From positions 102,021,300 through 102,085,299 of the forward strand of contig NC_092382.1 in the NCBI RefSeq assembly GCF_030028105.1: a DNA stretch of 64,000 nucleotides, in the 5' to 3' direction. The notes under the pieces were generated by a model. That model saw nothing but the letters and a program-made list of their open reading frames with translations, was not told the DNA's origin and made no database searches. The translations under genes were made by a program, and so were the position numbers. This document shows, one piece after another, positions 1 to 64,000 of the stretch (positions within the stretch are counted from its first letter, which is position 1; every line of letters starts with the position of its first letter). The DNA is from Mobula birostris. Taxonomy: Eukaryota.

Positions 1-660
1 CGAAAGGCAGATGAGCTCAGTGCATGTTTGTATCCTGTAGTTTCTATCTTGTAGCTGCCGACGAATAAACCATGTTCTATCTCTAATCTATCCTGCCAAA
101 GAACCGCTGTAATATTTTTCTCTGACAAGCAATGCAACACCTCCCCGTCTTGTCCCTCCGATTCTATCACACCTGAAGCAACGAAATCCAGGAATATTTA
201 GTTGCCAATCACACCCATCCTGCAAAATGCTTCACTAATAGCCACAACATCATATTTCCAGGTATCAATCCATGCTCTAAACTATCCACCTTTTTCACAA
301 TGCTCCTAAGATTAAGATATGCATTTAAGAAACGCTCCACCTCTTACTCTCTGTTTATTCCCAACTGTGTAAAACAACTTGTTTTATTTTTTTCTTCCTT
401 CTACCCTACATCTTCGGTCTATGTGCTCCCCTTCGCTGTCCCCTGTCTATCCTCCCTCACACACTGTCTACTAGATTTCTCTAATTGTGAACTAAACTCT
501 CTCCCACTCTCTTAAGTTTGACTCCCACCCCTTAACCATTCTATCTTAAAGTCTCCCCAGTAGCCTTCGCAAATCTCCCCGCCAGGATATTGGTCTCCCG
601 AGGATTCAAGTGCAACCCGTCGTTTTGGTACAGGTCACACCTGCGCCAAAGAGGTCCCGC
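1..660 (-). mobile_element. CR1-like LINE fragment (ORF1 end / ORF2 endonuclease start)
   Basis: Reverse strand reads AWIDTWKYDVVAISE...WQLNIPGFRCFRCDR, homologous to the CR1 ORF2 starts at ~27190 and ~40440. Confidence 0.8.
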
Positions 661-1053
661 TGCCCAACGTTTTTCTCACAAATCAGTTCAGTGCCACGTT
701 CCACCCATCTCCCCATAACTTCGTGTCCCTCTCTAAACTAATTCCGCTGCGTCTTGCATTCCTACAGCCCTGCGTCAGTCAGCAAAATAATCCCAGAGTA
801 CTGATCCTCCCCAGAGTTCCTGCCAGTCCTCAAGATATTCCCACAGTCCTACACTTCCTCGACAGACACGTATCGTTCCCCAAAATATTCCCATTGTGCC
901 ACCGTCTCCCGACAATCTCGTACAGACTACAAACAATCCCGATGGTCCACTTCTTCCCACAAACATACTTCAGTCCGTAAACTAATCCAATTTTCTCCTG
1001 TCAGTATTGTGTCATTCCCTAATTCTAACCCGACAGATCAGTCCAAATCTTAC

Positions 1054-1117
1054 CCTTTTTCGCATTTTCCAATCCAGTATGCATGGATAAGGAAGACATG
1101 AGCGTGCGAAAAAAACT
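1054..1117 (-). pseudogene. Orphan CTLD exon 7 (..[10 protein letters not shown]), 1-nt frameshift
   Basis: cacag acceptor and GTAAG donor; 64 nt versus 65 nt for gene B exon 7; flanks match 38700-38850. Confidence 0.8.
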
Positions 1118-1254
1118 CTGTGAAATTAAATTCCCTTGATTAATGCGAAAATGGAAAACAATTTACGGAGTCTCTCTCGGATTATTACAACAGGAGTGAG
1201 GGAAAGGGAGAGTGCGGAGGGAGTTGCACCCTTTGTGTTTGACCACCAAATTGT

Positions 1255-2440
1255 GTAAAAGGACGGTCTGGAGGAGGCTTCATTCTGTGTCTGAATGCGG
1301 GACTGTATGATGAGACGGGGTGGAGGAAGTTTCACCCTGTGTTTGACCCCGGTAGTGTGTGATGGGACGGCGTGGAGGAGATTAACTTTGTGTCTGACGC
1401 CGGGATTGTGTGATGGGACGGTGCGGAGGGAGATTCACTCTGTGTCTGACCCCGGGAGTGTGTGATGGGACGGTGTGGAGGGAGATTCACTCTGTGTCTG
1501 ACCCCGGTAGTGTGTGATGGGACGGTGCGGAGGGAGATTCACTCTGTGTCTGACCCCGGGAGTGTGTGATGGGACGGTGGGGAGGGAGATTCACTCTGTG
1601 TCTGACCCCGGGAGTGTGTGATGGGACGATGTGGAAGGAGATTCACTCTGTGTCTGACCCCGGGAGTGTGTGATGGAACGGTGCGGAGGGAGATTCACTC
1701 TGTGTCTGACCCCGGGAGTGTGTGATGGGACGGTGTGGAGGGAGATTCACTCTGTGTCTGACCCCGGTAGTGTGTGATGGGACGGTGCGGAGGGAGATTC
1801 ACTCTGTGTCTGACCCCGGGAGTGTGTGATGGGACGGTGGGGAGGGAGATTCACTCTGTGTCTGACCCCGGGAGTGTGTGATGGGACGATGTGGAGGGAG
1901 ATTCACTCTGCGTCTGACCCCGGGAGTGTGTGACGGGACGGTGCGGAGGGAGATTCACTCTGTGTCTGACCCCGGGAGTGTGTGATGGGAATGTGCGGAG
2001 GGAGATTCACTCTGTGTCTGATCCCGGGAGTGTGTGATGGGAATGTGCGGAGGGAGATTCACTCTGCGTCTGATCGCGGGAGTGTGTGATGGTACGGTGC
2101 AGGCGGAGCTTCACTCTGTGTCTGAGACCGGGAGTATGTGATGGTACGGTGCGGAGGGAGCTTCACTCTGTGTATGACCCCGGGAGTGTGTGATGGGACG
2201 GTGTGGAGGGAGATACACTCTGCGTGTCTGAGCCCGGGAGTTTGCGATGGGACCCTGTGGAGAGAGCTTCACTCTGTGTCTCACCAGGGGAGACTGTGAT
2301 GGGACGGTGTGGAGAGAGCTTCACTCTGTGTCTCATCAGCGGAGAGTGTGATGGGACGGTGTGGAGGGAGCTTAACTCTCTGTCTGACCCTGGGAATGTG
2401 TGATGAGATGGTGTGGAGGGAAATTCATTCTGTGTCTGAT
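1255..2440. repeat. 52-bp minisatellite array, G-rich on + strand
   Basis: Unit GGGAGTGTGTGATGGGACGGTGTGGAGGGAGATTCACTCTGTGTCTGACCCC, about 22 copies. Confidence 0.95.
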
Positions 2441-2849
2441 CCATAGGAATGGATTTTATGTTGCCTGGGAATGCTGTGTGGTAACCTCTGGAAGACGATA
2501 TTCCCGTGACAGGTCACTTTCAGTGATAATTCGTATGTGCATTTGAAACGTCCCGTCGGACGAGACTTACGGCGACTGTGATCTCGTTTTACCAGCGTGA
2601 AACCTCTGGAATATTTTCTACTTACCTTTTTTCTACGTTTTACCTTGGATTACAAATGTCCCTTCCAATAATTTATTTAGTGGATTACTGAACACTCCTG
2701 CTTTTCCATCTAAAGACGGTAAGCCTTTTCCCCCCAAACTGAATAGTTATATTCACACATACCTACACATAACACCGTTCACTTTTGTTTATCTTGGTTA
2801 GGTTACTGTATTATAAGTAGTTACTAATATAGATAGTGATTTTAACATC

Positions 2850-3235
2850 ATACCAGACTCGCACATTTCTCGGGATGTACGGTGTCGAGCATTTTGTCTT
2901 GTCGCATGCCCGCCTAATGTGGAGGCTGCAACGCAGAGGGTCGCCATGGACCATAGAAGGTTCTAGACTCAGCCAGCTCCATCACGGACGCAGCCCTCTC
3001 CTCCATCGTGGACATGTTGAAGAACGAATGCCTTGGGAAGACCGCATCCATCAGCGAGGACCATCTCCCGCCGGGAAATGCCCTGTGCTCATCGGTACCA
3101 TCGGGGAGGGGTACAGGAGCCGGGAAACTCAACAATTTACAAGCAGTTATTTCCCCTCCGCCATCAGATTGCGAACGTTCCGTAAACACTTAAACACTCC
3201 CTCGGTATTCACCTTTTTGCAGTATTTATTAATTT
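2850..3235 (+). mobile_element. Rex1/Babar-like LINE 3' fragment
   Basis: Degenerate RT C-terminal text (..VPSGRG.., SSYFPSAIRL); homologous pieces at 32620-32990 and 36565-36795. Confidence 0.6.
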
Positions 3236-3269
3236 TCCCAATTGCCGTGAGTTTTATATCTTTGTACCG

Positions 3270-3475
3270 CGCTGAAGCCACGTTGTGGTTGTACAAAAGG
3301 TCGGTGAGGCCGCGCTGGGAGTTCGGTGTTCAGTTCTGGTCGCCCCGCTGTAGGAAAGATGTCACTGAGCTGGAAAGAGTGCAGAGGGAGATTTACGAGG
3401 ATGTTGCCGGGACTCGAGGGTCTGAGTTATGGAGAGAGAGCAAGAAGGATGGAACTTTGTTCCTTGGAGCGTAGG
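3270..3475 (+). mobile_element. CR1 3' fragment
   Basis: LYKRSVRPRWEFGVQFWSP...ELERVQR motif. Confidence 0.8.
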
Positions 3476-3750
3476 TATGAAGCCTACGGGGAGAAGCGGA
3501 ATGAACTGGGAATAAGAAGGACAGAGAGAGAAGAGGGGTGGAAAGGGGGAATAAATGGGGGAAGAGGGAGAAGCGGGGCAGGGAGGAGAGAAGAGTAGTT
3601 CAGATGGGGAGAGGGAGAGTAGTGGGGGACAATGTGGATGCGAGTAGAGGAGGAGAATAGGGTAGCAGGGAGGGGCAGAGAGGGTGAGAGGGGATGAAAT
3701 TATGAGTGTTTCAGAGTCGGGTAGATTGAATGGGGAGAAGAAGGGTGTAG

Positions 3751-3949
3751 TCACTTGATTGAAGTCGGCCCGACAGGCTGTTGACAGAGACCTTGGATCT
3801 CTTCAGGAATATCCGGGTATAAATATTCAGACTTCTCGCAGATAAATCTGTATTCATTTTTGCAATCGTAACTCCATGCGTGCGAGTCGCACTTACTGCA
3901 GGTGGCCCATCCATACTTCACCTTGTATAGAAGATAAGAGGCGACGTTC
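3751..3949 (-). pseudogene. Gene A exon 8 (CTLD C-terminal half + tail)
   Basis: NVASYLLYKVKYGWATCSKCDSHAWSYDCKNEYRFICEKSEYLYPDIPEEIQGLCQQPVGPTSIK*; atag acceptor. Confidence 0.9.
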
Positions 3950-4254
3950 CTATCAGAGGTTAAAACAATTTCAACAGAGTCAGTAGACAACCGGTGACCG
4001 TCGCCAAACTAATCCGCCTCATCTCCCCACAGCCCCATGTCAGTCTCTGAACTAATCCCATGATACCCTGCTCTCCCCACAGCTCCGAGTACATCGCCGT
4101 ATGAATCCCACTGCACCGCTCTTTCCTAAAATCCCGAGTCAGTTCACAAATTAATCTCACTGTACAGTCCTCTCCCGACAACGCTGTGTCAGTCAACCAA
4201 CTAACCCCACTGGCCCACTCCCACACCACAGACCAGCAACAGTCCAAAGCTCAC

Positions 4255-4316
4255 CCGTTTGCGCATTTTCCAATCCAGTAAGCTGTGTATCGAGAGACAT
4301 CATTGGAAACAAAAGT
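4255..4316 (-). pseudogene. Gene A exon 7 (WIG exon)
   Basis: TFVSNDVSRYTAYWIGKCANG; AG/GT borders. Confidence 0.9.
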
Positions 4317-4374
4317 CTGTGAAATTAAATCCCTTCATTAATGTTTAGAACCAGACTCTCGCAATGCCTGTCCA

Positions 4375-4785
4375 TGTGAAGGGACGGTACAGAGGGGAAA
4401 TCACCCAGTGCCTGCCCCGGGAGTGTGTGATGGGAAGGAGCGGAGAGAGATTCACTCTGTGTGTGACCCCGTGAGTGTGTGATGGGACGGTCAGGAAAGA
4501 GATTCACTCTGTGTCTCATCCTGGGAGTGTGTGATGGAACGGGATTGAGTGAGCTTCTCGGTGACTGACCGCGGGAGTGTGTGATGGGACGGTGTGTAGG
4601 GAGCTTCACTTTGTCTCTGATCTCAGTAGTCTTTGATGCAACAGTGTTGAGAGAGATTCTCGGTCTCTGACCCCGGAAGTTTGTGACGGGACGTTGTGGA
4701 AGGAGCTTCACAATGTGTCTCATACCACGAGTGTGTGGTGAGATGGTGTGAAGGAAACTCCACTGTGCGTCACACCACGGGAGTT
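4375..4785. repeat. 52-bp minisatellite, G-rich on + (gene A intron 6)
   Basis: Degenerate copies of the same unit. Confidence 0.9.
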
Positions 4786-4822
4786 CTTTACTGTTGATAT
4801 CTCTTCCCACGGTAAAACATAC

Positions 4823-4965
4823 CTTTTCCATGTTTGAATTTATTTCGAGGAGCCTTGCATCAAATTTTGAACAATGTTCCCTCGCTCCATCATAAGATTT
4901 TACGGACGTGGATATAAAATAACACCGGCTTTACTTTTCAGTCCAGTCCGGGGGACACGTTTGCT
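4823..4965 (-). pseudogene. Gene A exon 6 (CTLD N-terminal) with premature stop
   Basis: [47 protein letters not shown]; 143 nt as in gene B. Confidence 0.9.
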
Positions 4966-5034
4966 CTGAAACTCAGGAACAGGAAACAGTGAATCTTCCT
5001 CCATTAATCCCGTTGCGCCGACTGGGATCAGAAA

Positions 5035-6470
5035 AAGTCAATCTCCCTCCACACCGTCCCATTGCACACTCCACAGGTCAAACACAGATTGAATCTCCCT
5101 GCGCATCGTCCCATCACACACTTCCGTGGTGAGACACAAAGTGAATCTCCCTCCGCACCGTCTCATCACACACTCCCGGGGTCAGACACAGAGTGAATCT
5201 CCCTCTGCACCGTCCCATCACACACTCCCGGGGTCAGACACAGAGTGAATCTCCCTGCCCACCGTCCCATCACTCACTCCCGGGGTCAGACACAGATTGA
5301 AGCTCCCTCGCACCGTCCCATCACACACTTCTGGGGTCAGGCACAGAGTGAAGCTCCCTCCCAACGGCTCATCACTCACTCCCGGGGTCAGACACAGATT
5401 GAAGCTCCCTCCCAACGGCTCATCATACACTTCTGGGATCAGACAGAGAGCGACGCCCGCTTCGTCCGAGCTATCACAGAGCTCTGATGTTAAACGCAGA
5501 GTGAAGTTCCTTATGCATGATCTCTTCACACAGTCAGGATCCGACGCAGAGTGGCATGAACATCGACTTCTCTAACTTGCGCTAATGCCCCACCTCCCCC
5601 TCGTACCCCATCTGTTACTTATTTTTATACACACATTCTTTCTCTCACTCTCCTTTTTCTCCCTCTGTCCCTCTGAATATACCCCTTGCCCATCGTCTGG
5701 GTCCCCCCCTCCTTGTCTTTCTTCCCGGACCTCCTGTCCCATGATCCTCTCGTATCCCTTTTGCCAATCACCTGTCCAGCTCTTGGCTCCATCCCTCCCC
5801 CTCCTGTCTTCTCCTATCATTTTTGATCTCCCCCTCCCCCTCCAACTTTCAAATCCCTTACTCACTCTTCCTTCAGTTGGTCCTGACGAAGGGTCTCGGC
5901 CTGAAACGACGACTGCACCTCTTCGTAGAGATGCTGCCTAGCCTGCTGCGTTCACCAGCAACTTTTATGCGTGTTGCTTGAATTTCCAGCATCTGCAGAA
6001 TTCCTGTTGTTTGTGAAGTTCTATCCAACGTACGCATCACGCACTCCCGGGGTCAGACAGTAGATGTCGCTCCCTCCAGACTGTCCTATGACACACTCCC
6101 GGGGTCAGACACTAGATGTCGCTCCCTCCAGACTGTCCCATGACACACTCCCGGGGTCAGACAGTAGATGTCGCTCCCTCCAGACTGTCCTATGACACAC
6201 TCCCGGGGTCAGACACTAGATGTCGCTCCCTCCAGACTGTCCTATGACACACTCCCGGGGTCAGGCACTAGATGTCGCTCCCTCCAGACTGTCCCATGAC
6301 ACACTCTCGGGGTCAGACACTAGATGTCGCTCCCTCCAGGCTGTCCCATCACATTTTATGCGGTCAGACACAGAGTGAATCTCCCTCCACACAGTCCCAT
6401 CACACCATCCCAGGATCAGACACTGAATGAAATTCACTCCACACTGTCCCATCACACTCTCCCGGGTCAA
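5035..6470. repeat. 52-bp minisatellite, C-rich on + (gene A intron 5), interrupted by Penelope end
   Basis: Reverse-complement orientation of the same unit at 5035-5520 and 6030-6470. Confidence 0.9.
5550..6012 (+). mobile_element. Penelope-like element 3' end with degenerate hammerhead motif
   Basis: GMNIDFSNLR* (GIY-YIG end), pyrimidine-rich UTR, CTGACGAAGGGTCTCGGCCTGAAACGAC at 5883-5910. Confidence 0.75.
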
Positions 6471-6560
6471 GAGATGGAGGGAGGCTCTCCCTCTCGCCCC
6501 TTCTCTCACCCCCCCCCCCCCAGTGATGAGGAGCAGGATTACGGGGGGATGTCGTCTCTC

Positions 6561-6932
6561 CTCTTCTCCTGTTGAGGTACTGGCAAATCTGAGCTTTGTT
6601 TTCGGAGATGGTTCTGTACTTCGTTTCGAGCTGATTGCATTCATGGCGGAGATCGGTGTGTGTTTGATTCAGTTCTGAGAGTTCGGAGTTGAGGACGGTA
6701 AAGTTGTTTTCGAGATTGGAGCGGTTGTTGCTGAGGACGGAAAGATTCTTTAGACAGTTTCTCTGGGATAGATCCAAGCGGGAGTTCTCAGATGTCCTGG
6801 ATTGAAGGGTTGAGTTCAACTCACGGACTTGCTGTTGATATTGGTGCTGGGTCCTGTTCATCTCGTGATGTTGATCCCAAAGTCTCCGGTAATTTCCGTC
6901 ACAGGTGATCAGAGACTGACGAGTCTGCGATA
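6561..6932 (-). pseudogene. Gene A exon 5 (coiled-coil stalk, 124 codons)
   Basis: VSQTRQSLITCDGNYRRLWDQHHEMNRT...KAQICQYLNRRR; heptad-like, many N-x-S/T sites. Confidence 0.9.
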
Positions 6933-6949
6933 CTGAGGGTGATAGCAAG

Positions 6950-7320
6950 GGGTGTGTCAGTGACACGGTGTGAGAAGTGTCGGTGTCACAGTGAGGGTTA
7001 TGTGCGTTACAGTGAGCGGTGTAACAGTGTGACGGAGAGGGTTGTGTCGGTGTCACAGTGAGTGAAGTGCCGGTGTCACGGTAAACGGAGTGTCATTGTT
7101 CCGGTGTGGGTTGAGTAAGTGTCACGGTGAAGAGAGCGGCGTTGTCACAATGACGTGGAGTGTCCGTTACACACTGAGGGGTGTGACGATGTTACGGTGT
7201 GGGGCCTGTCGGTGTCACCGTGAAGGGCGTGACTGTGTCCCTGTGAGGGGAGAGTCAGTCTTATGATGTGGGGTGTGTCGCTGTCACTGTGGGGGTCGTG
7301 TCGGTGTCACGGTGAGGTTA
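6950..7320. repeat. Degenerate GTGTCACRGTGA repeat (intron 4 type)
   Basis: Same motif fills gene B intron 4 (50265-51310). Confidence 0.75.
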
Positions 7321-7387
7321 TGCGCTAACATTTCATCCCACTCTGTTTGTTTACAGTCTGACTCCACCCGGACCCCGTTCGACTCAC

Positions 7388-7504
7388 CATGGATCGAGAG
7401 CCCGGCCACTATCGCGACGAGGATGGATGTAACGAGGCAGAGTAGGCAGATCTTACGGTACGGTCTATTTCCGATGTTTTCGTTCGACTCTTGTTTATGC
7501 GGAC
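7388..7504 (-). pseudogene. Gene A exon 4 (transmembrane)
   Basis: [39 protein letters not shown]; AG/GT borders. Confidence 0.9.
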
Positions 7505-7984
7505 CTGTAGAGAGACCATTCAGTGTGCGTGTGAATTCAGCCGTGATTCCCACTGGGATTCCCTTCCACCAACCATCCGCGCTCTTTCCTTCCACCGCGA
7601 TCACCCCCTCCCTCTGTCAGTTTCATCTACTGTCAGCCGTCATCGCTCAGTGTCCAAATTCCTTGACTTGGGAAAGGCTGACAGGCGTCTAACGGATTCC
7701 AGAGATCAGTCAGATCTACCCTGAGCCTCCTCTGCTCTAGAGAAAGCAACCCAGGTGTCCGACCTCTCGTTGTAACACATGGCATCGAATCCAGGCAGCG
7801 TCCTGTTGATTCTTTCTGGAGGCTTCCCGACGTCTTGACATCCTTCCGATAATATGGTGAACCAGAGCTGCATACAAAACGCCTGATTCTAACTAACTAG
7901 TGATTTTTATAAAGTTGCAACAGAATTCCCTGACATTTGTATTCAATGCCCCGACTAATAAAGACAAGAATGCCTTAGGCCGTC

Positions 7985-9232
7985 TAGAAGGGCAGATCGT
8001 ATCTAACAAGCCTGATAGAGATCTTTGAGAAAGTGGCCGGTCATATAGATGAGGGTATCTATGTGGAGGTGATCTACATGGATTTTAGTAAGACATTCGA
8101 CAAGGTTCCACACAGCAGGCTTATTGGGAAAGTCAGAAGGCATGGGATCCAGGGAGTTTTGGCCAGGTGGATGCTCAATTGGCGTGTCTACAGAAGGCAG
8201 CGGGTCGTGGTGGAGGGAGTACATTCAGATTGGAGGGTTGTGACTAGTGGTGTCCCACAAGGATCGGTTCTGGGACCCCTAGTTTTCGAGACTTTTATTA
8301 ACCAACTGGATGTGGGTGTAGAAGCGTGGGCTGGCAAGTTTGCAGACGGGACAAAGGTTGGTGGTGTTATGGAGAGTGTAGAGGCATTGTCGAAGATTGC
8401 AGAGAGGGAGACATTGATAGGATGCAGACGTGGGCTGAGAAGTGGCAGATGGAGTTCTACCGGGAGAAGTGTGAGGTGGTACACTCTGGAAGGACAAACT
8501 CGAAGGCAGTGTAAAAAGTAAATGGCAGGATACTTGGTAGTCTGGAGGAGCAGAGGGATATGGGGGTACATGTCCATAGATCCCTGAAAGTTGCCTCACT
8601 GGCAGATAGGTAATTAAGAAAGCTTATGGCGTGTTAGCTTTCATAAGTCGAGGGATAGAGTTTAAGAGACGCGATGTAATGATACAGCTCTATAAAACTC
8701 TGGTTAGGCCACACTTGGAGAACTGTGTCCAGTTCTGGTTGTCTCACAATAGGACGGATGTGGAAGCATTGGAAAGGGTACAGAGGAGATTTATCAGGAA
8801 TCTGCCTGGTTTAGAGAGTTTGCATTAAGATCAGAGATTAATGGCTTTACTCTTTGGAGAGAAGGAGGATGAGAGGAGACATGATAGAGGTGTACAAGAT
8901 ATTAAGAGGAATGGATAGAGTGGACAGTCAGCGCCTCTTCCCCAGGACACCACTGCTCAATACAAGAGGACATGGCTTTAAGGTGAGGGGTGGGAAGTTC
9001 AAGGGGGATATTAGAGGAAGGTTTTTTACTCAGAGAGTGGTTGGTGCGTGGAATGCACTGCCTGAGTCAGTGGTGGAGGCATATACACTAGTGAAATTTA
9101 AGAGACTACTGGAAAGGTATATGGAGGAATTTAAGTTGGGGGTTTATAAGGGAAACAGGGTTTGAGGGTCGGCACAAAATTGTGGGCCGAAGGGCCTGTA
9201 CTGTGTTGTGCTATTCTATGTTCTATGTTCTA
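7985..9232 (+). mobile_element. CR1 LINE 3' portion (RT), degenerate
   Basis: [31 protein letters not shown]; (TTCTATG)n tail. Confidence 0.9.
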
Positions 9233-9619
9233 TCACCATCTCGTCAAACTGTGCATCCGCGTTCTGGGAGCTATGAACATGAACCTCAAGATCCTCTGCC
9301 CATCTAGAGTAAGACACAGCATTGTGGGCCAAAGGGCCTGTATTGTGCTGAGGTTTTCTATGTTTCAACATTGTTTATTGTCTTGGCTTTGATCGTGTGC
9401 CATTTCTTTCATTTGACTTATCAAGTTGCAACATTTTAGGTTTGCCAGGGTTAAACTCCATCTGCCTGGTCTCCAAAACATATCTGTAACTAATCTACAT
9501 CCGAATGAATTTTTCTGCCAGTCTTCTCCGCTCTCCACAGCACCGCCTCTCGCCGTATCATCTGCAAACCTACTAACCCACGCATCTAAAATTTCATCCA
9601 GATCATTTATATCCATTTA

Positions 9620-10215
9620 AGACCCGAGTGGTTATGCTGCAGCTACATAGGACCATGGTCAGACCCCACTTGGAGTACTGTGCTCAATTCTCCTCGCCTC
9701 ACTATAGGAAGGACGTGGAAACCATAGAAAGGGTGCAGAGGAGATTTACAAGGATGTTGCCTGGATTGGGGAGAATGCCTTATGAGAATAAGTTGAGTGA
9801 ACTCGCCTTTTTCTCCTTGGAGCGACGGAGGATGAGTGGTAACTTGATAGCGGTTTCCAAGATAATGAGAGGTCATTGATCGTGTGGATAGTCAGAGGAT
9901 TTCTCCCAGGGCTGAAATGGCTAACACGAGAGCGTACCGTTTTAAAGTGCTTGGAAGTAGGTACAGAGGAGATGTCAGGGGCGAGTTTTTTTTTTACACA
10001 GAGAGTGGTGAGTGGATGAATGGGGGACAGGCGGCGGTGGTGGCGGCGGAACCGATAGGGTCTTTGAAGAGACTCCTGGATGACAACATGGAACTTAGAA
10101 AAATAGAGGGCTATGGGTAAAGCCTAGGTAGTTCCAATGGAAGGACATGTTCGGCACAGCTTTGTGGGCCGAAGGGCCTGTATTGTGATGCATGCTTTCT
10201 ATGTTTCTATGTTTC
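9620..10215 (+). mobile_element. CR1 3' fragment
   Basis: VRPHLEYCAQF...[14 protein letters not shown]; (TTTCTATG)n tail. Confidence 0.85.
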
Positions 10216-10434
10216 TAACCCACCCACTTACAATTTCGTCCAGATCAGTTATGCACATCACAGACAGGGATTTAACTAGGGAGCCGAGTGACAACCTTTT
10301 ATTGCCCAGATGGTGCTCAGTCTGTGGAACGAGCTGACAGAGGAAGTGGTCGAGGCAGATGTATTAGAAACTTGATCACGTGGGAGTATGACACGTGTCC
10401 ACTCCAACATGACGTCATTTCTGCGAACTCTGAC

Positions 10435-10554
10435 CTGTTTGTGCAGTGGTTGGCAGCCCGGCGGGTCCCGAGGGAATGGGAGGATCTTCGTCCTCATCGA
10501 TGCGGGGTTCCTCTTTCCGAAAGTTCAGCTCTGAGTAGGTGGAGGTCAGATCGT
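10435..10554 (-). pseudogene. Gene A exon 3 (cytoplasmic, ITIM STYSEL)
   Basis: [40 protein letters not shown]; 120 nt, phase 1-1. Confidence 0.9.
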
Positions 10555-11781
10555 CTGGGGGAGAGAGTCGGACAGGCAGATGAGGAAGAGAGTGAGAGCG
10601 GTAGAGAATGGAGGAGGGTCTCGGGGAGAGAGAGAGGAGAGAGAGGGGCAAGGGAGGGGAAGAGAGGGGATGAGACAGCGAGAAAGAGGGTGAGGGAGAG
10701 GGGACAGAGAGGAGAGACACAGTGAGGCAGAAATGGAGAGCGATGGACAGAGAGGGGGAGACAGCGATAGTGGTGTTGGGCGGGAGATGAGAGAGAAAGA
10801 ATGGGGAGGGAGAACGGTGTGAGAGAGACGGAGACATGGAGAGGACAGGGAGAGGTGTGAGAGAGAGCGAAAGAGAGGGGGATTGAGACTGGAGAGGAGG
10901 GGAGAAGAAAAGTGGGAGAGGGATGTTGAAGAAAATTTAAGAGAGAGAGAAAAGGGCGAGGGGAGAGAGGGTCGCGGAATGGAACAGAGGCGTGGATAGA
11001 GACGAAGAGAAGGCGCAAGGGTGATGATCGGCAAAGTTGGGGACAGAGAGAGGTGGGGAGACCGGGAGGAGCGAACGGGGAAGGATGAGAGGGAGAGAAG
11101 AGAGAGGGAAATGGCGCGAGGGGGAAACCGAGAGTGGTAGACACGGTGACTCTGATAGAGGAAAGATGGGAGGCAGTGGGGACATTGAGAGAGGGCGAAA
11201 AGAAGGGCAGAGTGGGAGACAGTAGGTAAAACAGGAACAGAGAGCAGGGGAGAGAGGGAGAGAGGAGAGGGTGGGAGGAGGCCAGGGAGGGGAGAGAGGG
11301 GGTAAGAGGGAAAAGAGAGTGGGGTTAAGAAAAGGGAGGAGGGGAGAGAGTGGTTAAGGCTTTAGACTGCGCTCCCTCCTCACAGTATCTTCAACTGTGT
11401 CCCTCCTCACCACCACTACACGAAGCTCACTCATCTCCGCCTGCCCCCCACCCCCCACCCAAGAGCGCTTTCTCCTCATTGCTTCTTCCACAACACGGCA
11501 CATCCCATGCTATCTCTCCTCACCGACCCTTCCAGCAGCACTCTTTCCTCAAACCATCCCACGGCTCTCCCTCTATAGCGCCCCTCCCAGAGCGCTCACT
11601 GGTCACGGCAGCCTCCCACCGTCTCTCCCACAAAGATCCCCACCCTACCTCCCCCATCGTCTCTCCCACGTTTTCCCTCCGTCTTATGCTCAAACAGGGA
11701 ATCATTCGTGTTAACTGAGAACTCTTGACAGGAAAGGACACATCAGCTAAACACAGTCAAATCAAGAAAGATGAAACTGAC

Positions 11782-11853
11782 CTCCACCTGTCCGGACCCG
11801 GGGCGCCGAGAGGGTCTTGACATTAAGTTCCGCGTACGATACATCAGGTTCGT
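11782..11853 (-). pseudogene. Gene A exon 2 (cytoplasmic, ITIM VSYAEL)
   Basis: DEPDVSYAELNVKTLSAPRVRTGG; 72 nt, phase 1-1. Confidence 0.9.
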
Positions 11854-11879
11854 CTGGGGACAAAACAGTGAGATTCAGA

Positions 11880-12530
11880 AACAGGGTGATGCTCCCTCCA
11901 CACCGTCCCATCACACACTCTCGGGGTCACACACAGAGTGAATCACCATCCACACCGTCCCATCACACACTCCCGGGATCACACACAGAGTGAATCTCCC
12001 TCCACACAGTCCCTTCACGCACTTCCAAGGTCAGGCTCAGAGTCAAGCTCCCTCCATACCGTCCCATCACGCACTCCCAAGTTCAGGCTGAGAGTGAATC
12101 TCCCTCCACACTGTCCCATCACACTCCCGGGGTCAGACACAGAGTGAATCTCCATCCCCACCGTCCCATCACACACTCCCATGGTCAGACACAGAGTGAA
12201 TATCCCTCCACGGCGTACCATCACGCACTCCCAAGGTCCGGTTCAGAGTGAAGCTCCCTGAACTCATTCCCATCACACAGAGCCGGGGTTAGACAGAGAG
12301 TGAAGCTCCCTCCACACCATCCCATCACACCCTCCCGGGGACAGACAGAGGGTGAATCTCCCTCCACACCGTCCCATCACGCACTCCCAAGTTCAGGCTG
12401 AGAGTGAATCTCCCTCCACACTGTCCCATCAGACACTCCCGGGGTCAGACACAAAGTGAAGCTTCCTCTACACAGACCCATCACACACTCTCAGGGTCAG
12501 ACACAGGGTGAATCTCCCTCCACACCGTCT
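11880..12530. repeat. 52-bp minisatellite, C-rich on + (gene A intron 1)
   Basis: About 12 copies. Confidence 0.9.
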
Positions 12531-12545
12531 CTCTGACCCTCTCAC

Positions 12546-12591
12546 CTGGGGAAGGAGACCGTGCGTCCGTTTTTGTGAACTTCACATTCAT
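12546..12591 (-). pseudogene. Gene A exon 1 coding part
   Basis: MNVKFTKTDARSPSP then GTGAG donor; aligns with gene B exon 1 but lacks its first ATG and Tyr. Confidence 0.75.
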
Positions 12592-12699
12592 GCTGTCGCT
12601 GTTCCTGTCGAGGATTCTCTGCGTCTCTGAGCTCAAAAGGGGAAGCGGCCGTTGTCAGAGGAAGCCCGTGTTGACAACGGAGTCAAACAGACACCAACA

Positions 12700-12755
12700 A
12701 ACAACAGATGAGCAGTTGATAAGGAGAGGAAGCGAGAACAAGTGGAGGAAGTGCG
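12700..12755 (-). promoter_or_regulatory. Gene A proximal promoter: E-box/GATA + ETS(PU.1)
   Basis: CAGATG 12705-10, CAGTTG 12713-18, TGATAA 12717-22, GAGGAAGTG 12745-53; conserved upstream of genes B and D. Confidence 0.55.
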
Positions 12756-13339
12756 GGGAGGAGAGAGGATGAGGGCTTTGGGGAAAGTGTTTAGAGTGGT
12801 GGGGAAGAGTAGTAAAAGTGGGGAGAAAGTGGGGGGACGAAGAGAGAGAGGGGAAGTTTGGTGTTTAGCGGAGAGAGTGAAGCGGGTGACAGGGAGTCTT
12901 AGGAGAGAGGGAACTGAGAGCGATAGAGATGGGGAAAGGAGGGAAGGAGAAAGCGGTGAATAGAGAGTGGGAGTTTTGGAGACATTGGGAGGAAGAGGGA
13001 GAAAAGAGAGGGCGAGCGAACGGGGTGAAGAGAGCTTGACAGAGATGGAATCAGAGGGAGCGGAGACAAGGATAGGGAGGAGAAAGTGAGCGATGTACAA
13101 AGGAAAGGAGTGCAGGAAGGGGAGGGATGAGGGAGAAGGAATGCTGACGATGGAAGCAGAGAGGCATCGGAAGGGGAGGGGGGAAAGGAAAGGAAGGAGG
13201 GAAGTCGAGAAGGAGGGCAGGAATGAGGAAGGAGGGAATGTCGGAGGGATTTGTGCCACTCATAAAAGCCTCTCTTGTCCTGGAGATTTGCACCCCGTGA
13301 TTGGGCACTGATTTGCGCGTCGGACGCTCACACAGCTCC

Positions 13340-13400
13340 GGACTATCGCCGGGGCTTCAGACGCTCTGCCTGGGAGAAACCACGGCCCCGGGACAAAGCC
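13340..13400. promoter_or_regulatory. Conserved upstream non-coding block
   Basis: TATCGCCGGGGCTTCAGA...GAAACCACGGCCCCGGG shared with 57675-57730 and 60005-60060. Confidence 0.45.
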
Positions 13401-14039
13401 CCAGCATCCACCGAGGTGAATGAGCCCCCTCCCTCGGAGTGAGGTGAGCAGCTCCCCTCGAAACTCCGTCCTCGACTTCCTCGTCCAGTGACGCACTCTT
13501 TCTTTCGCACTCTCTCTTTCCTTCCTTATTCCGTGACATTCTCCCCCTCCCCTCTCTCTATCTCTCTTTTCTGTCACCCACAAACACACACACTCTTTCT
13601 CTCTCAGCTCTTCCTCTTTCCCCATCACTCTCTCCATCTCCCCATCTGTCTCTCCCATTTTCTCCTACCGTCCTCCCTTCTCTCCGCCTCATCCCGTCTC
13701 TACCTTCTCTCCACTTCATTCTCTCCCACCTTCCCCATTACCTTTCCCTACTCTGTCACCCACCTGCCCCGCACCGATTCTCCTCTCTAACACACCCACC
13801 CCCATCACACCCGTCGCAGTGACCCAGAGATATCCCGACCCGCCCAGCCATTTCACCCCAACCAGGATCCTCACTGCATTTTCGGTCCCGTCCCTTCCGC
13901 GTTTCCGGCGATGGGGGTGGGGGCGAGATTAGACACCGTTTTGCCCGGGGCATCCCTGTACTGCACCCTCCCCTCTCCAAATCTCCTATTAACCGCCATC
14001 ACCGCTCCTTCGGTCGTGTCTTCTCTCTTCCCCGCAACC

Positions 14040-14475
14040 AAACCCTCCACACCAGCGGATCACACACTCCCGGGGACAGGCACAGAGTGAATCTCCCTCC
14101 ACACCGTCACACCAAAAACTCCAGGGGTCAGACACAGAGTGAAGCTCCCTCCACACCGTCCCATCACGCATTCTCGGGGTCAGACACAGAGTGAATCTCC
14201 CTCCACACCGTCCCATCACACACTCCCGGGGTCAGACACAGAGTGAATCTCCCTCCACACCGTCCCATCGCAGACTCCCGAGGTCAGACACAGAGTGAAG
14301 CTCCCTCCACATCGTCCCACCACAAGCTCCCGGGGTCAGGCACAGAGTTATGCTCCCTCCACACCGTCCCATTACACACTCCCGGGGTCAGACACAGAGT
14401 GAAGCTCCCTCCACACCGTCCCATCACACACTCCCGGGGTCAGACACAGAGTGAAGCTTCCTCCACACCGTCCCG
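14040..14475. repeat. 52-bp minisatellite, C-rich on +
   Basis: About 8 copies. Confidence 0.9.
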
Positions 14476-14769
14476 TTGTTTCATGTTCTTTGTCAATGAA
14501 AAGTATTATTTTCTCGGGGTGTAGGGTCATAGTTTTAAGATGCTTGGAAGATGGTAGAAGGGGTTTGTCGGAGGTATGTTTTTCACACAGAGTGTGGTGG
14601 GTTGCCACAGAGCGAGAATACACTTCCATCGATGGTTGGCGATGCGGAATCAATGGGGTCTTTTAAGACACTCTTAGATGGGAACTTTTTTCTATGACTT
14701 TGTTAATGGACTTGACCCCGACTCCTACTTTCCACACAGCCATCTGTACCACAAAATCATTGACAAGCA

Positions 14770-15975
14770 ATGTGATAAGTTGCAGTCCCAATACTGACTC
14801 CCTGACGAACACCACTAGTCACTGGCAGCCAACTAGAGAACGCCCCTTACATTCCCATTGGCTGCCTCCTGCCTGCCAGACATTCCTTTAGACATGCCGG
14901 TGTCATTCCTCTAACACCATCGGGTTTTAGCTTGTTAAGCAGCCTCAGGCATGGCACTTTATCAAATGCCTTCTGGATTGCCAGTCAATGATATCAGCTG
15001 CCTGTGCTTTGTCCAATCTGCTGGTTACCTCCTCAAAGAACTCTAACAGATGTGTCAGGCAAGATTTCCCTTGACAGGAACCAAGCTGACTTTGACTTAT
15101 TTGATCATTAGTCACCAAGTGCCTCACAACCTCAAATTTATTAATAGACTCCAACACTTCCCCAAACACTGACTTCAGGCTAACTGGCTAATAATTTCCT
15201 TTCTTTGGTCATCCTCATTTCTTAAAGTGTGCAGTGACATTTGCAATCTTCCAGTCCTCCGGACCATGCCGGAATCAAGTGAGTTTTGAAAGATCGTGAC
15301 CAATGAATCCGTTATCTCTTCAGCAACCTCTCTCAGGACTCTGGGATGTAGTCCACCTGGCCCAGGTGACTTATCCACCTGAAGACCTTTGAGTTTGCCA
15401 GGCACTTTTTCCATTGTAATCGCAACGGCACTCACTCCTGCACCCTGACACTCACGGACCACTGGTACAGTGCTAGTGTCTTCCACAGTGAAGACTGATG
15501 GAAAGTACCCATTAAGTTCATCTGTCATTTCTTTGTCGCCCTTTACTACCTCACCACTGTCATTTTCCAGAGGTTCAATATTAACTCGGAACTCCCCATT
15601 ATTCTTCATACATTTTGTTTGAAGTGTTTGTATCCTGCTTTATGTTATTGGCTTCTTTGCCCTCATATTCCATCTTTTTCCTTCTTATCGTTTTTTAGTT
15701 GCCTTTTGTTGGATTTTAAAAGTGAAACAATCATCCACCTTCCCACTTACTTATGCTACCTTCTATGCCTTTTCCTTGGCTTTTATGCAGTCCTTAATTT
15801 CCTTTGTCAGCCACGGTTGCCTACACCAGCCGTCTGAGAACAACTGCTTCTGTGGGACATATCTCTCCTGCGCCTTATGAAATATTCCCGAAATTCAGCC
15901 ATCTCTGCTCTGCCGTCATCCCCGCCAGTATCCTCCTGCAATCCGCCTGGACAGGCTCCTCTCTCATGCCTCTGA
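14770..15975 (-). mobile_element. CR1 ORF2 fragment
   Basis: DKSPGPGGLHPRVLREVAEEI; [16 protein letters not shown]. Confidence 0.85.
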
Positions 15976-16336
15976 CGGACACCACACTAAGCGCAGTCTC
16001 CCATTCTTTTCCCGCATCGAAGTGTCAGTCACCATACTAGTCCCACTGTCCCACTCTCCACCTCACACCCTGTATCAGTCAGAAGAATAATCGCACTGCC
16101 GCACTATCTCCCCGCAGCCCCATCTCAGTCCCAAAAGAAAAGGCATCGTCCCGCTCTCTCCCCAGAGCCCTGTGTCAGACCCCATACTAATCACCTTGCC
16201 CACTCTCCCGGTCGAGCCCCAAGTCAGTCCCCAAGCTACTCGCACTGCCCACGCCCTCACCACAGCACCCTGTAAGACTCCAAACTGAACCCACTGCCCC
16301 CCTCTCCACACAGCCGTCAGTCACTGAGAACCTCAC

Positions 16337-16396
16337 ATGCATAGGCATTTTCCAATTCAGTAACGTCTGCTCCATCTAAGTATTGGAAACAAAATC
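16337..16396 (-). pseudogene. Pseudo-exon 7 (Y*IGKC)
   Basis: AG/GT borders, DFVSN start, frameshift and stops. Confidence 0.75.
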
Positions 16397-16504
16397 CTGG
16401 TAAATACATTTTCTTTCGCTACCACTCTGCATGGAACATTATCGTTGGACCCTGGAATTGTATAACGCAATAGGGCGAAGGGAAATTCGCACAGTTTCTA
16501 CCCG

Positions 16505-17330
16505 ATGGTGTGTGAAAGGACCGGTGTGGAGGGAGATTCACTCTGTGTCTGACCCCGGGAGTGTGTGATGGGATGGTGTGGAGGGAGATTCACTCTGTGT
16601 CTGACCCCGGCAGTGTGTGATGGGACGGAGCGGAGGGAGCTTCACTCTGTGTCTAAAAACCCGGTGGTGTGTGATGGGACGGTGTGGAGGGAGATTCACT
16701 CTGTGTCTGACCCCGGGAGTGTGTGATGGGACGGTGTGGAGGGACTTTCAATCTATGTCTCTCCCGGGAGTGTACGATGAGGCCGTCTGTAGCGAGCATC
16801 ACTCTGTGTATGACCCCGGGAGCTTGTAGTGCGACGGTGTAGAGGGCGATTCACTCTGCGTCTGAGCCCAGGGTTGTGTCATGGGATGGAGTGCGGGAGC
16901 TTCACTCTGCATGACCCGTTGAGTGTGTAATGGGACGGTGTGGAGGGAGATTCACTTTGTGCCTGACCCTGCGAGTGTGTGATGGGACGCTGTGGAGGGA
17001 GATTCACTCTGTGTCTGACCCCGGGAGTGTGTGATGGGACGGTGTGGAGGGAGATTCACTCTGTGTCTGACCCCGAGTGTGTGATGGGACGCTGTGGAGG
17101 GAGCGTTACTATTTGTCTGACAGCGCAAGTGTGTGATGGGAAAGTGTGGAGGGACTTTCTCTGTCACGGCTCGTGGGTGTGCGATGGGACGATATGGAGG
17201 GAACGTGACTCTATATGAACCATGAAGTTTATGATGGGACGGTGTGGAGCGAGTGTCACTTTCTGTCTCACCCCGGCAGTGTGTGATGGGACGGTGTGGA
17301 GGAAGGATCGCTCTGTCAGGCCCCGGGCAG
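16505..17330. repeat. 52-bp minisatellite, G-rich on +
   Basis: Intron-6 position between pseudo-exons 6 and 7. Confidence 0.9.
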
Positions 17331-17363
17331 TTTGCGGACATCCTCACGTGGTATGGCACATAC

Positions 17364-17506
17364 CTTTTCCTCGATTGAGTTCATTTCCAGCAGCTTTCAA
17401 CCGCACTTCGAATATTTTTGCTTCGCTCCACCGTGAGATTTTGCCACCGTCGATATGAAATAACAAGCGCCTCTCCTGTTGACCCACCCCTGGAAACACA
17501 TCTGTT
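17364..17506 (-). pseudogene. Pseudo-exon 6 (CTLD N-terminal)
   Basis: EQMCFQGWVNRRGACYFISTVAKSHGGAKQKYSKCG*KLLEMNSIEEK; 143 nt, AG/GT. Confidence 0.85.
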
Positions 17507-17791
17507 CTGTAAATGGGGAACAGAGAACAAGTGAGTGGCGATATTGGGCTTTGCTGACCGAGAAACTTCGAACCCAGAGGGAGTCTTCATGTTGTTTCTG
17601 ATATAAATAGTCGCGAGTACACTCACAAAAGGGAGATTACCCTGTAGCCATCCATTTTTCGCAGAATCGCTCACTATAGACAACTGGCCTCATGATTTAC
17701 ACACTAAGTTCAGGAACAGCTTTTACCCCTCAACCATCAGGAATGAGGTCAGGAGCCCCAGGACTCACACCACCATGCTCAGGAACTGTTA

Positions 17792-17951
17792 CTGGGGGAG
17801 ATTCAGAAGGCAGTTCTCGGAAGTCCTGGATTCCAGGGTTGAGTTCACCTCATGAATCTGTTGACGATATAGGCGCTGGGTCTTGTTCACCTCCTGACGT
17901 TGCTCGCAATGTTTCATTCACAGATGATCATAGACAGACGAGTCTGTAGCA
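17792..17951 (-). pseudogene. Truncated pseudo-exon 5 (stalk)
   Basis: VLQTRLSMIICE*...EVNKTQRLYRQQIHEVNSTLESRTSEN, homologous to gene A exon 5. Confidence 0.8.
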
Positions 17952-18264
17952 CTGAGAGTGACGGTCAGGGGGCGTGTCAGTGGCACCGTGTTGGTGGGGG
18001 CGGGCGTTTCAGATTGTGGTGTGCTATCTACCCCTAGGGTTCATATTGTCTGTGGACTGTCACTTTAAGGAGAAAGAGGGAACCGAGACTGACTGTTTGG
18101 CTCTGTGTTAATTTCTACTGTCTGCAGAATTGCCTCGTAGCTCTGGTGACCAGCTCGTGTTATGTTTTCTCTGCAGCGTGTTTACTTTTTTACAGGACAG
18201 TTACAGACAGAGAGAAACACATATTCAGACTCAAGATGGGTTCGATCAATTAAAGACAGCAGTG

Positions 18265-18670
18265 AGGATCTTCCGGTGACGTCATCGTCCAAAATGGCAG
18301 CTCGAATGAACAGCTACTCCGGAAAAAATAACGCATATATTGCCGCGTTCATTTATCAAATATAAGATCTTCCAAAAATATCTGAATTGATAAGGGGGGC
18401 AAGAATGGCGAAAAAGAATGGAGATAAAAAAGGAATCAGTGCGGAGCCTATGGACGGGAGAGGTACAACACGTGTCTCTACTACTCGAACGCGTGCTCGC
18501 CAGGCTGACGATGGGCCTCGTTCAGGTGAAGCGGCGAACATGATAAAACCTCTGGAAGAGATACGGGGATTACAAAGAGATATAAACGAGCAACTCAATG
18601 ATATCAAGTCACAGCTTGACACCGTCAATCAAAAAATAGCGGTGCCCGAGACTCGAATTGAGAAGGTGAT
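18265..18670 (+). mobile_element. L1-like LINE 5' end / ORF1 start
   Basis: CTTCCGG..AAAATGGC 5' end; basic N-terminus plus coiled coil (LEEIRGLQRDINEQLNDIKSQL). Confidence 0.55.
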
Positions 18671-20320
18671 GTGATGGTGTGCAGGGAGCTTCACTCTGCG
18701 GCTGAGTCCGGCGATGTGTCATGAGACGGCGTGGAGGGAGCTTCACTCCGTATGACCCGGTGAGTGTGTAATGGGACGGTGGGGAGGGAACTTCACTCCG
18801 TATGACCCGGTGAGTGTGTAATGGGACGGTGGGGAGGGAGCTTCACTCACTTCTGACACCGGCAGTATGTGATGGGGCGATGTGGAGCAACTTCACTCTG
18901 AGTCTGATCCAGGTATGTGTGATGGGACGGTGTGGAGGAAGCTTCACTCTGTATGACACCGGGAGTGTGTGATGAGACGGTGTAGAGGGAGCTTCACTCT
19001 GCGTTTCACTCCGGGAGTGTGTGATGGGACGGTGTGGAGGGGGCTTCACTCTGTGTCTGATCCCGTAATATTGCGATGGGACAGTGTGGAGGGATTTCCA
19101 CTCTGTGTCTTTTTCCCGGGATGGTGTGATGCGACAGTGGGGAGGGAGCTTGACTAGTTGTCTGTCCCCGGGAGTATGTTACAGGACGGTGTAGAGGGAA
19201 CTCATTCACTGTCTGATCCGGCAGTGTTTGATGGGACGACGTGCAGTAGCTTCATTCTGTGTCTGATCCCAGGATGTGTGATGGGACGGTGTGGGCGGAG
19301 TTTCACTCTTTATAACACCGGGAGTGTGCGATGGGATGGTGTGGAGGGAGATTCACTCTGTGTCTGACCCCGCGAGTGTGTGATGGGACGGTGTGGGCGG
19401 AATTTCACTCTTTATGACACTGGGAGTGTGTGATGTGACGGTGTGGAGGGAGCTTCAGTCTGTATTGCCACGGGAATGTGTGATGGAGCGGTGTTCAGGG
19501 AGCTTCACTCTGTGTCTGACCACGGGGGTTTGCGATAGGACAGTGTGGAGGGATTTCCACTCTGTGTCTTTTTTTTTTTTCCCGGGATGTTGTGGTGGGA
19601 CGGTGTGAAGGGAGCTTCACAATTTGTCTGACCCCTGGAGTGTGTGATTCGTTGGTGTGGGGCAGCTTCACTCTGTTTTTGACCCTGTGATTGTGCGATC
19701 GGACTGTGTGAAAAAAAAAAAAAGCTTCACTCTGTGTCTGTCCCTGGCAGTGTGTGATGGGTGAGTGTGTGGGGAGATATAATCTGTGTCTGACCTCGGC
19801 AGTCTCCGGTGGGACGGAATAGTGGGAGCTTCACTCTGTGTCTGATCCTGTGATTCTGCGATGGAACTGTGTGGAAAAAAAAAAGTTTCACTCTGTGTCT
19901 GTCCCTGGCAGTGTGTGGTGGGTGAGTGTGTGGGGAGATATACTCTGTGTCTGACCCCGGCAGTCTCTGCTGGGACGGAATAGTGGGAGCTTCACTCTGT
20001 GTCTGATCCCAGAAGTGTGTAATGGGTCGGTGTAGAGGGGGCTTAACTCTGTGTCTGATCCCGTGATTGTGCGAAGGGACAGTGTGGAGGGAGCTTCCCT
20101 CTCTGTTTGACCCTGGGAGGGTGTGATGGGACGGTGTAGAGGGAGCTTTACTCTGTGTCCGACCCCGGGTGTATGCAATGGGACGGTATGGCGGGAGCTT
20201 CACTCTGAGTGACCCCTGAAGCGTGTGATAGGACGTTGTGGAGGGAGCTGCACTAGTGTCTGGCCCCGGGAGCGTGTGAAGGGACGTTTTGGAGGGAACT
20301 TCACTCTGTCAGGCCCCGGG
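18670..20320. repeat. 52-bp minisatellite, G-rich on +, degenerate
   Basis: About 30 diverged copies, with an internal higher-order duplication at ~19700-20010. Confidence 0.9.
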
Positions 20321-20356
20321 CAGATTGTGGCCATCCTCACGTGGTCTGTCACATAC

Positions 20357-20498
20357 CTCTTCCTCGATTGAGCTAATTTCCAGCAGTTTTGAGCCACCCT
20401 TCGAACAATTTATCTTCGCTCCAGCGTGAGATTTTGCCACCGTGATATGAAATAACAAGCGCCTCTCCTGCTGACCCATCCCTGTCAGCACGTCAATT
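20357..20498 (-). pseudogene. Second pseudo-exon 6 (duplicate of 17364-17506)
   Basis: ELTC*QGWVSRRGACYFIS/TVAKSHAGAKINCSKGGSKLLEISSIEEE; 142 nt; flanks match 17290-17740. Confidence 0.85.
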
Positions 20499-20704
20499 CT
20501 GTAAATGGGGAGCAGAGAACAGTGAGTGACGATATTGGGTTTTGCTGACAGTGAAACTGTGTCCCCACAGGGACCCTTCATGTCGTATCCGATATAAATA
20601 GTTACGAGTATATTCAGGGAAGGCAAATTTACCCTGCAACTATCCATTTTTCGCAGACTTGTTCACTATAGATAATTGGCCTCATGATTTACACTCAATG
20701 TTAT

Positions 20705-21020
20705 GGAACAGTTGTTGCCCCTCAACCATCAGGAAGAAGGTCCAGGAGCCTCAGGAGTCTCACAACCAGTTTCAAGAAGATATACTATCCCTCAACGATC
20801 TGAAGGGTGGTACAGGAGCCTCAGGACTCACACCACCGGGTTCAGGGACAGTTATTACCCAACAAAAATCAGGAAGAAGGTACAGGAGCCTCAGAGCCCT
20901 ACACTACCAGGTTCTGGAAAATTATTACCACTCAACCATCAGGATGGGTGTCTAGGAGCCTCAGGACTCAGACATCCAGGTTTCCTAACGGTTGCTACCC
21001 CTGAACCATCATGAAGGAGG
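20705..21020 (+). repeat. Tandem ~60-70 bp amplification of a Rex1-like 3' segment
   Basis: About 5 copies of CAACCATCAGGAAGAAGGTACAGGAGCCTCAGGACTCACACCACC... Confidence 0.6.
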
Positions 21021-21037
21021 TAAAAAAGGCTGAGGTC

Positions 21038-21092
21038 TCAGGCGGTCACCCATCCAAGTACTGACCAGGCCTGAGCCTGCTTAGCTTCGGAG
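21038..21092 (-). pseudogene. 5S rRNA internal fragment (or 5S-SINE head)
   Basis: CTCCGAAGCTAAGCAGGCTCAGGCCTGGTCAGTACTTGGATGGGTGACCGCCTG matches the vertebrate 5S internal control region; both gene ends absent. Confidence 0.8.
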
Positions 21093-21354
21093 CAGAGGGA
21101 GCTGGGGTTACATGTCCACTTACTTTTATGGGTACTGTAATGGGGACCCACAACTCACAGGGAGGAAGAGCTATCCCCCACGGACTGATGTTTCCTCTAG
21201 CTGAACCCAGGTTCATCTAGAGACCCCAGCCTTGGAATCACACCTTCGTGGCATTTTGTATTATTATTCGCGATTCTTGGTTCTAATTTGTTCAGGCAGT
21301 AGATCGATTAAGCTTTATTCTGCTAATTTCAATGATATATTGACAGATGAATAC

Positions 21355-21990
21355 ACATGGCTAATGACAAAGTACAATTCATTTCTTTTAATGTCACTGG
21401 ACTGTCAAATCCAATCAAACGCTGCAAAATTCTATCTAAAATGAATAAAAAAGAACAAGCCCATGTACTATATTTACAGGAAGCTCACTTCAGTGATAAA
21501 TAGCATGGAAAACGAAAAAGAATGGGCTTCACTAATTTGTTTTTCTCCTCATATAAATCAGGACATGAGAGAGGGGTTGTTATTCTTAGCTCAAGCAAGC
21601 TAAATTTCGAAAAAGTATCCGAAATGGAATATAAGGAGGGCAGATATATTCTGGTAAGGGGGAATATAGATGGGAATTCAGATACCCCGTTGAATATAAA
21701 AGCGCACCCAGGAAGTGGCAATTCGTTTCTTTCATAAAATTACTAATATATTGGAATGGAAACAGAGGGTCTCCTGATATGTGGAGGAGGCGTAGATCTA
21801 CAATTACACCCAAATTTAGATTCTTCCGATAGAAAAGCCTATGATACAAAATCCTAACATAAGAAAGTTAATACACTTTTTGAGAAAGTTGGCTTAATAG
21901 ATATATGGTGGGACCTTTCCCCGACAAAAGGGATTACATTCAATATTCTGTCCCACTTTTTGTATATACAAGTACAGACTACTTAATGTG
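21355..21990 (+). mobile_element. L1-like ORF2 APE endonuclease fragment
   Basis: FISFNVTGLSNPIKR..YLQEAH..RGVVIL..EGRYILVRG. Confidence 0.8.
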
Positions 21991-21991
21991 T

Positions 21992-22210
21992 CAGTGCGTG
22001 GCCAAGTGGTTGAGGCGTCGGTCTAGTGAACTGAAGGTCGCTGGTTCGATCCTCAGCTGTGGCAGCCTGTTGTGTCTTTGAGCAAGGCACTTAACCACAC
22101 GGTGCTCTGCGACGACACCGGTGCCAAGCTGTATCGGCCCTATTGCCCTTCCCTTGGACAACATCGGTGGCGTGGAGAGCGGAGGCTTGCAGCATGGACA
22201 ACTGCCGGCT
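21992..22210 (+). mobile_element. tRNA-derived CORE-type SINE
   Basis: A box TGGCCAAGTGG, B box GGTTCGATCC, CORE-like TTGAGCAAGGCACTTAAC. Confidence 0.75.
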
Positions 22211-22659
22211 GTCTTTGTTAGGAGAAAATTAGAATTCGAACTTTTGACCCGCAATTTGACTGTAAGAAAAGGTGGGGCCCGTTACTATCATTTGATTTGA
22301 GTTAATTAAGATGATACCCTTCTGTTTCTTGTGTAATCGGATTCTGTTGGTGGATTGATTTTTTGTTCATTTATGGAAGCGTGTATGGCGTACAGCTCCG
22401 GGATTGTGCTACCAAAGATTTTTTTAAATGTTTTTTTCGGTCAGTGTTTTTTTTTATTTTTGGTTTAGTTAGCAGGGGTTCCAAAAAATATATTATTAGC
22501 ATTTTTCCCTCTTATTATTGGTATACTGTTTAGCTTGGTTAATTAGTTATCTGATAGTTTAACTCTTATTGTATATATTGATATGTTGATTTGACTATTG
22601 TACTGTGTTTTTGTTGATTTTAAATAATAATTAATCAAAAGACTTATAAATGAATAAAT

Positions 22660-23084
22660 AAACAATTAGAGAGTAAGAGCATGTATTTGGGGTGTGTACC
22701 TTAAGAGTAGGAAAATAGATAAATATTTAATGAATATACTGCTGGTGGTTGGGAAAAAAAAAAGACCATTAACAGGAAATCGTTATCACAGGAAGCCCAA
22801 CTTTAAATGTATTGATGGAAATTACAATGGACATTTACAAAATGGGGAAGCATCTGTTAATCATAAGTTGGAACAATATGATACATACTGGGGAAAATGG
22901 TTTAACTACATAACACCTCATAGGCCTGATTTTATTCTCAGAAGTGAATTAATATGTTGTAATAAAAATGATCACTCCGTACTTGCAGTTAGCTTTCTTC
23001 TTTCACTTGTTCTTTCTCTCCTTTCCTTTCGATAAGTGTATACCTCAGATAAATATTATTTGGAGATTTATGACAAATATGATT
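22660..23084 (+). mobile_element. L1-like 3' end
   Basis: ..YLMNILLVVGKK..YDTYWGKW ORF2 C-terminal text and AT-rich UTR; resumes after nested insertions at 25268-25340. Confidence 0.55.
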
Positions 23085-23642
23085 GTTGTTGTTCGTCCAT
23101 CGTACGTCGATGAGGACCTCGACACCATTATTGATGAAGTCGAGACTAGCTCGTCACTTTGATTTAAGTGAGGGAGAGTTGCGCAGCGTCAGCCACAGTC
23201 TCTCTTCCCAATTCCCATCTGGATCCAGTGGCAAGACAGAGTCGAGACGGCTGGAGATGGGACTAGGCGCAGTGGATGACAAGGACGTCTTCTGTGTCTT
23301 GTTCTGCTCTACACGTTCCACGACCCTTGCAGAGACCGCCTTCTTGACCGTTGGACCTTCCATTGGTCTCGTCCACTCAATCCGCCGGAGTCTGTCTTCA
23401 CATGCTGGGATAGACAGCTCCCTATCTCACCGAGGGTTTCAGACCCGTCGGCTACCCTCACCTGGTTTAGCCAGCTTGTCGAAGCCCGGAGTGTGGCTGT
23501 TGTCGCATGCAAACAGCTACGGGGAGCCACAGGTGAGAGCTGAGTGCCAGGTGGGGACCAAAGGTGGACTAACCGCCTTGAAAAGGACGCGACATGTTTC
23601 CCCACCGGAGGTGCTACCCCTCCCTGACACCCCATACACCCC
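23085..23642 (-). mobile_element. Non-autonomous RTE-derived element with TSD
   Basis: 12-bp TSD ACAAATATGATT (23073-84, 23643-54), (AAC)n tail, RTE/BovB-like 5' UTR. Confidence 0.7.
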
Positions 23643-23664
23643 ACAAATATGATTACATGATATA

Positions 23665-25267
23665 CAAATCCCATTTCCAGAAAAGTTGGGATATTTTCCA
23701 AAATGCAATAATAAACAAAAATCTGTGATATGTTAATTCACGCGAACATTTATTTAACTAAAAAAAAGTACAAAGAAAAGATTTTCAATAGTTTTACTGA
23801 CCAACTTACTTGTAATTTGTAAACATACACAAATTTAGAATTTAATGGCTGCAACAAACTCAACAAAAGTTGGGACAGAGGCATGTTTACCATTGTGTTA
23901 CAGCACTTTTTTTCTTTTAATAACACTTTTTAATCGTTTTGGAACTGAGGATACTAATTGTAGTAGATTTGCAATTGGAAATTTTGTCCATTCTTGCTTG
24001 ATATAAGACTTCAGCAGCTCAACAGTCCGTGGTCTCCGTTGTCTGATTCTCCTCTTCATGATGCGCCATACATTTTCAATAGGAGATAGATCTGGACTGG
24101 CAGCAGGCCGGTCAAGCACACGCACTCTTGTCTACAAGGCCACGCTGTTATAGCCCGTGCCGAATGTGGTCTGGCATTGTCCTGGTGAAATAAGCATGGA
24201 TGTCCCGGATGATACGTCGCCTTGATGGTAACGTACGTGTCCCTAAAATCCTAATATACGCCTCAGAGTCAATGGTACCTTCACATACATGCAACTCACC
24301 CATCCGTGGGCACTTATGCACCCCCATACCATCACAGATGCTGGCTTTTGCGCATTTCGCTGATAATAATCTGGATGGTCGTTTTCAACTTTGGCGCGGA
24401 GAACTCGACGCCCGTTTTTTCCGAAAACTAGCTGGAATGTGGACTCATCTGACCACAGCACACGTTTCCACAGTCTTTCGGTCCATCTGAGATGAGCTCG
24501 GGCCCAGAGAACTCGCCAGCATTTCTGCATAGAGTTGATGTTTGGCTTCCTCCTTGCGTAATACAGTTTCAAGTTGCATTTCTGGATGCAGCGACGGACT
24601 GTGTTCAGTGACAATTGTTTTCCGAAGTACTCCCGAGCCCAGGTGGCTATAATTGTCACAGTAGCATGACGGTTTCTTAGGCAGTGCCGCCTGAGGGCTC
24701 GAAGATCACGCGGATTCAACAGTGGTTTCCGACCTTGCCCTTTACGCACTGAGATGTCTCTGAATTCTCTGAATCTGTTCACAATATTATGTACTGTAGA
24801 TGTTGAAAGACCAAAATTCTCTTCAATCTTGCGTTGAGAAATGTTCCTTTTGAACTGACTAACAAGTCTCTCAGGAATTTTGGCACAAAGGGGTGAGCCA
24901 CGACCCATCCTTGCTTGCAAAGACTGAGCCTTTGATTGACGCTACTTTTATACCCAGTCATGATACCTCACCTGCTACCAATTAGCCTGTTTAATGTGGA
25001 GTCCTCCAATCCGGTGTTACTTGAATATTCTGTGCATTTCCAATCTTATTTTGACCCTGTCTCAACTTCTGTTGAGTGTGTTGCAACCATCAAATTCTAA
25101 ATGTGTGTATATTTACAAAATACAATTAAGTTGGTCAGTAAAACTATTAACAATCTTTCCTTTGAACTTTTGTCAGTTAAATAAAGGTTCACGTGAATTA
25201 ACATATCACAGATGTTTGTTTTTATTGCATTTTGGAATTATCCAAACTTTTCTGGAAATAGAGTTTG
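23665..25267 (-). mobile_element. Full-length Tc1 (DD34E) transposon, frameshifted transposase
   Basis: ~215-bp IR/DR TIRs, TA on both sides; transposase 24920-23898 with GRKP, WSDES, QDNARPH, SPDLSPIENVW. Confidence 0.92.
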
Positions 25268-25354
25268 TATATGTACAGTATTTGAAATATATCTTATGGA
25301 AACGTTTGATGATGAAGTTCTATATAAAAAATACAAAAAGTGCTGAAGATGAAA

Positions 25355-25889
25355 AAAGAATGGCTTCTACAACAGGAGGATGATCCTAAACACACCTCAA
25401 AATCCGCAACGGACTACTTCAAGAGGCGCACGATGAAGGATTTACCATGGCTTTTACAGTCCACCGAACTAAACATCATCCAAAATCTGTGGATAGACCT
25501 CAAAAGAGCAATGCATACAAGACGGCCCAAGAATTTCACAGAACTAGAAACCTTTTGCAATGTAGAATGGGCAAAAATCCCCCAAACAAGAATTGAAAGA
25601 CTTTTAGCTGCCTACAGAATGCGTTTAGACGCTACCACACTTGCCAAAGCGCCTGTTACAAAGTACTGACCATACAGGGTGCCCAAACGTTTGCTTCGGG
25701 CCCTCTTCCTTTCTGTTATTTTGAAACATTAAAATATGGAATTAAAAAAAGTAATCTTGCTTAAAATATTAAAGAAATGTGGCATCTTTAACATGATGCC
25801 TTTTGGAAATCAGGTCATCTTTTACTCGGTTATCTATTCACAGTAACAGAAATTTTGAGCAGGGGTGCCCAAACTTTTGCATACCGCTG
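25355..25889 (+). mobile_element. Tc1 3' half (second family)
   Basis: DDPKHTSKS..LNIIQNLW..TKY*; right TIR ending CTG-TA. Confidence 0.85.
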
Positions 25890-26109
25890 TATATGCATCA
25901 GGACCTCCGGCTGCTCACTCACCCACTTAAGAATCATTGAGAAGGAATGGTGTGCTGAGAGAAGAGGAAGGAAGGGGAGGAGAGTGGAGGCGACAGAACG
26001 GCTGTTCAGCTTGCAGCCGTTGGAGCAGAACGTGTGAGTCGCCATTTTCTTCCACCCTGTTTCTGACTGGAAGCTGTTTAAACACCAAAATCCCCTAACT
26101 ATGACTTTG

Positions 26110-26400
26110 AATCAGACACAGAGTAAATCTCCCTCCACACCGACCCATCGCACACACCCGGAGTAAGACACAGAATTAAGCTCCCTCCACACGGTCCCAT
26201 CACACACTCCCGGGCTCAGACATAGTGTGAAGCTCCCTCCACACTGTACCATCACACGTTCCCAGGTGTCGGATACAGAGCGCAGCTCTCTCCTCACCAT
26301 CCGAAAATCCACTCCCTTGTTTACACAAACAGTGAAGCTCACAACATATTGTCCCATCACCCTCCCGCGGTCAGATATTTGAAGTACACCCGCACCATCG
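26110..26400. repeat. 52-bp minisatellite, C-rich on +
   Basis: About 5 degenerate copies. Confidence 0.85.
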
Positions 26401-26465
26401 CAGCACACTCTGCTGGTATCAGAAAATGTGCGCAGTTCCCACCCGCCGCCGCTCTCCCCACTCAC

Positions 26466-26770
26466 CAATACCCAGCGCTTCGGCGTTCCAGTAGTCTCGA
26501 ACTGTGTGTGTCTCTCGGAGATGGTGTCTGTGTGTGTGTGACCGGATGGTGTGCTGCGTGAACGGGAAGGGGAAGGAAGGGGAGGAGAGAGGAGGCCAGG
26601 GAAGGGGTTGTGAGATTGCAGATACTGATGCAAATGGTGTGGAACCACGTGACCGGCCTGTGCATGCAGAGCTTGGAGAGGCTCAGAGCCTGGCGATAGA
26701 TATTCGGTGGAAGGGGGAAGTGTATCACCACACGTCATTTCTCCCTCAGACTTCCCACAATTGCCGCTGA
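26466..26770 (-). promoter_or_regulatory. Putative distal promoter + non-coding first exon (paralog of 58600-58803)
   Basis: GTGAGT donor after 26466; octamer 26628-35, RUNX-like/E-box 26643-51, plus ETS, RUNX, CRE-half and TGTGGGAA motifs 26705-26760. Confidence 0.5.
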
Positions 26771-27184
26771 ACACAGAAAGGGAGGCGCGTGGGACGGATT
26801 GAAGGGTTTTACTGGATGGATCGTGTCATGGCGACGGAGTGGGCGGTAAGGAAGGTAGGGAATGTGTGCAGGAGAGGCAATGGGTCACGGAGTATGGTAC
26901 GTTTAAAGGAAGGGAGGAGTGACGGAGACGGGAGTAGTGTAGTGCAGGGAGTATGTGAGGGGGACGAGGAGTAGTGCAGAAGAGGGAGAGTTGGACAGAT
27001 TCCGGGTGGGGGGTGTTTGCCGAGGGAGGGTTCTATGCATACAGGGAGGAGGGTTTCCGTATGACTGTGAATGGCCTGACTCTGGGTCAGTATCTCTCAG
27101 TGGTGAGGTTCTGCTACGGTGCAACGTCTCGTTGTGTCGGTGTCACGATGCGGGCGTGTTCGTGTCACGACGGGGGAGGGGGGA

Positions 27185-29410
27185 GGGGTGATGAACTGAG
27201 AGCTTGGATACATACATGGAATTGTGACGTAGTGGCCATTACCGAGCCTCGGCTGGCACCAGAGCAGGAATGGGTTCTCAATATCCCTGGATTTCAGTGC
27301 TTTTAACAGGATGGGGGCGGGGCGCGGGGATTGAAGAGGAGTAGGGGTGGCATTACTGGTCGGGATACCACTACAGCTACAGGAAGGGTGGGTAATAGAG
27401 CACGATCCTCTTTTGAGTCAGTATGGGTGGAACTCAGGAACAGGAAGGGAGCAGTTACTCTATTGGGAGTATTCTATAGGCTCCCTGTTAGCAGCAGAGA
27501 TACCGCGGAGCAGATTGGGAGACAGATTTTGGGAAGGTGCAAAAATAACAGGGATTTTACCTTGTGTGTCTTTCACTTCCCGAATATTTGTTTGGCACCT
27601 GGTTAGTTCCAATGTTTAGACGGGGCAGAGTTTGTTGAGTGTGTCCAGGACGGATTCCTCTCACAGTATGTCGACAGCCCGACTCGGGTGAATACCGTAC
27701 TAGATCTAGTACTAGGTAACGAACCGGGTCTGGTCACAGATCTCTCAGTGGGTGAGCATCTGGCGGACAGTGAGCACCGCTCGAGGCCTTTAAAATAATC
27801 ATGGAAAAAGATAGAATCACAGAGGGCAGGAAAAATCTTAATTGGGGAAGGGCGCATTATGAGGCTATAAGGCTAATCCTTGAGGCTGTGAATTAGGATG
27901 ATGTTTTTGCAGGAAAATGTACGATGGACACGTGGTCGATGTTTAGGGATCTCTTTCAGGATGTTAAGAACAAATTTGTCCCGGTGAGGAAGATAAAGAG
28001 TGGTAGGGTGAAGGAACCATGGGTGACAAGTGAGGTGGATAATCTAGTCAGGTGGAAGAAGGCAGCATACATGAGGCTTAGGAAACAAGGCTTAGATGGG
28101 TCTATTGAGGAATATAGGGAAGCATTAAAGGAGCTGAAGAAGGGGCTGAGGAGAGCAAGAAGTGGGCATGAGAAGGCCTTGGCGAGTACGGTAAAGGAAA
28201 ACCCAAAGGCATTCTTCAATTATGTGAAGAAGAAAAGGAGGACAGGAGTGAAGGTAGGACCGCTGAGGAATAAAAGTGTGAAATATACCTGCAGGCTGTG
28301 GAATTGAGCGAGACCCTCAATGAATACTTTTCTTCGGTATTCACCAATTAGAGGGAACTTGATGACGGTGAGGACAATATGAGTTAGGTTGATGTTTCGC
28401 AGCATGTTGATATTAAGGGCGAAGAGGTGTTGGAGTTGTTAAAATACTTTAGGACGTATAAGCCACCGGGGCCTGATGGAATATTCCCCAGGCTGCTTCA
28501 CGAGGCGAGGGAAGAGATTGCTGAATCTCTGGCTAGGATCTTTATATTCTCGTTCTCCACGAGAATGGTACCGTGGATTGGAGGGAGGCGAATGTTGTCC
28601 CCTTGTTTAAAAAAGTTAGGAAGGATATTCAGAGTAATGATAGAGCAGTGAGCCTTACGTCTGTGGTGGGAAAGCTGTTGGAAAAGATCCTTAGAGATAG
28701 GATCTACGGGGATTTAGAGAAACATCGTCTGAGCAGGAACTGTCAGAATGGATTTATGAAGGGCAAATCGTGTCTAACAAGCCTGATAGAGTTCTTTGAG
28801 GAGGTGACCATGCATGTAGATGAGGGTAGTGCAGTGGATGTGATCTATATGGATTTTAGTAAGTCATTTGACAAGGTTCCACACGGTAGGCTTATTCAGA
28901 AAGTTAGAAGGCATGGGATCCAGGGAAGTTTGGCCAGGTGGATTCAGAATTGGCTTGCCTACGGAAGGCAGAGGGTGGTGGTGGAGGGAGTACTTTCAGA
29001 TTGGAGGTTTGTGACTAGTGGTTTCCTACAAGGATCGGTTCTGGGACTTCTATTTTTCGTGATTTTAATTAACGACCTGGATGTGGGGGTAGAAGGGAGG
29101 GTTGGCAAGCTTTCAGACGGCACGAAAGGTTGGTGGTGCTGTGGATAGTGTAGTGGATTGACGAAGATTGCAGAGAGACATTGATAGGATGCAGAAGTGG
29201 TCTGAGAAGTGGCAGATGGAGTTCAACCCAGAGAAGTGTGAGGTGGTATACTTTGGAAGGACAAACTTCAAGACAGACTACAAAGTAAATGGAAGGATAC
29301 TTGGTTTTGTGGAGGAGCAGAAGGATCTGGAGGAACATGTTCAGAGATCCCTGAAAGATGCCTCGCAGGTAGATAGGGTAGTTAAGAAAGCTTATAGAGT
29401 GTTTTATTTC
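27185..29410 (+). mobile_element. CR1 ORF2 (EN-RT), degenerate
   Basis: ESVWVELRN, PGPDGIFPRLL, YMDFSKSFDKVPH, QMEFNPEKCEV. Confidence 0.9.
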
Positions 29411-29439
29411 TTCAGTCGACGTCCGTCTCCCTGCAATCC

Positions 29440-30420
29440 CTGCTCACCCACGTGACTGTTAAAGAGTCAGTTAAAAGCCTCTGTGGATCTCCTTCCACCA
29501 CCAGCGCTGGGAGCACCTTCCAATCACCCAGCAGCTCTGTGAAAAAAAAAATCTTGCCAAACTTATCTCCTTTGAACCTACCCCCCTCTCGCCTTAATCC
29601 GGGCCGTCTGGCATTAGATAATTCCACCCTGGAGGTAAAAGGTACACGCTGTCTGGTCTATTTGCGTCTCATTGTGATGTAAACCTCAATACGAAACTAA
29701 ACCCAAGGTCACACCTACGCTTTTCTATAATAACCTCGTATCCAATGGCATTACCTTCACTGGATGCAAAGCGGCCCCCTGCACAAACTTCTGTTCCCTG
29801 CTTTGTCCCATTCCGTACGATGAGATCAAGTATTGCACTCTCTCGTTGGGACTTCATACGCACTGATTAAGGAAACTGTCTTGAAAACATTGGACAAACT
29901 AACCCACAGGTCCTTTCACAGTATCAGGATCACAGTCAATGCCCAGAAAGTTAAAATCACCCAGTATCATAACCTGATGTCATTTGCAACAGTCTGCGAA
30001 ATTTCTACAGATTTATTCCTCTAAATCCCCGGGAATTTTAGGCGGTCGATAATGCCGCCCCCATGAACGAGTTAATGCCTTTCTTACTCCTCAGGCCCAC
30101 CTTAAGGCCTCTCCTGGACTAGTTCCTCAGTCTGTCCGAACTGAGCGCAGCCGTGATGTTTTCCCCGACGAGTAAAGCAGCCCCTCAGCCTAAATTATAT
30201 ATGCCTTAGCACGACTCTAAACAGCGGTAAGCTGGAAGGCTGAACTAACAGACTTGCCTGCCCTGCAACCAACCGTTACTAATGGCTAAAATATCATGCC
30301 TCCAGGCGTAGATCCCTGCCCTGAGCTTTTCTGTCTTTCGGACAATAGCTCCAGCATTGAGACGTACGCAGAACACGAGTCTCAGCAGGCTTACCCTTTT
30401 GCTTACTAAAGTTGTTGAGC
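29440..30420 (-). mobile_element. Old CR1 fragments
   Basis: RESAILDLIV; LRAGIYAWRHDILAIS. Confidence 0.6.
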
Positions 30421-30702
30421 TCTGATCAACATATGACCCATCTGACTCCACTATCTGTTATGCCATTCTGGTTTTCATCCCCTGCAACTCCCCACCGACA
30501 CATTTTTAATGACAAACCTTCCCACTGGGATATAAAGTTGCTCGCTGGACCACGAAACCATGGAGCTGCACAGCGTGCGGGGGGGCGGGGGAGAGGGTGG
30601 TGTCTCGGCCTCCAGATCTGTGACTGTGCTGCCCCCCAGTGTTCGTTCGGCAGATGACAAGCGATGTTGTGGCAGATTGCCGATTTCGAAGTCAAATTAC
30701 GT

Positions 30703-30921
30703 NNNNNNNNNNNNNNNNNNNNNNNNNNNNNNNNNNNNNNNNNNNNNNNNNNNNNNNNNNNNNNNNNNNNNNNNNNNNNNNNNNNNNNNNNNNNNNNNNN
30801 NNNNNNNNNNNNNNNNNNNNNNNNNNNNNNNNNNNNNNNNNNNNNNNNNNNNNNNNNNNNNNNNNNNNNNNNNNNNNNNNNNNNNNNNNNNNNNNNNNNN
30901 NNNNNNNNNNNNNNNNNNNNN
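30703..30921. other. Assembly gap (219 N)
   Basis: Run of N. Confidence 1.
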
Positions 30922-32619
30922 GTGTGTGCGCTCGCGCGTGTGCAAATATTGCGTGAATATATTCAACTGATCTACTACATGTCCTTTCAATCTTTCTATT
31001 TTTGTGAATTCTATATTATTTGTGATTTGTGATTTGTGCCGTGTGCGACCCTTGGTATTATATTTTGCAGCTTGGTCCTGGCTGTATTCATGGCTATTCA
31101 TGTATGACGGAAATAGGATGAAACAGAAATTGAATTGAATGAAACCGTCTCGTCCTGTAGAGGTCGCACCTTCCATGGAAGAGAGCCCAATGATCCACAT
31201 ATCTGAAGCCCTCATTCCGACACCAATTCTTTAGCCCCTTGTTAAATTGAATTTTGTTTCTATTTCTGCAACACCTGCACATGCAGAACTTTACAGAACT
31301 GCCTCCCTCTTCCTACCAATGCACAGGACCGAGAGATCGATATCCGATTCTGGGGGCGAAGGGTGATGTAACACCACAGTCACCGGTTCGTCTTCCTCCC
31401 CACAATCCAAATGTACTCGAGAGGGAGGAGTGTAGCAGAGGGAGACGGTTGATGGAACCGTGGAGGGCTGCAGTAAATGGAGTGAGTCAGGGAGACGGGG
31501 AGAATAAGTTGGGGAAGGATGAGATAACGTAGACGACACGGGTGTAGGGGACGGATCGGTGATGGAGACGGATTGTGTTGAAGAGGAAGCTGATGACGGA
31601 AACGGGGCGGGGTAGGAGATGACGTAGCTGCAGGTGATGAGGTTGGACGCCGGGGAAAGAGGATTGACAACGAGGGGAGTTGTAGGGGACGAAGAGGCTG
31701 ATGGAGACAGGGAAGGATGCATGACTCCTGGTGGTAACAGAGACTGGCGGTGTGGAGAAGAGCGAGGGTGTCATGGAGACGGGCAAGAGTGAAAGGAAAT
31801 GATAGGTTGACGAGACCGGGAAGTGGTGCAGATGAGAGAGGGATTGATAGAGTCGGCGGAGGAGAAGAATAGGTGAAGAAGGGGTGTCTGACATGGGTAG
31901 CGATGCAGAGGAGGGAGTGGGTCACAGAGATGGGGAGAATTTTACCCGTGGGATGGGGTGACGTAAACTGGTTATGCTGTCGGGGTGGGAGGAGATGACG
32001 GAGACGTGGAGGGATGCAGGTGAGTACGTACACGAGTTGGAAAGTCACATTGCAGTTGAACAAGACGTCGGCGAGGGACAGATTGTTCGGCACAGCTCGC
32101 CCCCTTCTCTTCTGTGACCTCTGTTCGAAGGTAGATGTAAGAATCATCCTTCAGGTTGGTGAACCCTCACATGGCATCAGGTTCCGAAAGTGTACTCGGT
32201 AGGATACTGAAAACATTTGTCGATCAACAGGCTGGATTGTCCACGGAGTCAGTAGTGAGGAGGGAAATACAAAGGAAGCACTCATTTCCAGAGCAAGAAT
32301 TTAATTTTACGGCACTGATCAGACATTATTTGGAGTACTGTGAGCAGATTTCCGCCTTTTACATAATCCAGCCAGATGTGCTTACATTGGACAGGTTTGA
32401 TAGAAGGTTCCGGACAAGGATGTTAGCACCTCAGTGGATCTGTCTAGGGCCCAACATATTCATGTAAACAAGAAGGTGTCATGCCCCGCATTGTGGTCAG
32501 CTGCTGCTTTCCTTTTCAGCCTCAGACTGCCAATTATTGCCTGTCAGATAATTTCCCGGAATTTCTGCAGTTAAAGGCCTGCGCACCATCCCAAACACCC
32601 ATAGCTCTCTCGTTACAGA

Positions 32620-32990
32620 AGGGATTACAACGTCAGGAGTTTGAGAAGATTTGGTCTTTCATTGAGAACTCGCAAATGATCGCTGGGAGCATTCTGGCTT
32701 GTCTCATCGCCGCCTGGTGTGGAGGCTGCAACGCACAAGGTCACCAGAGGCGGCAGTGGAGAGTAAACTCAACCAGCTCCATCACGTGAACAAAACTCCC
32801 CAGCATCGAGGACATCCTCAAGATGCGATACCTGGAGAGGGCGGCGTCCATCAATGAGGCCGAGCACCCCGGGACAAGCTCCCTGCTCATTACTAACAGC
32901 CCAGCGGGGAAGAGGCACAGGAGTCTGAAATCTCACGGATTCAGGAACCCCTTTTCACCCTGCTCCATCATAATCTTGAATGGATGAGCA
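32620..32990 (+). mobile_element. Rex1/Babar-like 3' fragment
   Basis: SILACLIAAWCGGCNAQ..SSIT..LPSIEDI. Confidence 0.65.
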
Positions 32991-33437
32991 CCAACTCGAC
33001 ATTATTAGCGGTAATTAGCGTCTTTTTTTTGTTTTACATTTTACAAACCTTGTACATTAATCTTACAAGTTTGAGCCCCACTGATCCTTCAAAAAATCAA
33101 ATCTCATGTGGTACACGTCACAGAATATATAAAAACAGACCGTGAATCCGGTGGAAAACACGCGATACAGGTGGACAGACACCTGACACGCTGACCGTCA
33201 TCAGTCAGGACACTGAGTACGGGAGTCGGAGGTCACGTTGCAGTTGTACAAGACGTCGGTGAGGCCGCACTTGGAGTACGGTGTTCAGTTTGGGTCGTCC
33301 TGCTGTACAGAAAGATGCCACTGAGCTGGAAAGACTGTAGAGGGAGATTTCCGAGGATGCTGCCGGGACACGAGGGACTGAGTTATGGAAGCGAATAGGT
33401 GCACTCTATTTCCCCAGGGATGGGGGTATTGAGAACA

Positions 33438-34011
33438 TTAGGGCACAAGATTGAGTTGAGAGTAGCTGAAAAGAAAAAAGGTAGAGAGAGAGGGAGTAGC
33501 TAAACCAAAGAATGGAATGGGGAGGGAGGGGTAGAGAGGGAGTAGAGAAATACGGGAGAGAATGTGAAGAGATGGGAGAAGAGTTGTGGGGAAAGGAGCC
33601 AGAAAGCGAGGAGAAATAAAATGGAGATGCAATAGGTGAGGTGGGAGGGGAGGAAGATGAGAGAGAGGGTTTAGAGGGACGACGGTAAAGGGATAGAGGA
33701 ATGGCGAGTAAGAGTGCGATAGAAGGAAATAAGAGAGTTGGGTTGGGGCGAGGGACAGAGAGGAAGCAGTACTGAGAGTCGGGAACAGAGATCGGCGAGA
33801 AAGAGGATGTTCCCATTTGATTAAAGTCGGCCCCTTGGGCTGTTGACAGAGGTCCGGTATCATACCAGGAATATCAGGGTACAAAGGTGCAGGCTTCTCA
33901 CAGATGAAACGGTGTTGATCATTACTGCAACTCGGAAACCAACCGGGTTTCCATTCACTGCATTCGAACTTTCCACCGTTCATTTTGTACACGACGTCAG
34001 AGGCCACTCTC
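33438..34011 (-). pseudogene. Orphan exon 8 (CTLD C-terminal half), stop changed to TGG
   Basis: gacag acceptor; RVASDVVYKMNGGKFECSEWKPGWFPSCSNDQHRFICEKPAPLYPDIPGMIPDLCQQPKGPTLIK; TGG at 33813-15, then reads through to 33438. Confidence 0.8.
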
Positions 34012-34039
34012 CTGTCAATGAGGGGTAAACAACTTCATA

Positions 34040-35250
34040 AGGGACAACCCTGTGTCAGTCCCCAAAATCACTGAACTCTCCCTTACCAGTGACCCGTGGC
34101 AGGCCCCAAAATCTCCCACTACCACACCGTCCCAGCACAGTCCTGTGTCAGTCTCCAGTAAACTCCCACTGACCCACTCTCTCCCTTCAGACCTGCTATA
34201 GTCCCCATATTAATCCCTTGCCCCACCCTGTCTCCACAGACCGGTGTCAGACACCAGAATAATCACAGTACCAGTATAATCATACACCCTTACGGTTGAC
34301 CTGTGGCAGACCCGAAAATCTCCCACTACTCTAACGTCCCAGCACAGTCCTGTGTCAGTCTCCAGAAAACTCTCACTGACCCACTCTCTCCCTGCAGACC
34401 TGCATCAGTCCCCAAAGTAGTGCCTTGCCCCACCCTGTCCCCAGAGACCGGTGTCAGACACCAGGATGATCACAGTACCCGACCTTCTCCCGACGGTCCC
34501 GTGCCGTTCCCCAAAATATCCGTACAGCGCCACTCTCTTCCCAAGGCCCTATGTCAGTCCCCAAAATACTCCCACTGTCTCACTGTCTACCACAGGCCTG
34601 CTTTATATCGTAAAATAGTCAGACTTCCCATTCTCACCCCACAGATCTGTGTAAATCCCCAAAGTGCACCCACTGCCTCACTCTCTCCGCACAGCCCAGT
34701 GTCGTTCCCCAAAATACTCGCACTTCCCACTCTCACCGCACAGACGTGTGCCAGTCCCCGACATAATCCCACTGCCCAACCATCTCCCTATAGACCTGTC
34801 AGAAACCAACACACTCCCACTTCCCACTCTTTTCCCACAGACCTCTGTCAATGCCCAAATCAATCCCACTGATAAATTCTGTCTCCACAGATCTGTGTCA
34901 GTCATAAAGTACTCCCACTACCTTATCCTCCCCCACAACCGGTGTCAGTTCCCAAAAGAGCCCCGCATCTCCACTCTCTCCCCACGGCCCAGTGCCTGTC
35001 ACCAAAATAATCTCACTGCCCAACTTTCTACATACAGATTTCTGTTATCACCAAAACACTCCCGCTTCCCACTCTCTTCCCACAGTCCACGTCAGTCCCC
35101 AAATTCATTCAACGACACACACTCCACCGACAGCCTGTGTCGGGTCCCAAAATAATGCAATTGCCCACTCTCCCACCACAGACCTGTGTCTCCCAAATTA
35201 ATCTCAGTACCGCATTCCATCTACACGGTGTTACACTGACACATCTCCTC
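34040..35250. repeat. Degenerate ~45-bp repeat (intron 7 type)
   Basis: CCCAAAATAATCCCACTGCCCACTCTCCCCACAGACCTGTGTCAGT-like; also at 740-1040, 4000-4250, 15980-16330, 37760-38700. Confidence 0.8.
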
Positions 35251-35263
35251 CCAACAGACCTCT

Positions 35264-36560
35264 TGTTGCAAAGGTGGGCGTTAACGGCGGACCCAAATGC
35301 AAGACACAGACACTGAAGTACTAGGAATAGGACCTGACTAGAGTAGGGACGTGACAGGGTGCAGACACGGAGCAGGGACAAGAGCGCAGATTTGGGCTAA
35401 GACAGGGACAAAACAGGGAACCCGGATAACGAACTGTGCACTAGGAGACTGGGCTTAGGCTCCGAGTTAAAGCCTGGACAAGGACACAGAACCCGGGACT
35501 TGCCTCGGGCTCGGGCCCCTGAACTGGGCAAGGACATGACATGACTGCAGGACACAGGCTGGGGTCTTGAAGCTGAGCTAGGAGACAGACTGGGGTCTTG
35601 AGGCCTGAGCTTAGAGACAGGCTGGGGTCTTGAGGCTTGAGATTGGAGATAGGTTGGGGTCTTGAGGCCTGAGCTGGGAGACAGGCTGGGGTTTTGAGGC
35701 TTCAGCTTGGAGACAGGCTTGAGCCCTGAGGCCTGAGCTTGGAGACAGGCTGGGGTCTTGAGGCCTGAGCTTGGAGACAGGCTGGGGACTTGAGGCCTGA
35801 GCTTGGAGACAGGCTGGGGACTTGAGGCCTGAGCTTGGAGACAGGCTGGGTTCTTCAGGCCTGAGCTTGGAGACAGGCTGGGGTCTTGAGGCCTGAGCTT
35901 GGAGACAGGCTGGGGTCTTCAGGCCTGAGCTTGGAGACAGGCTGGGGTCTTGAGGCCTGAGCTTGGAGACAGGCTGGGGCACTGAGGCCTGAGCTTGGAG
36001 ACAGGCTGGGGTCTTGAGGCCTGAGCTTGGAGACAGGCTTGGGGTCTTGAGGCCTAAGCTTGGAGACAGGCTGGGGTCTTGAGGCTTGAGATTGGAGATA
36101 GGTTGGGGTCTTGGGTCTTGATGCTGGAGGCTGCAGCCTGGGGTCCTGAGTCTTGGAATGTGGAGGTCGCTAACTCGGAGGCCACAGCTCGGAGACAGAC
36201 TGGGAACTGTACATCAACATAGAGCCTGGAATTATCCTCCGAAAAGCCGGGGATCATCTTTAACACGACACTAACATGAGACAGGACAGTACACAGACTT
36301 AGAGCTGGGACTTATTCCTAGACAAGCCGGGACTCAAATTTATCTCCACACCAATGTGGAACAGGTCCATCCGTAGGTTAACTGTAGAACGGCCGGAGTT
36401 ACCTAACAGAGGCAAAGCCAAGACAAGACAAGACCGGAAAACAACACCCCACCCCGCCCCCCACGCATGGCAACGGCAGAATGCCTCACTTACCCCACGA
36501 AAGCGAGGACAAGACAAGACAGATCTCCCTGTCGCGCACGTCAGAACTGCCTGACTTACT
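35264..36560. mobile_element. LTR-like element containing a tandem array
   Basis: TGTT start, GGACCCAAATGCA motif, abrupt insertion boundary; family not identifiable by eye. Confidence 0.4.
35555..36110. repeat. 32-bp minisatellite
   Basis: GAGGCCTGAGCTTGGAGACAGGCTGGGGTCTT, about 17 copies. Confidence 0.95.
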
Positions 36561-36564
36561 CCAG

Positions 36565-36795
36565 TCCGACGGGCACATCCCTCCCTACCATCGAGGACAT
36601 TTAAAAGAGGCGATGCCTCGAGAAGGCGCCGTCCATCACTGAGGACCCTCCCCACTCGGGGAAACTGTCTGCTCGTTATTACCATCGGGGAGGAGTCACA
36701 TGAGTGTAAACACCCACGCACAACATCCAGGAACCAGCTTCTGCCCCTGCGCCGTCCCATCTTTGAACGCAAGAACATTTTTGCTGTGTTTATTA
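36565..36795 (+). mobile_element. Rex1-like 3' fragment carrying candidate gene B polyA signal
   Basis: SLPTIEDIFKRRCLEKA; minus-strand AATAAA at 36789-36794. Confidence 0.6.
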
Positions 36796-37366
36796 AAATT
36801 TGTAATTTACATTAATTGTGCATCATTGTGGGATAGAGATGCTGCCAAAGAACATAATCCAGTCTGCAATTTTTTTTCAGATAATAAATCAAATTGCGAT
36901 TCCGGTGGAAAACATCCGATACTGGTGGACAGGACACCTGTCACGCTGGTCTTTACCAGGTAGGGCACTGAGGGAGACGGAGGGTTTTGAGAGGACGGGG
37001 ACGGAAGGGAGAGAGAGCTGTAGGGGTGGGGAGAAAGTGAGAGAGAGTTGGCAGAGGAAGAGCAGAAAGAGCGAGCGGAGAAAGGGCGAGGCAAAAGAGG
37101 GTGCACGGAAAGGTAGAGGGAGTGGAGAAGTGTGGGACGGGGTTGGAATGGCGAGAACGCAGGGGATCGAAGGGGACTGACATCTGTTGGTGTGTGGTGG
37201 GGAGAATCTAGTAGGACGAAGAGGTAGAGAGCGTGAGCAGGGAGTTTGAGAGGATGGAGGCGTGATAGTTGACGAAGAGAGAATTGGGAAGTAGAGGGGT
37301 AGATACTTGATTCAAATCGACCCCACTGGCACAGACGGCACACGATTAAGTTGATAGTGGGTGAAA

Positions 37367-37374
<8 letters not shown>

Positions 37375-37413
<39 letters not shown>
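37375..37413. repeat. (GA)n microsatellite in gene B 3' UTR
   Basis: About 19 GA units. Confidence 0.95.
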
Positions 37414-37418
<5 letters not shown>

Positions 37419-37479
37419 GAGAGAGATCAGGGAGACGGAGGGTTCAGATAGAACGGGAAGAGGGGAGTTGGTCAGTTGG

Positions 37480-37678
37480 TCACTTGATTTCTGTCGCCTC
37501 CACTGCATGTTGACAGAGATCCTGAGTATGTTCAGGAATATGCGGGAACAAAACTGCCGACTTCTCGCAGATGAAACGCCGAGCATGATTGCAAGAACCC
37601 TTCGCTGGGTACGAGTGGCAGTCTCTGCAGTCTGACGTCCCCGAGGACACCTTGTACAGAAGATCCCAGTCTACATTC
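37480..37678 (-). CDS. Gene B last exon (CTLD C-terminal half)
   Basis: [65 protein letters not shown]. Confidence 0.92.
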
Positions 37679-40600
37679 CTGTCCAAGACGGTTAACAATT
37701 TTAACAGAGACAAAGCAGCTCCAGCAGAGAACCCGAGGCGAGACAGTCTACAAGCTAAGCCCATGAAATCAATCTCTCCTAACAGCCTGTGCCAGTCCCC
37801 AAGCTGATCCCACTCATCCACTCTCTCCCCACAGCTCCGTGCCAGTACCCAGACAAATACAATGGTCCAAATGTCTCCCCACAATCCTGTGTCAGTTCCC
37901 AAACTAATCGTGCAGACCGAATGTCACCCCACAGACCCATGTCTCCCCAAACTAATCGCACCGTACCGCTTTCTCGCCACAGTCTTCTGCCAGTCCCCAT
38001 ACAAATCGAACAGGACCACGCTCTCCCTTCAGATCTCTTTCATTCCCCGTACAAACCCCACTGTCCCACCGTCTCCCCACAGACTTATGGCTGTCCCGAG
38101 ATGAATCCCTCTCGTCCACACTCTTGCATCATCCCTGTGTCGGTCCCAGAATAATCCTGTTTCCCCTCACTATACCCAGAGCATCGTGTCAGTCTCCGAA
38201 CATATCGCAGTACACGGCGCACTCACCATAAACTCTGGTCCGCTCCCAGACTTGTACAACTGGCACCCTCTCTCCCACATCCGTACGTGAGTTTGCAAAC
38301 CAGTCCCATTAGCGCCCTGTATCGGCCTCCAAACTAATCCAGTTGTCCTACTCTCGCCCCTCAGATCTATGTCATTCACCAAACAAATGCCGCTGTTAAT
38401 CCCTCTCCTCACAGCCCGGCGACTATCTCCAAAATAATCCCACTCCACTGCGCTTTCCTCACCGATATGCGTCAGTACAAAAAATGAGATAATTCCTGTG
38501 TCCTGAGCTCTCCACACTGCCCCCAGGCAGTTTCCGAATTATCCCCACTGCCCGGACATTCCCCGACAGACACGTGTCGGACTTAAAATGTCCTCATTGT
38601 ACCACACTCTCCTGAGAACCATGTATAGTTTCAGCGTAAACTAATCCCACTTTCTCCCGTCAGGGTTATGTCAATACCCAACTCTCACACCACAGAGTAA
38701 TCCAAATCTCACCCGTCTTCGCATTTTCCAATCCAGTATGCACTGTTTCGGTACACAAGTTTGTCGGATACAAAGCTCTGTGAAATTAAATTTATTTGAT
38801 TAATGCCAAGAATCGAAAAGTATGTACGGAGTTTCTCTCAGTTGATTACAACATGAACCTGTGATTGGACGGTGTGGAGGGAGCTTCACTGTTTGCCATA
38901 TCCTGTGAATGTATCATGGGGCGGTGTGTAGGAAGATTCACTCTGTGTCTGACCCCGAGCAAGTGTGCTAGGAGTGTACTGTGGGAGTAACTCCGTGGCT
39001 GAACCCGGGGGAGTGTTGGGACGGTGTGGAGGGAGATTCACTCTGTGTCTGACCCCGGGAGTGTGTGATGGGACGGTGTGGAGGGAGATTCACTATGTGC
39101 CATATCCATGAATGTGTCATGGGGCGCTGTGTAGGAACATTCACTCTGTGTTCGAATCCGGGAGTGTGTGATGGGACAGTGTGGAGGGAGCTTAACTCTG
39201 TGTCTGACCCCGAGAATGTGTACTAAGAGTGTATTCTGGGAGTAACTCTGTGGTTGAACCCGGGGGTGTGATGGGGCGGTGTGGAGGGAGATAACTCTAT
39301 GTCTGAACCCGAGAATGTGTCCTGGGAGTGTAGTATGGGTGTCACTCTGTGTGTCACCCCGGAAGTGTCTGATGATTCTTGTGAGATCTTCTTGTGATGT
39401 GACACATACCGCTTCATCTCTTGAATTGATTTCAAGCAGCCTTGCATCACGGTTTGAACATTCTTGCATCGCTGTTGGGAAAAATGTTTCAGACGTGGAT
39501 ACGAAATAACACCGGTCTTTATTTGTGATCCAGTCCTTGGAACACGTATGCTCTGGAAATAGGAATAAGGAGTAGTGAATATCACTGCACACCGTCCAAT
39601 CACGCACATCGGGGTGAGAGATAGAGTGAATCTCCCTCCATTCCGTCCCATCTAACACCACACGGGATCAGACCCTTCGACCGTCATCAATGATGCCCTC
39701 ACCCGCAGCTCCTGCATTCCCGGACTTCAGCCCTCACCCCATCCTCCCGTCACCACAACAGGGACAGAGAACCCCTTGTCTTCACCGTCCACCCCACCAG
39801 ACTCCGGATCCAGCACCTTATCCTCCGCAACTTCAGCCAAATTCAACAGGACCCACCAGGAAACACATCTTTCACTCTCTACTCCTCTCCGCTTTCCGAA
39901 GGGATCGTTCCTTCGGCGACTCCCTAGTCTACACGTCCCTCCCAACGGAGCAGGTCCTGAAGAGTGAGTATAGAGACCTTGGTCGGAAGTTAAAAAGCAG
40001 GACCTCCAGGGTGGGTGGTAATCTCAGGATTGCCACCTGTGCCACGTGCCAGTGACGGTAAGAATAGGATGCTCTGGCGGATGGACACGTGGCTGAGAAC
40101 TGGTGTAGGGGGCAGAGTTTCAGATTTCAGGATCTTTGGCACCTTTTCTGCGGCAGCTGTGACCTGTACAAGAGAGACGGGTTACACCCGAACTACAGGG
40201 GAGCCAATATTCTTGCTGGGAAATTTGTCTGTACTATTGTGGAGGGTTTAAACTAAATCTGCAGGGGGATGGGGATGGTAACCAGAGTGCCAGAGCAGAT
40301 AGCGGAGCGGGGGTGAAAATAATTGGTGTTAAAAGTTCATGGAAAGTCACAAACAGAAGGGTTATGTGTGGTTGTAATAATCATCTGATGTGTTCTCTAT
40401 TTCAAAGCGAGAAGTATCCTGGGGAAGGCTGACGAGCTGAGGGCGTGGATTGACACATGAAATTACGACATAATATCAATTAGTGAAACTTGGCTACAGC
40501 ACGGGCAGGACTGGCAGCTTAATGTTCCAGCGTTCCGATGTTTCAGACGTGATAGAGGCAGAGGAATGAAGGGAAGCGGGTGTGGCATTGCTGGTCAGGG

Positions 40601-43600
40601 AAAATCTCACAGCAGTGCTCAGTCAGGACAGATCAGAGGGCTTGTCTTCCGAGGCCTTATGGGTGGAGCTGAAAGACAGGAAAAGTATGACCATATTAAT
40701 GGGGTTGTATTACAAACCACCCAATAGTCAGCGAGAATGGGAGGAGCAAATCTCCAAAGAGATAGCAGACAACTGCAATAAACATGAAGTTGTGATAGTA
40801 GGGGATTTTAGTTTTCCACATACTGATTGTGAGTACCATACTATTAAAGGTCTAGACGGGTTAGAGCTTGTAAAATGCGTTCAGAAAGGTTTTCTAAATC
40901 AATATTTAGAGCTACCAACCAGAGACGATATAATATTAGATCTCCTATTTGGAAACGAGTTAGTACAGGTGACGGAAGTGTGTGTAGGGGAACACTTTGA
41001 TTCCACTGTTCATAACACTATTAGTTTCAATTTGACCAAGGATAAAGATACCTCTGGTCCTCGGGTTAGGGTTCTAAACTGGAAAAAGGCCAAATTTGAA
41101 GAAATGAGAAAGGATCTAAAAAGCGTGGATGGGACAGGTTGTTCGCTGGCAAGGATATGATTGATACGTGAGAGGCCTTCAAAGGTGACATTTTGAGAGT
41201 GCAGAGTTGAATTTCCCTGTAAGGATTAAAGGAAAAGTGAGTAAGAGTAAGGAAGCTAGGTTCTCGAGGAATATTGGAACACTGATAAAGAAGGAGAGAA
41301 GATGTTTTACATGTATAGGAAACAGGGAGTAAATAAGGTGCTTGAGTAATATAAACAAGTGAAAAAGTACTTAACAAAGAAATCGGGAGGGCTAGAGGAA
41401 GGCGGGGTTGCTTTGACAGTCAAGGTGAAGGATAATCCGAAGAATTTCCGCAGGTTTATTAAGAGCAAGAGGATAGTAAGGGATAAAATTGGTCCTAATG
41501 AAGATCAGAGTGGTCGGCTATGTATGACACCAGACGAAATAGGGGAGATTTTATTTTATTTTATTTTATTCTTTTTGTGTGTCGTTATGTACTAAGGAAA
41601 CTGGCATGGAGTCAATAGAAATCGGGCAAACAACAAATGAGGCCACGGAACCGATACAAATTCAAGAGGAAGAGGTGCTTGCAATCTTGAGGTATATATC
41701 CCCAGAGCCTGACAGGGTATTCCCTCGGACCTTAAATGAGAGTAGTGTTGTAATTGCAGGGGCCCTGTCGGATATATTTAAAATGTCGTTATCCACAGGT
41801 GAAGTGCCGGAGGATTGGAGGATAGCTCATGCTGTTCCCTAGTTTAATCGAGGCTCAGAAAGTAATCCCGGAAATTATAGGCTGTTAGTTTTGACATCAT
41901 TAGGAGATAAATTATTGGAAAGAGGTCTAAGAGACAGGATCTACAAGTATTTGGATAGACAGGGACTTATTAGGGAGAGTCAACATGGGTTTGTGCGTGG
42001 AACGTCATGTTTAACAAATCTATTAGAGTTTTTCGAGGAGGTTACCAGGAGGGTGGATGTAGGAAACGCAGTGGATGTTGTCTATATGGATTTCAGTAAG
42101 GCCTTTGACAAGGTCCCGCATGGGACGTTAGTCAGGAAGAGTCAGTCGCTAGCTATACATGCAGAGGCAGTAAAATGGATTAGACGTTGCTTCAATGAGA
42201 GAAACCAGAGGGTGGTAGTGGAGGATTGCTTCTCTGAGTGGAGGCCTGTGACTGGTGGTGTGCCACAGGGATCAGTGCTGGGTCCATTTTTATTTGTCAT
42301 CTGTATCAATGGCTGGATGATAATGTGATATGTTGGATCAGCAAATTTGCTGATCATACCAAGGATGGAGGAGTAGTGGACAGTGACGAAGCTTTTCCAA
42401 GCTTGCAGAGGGATTTTGACCAGCTGGAAAATGGGCTGAAAAATGGCAAATGGAGGTTAATACAGATAAGTGTGAGGTATTACACTTTGGAAGGACACAC
42501 CAAGGTAGAAGATAGAAGGTAAATGGTTGGGCACTGAGGAGTGCGGTAGAACAGAAGGGGTCTGAGAACACAGATGCAAAATTCTCTAAAAGGGCGTCAC
42601 AGGCAGATCGTGTCGTAAAGACAGCTTCTGGAACATCGTGTTATAAATCAAAGTATTGACAGAGGATTGGAATGCTATGGAGCGGTTGTACAAGACATTG
42701 GTGAGGCCGAATTTGGAGTATTGTTTGCTGTTTTGCTCACCTAATTACAGAAAGGATATTAACATGGTTCCAATATGCAGAGAAGGTTTACAAGGATGTT
42801 GCGGGGACTTGAGAAACTCAGTCACAGAGAGAGGTTGTAAAGGGCAGAACTTGATTTCCTGGAGCGTAGAAGAATGAGGGGGGATTTGATAGAGGTGCAT
42901 ACAATTGGGGTGTATATATATCCATGTATCTTAATTATGACGGGTTATGATGGGTATAGGTTGGGTGAATGCAAACATGCTCTTTTTTTCTACAGAGGCA
43001 AGGGGAGATAAAAAAAAATAAAATAGAGAAGACATGAGTTAAGGGTGAAGGGGGGAAATTTCAAAGAGAATATTAGGGGTCGGTGGCTTCTTCACTCATA
43101 GAGAGGTAGGAGTGCGGAATGAGCAGCCAGATAAAGTGGTAAATGCGGGCTCATATTTAACATTGAAGCAAATCTTGCACAGGTACAATGATGAGAGGTG
43201 AGGTGTATTGAGGGATATGGTCCAGGCGCAGGTTAGTGGGACCACACCAAAAATGATTTGGCACAGCCAAGAATAGCCAGAAGGCCTGTTTCTGTGCTGT
43301 AATGTTTTTATGGTTTCTACAAGCTGTGATTCTTCCCAAAGGTTGTGTTACTAAGTACTGACATGCAGGGTGTCCATATTTTTTCTTCATGCCTTTTCAT
43401 TGTTTGCTATTTTGGAACGTAAAAGATGGAAATAAAAAAGTTCTCTTGCCTAAAATATTAAAGAAAACTGTCATCTTTAACTTTATGTTTTTTGGAAATC
43501 AGTTCATCTTTTACTCGTTTAGCTATTCACAGTAAAAGAAATTTTGATCAGGGAATCCCAAATGGTTGCATGCCACTGCAGTGTGAAACTCCCTCCGCAC

Positions 43601-46600
43601 CATGCCGTCACACGCTCCCGGGGTCAGACACTGTATGAAGCTCCCTCCACACGTCCCATCCCACACTCCCGGGGTCGGGCACAGAGTGAAATTCCCTCCA
43701 CACCATTCCATCAAACCCTCCCGTGGTCAGCCAGAAAATGAAGCTTCCTCTGAATAGTCCACTGTCGCATCACACGCTCTTGCGGACAAACACAGAGTGA
43801 AGCTCCATCAGCACCGTCCCATCACACACCCGGGAACAGACACAGAATGAAAATACCTCAGCAAAGCTCATCACACACACGGGAACAGACAGGGAATGAA
43901 ACTCCCCTCAGCACCGTTCCATCACGGTCTCACAGAGTCAGGCATCGCGTGATGCTTCTTTCACACCGTCCCGTCACCGAATACAGATTTCAAAAACCCA
44001 GCAAAGATCCCTGTACAAAATCCTGGGGTCAGACATAGAATGAAGCTCCCTCCACGCCGTCCCATCACACATTCCCGGGGTCAAACACAGAGTGACGTTT
44101 TCTCCACACCCTTCTACCATAAAACAGAAGGATGAGGCACAGAGTTAAGCTAGCCTCACAGTTTCCATTCGCACACCGCAGGGAAGTGGTACGGTGTAGC
44201 TCCTTCAGCACCATCCGACTACCGACAGCCGAAGAAAGACATGAAGAAAGCTCTTGCCCACTCTCTTGCCCAGAAATGGTGTAAGGCTCCTTCACCATCG
44301 TCTCATCACACTTTCCCCGAATCAGACACAGAGTGAAGCTCCCTCGACACCGTGCTGAAGGCGAGCTACACTCCAAGTGAGGTAAGGCAGGGTAAGTTCC
44401 TTTAAAAGTAGAACGGTATGCAGCGGTATTTTATTTGGAGCAAGGAAGGCGGCGAGGCTGTAGCGTATTGGGTAGGTCATGACAGCTCAGATCGGCCCCA
44501 TGGTTTGTTCACCTGCATGTGCGAAATCAGGCACTTCCAGTGTCCCTGACGACTATGTGTGCAGGAAATGTGTCCAGCTGCGGATTCTGGCAGACCGCAT
44601 TGAACGGCTGGAGCTGCGATTAGATTTATACTGGAGCATCCGCGTTGCTGAGGAAGTCGTGAATAGCACGTTCAGTGAGTTGGTCACACCGCAAGTAAAG
44701 GCTACACAGACAGAAAGGGAATGGGTGGCCGCTAGACAGCGTAGCAGTAGGCAGGTAGTGCAGGAGTTCCCTGAGGTCATCTCCCTCCTAAACAAATATA
44801 CTGTTTTGGATACTGTTGGGAGAGATGTCTCATCAGGGGGAGTTAGCAGCAGCCGAGTTCATGGCACCATGGGTGGCTCTGCTGCACAGGAGGTGAAGGA
44901 AAATGAGTGGGAGAGCTATAGTTATAGGGGACTCGATTGTAAGGGGAATAGATAGGCGTTTCTGCGGGAGCAAACGAGACTCCAGGAGGGTATGTTGCCT
45001 CCCTGGTGCAGGGGTCAAGGATGTCTCTCAGTGGCTGCAGGACATTTTGGAGTGGGAGGGTGAACAGCCAGTGGTGGTGGTGCACATGAGTACCAAGGAA
45101 AGAGGTAAAATAACGGGATGAAGTCCTAGAAGGTGAATTTAGGGAGTTAGGAGATAAACTAAAAAGCAGGACCACGAGGGTAATAATCTCTGGATTAGGA
45201 GCAGTGCCACGTGACACTCAGAGTAGAAATAGCAGGATATATCAGATAAATACGTGGGTTGAAAATCGTGCAACGGGGAGGGATTCAATTTTCTGGGGCA
45301 TTTGAACCTGTTCTAGAGGAGTTGACACGGGTACAAACAGGACGGTCTGCACCTGGGCTAGACTGGAACCAATGTCCTAAGGAGAGCGTTCGCTACTATT
45401 GTTAAGAAGGATTTAAACTAATGTGGCAGGGGAATGGGAACAAGTGCAGAGAGACAGAGGGGTGTAAAATGAGGGTAGAGCAACAAGTAGTGAGGTGAAA
45501 CGCAAAAGCGGCAGGCCGGCAAATTCAGGGTAAAAATCAAAAAGGACCACTTTTCAACATAATTGTATCGGGGCTAAGAGTGTTGTAAAAGCAAGCCTGA
45601 AGGCTTTGTGTGTCAATGCAAGGAACATTCGTAACAAGGTGGCTGAATTGAATGTGCACATAGTTATTAATGAATATGCTGTAGTTGGGATCACAGAGAC
45701 ATGGCTCCTGTGTGACCAAGGATGGGAGCTCAACATTCAGGGATATTCAATATTCAAGAGGGATAGACATGACAATTAATGAGGTCGGGTAGCATTGCTG
45801 GTTAGAGAGGAGATTAACGCATTAGAAAGGAAGGACATAAGCCGGGAGGATGTGGAATCGATACGGGTAAAGCTGCATAACACTAAGGGACAGAGAACGC
45901 TGGTGGGAGTTGTGTACAGGCCACCTAACTGTAGTAATGAGGTTAGAGATGGCATTAAACAGAAAATTAGAAATGCGTGCAATAAAGGAACAGCAGTTAT
46001 AATGGGTGACTTGAATCTACATATAGATTGGGTGAACCAAATTGGTTAGTGTGCTGACGAAGAGGATTTCTTGGAATGTATGCCCGATGGTTTTCTGAAT
46101 CAACATGTCCAGGAACCAACTAGAGAGCAGATCATTCTAGACCGGGCACTGAGTAATGAGGAAGGGTTAGGTAGCAATCTTGTTCTGCTGGGCCCATGCG
46201 TAAGGGTGATCATAATATAGTGGATTTCTTCATGAAGATGGAGAGTGACATATTTAATTCAGAAACAAAGGTTCTGAAATTAAGGGTAACTTTGAAGGTA
46301 TGAAACGTGAATTAGCGAAGATAGACTGGCAAATGATAATTAAAGGGTTGACGGAGGATATCCAACGGCAAGCATTCAAAGATCGCATGGATGAACTACA
46401 ACATTTGTTCATCCCAGTTTGGCACAAGAATAGACCAGGGAAGGTAGTGCACCTCTGGCTGACAGGGAAAATTAGGGATGGTATCAATTCCAAAGAAGAA
46501 ATATACAAATTAGCCAGAAAAAAGCGGCACACCTGAGGACTGGGAGAAATTCAGAGTCCGGCAGAGGTGGACAAATGACTTAATTAGGAAAGGCAAAAAA

Positions 46601-49600
46601 AGCTGATGAGAGAAAGATTGCAGAGAACATAATAACTGACCTCAAAAGCTTTTATAGATATGTAAAAAGAAAAAAAAAATAATTGGATAAGACAAATGCA
46701 GTTCTTAGAGTCAGAAACTGGTGAATTGTTCATGCGGAACCAGGACACGGCAGACCAATTGAATAACTACCTTGGTTCTGTCTTCACTAAGGAGGACATA
46801 AATAATCTTCCGGAAATATTAGTGGACCGAGGGTTCAGTGAGATGGAGGAACTGAGGGAAAATAGATGTTAGTAGGGAAGTGGTGTTGGATAAATTGAAG
46901 GGATTATAGGCAGATAAATCCCCAGGGCGAGATGGTCTGCATTCCAGAGTGCACCAAGAAGTAGCCCAAGAAATAGTGGATGCATTCGTGATAATTCTTC
47001 AAAACTCTTTAGATTCTGGATCAGTTCCTGAGGATTGGAGGGTGGCTAACTTAACCCCGCTTAAAAAAAAAAAAAGTGAGAGAGAAACCGGGGTATAATA
47101 GACCGGTTAGCCTGACATCGGTGGTGGGGAAAATGCTAGAGTCAGTTATCAAAGATGTGATAACAGCAGATTTGGAAAGCGGTGAAATCATCGGAAAAAG
47201 TCAGCATGGATTTGTGAAAGGAAAATCATGTCTGACGAATCGCATAGAATTTTTTGAGGATATAACTAGTAGAGTGGATAGGGGAGAAACAGTGGATGTG
47301 GTATATTTGGATTTTCAAAAGGCTTTTGACAAGGTCCCACACAGGAGATTAGTGTGCAAACTTAAAGAACACGGTATTGGGGGTATGGTATTGATGTGGA
47401 TAGAGAATTGGTTGGCAGACAGGAAGCAAAGAGTGGGAATAAACGAGACGTTTTTCAGAATGGCAGGCAGTGACTAATGGGGTACCGCAAGGCTCAGTGC
47501 TGGGACCCCAGTTGTTTACAATATATATTAATGACTTAGTCGAGGGAATTAAATGCAACATCTCCAAGTTTGCGGATGACACGAAGCTGGGTGGCAGTGT
47601 TAGCTGTGAGGAGGATGCTAAGAGGATGCACGGTGACTTGGATTGTTTGGGTGAGTGGGCAAATTCATGGCAGATGCAATTTGATGTGGATAAATGTGAG
47701 TTTATCCAGTTTGGTGGCAAGAACAGGAAAACCAATTATTTTCTGAATGGTGGCAGATTAGGATAACGGGAGGTGCAACGAGACCCCAGTGTTATTGTGC
47801 ACCAGTCATTGAAAGTGGGCATGCAGGTACAGCAGGCAGTGAAAAGGCAAACGATTTGCTGGTATTCACATCAAGAGGATTCGAGTACAGGAGCAGGGTG
47901 TTTCTACTGCAGTTGCATAATTCCTTGGTGAGACCACCCCTGGAGTATTGTGTGCAGTTTTGGTCTCCTAATCTGAGGAAACACATCCTTGCCATGGAGG
48001 GAGTACAAAGAAGGTTCACCAGATTGATTCGTGGGATGGCAGGACTTTCATATGATGAAAGACTGGATCGACTAGGCTTATAGTGGCTGGAATTTGGAAG
48101 ATTGAAGGGGTCCTTATTGAAACATGCAAAATTCAGAAGAGATTGGACAGGCTAGATGCAGGAAGATTGTTCCAGATGTCGGGGAAGTCCAAAATGAGGG
48201 GTCACAGTTTAAGGATAAAGGTGAAACCTTTTAGGACCGAGATCAGGAAAAACTTCTTCACACAGAGAGTGGTGAATCTGTGGAATTCTCTCTCACAGGA
48301 AACAGTTGAGGCCAGTTCATTGGCTATGTTTAAGAGGGAGTTAGATGTGGCCCTTGTGGCTAAGGGATTAGGGGGTATGGAGGGAAGGCTGCTACAGGGT
48401 TCTGAATTGGATGATCAGCCATGATCATACCGAATGGCGGTGCAGGCTCGAAGGGCCGAATGGCCTAATCCTGCACCTATTTTCTATGTTTCTATGTTTC
48501 TGTCTCCACGGACACATCACACACTCCAGGTGCCCGATGTGGAATGAAGCTCCCGTCCACACTGTCTCATGAGACACTCTTGGGGACAGACACATAGTGA
48601 CGCTCCCTCCATACCGCCCCTCACACACACACCTTAGTTCGGAGAACACAATTTATTTCCCTCCACAAAGTCCAGTCAGACACAGTGTGAATCTCTCTCT
48701 TCGTGGCACCGTCACACACTCTAGCGGTCAGACAGGGAAAGAAACTCCCTGAGCACACATAAAATTTCAGATTGAGAATGATTCTCCCCTCTACAGCTTC
48801 TCAACACACCACAGAGCAAAGTGTCAGACACAGAGTGAATCTCCCCCTTATACGGTCCCGTCACACACTCCCGGATTCAGACACAGAATGAAGCTCCCTC
48901 CACACCGTCCCATCACACACTCTCGGGGTCAGAGATAGAGTGACTCTCCCTCCATAGTGTTCCGTCACACACTCCCGGGAGTCAGACACAGAGTGAAGCT
49001 CCCTGCACATGGTCCCATCACAGACTCCTGTGGTCAGTCACAGAGTAAAGTTCCCTTCACACCGTCCCATTACACCGTCTCGGGGTCACAGACAGAATGA
49101 ATCTCCCACCACATGGTCCAATCCCACATCCCGAGTCTTACACAGTGTGACTCTCCCTCCTTACGTCGCATCACATACTCCCTGGCGAGTCACAGAACGA
49201 AGCTCTTCCTGAACTGACCCACCACACCCCACTGTGTTCACACAAAGCGACGTTCCACCCACACACTCCCATGGCACACTCACGGGGTCAGAATCTCTCC
49301 ACAGCATCCAATCACACAATCTGGTGTCACATATAATAAACGTCCATCTGCACTGTCCCATCAAACACTCCCGGAGTCAGACACAGACGCTCTTTCTCTA
49401 CGATCCCATTGAGACTGACACAGAGTGAAGCAACATCCGCTCCGTCCCAGCACACACTCCTGAATTCAGCACAGAGTGAAGCTTCCTCTGCACCGTCCCA
49501 TCACTCACTTCCGGAATCACGCACAGAGTGAAGCCCCCTCTGCAACGTCCCATCACGCTGTCCCGGATTCAGATGAATCTTTCTCCACGGTGCCATAACG

Positions 49601-52600
49601 CCATGGATTCAGACATTGGGTGACGCTCTGTGGGCACTGTCCCATCACACTATCCCACTGTCAGACATAGAGTGAAGCTGGATCCACACCCTCCCATCTG
49701 AGAGTCCCCGAGTCAGTCCTAGAGCGAAGCTGTAATGTTACGTCTCACAATCCCGTGGTCAGACACAGAGTGAAACCACCTCCACAACGTCCCACCACAC
49801 TCTCCTGGGTTCGGTGATAGAGTGCAACTTCCTCCGCGCAGCCCCATCACACGATCACCGAGTCAGACACTGAGTGAATCTCCCTATATACCATCTCTTC
49901 ACACACTCCCTATGTTAAGCACAGAGTGACGTTTCCTCTCTCTGTGCCTGCACCGTCATGAGGAGCGTGTTAAAGAGTGGATGATGCCTCACCTCTTCTG
50001 CTGGTCAACAATTCACAGATTTGAGCTTTGGTTTCGTTGACAGATCTGTATTTCGTTTCCATGTCAGTGAACTGGTGACGGAGATCAGTGTGCGTTCGGC
50101 TAAGATCGATCAGATCAGAGTTGAGCGTAGATAGATTCTTTAGACAGGTTCTCTGGGAGAGATTCAGGTGGGAAATTAATTCACGATAGTTTCGGTCGGA
50201 GGTGATCATAGACTGACGAATCTGTGATACTGAGAGAGAAGGTGAAAGATATTTATCGTTTACAGTGACACGTGAGTCAGCGTCACGCTACCGAATGGGT
50301 CACAGAGAGTGATGTGTCAGTGTCACGGTGAAGGGTGTCACAGTGATGGATGTGCTGGTGGCACAGTGAGAGAAGTCGGCGCCACCTTGCGGTGCGTGTC
50401 TGTGCCGCGCTGAGCGGTAAATAAATTTCCCGGTGAAGGTGTTATTGTTACAACGGGGTCCGCGTCGGTATCGTACGGGGCATGTTCGTGTTGCTGTGAG
50501 GTACGAGCCTGTGTCACTGTGATAGGTGTTTTTGTGCCCCGGCGAGAGTTGTGCCGGGTTACCGTGTCTCGATGTCACTGCGAGGGAAATGTCAGAGTGA
50601 GCGACCTGGTGTTGTCACGCTGGGTGGAGTATCTGTGTCATGGTGTTGGGTCTGCCGATCTCACAGAGAGGGGTGTGTCCGTGTCGACCTTGGAGACATG
50701 TCATGGCCACGGTCGGTGTGACAGTGTCTCGCTGAGGTGTGTCGATGTCACCAAGACTACTAGGTCGGGGACGCTGTGAAATTAAGTGTCGGTATCACGG
50801 TGAGTGGTTTGCCTGTGTCACGGTGAGGTGCCTCAGTGAGCGGTGCGTCGGAGTTATTTTGAGGGCCGACACCGTATCGGTAATGGGTGTTGCAGTTGGT
50901 GTGAGTCTTTGTCACGATACCGAGCTGGACGGATCTCGTTGAGGAGCGTGTAGGTGTCTTGGTGTGCGGTGCCTAACTGTCACGGTGAAGGACGTGTCGG
51001 TCTCACTGTGAGGTGAGTTTCGGTGTCGCCTAAGGGGAGTGTAACAGTTACACTGTCAGGGTCAGGTCGATGTTCCCAGTAAGGGGACCATGTCTGTGTC
51101 ACGATGTGGCTCGTGTCCCTGTCTCGGTTAGGAGTGCAACTGTGTCGAATTGAAGTTCGCGTCCGTGCGACGGTGACAGGATTGTCTGGATGAGTCCTGA
51201 ATGTGTTACGGTAAAGGTCGTGTCTTTGTCACGGTTAGCGGTGTGTCTGTGTTATGGTCAGGAGTTATTGTGTTGTTACGGTAAGGGGCGTGTCTGCGTC
51301 ACTGTAGTGTTTTACAATAACAATTTGTTCCACTCTCTTTATTTGCGGTCTGACTCCACCCGGACCCCGTTCGGCTCACCGTGGATCGAAAGCCCGGCCA
51401 CAATCACGGCAAGGATGCACGTAATGATGCAGAGTAGGTAGATCTTACGGTACGGTCTATTTCCGATGTACTCTTTCGGCTCCTGTTCGTGCGCACCTGT
51501 GGAGAGAGCACAAGACCATAAGATATAGGAGCAGAAGTATGCTATTCGGCCTATTAAGTTTGCCTTTTCCTCATAACGTTTGAAGTTCGTTTCTCAGACA
51601 GAAAGCCCGTCACTAATGGTGTTCACCGGGGTCAAGGGTGGGACCAGTGATCTTTATCAATTATATCGACGATTTGTGGTAGATTATATTGGTCGCGGTT
51701 GGTAAGCCTGCACACAACACTAACGTCGATGCCGAGGTAAACAGTGAAGACAGTTACCGCTTACACTGGGATCTCGATTACCTGGGGAAGGGGGCAGAGC
51801 AGTTGCAAATGTGATTTATTTCTCATAAGTGCGAGCTATCGTATTTCAGAAAGGAAAACAAGGGTACAACGTTCACAGTGTTCGGGAGAAACCCTGGCGT
51901 GTGTTGAATAACAGTGGGACCAAGGGCCCCACGTCCAACGTTCCCAGAGAGTGAAGTTACCGGTAGAGGGGTCGGTGAAGGTGTCTGACGCCCCGGCCTT
52001 CATCAATCAGGGCACGGAGTACAGGATTAAGGGGTCACGTTACAGTTGTACAAGACGTCGGTGAGGCCGCCCTTGCAGTACGGTGTTTAGTTTTGGTCGC
52101 CCTGCTATAGGAAAGATATCAATGAGCTGGACAGATTGCAGAGGGAGATTTACGACGATATTGCCGGGGCTCGAGGGATTCAGTTACGGAGATAAGTCAA
52201 GCAGGTGGGGACTTTATTCCTTGGAGCGCAGGGGTGACCTTACAGGGGTGTATACAAACACGTGGGTACACAGAGAAGGTGAATGCGCACTGTAATTTTC
52301 TTTAATCTTGGGGAACCGTGGACCGGAGCGCACATGTCTGAGATGATAGCAGAAAGAGATTTAAACTGGGACCCGAGTGACGATTTTGTTTTTACCCAGA
52401 CGGCGGTCTGTCTATGGAACGAGCTGCCAGAGGAAGTGATGGATGCCGATGCATTAGGACTTGAATTGTTGGGCGTATGGCACGTGACCACTTCAGAGTG
52501 ACGTCATAACTGTGAACTCTGACCTCCTTGTGCAGTCACTGGCATTTCGGCTGGTGCCGAGGTAATGGGAGGATCTTCATAATCATCGATGAGAATGTCG

Positions 52601-55600
52601 TCTTTCCGAAGGTTCAGCATTGAGTAGATGGATGTGACACCGTCTGGGAAGAAAGAAAGAGAATGTGAGAGACAGAGAAATAGAAGGAGGAGGAATGGTT
52701 ACTTCGAGTGCCAGGATTTAGATGTTTCAGAAAGGACAGGGAGAGAGGCAAAAGAGGTGGGACTGTTGATCAGAGATAGTGTCACTGCTGCAGAAGAGCA
52801 GGAAGACAAGCAGGAATTGCTTATACCAAGGGGCTGGAGACTACCGAGACGGTATATGAGGTGTTGCTCCTCCAAACTTGTCCCTACACCTCATCTCCTG
52901 CAAACATTCAGGGCCCCAAACAGTCTTTCCAGGTGAGACAACACTTCACTTGTGAGTCTGTTGGGGTCGACTATTGGATCCGGTACTCCCGGTGCGACCT
53001 CATCTACATCGGTGAAACCCGACGCAGATTGGGGGATCACTTCGTCGAGCACCTCCACTCCGTCCGCCACAACAGCTATGATCTCCCGGTAGCCACCCAC
53101 TTCAACTCTGCTTCCCACTTCCATTCAGATATGTCCATATATGGCCTCCTCTACCGCTATGATGAAACTAAACTCAGGTTGGAGGAGCAACACCTCATAT
53201 ACCGTCCAGGTAGTCTCCAGCCCCTTGGTATGAACATAGAATTCTCCGACTTCCGGTAATTCCCTCCCCCTCCCTTCCTCTATCCTTATTTCACTCTACC
53301 CCGTCCCCCAGCTCCCTCATGGTTCCGCCTCCTTCTTCTACCACCCATTTATTCAGGGCTATGAAGTCACTGCTTCTCCTCCACCACCACTTTGTCTTTC
53401 AAGTTACTGGTCTTTCAACTGAAGCTACAAGCATTCTTCAAATCCTTCCCCATCTTTCATTCTTCAGTCCTGACGAAGGGTTCCGGTCCGAAACGTCGAC
53501 TCATCGTTTCTGACTGATGCTGCCCGACCTGCTGAGTTCATGCAGCGTACTGAAAGTGTTGCTTCAATATCTCTACAGGGAGTTTTTTTTTTTTTTTTAA
53601 TAGACGGCACGCTCTAAGATTGAATGGTTCAGATGGGAGAGAGTTCAGTAGGTGTGCTTGAAATGATTTCTTTTAGAGTTCCTCAAAGAACTCTAAAGGC
53701 TTGATAGACATGACTTGCCGTTAACAAAACCATGTTGACTGTCCCTGATCAGACCATGATTTTCTAAACGCCCAGAGATCCAATCTCTTAGAATCTTTTC
53801 CAAGACAGACGGAAAGCTCACTGGACTATAATTACCCGGACTGTCCCTACTAACTTTTTTGAACAACGGGTAAACATTCGCCTCCCTCCAATCCTCAGGT
53901 ACCATTCACGTGGACACGAGGACATAAAGGTCCTCGCTCTGCCTAGGAAGGCAGTGGAGGCGAATTCTCTGGATTATTTCAAGAAAGATTTAGATCGAGC
54001 TCTTAAAGGTAGCAGAGTCAAGGGATATGGGGAGAAGACAGGAAAAGGGTACTGATTGTGGGTGATCAGCCATGATCACAGTGAATAGCAGTGCTGACTC
54101 GAAGGGATGAATGGCCGACTCCTGTACCTATTGTCTATTGTGTGTTAACCCACCCATCTACATTTGTATTCAGATCATTGTATATATCTCAAAGAGGAGA
54201 TGTCCCAGTGGAATGTCATAGATACAGATCACATCATAGGAGTAAAAGAGGTAAAAGAGTAACAGAGCGCAGAGTAAACTGTCACAGTTACAGAGAAAGT
54301 ACAGTGCAGGCAGACATTAATATTCAAGGGGATACGACGTAGCAGACGGCGATGTCTAGAGTGCATTACCGTCATCGGGGACCACTGTATAGTCTGATAA
54401 AAGCGGGCACAAACTGCCTTTGTGCCTGGCCAGGCTTGTTTACGTATCTTCGCCCGATGTGGGAGAGTATGGGTTGGGCGGGGGTCTCGTAAGAACATTA
54501 TCCTGGGTGGGTCGGAGTCTTTATTACGGAGGCTGCTTCAGCGATGCAGCGGGATGTGTGGATGAAGGCCTTGGAGGTGAGGCAGCCTGATCTGCGCGAT
54601 TCAAGCTGACTGAGAACAAAGTGCATGAAATGACAGATTGTCACTTCCTGGGAAGAGGACAATCAATGGAGCAGAGCCAATTAAAACGTGTTAAATGTCA
54701 GGAGCCGAGTAACAAACTTTTGTTACCCCGATGGCGGTCAGTCAGTGGTACAAGCTGCCAGAGGTAGTGGCCGAGGCAGATGCATTAGAAACTTGGACAC
54801 TTGTGAGTATGACACGTGACCTCTTCAGTGTCGGTACTGTGAACTCTGACCTGTTCGTGCAGTGACTCGCAGCTCGCCGGAACTCGAGGCAATGGGAGGA
54901 ACCTCATCCTCATCGATGAGGTGTTCGTCTTTCCCAATGTTCAGCTCGGAGTAGGTGGAGGTCAGACGGTCTGGGGAAGAAAGAGGAGAGAATGAGAGAG
55001 GGAAATTTAGAAGGAGGACAGACCAGTAAAGCATGGTGGAGGAGTGAGGTCCTAGAAACGGAGCAGCGATGCGGGAAGATAGAGTGCGGAAAGAGAGGGC
55101 TGAGTGTAAATATTGAAGATGAGAGAGAGGTGCAAGTGAGGGGAAAGAGCCGAGGAGAAAGAGCAGGAGAGTGAGGATGAAAAGGATGAATGGACTGGGC
55201 AGAGAGGAGTGAGCTATTTGAGCGATGGGTGAGAAGATGGGAGTGAATGGGGGAGAGAGAACGGTGACGGAAAGGGGAAAGACAGAGAGAGGGAGGGAGA
55301 AAAGGGAGAGAGATTATGCGTAGGGGAGAGGCAGGGGTGAGAACATCAGCGAAGGAGAAGGTGAGAGAGGGGGACTGAGGGAGGGGAAACTTGGGAGGCT
55401 CAAGGGTGCAAAATAAAGGGAGAGAGACAGAAGGGGAGACAGGTTAAATGGAGAGGGTAAAGAGAGAGGGGAGAGCGTGGGGGAGAGAGGGACGAGGTGA
55501 ATACAGAGAGTGAGAAGGTGTGGAGGGGGCAGTTGCTCGGAAAATTGGGTCACAGCGAGAGGGTGTGAACGGGGAGATAGACTGAGACAGGAGGGAGAAA

Positions 55601-56952
55601 AAGTGGCGGGGCGAAGTGAGCGGAGTGAGGGAAAGAGTGCGCGAGAAGAACGAGGACGGTGGAGAAGGACAATATGAAAGAGAGTGTGGGAAAGGGGAGA
55701 ATGGGGAAAGAGAGTTAGATAGAGGGGAAATGGCAACGGAGAGAGCGGGAGGCGTAGAAGGGTAGAAACAGTGATAAGGGTAGGGAAAGGGGAGAGAATG
55801 AAGGTAAGAGAAAGAATTAGTGGGCCAGAGAAGAAGAAAAGGTGAGAGAGGATTAGCGTGTGAGAGATAGGGGGGAGAAAGAAGGAGGCAGGGGAGAGAG
55901 AGTAGAAAGGATGAGAGAGTAGGGTTAGAACGCGGAGAGTATTGTTCACATTTTATAGAGTTCCCCTTCCTCGCTGCCTCTTTCTACTCTCCTCCCTCCT
56001 CGCCACTCCTCCCAAGGGGTTTCCTCCTTATTGGCCATGCCACAGCACTCCCTGCTGTCGCACCACGCCCCCCCCCCACCACACAGAGCCCCCTCCTCAG
56101 TGCCCCCCAATTTAACCCCCTCACACGGTTCTCCCACCACCCCACAAATCCCGTGGCGTTCTCTGCACCAATCCCACCCAGAGCAATCTTCTCATCACTT
56201 TCCACAGCCCTCCGTCTCTACCGTCCCGCCTCCTGCTCTGCCTTACCCCGTCCCTTCCCAGAGCGCTCCCCCCTCACCGACCATCCCACAGAGCTCGTAT
56301 CTCATCGCGTCTCCCACGCATTGCCTCGGAATCATTCTCAAACAGGGAATCATTAGTGTCAACTGCACCCGTGCCACGAGATTTCTCGACAGGAATGGAC
56401 ACATCGGCTGAACAGAGTCAAAACAACAAAGTGAAACTGACCTGCATCTGTCCGGGGAACGGAGAGGCCCCTGATATCCGGTTTCGCGTACGATACATCA
56501 GGTTCAGCTGGGAAAAGAACAGTGAGAGTCAGAAACAGGGTGAGGCTCCCGTCCCACGCTCCTATCACAAACTCCCGTGGTCAGACACAGAGTCAGGCTT
56601 CCTCCACCCCGTTCCATTCCCCACTCCCGCGGTCAGCAACAGAGTGAATCTCCCTCCACACCATCCCATCACACAGACACGGGATGAGACACCGAGTGAA
56701 GCTCCCTCCCCACTGTCCCATTACACATTCCCAGAGCCAGAAACAGAGAGTCGCTCCCTCCACCCGTCCCATCACACGCTCCGACTGTCAGACAAAGAGT
56801 GTTGCTCCCTCCACCCCGTCCCATTACACACTCCAGGGGACAGAAAGAGATTGAAACTCCCTCCTTCCCTCACGGCCTCACTCACTTCTCGATGGAAGCC
56901 GTAAGTCCGGTTTGACGAGCTGAACATTCGCATAAGTCTGGCTGTCTTCCAT
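37480..56952 (-). CDS. Gene B: intact type II TM C-type lectin-like inhibitory receptor, 377 aa, 9 exons
   Basis: Exons 56886-56952, 56442-56507, 54851-54970, 52524-52643, 51380-51496, 49993-50229, 39410-39552, 38713-38777, 37480-37678; all GT/AG; 1134 nt, no internal stop. Confidence 0.9.
38713..38777 (-). CDS. Gene B WIG exon
   Basis: [22 protein letters not shown]. Confidence 0.92.
38860..39370. repeat. 52-bp minisatellite, G-rich on + (gene B intron 6)
   Basis: Degenerate copies. Confidence 0.9.
39410..39552 (-). CDS. Gene B CTLD N-terminal exon
   Basis: [48 protein letters not shown]. Confidence 0.93.
39672..39946 (+). mobile_element. Penelope-like internal fragment
   Basis: ..[28 protein letters not shown], resembling the RT-to-GIY-YIG linker. 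Confidence 0.65.
39947..43320 (+). mobile_element. CR1 LINE (ORF1 end + ORF2), degenerate
   Basis: EN and RT motifs ([30 protein letters not shown]) and 3' tail. Confidence 0.9.
43321..43578 (+). mobile_element. Tc1 right-end fragment
   Basis: Homologous to 25630-25889. Confidence 0.75.
43580..44352. repeat. 52-bp minisatellite, C-rich on + (gene B intron 5)
   Basis: Degenerate copies. Confidence 0.85.
44353..48500 (+). mobile_element. Near full-length CR1 LINE, degenerate
   Basis: ORF1 with Cys finger (YVCRKC) and SGNH esterase (VIGDSIVRG); ORF2 EN-RT ([10 protein letters not shown]); (TTTCTATG)n tail. Confidence 0.92.
48510..49935. repeat. 52-bp minisatellite, C-rich on +, degenerate
   Basis: Continuation of the intron 5 array. 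Confidence 0.85.
49993..50229 (-). CDS. Gene B stalk exon (79 codons)
   Basis: [32 protein letters not shown]...[12 protein letters not shown]. Confidence 0.92.
50265..51310. repeat. Degenerate GTGTCACRGTGA repeat (gene B intron 4)
   Basis: Same family as 6950-7320. Confidence 0.75.
51380..51496 (-). CDS. Gene B transmembrane exon
   Basis: [39 protein letters not shown]. Confidence 0.92.
52524..52643 (-). CDS. Gene B exon 3b (duplicated ITIM exon)
   Basis: [40 protein letters not shown]; 120 nt, phase 1-1, AG/GT. Confidence 0.85.
52820..53565 (+). mobile_element. Penelope-like element 3' part (GIY-YIG endonuclease) with inverted 5' piece
   Basis: [36 protein letters not shown]; 52822-52873 is an inverted copy of ~53180-53232. 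Confidence 0.9.
53466..53501 (+). ncRNA. Minimal type I hammerhead ribozyme motif (Penelope pLTR)
   Basis: AGTC-CTGACGA-AGGGTTCCGGTCC-GAAA-CGTC-GACT; predicted cleavage after 53497. Confidence 0.7.
54851..54970 (-). CDS. Gene B exon 3a (ITIM STYSEL)
   Basis: [40 protein letters not shown]. Confidence 0.9.
56442..56507 (-). CDS. Gene B exon 2
   Basis: [22 protein letters not shown]. Confidence 0.9.
56886..56952 (-). CDS. Gene B exon 1 coding part
   Basis: [22 protein letters not shown]; good Kozak context (AGCATGG); GTGAGT donor. Confidence 0.88.
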
Positions 56953-57049
56953 GCTGTCTCGGATTCCGTGCGTCTCTGAACTCAGCGAGGGGATGTATCC
57001 GATATCAGAGGCAGCCCCTGTTGACAGCGGAGTCAGACCGACAGGAACG

Positions 57050-57105
57050 AACACCAGATGAGCAGCTGATAAAGAGAGGAGCCGAGAGCAGGGGAGGAAG
57101 TGCTG
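57050..57105 (-). promoter_or_regulatory. Gene B proximal promoter: E-boxes, GATA, ETS(PU.1)
   Basis: CAGATG 57055-60, CAGCTG 57063-68, TGATAA 57067-72, GAGGAAGTG 57094-102. Confidence 0.55.
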
Positions 57106-58634
57106 GGGAAGAGGGAGATTGAGGGTGTGAGAGGCGGTGGTCTGGAGCGATGAGAGTGGCAGGGGGAAGAGTAGTGAGAATGGGGAGGTACACAGGGAGG
57201 GCAGAGTAAGGGGAGGTTAGGGCTTTGCGGAAAGAGAGACGTGGGATACAGGGGTCAGAAAGGGATGGCGGAATGAAAGAAGGGGAGGGCGAGAAGTGGG
57301 AGAGAATGGGGAGAGAATTTAAAGTAGCGAGTGAGTAAACAGAGGGCGAGCTAAAGGGGGAAAGCAGGAGAAAGAGAAACGAACAGGGAGGGGCGGAGGA
57401 AGAGGGTGGAGAGATGCAGGGAAGGGGCGATTGTAGGGGAAGGAATATGGAAGTTGGAAGGATATAGGAAGAGAAGAAAGGAGAGAGAAAACAATGGAAG
57501 AAGGGGAAGAGTGGGGGATGACGAGTGAAGAGGGAGGGAGAGACAGAGCGATATGTTGTCTCTCACGCAGAGCCTTTATTGTCGGAGAGATTTACAACGA
57601 ACACCAGCCCCCTCTCCCGCTAACCCCAACCTCCAGGTGATTCCTGGTTTGAGTGTCAGCGCTCCCATTGCTCTGCTTATCGCCGGGGCTTCAGATCGTC
57701 TGTGCTCTGGAAACCACGGCCCCGGGGCAAACCAGCAACACCCACCGAAGTTAGCAAGCGCCACACCTCCCCCCCCACCCCGAGGATACGTCAGAGCAAT
57801 AGATTGCCATTTTAGATTGTGTAACACTTATGAAAGAAAGCGGACATTTAGATCTTGAAGGTCACAGGAAACCAGCGCAGGCTGATCGGTATCTGCGGTT
57901 TGAATCTCTTCACCCATTGGAAGATAAGCCGGGGGTTGTCAGTGTCAGTGTTTCAGAGAAGTATTGAAAGCTTGCTGCTGCACTGACTGAGCTATATTCG
58001 CAGCAAGAAATAAAAATAGCAGGGACTTCAGCCCAACAGACGCAGTTCAGGAGCTCTCTCAAAAACCCTCCATCACCTCCTGTCAATCATGTTCTCCCTC
58101 TGCGTCCCTCACTCTTCCCTCACTATCTTACTATTTCTCTCCCTTGACTGCCTCCAACCTGCTTCAATTTCGCTCCTTTCTTCAGCTCTCCCATTTTCCT
58201 CTTACCCCTCTCCCTCCTGTGCCTTTCTATCTCAGTGCCCTCCTCATGAAGCTTTCTCTTTTTTCTCCCCACGCTTTCTACCCGACAAGAGAGATTCTAC
58301 GTACCTTGTTCCTATTTTCCAGAGCAGGCGATGTGGCGAAGCAGCATTTTTCACACCCAGATTCAAAGCGTCTGGAAATAAATTCAAAAGTGGAAGAGTC
58401 CTTTGTCAGATACACAGAAGATATATCCACACCGGACTGAATATCCATCCACACTGTTCCATCCCACACTCCCGTGATCAAACGCAGAGTGAAACTCCCT
58501 CCACACCGTCCCAGCACACACGCCCGGGGTCAGACGCATGGTGAAGCCCCCTCCACACCTTTGGTGTCAGATCTGCTGTCTTTCACGCGATATCGATCTC
58601 TCAGTTCTGAGCTTGCCTGTGTCTCTGTGTGCAC

Positions 58635-58803
58635 AGGATTATCGTGTGGTTTCACATCACTTCCTGCCAGTGCTGCAAACTCACCACCTATTCACAGCCC
58701 TACGTCTCCTCCCGCTCCCTCCTCAGTTCTACATTTGATCACAAACACAGATTATCTCTGAGACAGGCTCACAATTAGAGACTACAGGAACGCTGAAGTG
58801 ATG
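58635..58803 (+). promoter_or_regulatory. Putative distal promoter (GATA-RUNX-ETS) + non-coding exon
   Basis: TTATC 58639-43, TGTGGTTT 58645-52, CACTTCCTG 58658-66, Inr-like TCAGTTC 58723-29, GTGAGT donor at 58804; homologous to 26466-26700. Confidence 0.55.
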
Positions 58804-58904
58804 GTGAGTGCTGAGGTGGGAGAGAGGGAGTAAAGAGGGAGATACGTTCTGTTTCCGAATCTGTTGGTGTATAATGGGACTGTGAGGAGGGAGCTTCACT
58901 CTGT

Positions 58905-59037
58905 AACACTCACAACACGCTGGAGGAGCTCAGCAATTCGGGCAGCATCCGTGGAACGATCAATCAACGTTTCGGGCCGGAACTCTTCCACGGGTACTGC
59001 CCGACATGTCGAGTTCCTCCAGCGTGTTGTGAATGTT
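58905..59037. mobile_element. Fold-back mini-element made of two inverted Penelope-type ends
   Basis: CACAACACGCTGGAGGA..CGGGCAG pairs with CTGCCCG..TCCTCCAGCGTGTTGTG; partial hammerhead (CCCGAAACGTT) on minus strand. Confidence 0.6.
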
Positions 59038-59074
59038 GTTTTCACCGCAGCATTGACAGATTATTTTGTGTTTA

Positions 59075-59480
59075 AACTTCACGCTGTGTTTGACCCCAGG
59101 TGTTTGTGATAAGACGGTGCGCGGGAGTTTCTCTCTGTTTCGGACTCTGTGGAGTCTGTGACCGGACGGTGTAGAGAGAGTTTCACTCTGTGTCTGACCC
59201 CGGGAGTGTGTGATGGGACGGTGTGGAGGGAGATTCACTCTGTGTCTGACCCCGGGAGTGTGTGATGGAACGGTGTGGAGGGAGATTCACTCTGTGTCTG
59301 ACCCCGGGAGTGTGTGATCGGACGGTGTGGAGGGAGATTCACTCTGTGTCTGACTCCGTGTGTGCGATGCGACGGTGTGGAGGGAACTTCACTCCCTGTC
59401 TGATCCTGACGACTGTGAGATGCGACGGTCTGGAGGAAGTTGTACTTGTGTCTGACTCCGGGAGTGGTTGTTCGGACAGT
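59075..59480. repeat. 52-bp minisatellite, G-rich on +
   Basis: About 8 copies, followed by (CT)n(CA)n at 59494-59537. Confidence 0.9.
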
Positions 59481-59487
59481 GCCGAGA

Positions 59488-59537
<50 letters not shown>

Positions 59538-60784
59538 TTTCAGTGTGTCACTGTTCTGGAGAGCTGGAGAGAGGAGCGAAATTGAAGCAGGTTAGAGGCA
59601 TTGATGGGAAAGAAATAGGGAGATAGTGAGGGGAGAGTCAGGGACGCAGAGAGAGAAAATAATTGACAGAAGCTGATGGAGGATTTTGAGAGAGCTCCTG
59701 AACTCTGTCTGTTGGGCTGACGTCCCTGCTATTTTTATTTCTTGCTGTGTATATAGCTCAGTCAGTGCAGCAGCAAGCTTTCAATACTTCTCTGAAACAC
59801 AGACACTGACAACCCCCGGCTTATCTTCCAATGGGTGAAGAGATTCAAACCACAGATACCGATCAGCCTGCGCTCTTTTCCTGTGACCTTCAATATCTCA
59901 ATCTATGATTTCTTTCATAAGTGTTACACAATCTAAAATGGCAATCTACTGCTCTGACGTCTTCTCGGAGGGAGGGGCTCGCTTACTTCGGTGGGTGTTG
60001 CGTGTTTGTCCCGGGGCCGTGGTTTCTAGATCAGAGAGGGTCTGAAGCCCCGGCGATAAGCAAAGCAATGGGAGCGCTGACGCTCAAACCAGGAATCACC
60101 TGGAGGTTGGAGTTAGCGGGAGAGGGGGCTGGTGTTCGTTGTAAATCTCTCCGACAATAAAAGCTCTGCGTGAGAGACACCATACCCGTCCGTCTCTCCC
60201 TCCCTCTTCACTCGTCATCCTCCACTCTTCCCCTTCTTCCATTCTTTTCTCTCTTCTTTCTTCTCTTCCTATATCCTTCCACATTCCATATTCCTTCCCC
60301 CACAATCGCCCCTTCCCTGCATCGCTCTTCCCTCTCTTCCTCCGCCCCTCCCTGTTCGTTTCTCTTTCTCCTGCTTTCCCCCTTTAGCTCGCCCTCTGTT
60401 CACTCACTCGCTACTCTAAATTCTCTCCCCACATCTCCCACTTCTCGCCCTCCTCTTCTTTCATTCCGCCATCCCTTTCTGACCCCTGTATCCCACGTCT
60501 CTCTTTCCGCCAAGCCCTAACCTCCCCTCACTCTCCCCTCCCTGAGCATCTCCCCACTCTCACTACTCTTCCCCCTGCCACTCTCATCGCTCCAGACCAC
60601 CGCCTCTCACACCCTCAATCTCCCTCTTCCCAGGCACTTCCTCCCCTGCTCTCGGCTGCTCTTTTTATCAGCTGCTCATCCGTTGTTTGTTTCTGTCGGC
60701 CTGACTCCGCGGGGAACAGGGGCTTCCTCTGACAACGATCACATCCCCTCGCTGAGTTGAGAGACGCAAAGAATCCGAGACAGC

Positions 60785-60851
60785 ATGGAAGACAGGCAGA
60801 CTTATGCGAATGTTCAGCTCGTCAAACCGGACTTACGGTTTCCATCGAGAA
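60785..60851 (+). CDS. Gene D exon 1 (inverted paralog of gene B)
   Basis: [22 protein letters not shown]; GTGAGT donor. Confidence 0.85.
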
Positions 60852-61227
60852 GTGAGTGAGGCCGTGACGGAAGGAGGGAGTTTCAATCTATTCTGTCCCC
60901 TGGAGTGTGTAATGGGACGGGGTGGAGGGAGCAACACTCTTTGTCTGACAGTCGGAGCGTGTGATTGGACGGGTGGAGGGAGCGACTCTCTGTTTCTGGC
61001 TCTGGGAATGTGTAATGGGACAGTGGGGAGGGAGCTTCACTCTGTGTCTCATCCCGTGTCTGTGTGTTGGCATGGTGTGGAGGGAGATTCACTCTGTTGC
61101 TGACTGCGGGAGTGGGGAATGGAACGGGGTGGAGGAAGCTTGACTCTGTGTCTGACCCCGGGAGTTTGTGATAGGAGCCTGGGTCGCGGCGTCACCCTGT
61201 TTCTGACTCTCACTGTTCTTTTCCCAG

Positions 61228-61293
61228 CTGAACCTGATGTATCGTACGCGAAACCGAATATCAAGGGCCTCTCCGTTCCCCGGACAGATGCAG
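61228..61293 (+). CDS. Gene D exon 2
   Basis: [22 protein letters not shown]; AG/GT. Confidence 0.85.
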
Positions 61294-62765
61294 GTCAGTT
61301 TCACTTTGTTGTTTTGACTCTGTTCAGCCGATATGTCCATTCCTGTCGAGAAATCTCGTGGCACGGGTGCAGTTGACACTAATGATTCCCTGTTTGAGAA
61401 TGATTCCGAGGCAATGCGTGGGAGACGCGATGAGATACGAGCTCTGTGGGATGGTCGATGAGGGGGGAGCGCTCTGGGAAGGGGCGGGGTAAGGCAGAGC
61501 AGGAGGCGGGACGGTAGAGACGGAGGGCTGTGGAAAGTGATGAGAAGATTGCTCTGGGTGGGATCGGTGCAGAGAACGTCACGGGATTTGTGGTGTGGTG
61601 GGAGAACCGTGTGAGGGGGTTAAATTGGGGGGCACTGAGGAGGGGGCTCTGTGTGGTGGGGGGGGGCGTGGTGCGACAGCAGGGAGTGCTGCGGCATGGC
61701 CAATAAGGAGGAAACCCCTTGGGAGGAGTGGCGAGGAGGGAGGAGAGTAGAAAGAGGCAGTGAGGAAGGGGAACTCTATAAAATGTGAACAATACTCTCC
61801 GCGTTCTAACCCTGCTCTCTCATCATTTCTACTCTCTCTCCCCTGCCTCCCTCTTTCTCCCCCCTATCTCTCACACGCTAATCCGCTCTCACCTTCTTTT
61901 CTTCTTCTCTGGCCCACTAATTCTTTCTCTTACCCTCATTCTCTCCACTTTCCCTACCCTTATCACTGTTTCTACCCTTCTACGCCTCCCGCTCTCTCCG
62001 TTGCCATTTCCCCTCTATCTAACTCTCTTTCCCCATTCTCCCCTTTCCCACACTCTCTTTCATATTGTCCTTCTCCACCGTCCTCGTTCTTCTCGCGCAC
62101 TCTTTCCCTCACTCCGCTCACTTCGCCCCGCCACTTTTTCTCCCTCCTGTCTCAGTCTATCTCCCCGTTCACACCCTCTCGCTGTGACCCAATCTTCCGA
62201 GCAACTACCCCCTCCACACCTTCTCACTCTCTGTATTCACCTCGTCCCTCTCTCCCCACGCTCTCCCCTCTCTCTTTACCCTCTCTATTTAACCTGTCTC
62301 CCCTTCTGTCTCTCTCCCTTTATTTTGCACCCTTGAGCCTCCCAAGTTTCCCCTCCCTCAGTCCCCCTCTCTCACCTTCTCCTTCGCTGATGTTCTCACC
62401 CCTGCCTCTCCCCTACGCATAATATCTCTCCCTTTTCTCCCTCCCTCTCTCTGTCTTCCCCTTTCCGTCACCGTTCTCTCTCCCCCATTCACTCCCATCT
62501 TCTCACCCATCGCTCAAATCGCTCACTCCTCTCTGCCCAGTCCATTCATCCTTTTCATCCTCACTCTCCTGCTCTTTCTCCTCGGCTCTTTCCCCTCACT
62601 TGCACCTCTCTCTCATCTTCAATATCTACCACTCAGCCCTCTCTTTCCGCACTCTATCTTCCCGCATCGCTGCTCCGTTTCTCTGTCCTCACTCCTCCAC
62701 CATGCTTTACTGCTCTGTCCTCCTTCTAAATCTCTCTCTCTCATTCTCTCCTCTTTCTTCCCCAG

Positions 62766-62885
62766 ACCGTCTGACCTCCACCTACTCCGAGCTGAACATT
62801 GGGAAAGACGAACACCTCATCACTGAGGATGAGGTTCCTCCCATTGCCTCGAGTTCCGGCGAGCTGCGAGTCACTGCACGAACAG
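62766..62885 (+). CDS. Gene D exon 3 (ITIM STYSEL); gene continues beyond window
   Basis: [40 protein letters not shown]; AG/GT. Confidence 0.85.
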
Positions 62886-64000
62886 GTCAGAGTTCACAGT
62901 ACCGACACTGAAGAGGTCACGTGTCATACTCACAAGTGTCCAAGTTTCTAATGCATCTGCCTCGGCCACTACCTCTGGCAGCTTGTACCACTGACTGACC
63001 GCCATCGGGGTAACAAAAGTTTGTTACTCGGCTCCTGACATTTAACACGTTTTAATTGGCTCTGCTCCATTGATTGTCCTCTTCCCAGGAAGTGACAATC
63101 TGTCATTTCAGGCACTTTGTTCTCAGTCAGCTTGAATCGCGCAGATCAGGCTGCCTCACCTCCAAGGCCTTCATCCACACATCCCGCTGCATCGCTGAAG
63201 CAGCCTCCGTAATAAAGACTCCGACCCACCCAGGATAATGTTCTTACGAGACCCCCGCCCAACCCATACTCTCCCACATCGGGGAAGATACGTAAACAAG
63301 CCTCGCCAGGCACAAAGGCAGTTTGTGCCCGCTTTTATCAGACTATACAGTGGTCCCCGATGACGGTAATGCACTCTAGACATCGCCGTCTGCTACGTCG
63401 TATCCCCTTGAATATTAATATCTGCCTGCACTGTACTTTCTCTGTAACTGTGACACTTTACTCTGCGCTCTGTTATTCTTTTCCCTCTTTTACTCCTATG
63501 ATGTGATCTGTATCTATGACATTCCACTGGGACATCTCCTCTTTGAGATATATACAATGATCTGAATGCAAATGTAGATGGGTGGGATAATACACAATAG
63601 ACAATAGGTACAGGATTAGGCCATTCATCCCTTCGAGTCAGCACCGCTATTCACTGTGATCATGGCTGAACGTCCAGAATCAGTACCCTTTTCCTGCCTT
63701 CTCCCCATATCCCTTGACTCTGCTACCTTTAAGAGCTCGATCTAAATCTTTCTTGAAATAATCCAGAGAATTCGCCTCCACTGCCTTCCTAGGCAGAGCG
63801 AGGACCTTTATGTCCTCGTGTCCACGTGAATGGTACCTGAGGATTGGAGGGAGGCGAATGTTTACCCGTTGTTCAAAAATGTTAGTAGGGACAGTCCGGG
63901 TAATTATAGTCCAGTGAGCTTTCCGTCTGTCTTGGAAAAGATTCTTAGAGATTGGATCTCTGGGCGTTTAGAAAATTATGGTCTAATCAGGGACAGTCAG

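Follow-up and report, generated by a model that had tools for sequence, protein, structure and literature searches.

Head-to-head immune receptor genes that are homogenised in one part are known from the paralogs SIGLEC11 and SIGLEC16, for which it was shown that the 5′ regions are 97–99% identical per species by gene conversion and lie next to regions of lower identity (PMC5701461). The converted part comprises upstream DNA and the ligand-binding exons, and the two genes, which encode type I receptors with opposite signals, are 9 kb apart. Homogenisation after speciation that is confined to one part of a gene was described as “merohomogenization” for KLRC, KLRI, KLRB, KLRA and PIR, where homogenisation affects the domains that bind ligand and the signalling parts stay apart (PMC3210942). 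In human, inverted repeats of 1.6–7 kb flank validated polymorphic inversions, which were genotyped in both orientations and of which 11 of 16 are recurrent (PMC3961182). Similarly, the flip/flop region of yeast chromosome XIV carries inverted repeats of approximately 4 kb composed of gene pairs, which are continually homogenised and between which the inversion is re-created; its spacer measures 24 kb and both isomers are documented (PMC9731477). The hybrid genes of chicken BG arise by recombination that couples gene bodies with promoters and 5′ UTRs in differing combinations, in a tandem array of Ig-type genes for which expression was shown and for which the accessible part of the publication reports no inversion (PMC4046983). 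Finally, in the inhibitory receptor clusters of Ly49 (Pro1) and KIR a distal element lies upstream of the proximal promoter, and these switches act by the direction of transcription, not by DNA inversion (PMC4222648).

A related arrangement is present in the ray Mobula birostris, in a window of 64,000 nucleotides (the whole stretch of contig NC_092382.1 analysed here), for which a preliminary description had proposed an invertible promoter module between two head-to-head receptor genes, B and D. This interpretation as a whole is partly supported: the locus is best described as a probable inversion junction with concerted evolution, at which a promoter swap is possible. It resembles SIGLEC11/SIGLEC16 in containing head-to-head immune receptor genes homogenised at the 5′ end, but the ray genes are type II, homogenisation affects the ITIM tail and leaves out the promoter, and the spacer measures 1.4 kb. 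Compared with the KLR and PIR pairs the ray family is the mirror image, with tails alike and lectin domains apart. The inverted arms of about 4 kb containing gene pairs recall the yeast region, and the recombination of promoters and gene bodies in an immune multigene family recalls chicken BG, whereas, in contrast to the yeast isomers and the human inversions, the ray locus is known from one orientation. With Ly49 Pro1 and KIR it shares an inhibitory receptor cluster with a distal element upstream of the proximal promoter, but their paired TATA and C/EBP layout is absent and, by this feature, the locus is not a Ly49 Pro1-type switch. In the literature searched, which mostly did not extend to subscription journals, no description of this ray receptor family was found; publications on the M. 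birostris genome assembly did not concern this locus by title or start of the abstract, and a term search of PMC4701786 returned no mention of sharks.

Inverted Arms and Receptor Genes

Self-comparison of the window aligned positions 59558–63999 with the reverse complement of 58191–53736 at 95.7% identity over 4,462 BLAST columns with 12 gap openings, leaving a spacer of 1,366 bp (58192–59557), so that the proposed geometry of arms of at least 4.4 kb around a spacer of about 1.4 kb holds. The right arm, with the promoter region and exons 1–4 of gene D, reaches the end of the window and extends beyond it; the left limit at 53736 of the arm containing the promoter region and exons 1–4 of gene B is therefore its mirror and the arm length is a lower bound. 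The identity of the arms is not uniform. It steps at approximately 60775/56962, ten bases upstream of the ATG, from 91.9% on the inner side (99 of 1,215 columns mismatched) to 98.0% on the outer side (66 of 3,221), with a likelihood ratio for the change-point of 40 compared to a maximum of 7.5 among 200 permutations; a second change-point within the outer arms was not significant. The outer arms are thus near-identical, as had been stated, and form at least 3.2 kb of inverted repeat at 98% identity, with perfect tracts of 287 and 246 bp.

The preliminary description had raised the caveat that the duplication might be an assembly artefact. A false duplication or a read folded back on itself would fit the strongly repetitive nature of the cluster and the lack of a listed database model that matches B or D over the full length. 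However, the arms differ by 165 substitutions in addition to the 12 gaps, the 1.4-kb spacer is unique and the junction is gap-free, with no N in 30922–64000 and the sole N gap of the window at 30703–30921. Moreover, several D-specific residues are found again in other annotated paralogs. An origin by error or fold-back is disfavoured because the substitution spectra of the arms (transitions/transversions 50/49 and 32/34) match the natural spectrum of a control paralog pair (36/33). The arms are neither sequencing error nor a fold-back artefact, and the probability left to an artefactual duplication is very small.

Exon-by-exon translation showed that the genes of the window encode type II receptors composed of a tail, one transmembrane exon, a neck and three lectin exons. 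Left of 58191 every gene and relic lies on the minus strand, and to the right all lie on the plus strand. Gene A (12591–3750, minus strand) carries a stop within the first lectin exon, and C is a group of relics at 16–21 kb. The reading frame of gene B (56952–37480, minus strand) is open throughout; it comprises coding exon 1 (56886–56952), exon 2 (56442–56507), an ITIM exon with the motif STYSEL (54851–54970), a second ITIM exon with the motif SIYSML (52524–52643), the mirror position of which in D lies beyond the window, a hydrophobic transmembrane exon (51496–51380), a neck exon (50229–49993) and three lectin-domain exons (37480–39552) forming an ectodomain designated type 1. For gene D, on the plus strand, the exons inside the window span only 60785 to 62885 and the ectodomain lies beyond 64000. 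Its coding exon 1, with the ATG at 60785, ends at 60851 and has candidate starts at 60634, 60672 and 60720; exon 2 (61228–61293) and the ITIM exon with STYSEL (62766–62885), the final exon of D inside the window, follow. Exons 1, 2 and 4 of D are open with intact splice sites. Within the window, B thus has two ITIM matches and D has one.

A type II lectin-like inhibitory receptor is recognised by an N-terminal ITIM tail, one transmembrane segment, a neck and a C-terminal C-type lectin-like domain; B shows the first three, and of D one ITIM lies within the window and the remainder beyond it. Pfam searches with single window exons yielded Lectin_C in none of seven, with only sub-threshold coiled-coil matches, and Lectin_C scored above the cut-off in all four close protein models (P0008, P0009, P0004 and P0006). 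B is assigned Lectin_C because its lectin exons are 94–100% identical to P0008. The best PDB sequence matches of the close models are CLEC9A, LOX-1 and CLEC4A, and the top matches are not Ly49. Judged by these sequence features, B and D are classified as predicted C-type-lectin-like (CLEC/KLR-like) inhibitory receptor genes of type II. Regarding the distribution of the family, two M. birostris models match the B neck exon at 100% and 99% identity, and the best 120 of 171 neck matches among 203 candidates all derive from four ray species. Among the models listed none matches B or D from end to end. A search with the tail yielded 12 matches among 134 candidates, D's own protein being absent, and the D ITIM exon yielded four matches among nine candidates, all cluster representatives, with the best at 95% and none identical. 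Possible reasons are that the window represents a different haplotype or copy, or that database clusters conceal its genes. Rfam returned no match in 52000–64000.

The database models allow the history of the tail to be compared with that of the lectin domain. Both M. hypostoma and M. birostris have a gene with a type-1 ectodomain, like that of B, and a type-2 gene; this pair may differ from the B/D pair, as the downstream exons of D lie outside the window. Over 123 amino acids of the tail exons, the paralogs within a species differ at one position (M. hypostoma) and three positions (M. birostris), compared with 17 and 17 for genes of the same type across species. In lectin exon 1 (48 amino acids) the relation is reversed, with 24 and 24 differences between paralogs within species and five and four between genes of the same type across species. 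For six of the 125 fetched proteins, the tail tree rejects a type-1 clade (p-AU 1.65e-05) and the lectin-domain tree rejects both species clades (1e-07 and 6e-08), p-values that are not a priori since the groups were picked after the differences had been tabulated; the tail tree does not resolve the M. hypostoma pair as a clade, though such a clade is not rejected (p-AU 0.47). The proteins are automated gene models in which mis-joining among near-identical copies is possible, and P0008 joins a tail, transmembrane exon and lectin domain of the B type to a type-2 neck. In these protein models tails cluster by species and lectin domains by paralog type, consistent with concerted evolution of one part of the receptor gene; from these models, the homogenised part would be expected to reach roughly as far as the second ITIM exon. 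The incongruence in two species bears out the premise that receptor paralogs with differing ectodomains exchange their 5′ halves, and supports the view that these halves would move between ectodomains over evolutionary time.

Spacer Content and Promoter-Like Elements

The spacer consists of plus-strand debris of the gene family and of repeats. Next to the left junction lies a decayed, internally deleted first lectin-domain exon with its acceptor (58282–58424, plus strand), a relic of a gene X that is cut at the junction and that was recognised with a profile of four paralog exons (E 2e-10 for 58329–58424 and E 0.021 for 58282–58330). It is followed by 52-bp satellite units (58435–58559), oriented as usual for the intron that comes after lectin exon 1 when a gene lies on the plus strand, the upstream element (58580–58831, plus strand), a short palindromic repeat (58905–59037) with further copies at 53469–53570 and 5882–5975, and a 52-bp satellite array (59078–59481) in the orientation found in 5′ introns of a plus-strand gene, after which a (CT)n(CA)n tract adjoins the arm start. 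The upstream element itself recurs: a paralogous copy on the minus strand at 26445–26713 (E 1e-21, 69% identical, 186 of 268 columns) retains the RUNX-like word, has an octamer-like word in place of ETS and is also followed by a 52-bp array, and weaker partial copies are located at 26036–25939 and 31378–31319, all copies being on the gene strand. With its decayed lectin exon, satellite arrays and recurring element, the spacer is not a purpose-built cassette. The debris derives throughout from plus-strand genes, in agreement with the claim that the element points at D. In the inner arms, a candidate for a decayed last lectin exon (E 0.014) was not confirmed by a three-copy profile and was rejected.

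RUNX, GATA and ETS sites were scored with the generally known motif patterns. The element had been described as a single oriented GATA-RUNX-ETS element with a non-coding exon and a donor aimed at D. A strict RUNX site (58645) and a strict ETS site (58659, minus strand) are present. No second RUNX-ETS pair spaced within 40 bp occurs in the window, for which 60 shuffles predict 0.78 pairs; 53 of 2,000 shuffles of the spacer yield a pair. However, the site immediately upstream of RUNX is not a strict GATA, and the only strict GATA, at 58752, falls within the exon that had been proposed. A donor is likewise present after 58803, but a minus-strand donor-like site at 58685 faces B with an equal score (9.3 compared to 9.1); both are in the top 1.5–1.7% of 7,825 GT sites, which is about the chance level for 280 bp. 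The acceptors proposed before the ATG of D were found, with AG ending at 60633 and 60671, and B has equivalent ones; paralog models start to match the pre-ATG region at approximately 60668 or 60718–60722, consistent with use of those acceptors. The spacer element occurs in none of the 125 fetched protein models, a comparison that is blind to non-coding exons. The element is a candidate for a non-coding exon 0 or an enhancer of D.

In addition to the spacer element, each arm has a promoter-like element of its own. The D element (59964–60158, plus strand) and its homolog in B (57557–57764, minus strand) are in turn homologous to an element upstream of gene A (13237–13439, minus strand; E 2.6e-17), and RUNX-like and GATA-like words are kept in A, B and D. 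The CpG observed/expected ratio of these proximal elements is 0.70–0.81, with 0.81 for D, compared to 0.46 for the spacer element. Of the 125 protein models, two include the A element in their N-terminus and none includes the version of B or of D, again in a comparison blind to non-coding exons. Because each arm and also gene A have their own conserved element, B would be independent of the spacer, and transcription of each gene most likely relies on the proximal promoter of that gene. Judging from the sequence, the spacer element would be at most an extra upstream exon or an enhancer.

History of the Junction and Potential for Inversion

The reading that we consider rather probable combines a junction created long ago by inversion or by inverted duplication with a homogenised ITIM-tail region, genes with their own promoters and a germline flip as a possible by-product. 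This rearrangement, within tandemly clustered genes for inhibitory lectin-like receptors, would have broken the DNA at 58191/58192, cutting the plus-strand paralog X in the intron preceding its first lectin exon and separating the upstream element of gene B from the proximal promoter of that gene. As an outcome, B and D would have come to lie head to head with 1.4 kb of debris between them, in which the upstream element of D is still present. The uniform plus-strand orientation of the relic and the arrays in the spacer supports this history. Later, gene conversion involving B, D and further copies of near-identical sequence would have homogenised the ITIM-tail region from the ATG outward; meanwhile the identity of the promoters would have fallen to 92%, with the lectin domains remaining approximately 50% identical between the two receptor types. 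As a side effect, a crossover in the outer arms might occasionally invert the inner 3.8 kb in the germline.

When a crossover between inverted repeats is reciprocal, the flanks are exchanged and the identity of the arms to each other stays the same. As such a crossover does not homogenise the arms, the step in identity does not testify to a flip; it points to gene conversion, i.e., non-reciprocal copying, or to re-duplication, and a recent partial re-duplication would yield the same step. The homogenised tract may have been copied from elsewhere than the opposite arm, because several more near-identical copies are located on the same 112-Mb contig. D itself is a mosaic, its exons 1–2 retaining residues common to P0007 and P0121 and its ITIM exon differing at one of 40 residues from B and at nine of 40 from P0007. 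It is almost as probable as its opposite that D is a 5′-only or same-type duplicate of B, so that the palindrome would be a copy-number variant or a pseudogene with nothing to swap. M. birostris models include a 5′-only copy (P0121) and partial type-1 copies (P0002 and P0003), no listed protein is identical to the D ITIM exon, and the window contains further relics (C and X) and the stop in gene A, which fits a duplicate. Against it stand the open exons and intact splice sites of D, and D may sit inside a cluster, only cluster representatives having been searched. A duplicate of this kind is compatible with the inversion junction.

Regarding the inversion junction, it had been proposed that a crossover in the outer arms swaps the promoter used by each ectodomain. 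The anatomy permits a flip, and a germline flip is plausible because perfect tracts of the observed length are present and human repeats of 1.6–7 kb flank inversions; the spacer would not move alone, however, but together with the whole inner segment of about 3.8 kb including both diverged promoter regions, and five of 83 residues would change in exons 1, 2 and 4. The window represents one haplotype in one orientation; by analogy with the human inversions, an inversion segregating in the population would be possible but doubtful. That recurrent germline crossover keeps both orientations segregating with a regulatory effect, either promoter set driving either of two ectodomains, is unlikely. 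For such a flip-flop speak, in addition to the perfect tracts and the recurrent human inversions (PMC3961182), one tail common to two ectodomain types in two species, promoters that differ by 8% and a distal element on one side only. Yet the identity step is no sign of crossover, the ectodomain of D lies outside the window, the change in the protein is small and a differing promoter activity is a supposition. An inversion with a real promoter swap is decidedly unlikely, and we regard as improbable the specific version in which D has a type-2 lectin domain, the continual exchange between the ITIM tails is also resolved by crossover and both orientations of the 3.8-kb two-promoter module segregate in Mobula populations, the orientation setting promoter and distal exon for each ligand-binding domain.

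The preliminary description had alternatively considered the spacer element as a shared bidirectional switch. A bidirectional or competing switch similar to Ly49 or KIR would pick B or D in each cell. The single RUNX-ETS pair of the window, the donor-like sites on both strands with matching acceptors in both arms and the conservation of the element in a paralogous copy would be in line with a switch. However, 58566–58850 contains neither a TATA nor a C/EBP word, compared to the two-TATA layout with C/EBP described for Ly49 Pro1 (PMC4222648), ETS is lost in the paralogous copy, whose setting is tandem and not head-to-head, the donor scores are at about chance level and the CpG ratio is below that of the proximal elements, so that a shared switch is highly unlikely. 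Apart from the inverted geometry, nothing speaks for a programmed inversion in leukocytes, one form of the somatic flip that had been suggested as a possibility. A scan with the generally known recombination-signal consensus found 12 weak matches in the window, two of them in the region of the proposed module (both with a 12-spacer and four mismatches, in a satellite array), and no 12/23 signal pair flanking the arms; no recombinase gene was noticed among the annotated genes of the window. To our knowledge, there is no vertebrate precedent for such a somatic inversion outside the antigen receptor loci, and its probability is negligible.

Implications for the Receptor Family

The lectin-like inhibitory receptors of cartilaginous fish have hardly been characterised. 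The analysis supports a large and fast-shuffling receptor family in which the inhibitory tail is kept alike and the ligand-binding domains are kept apart, the reverse of the known pattern of paired receptors. If the inversion segregates and the ectodomain of D differs from that of B, one structural variant would reassign the expression of two receptors and would be missed by SNP genotyping. If true, inhibitory receptors that differ in specificity would exchange promoters recurrently and heritably in a cartilaginous fish.

Exon copies in gene A and the relic gene C

Two of the type II C-type-lectin-like receptor paralogs encoded on the minus strand carry disrupted or duplicated exons. In gene A, a stop at about 4935 (-) lies early in the first lectin exon, exon 1 is shortened, and an extra copy of lectin exon 2 is located at 1117-1054 (-), downstream of the gene's last exon. 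What is left of the relic gene C (16285-20768, -) is part of a neck exon, a decayed exon 2 and two duplicate blocks, 83% identical to each other, that each contain a copy of lectin exon 1; a tail exon and a transmembrane exon were not found in this interval.

Upstream element, arms and repeats

The upstream element between the inverted-repeat arms, the spacer copy (58580-58831, +), has a paralogous copy at 26445-26713 (-), in which the octamer word ATTTGCAT is present at 26628 (-), the corresponding site in the spacer copy being an ETS site. The octamer plays a role in immunoglobulin promoters. Moreover, each arm contains an open 90-bp candidate exon (61328-61417, +, and 56407-56318, -) with a good acceptor and a weak donor, which is not present in close database models.

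A 52-bp minisatellite takes up many introns throughout the window with a strand bias that depends on the intron type, i.e., it has one orientation in the 5' introns and the opposite one where the intron follows lectin exon 1. Furthermore, a 32-bp tandem repeat spans 35550-36113 (17.6 copies), and the segment 23660-25272 has inverted ends of about 215 bp (88%) enclosing what is, by its appearance, presumably a Tc1/mariner transposon.

Mosaic models and a second last-lectin exon downstream of gene B

Further models of the mosaic or duplicated-exon kind were observed among the automated M. birostris protein models, namely P0008, a type-1 gene containing a type-2 neck, P0121, a 5'-only copy, and P0015 and P0017, in both of which exon 1 is tandemly repeated.

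For gene B, a type-1 paralog, a second, open last-lectin exon was observed at 34011-33810 (-), 3.5 kb downstream of its own last lectin exon and, judged by eye, similar to the type-2 last lectin exon. Alternative splicing of this exon could provide gene B with two lectin C-halves; alternatively, the exon could be a relic.
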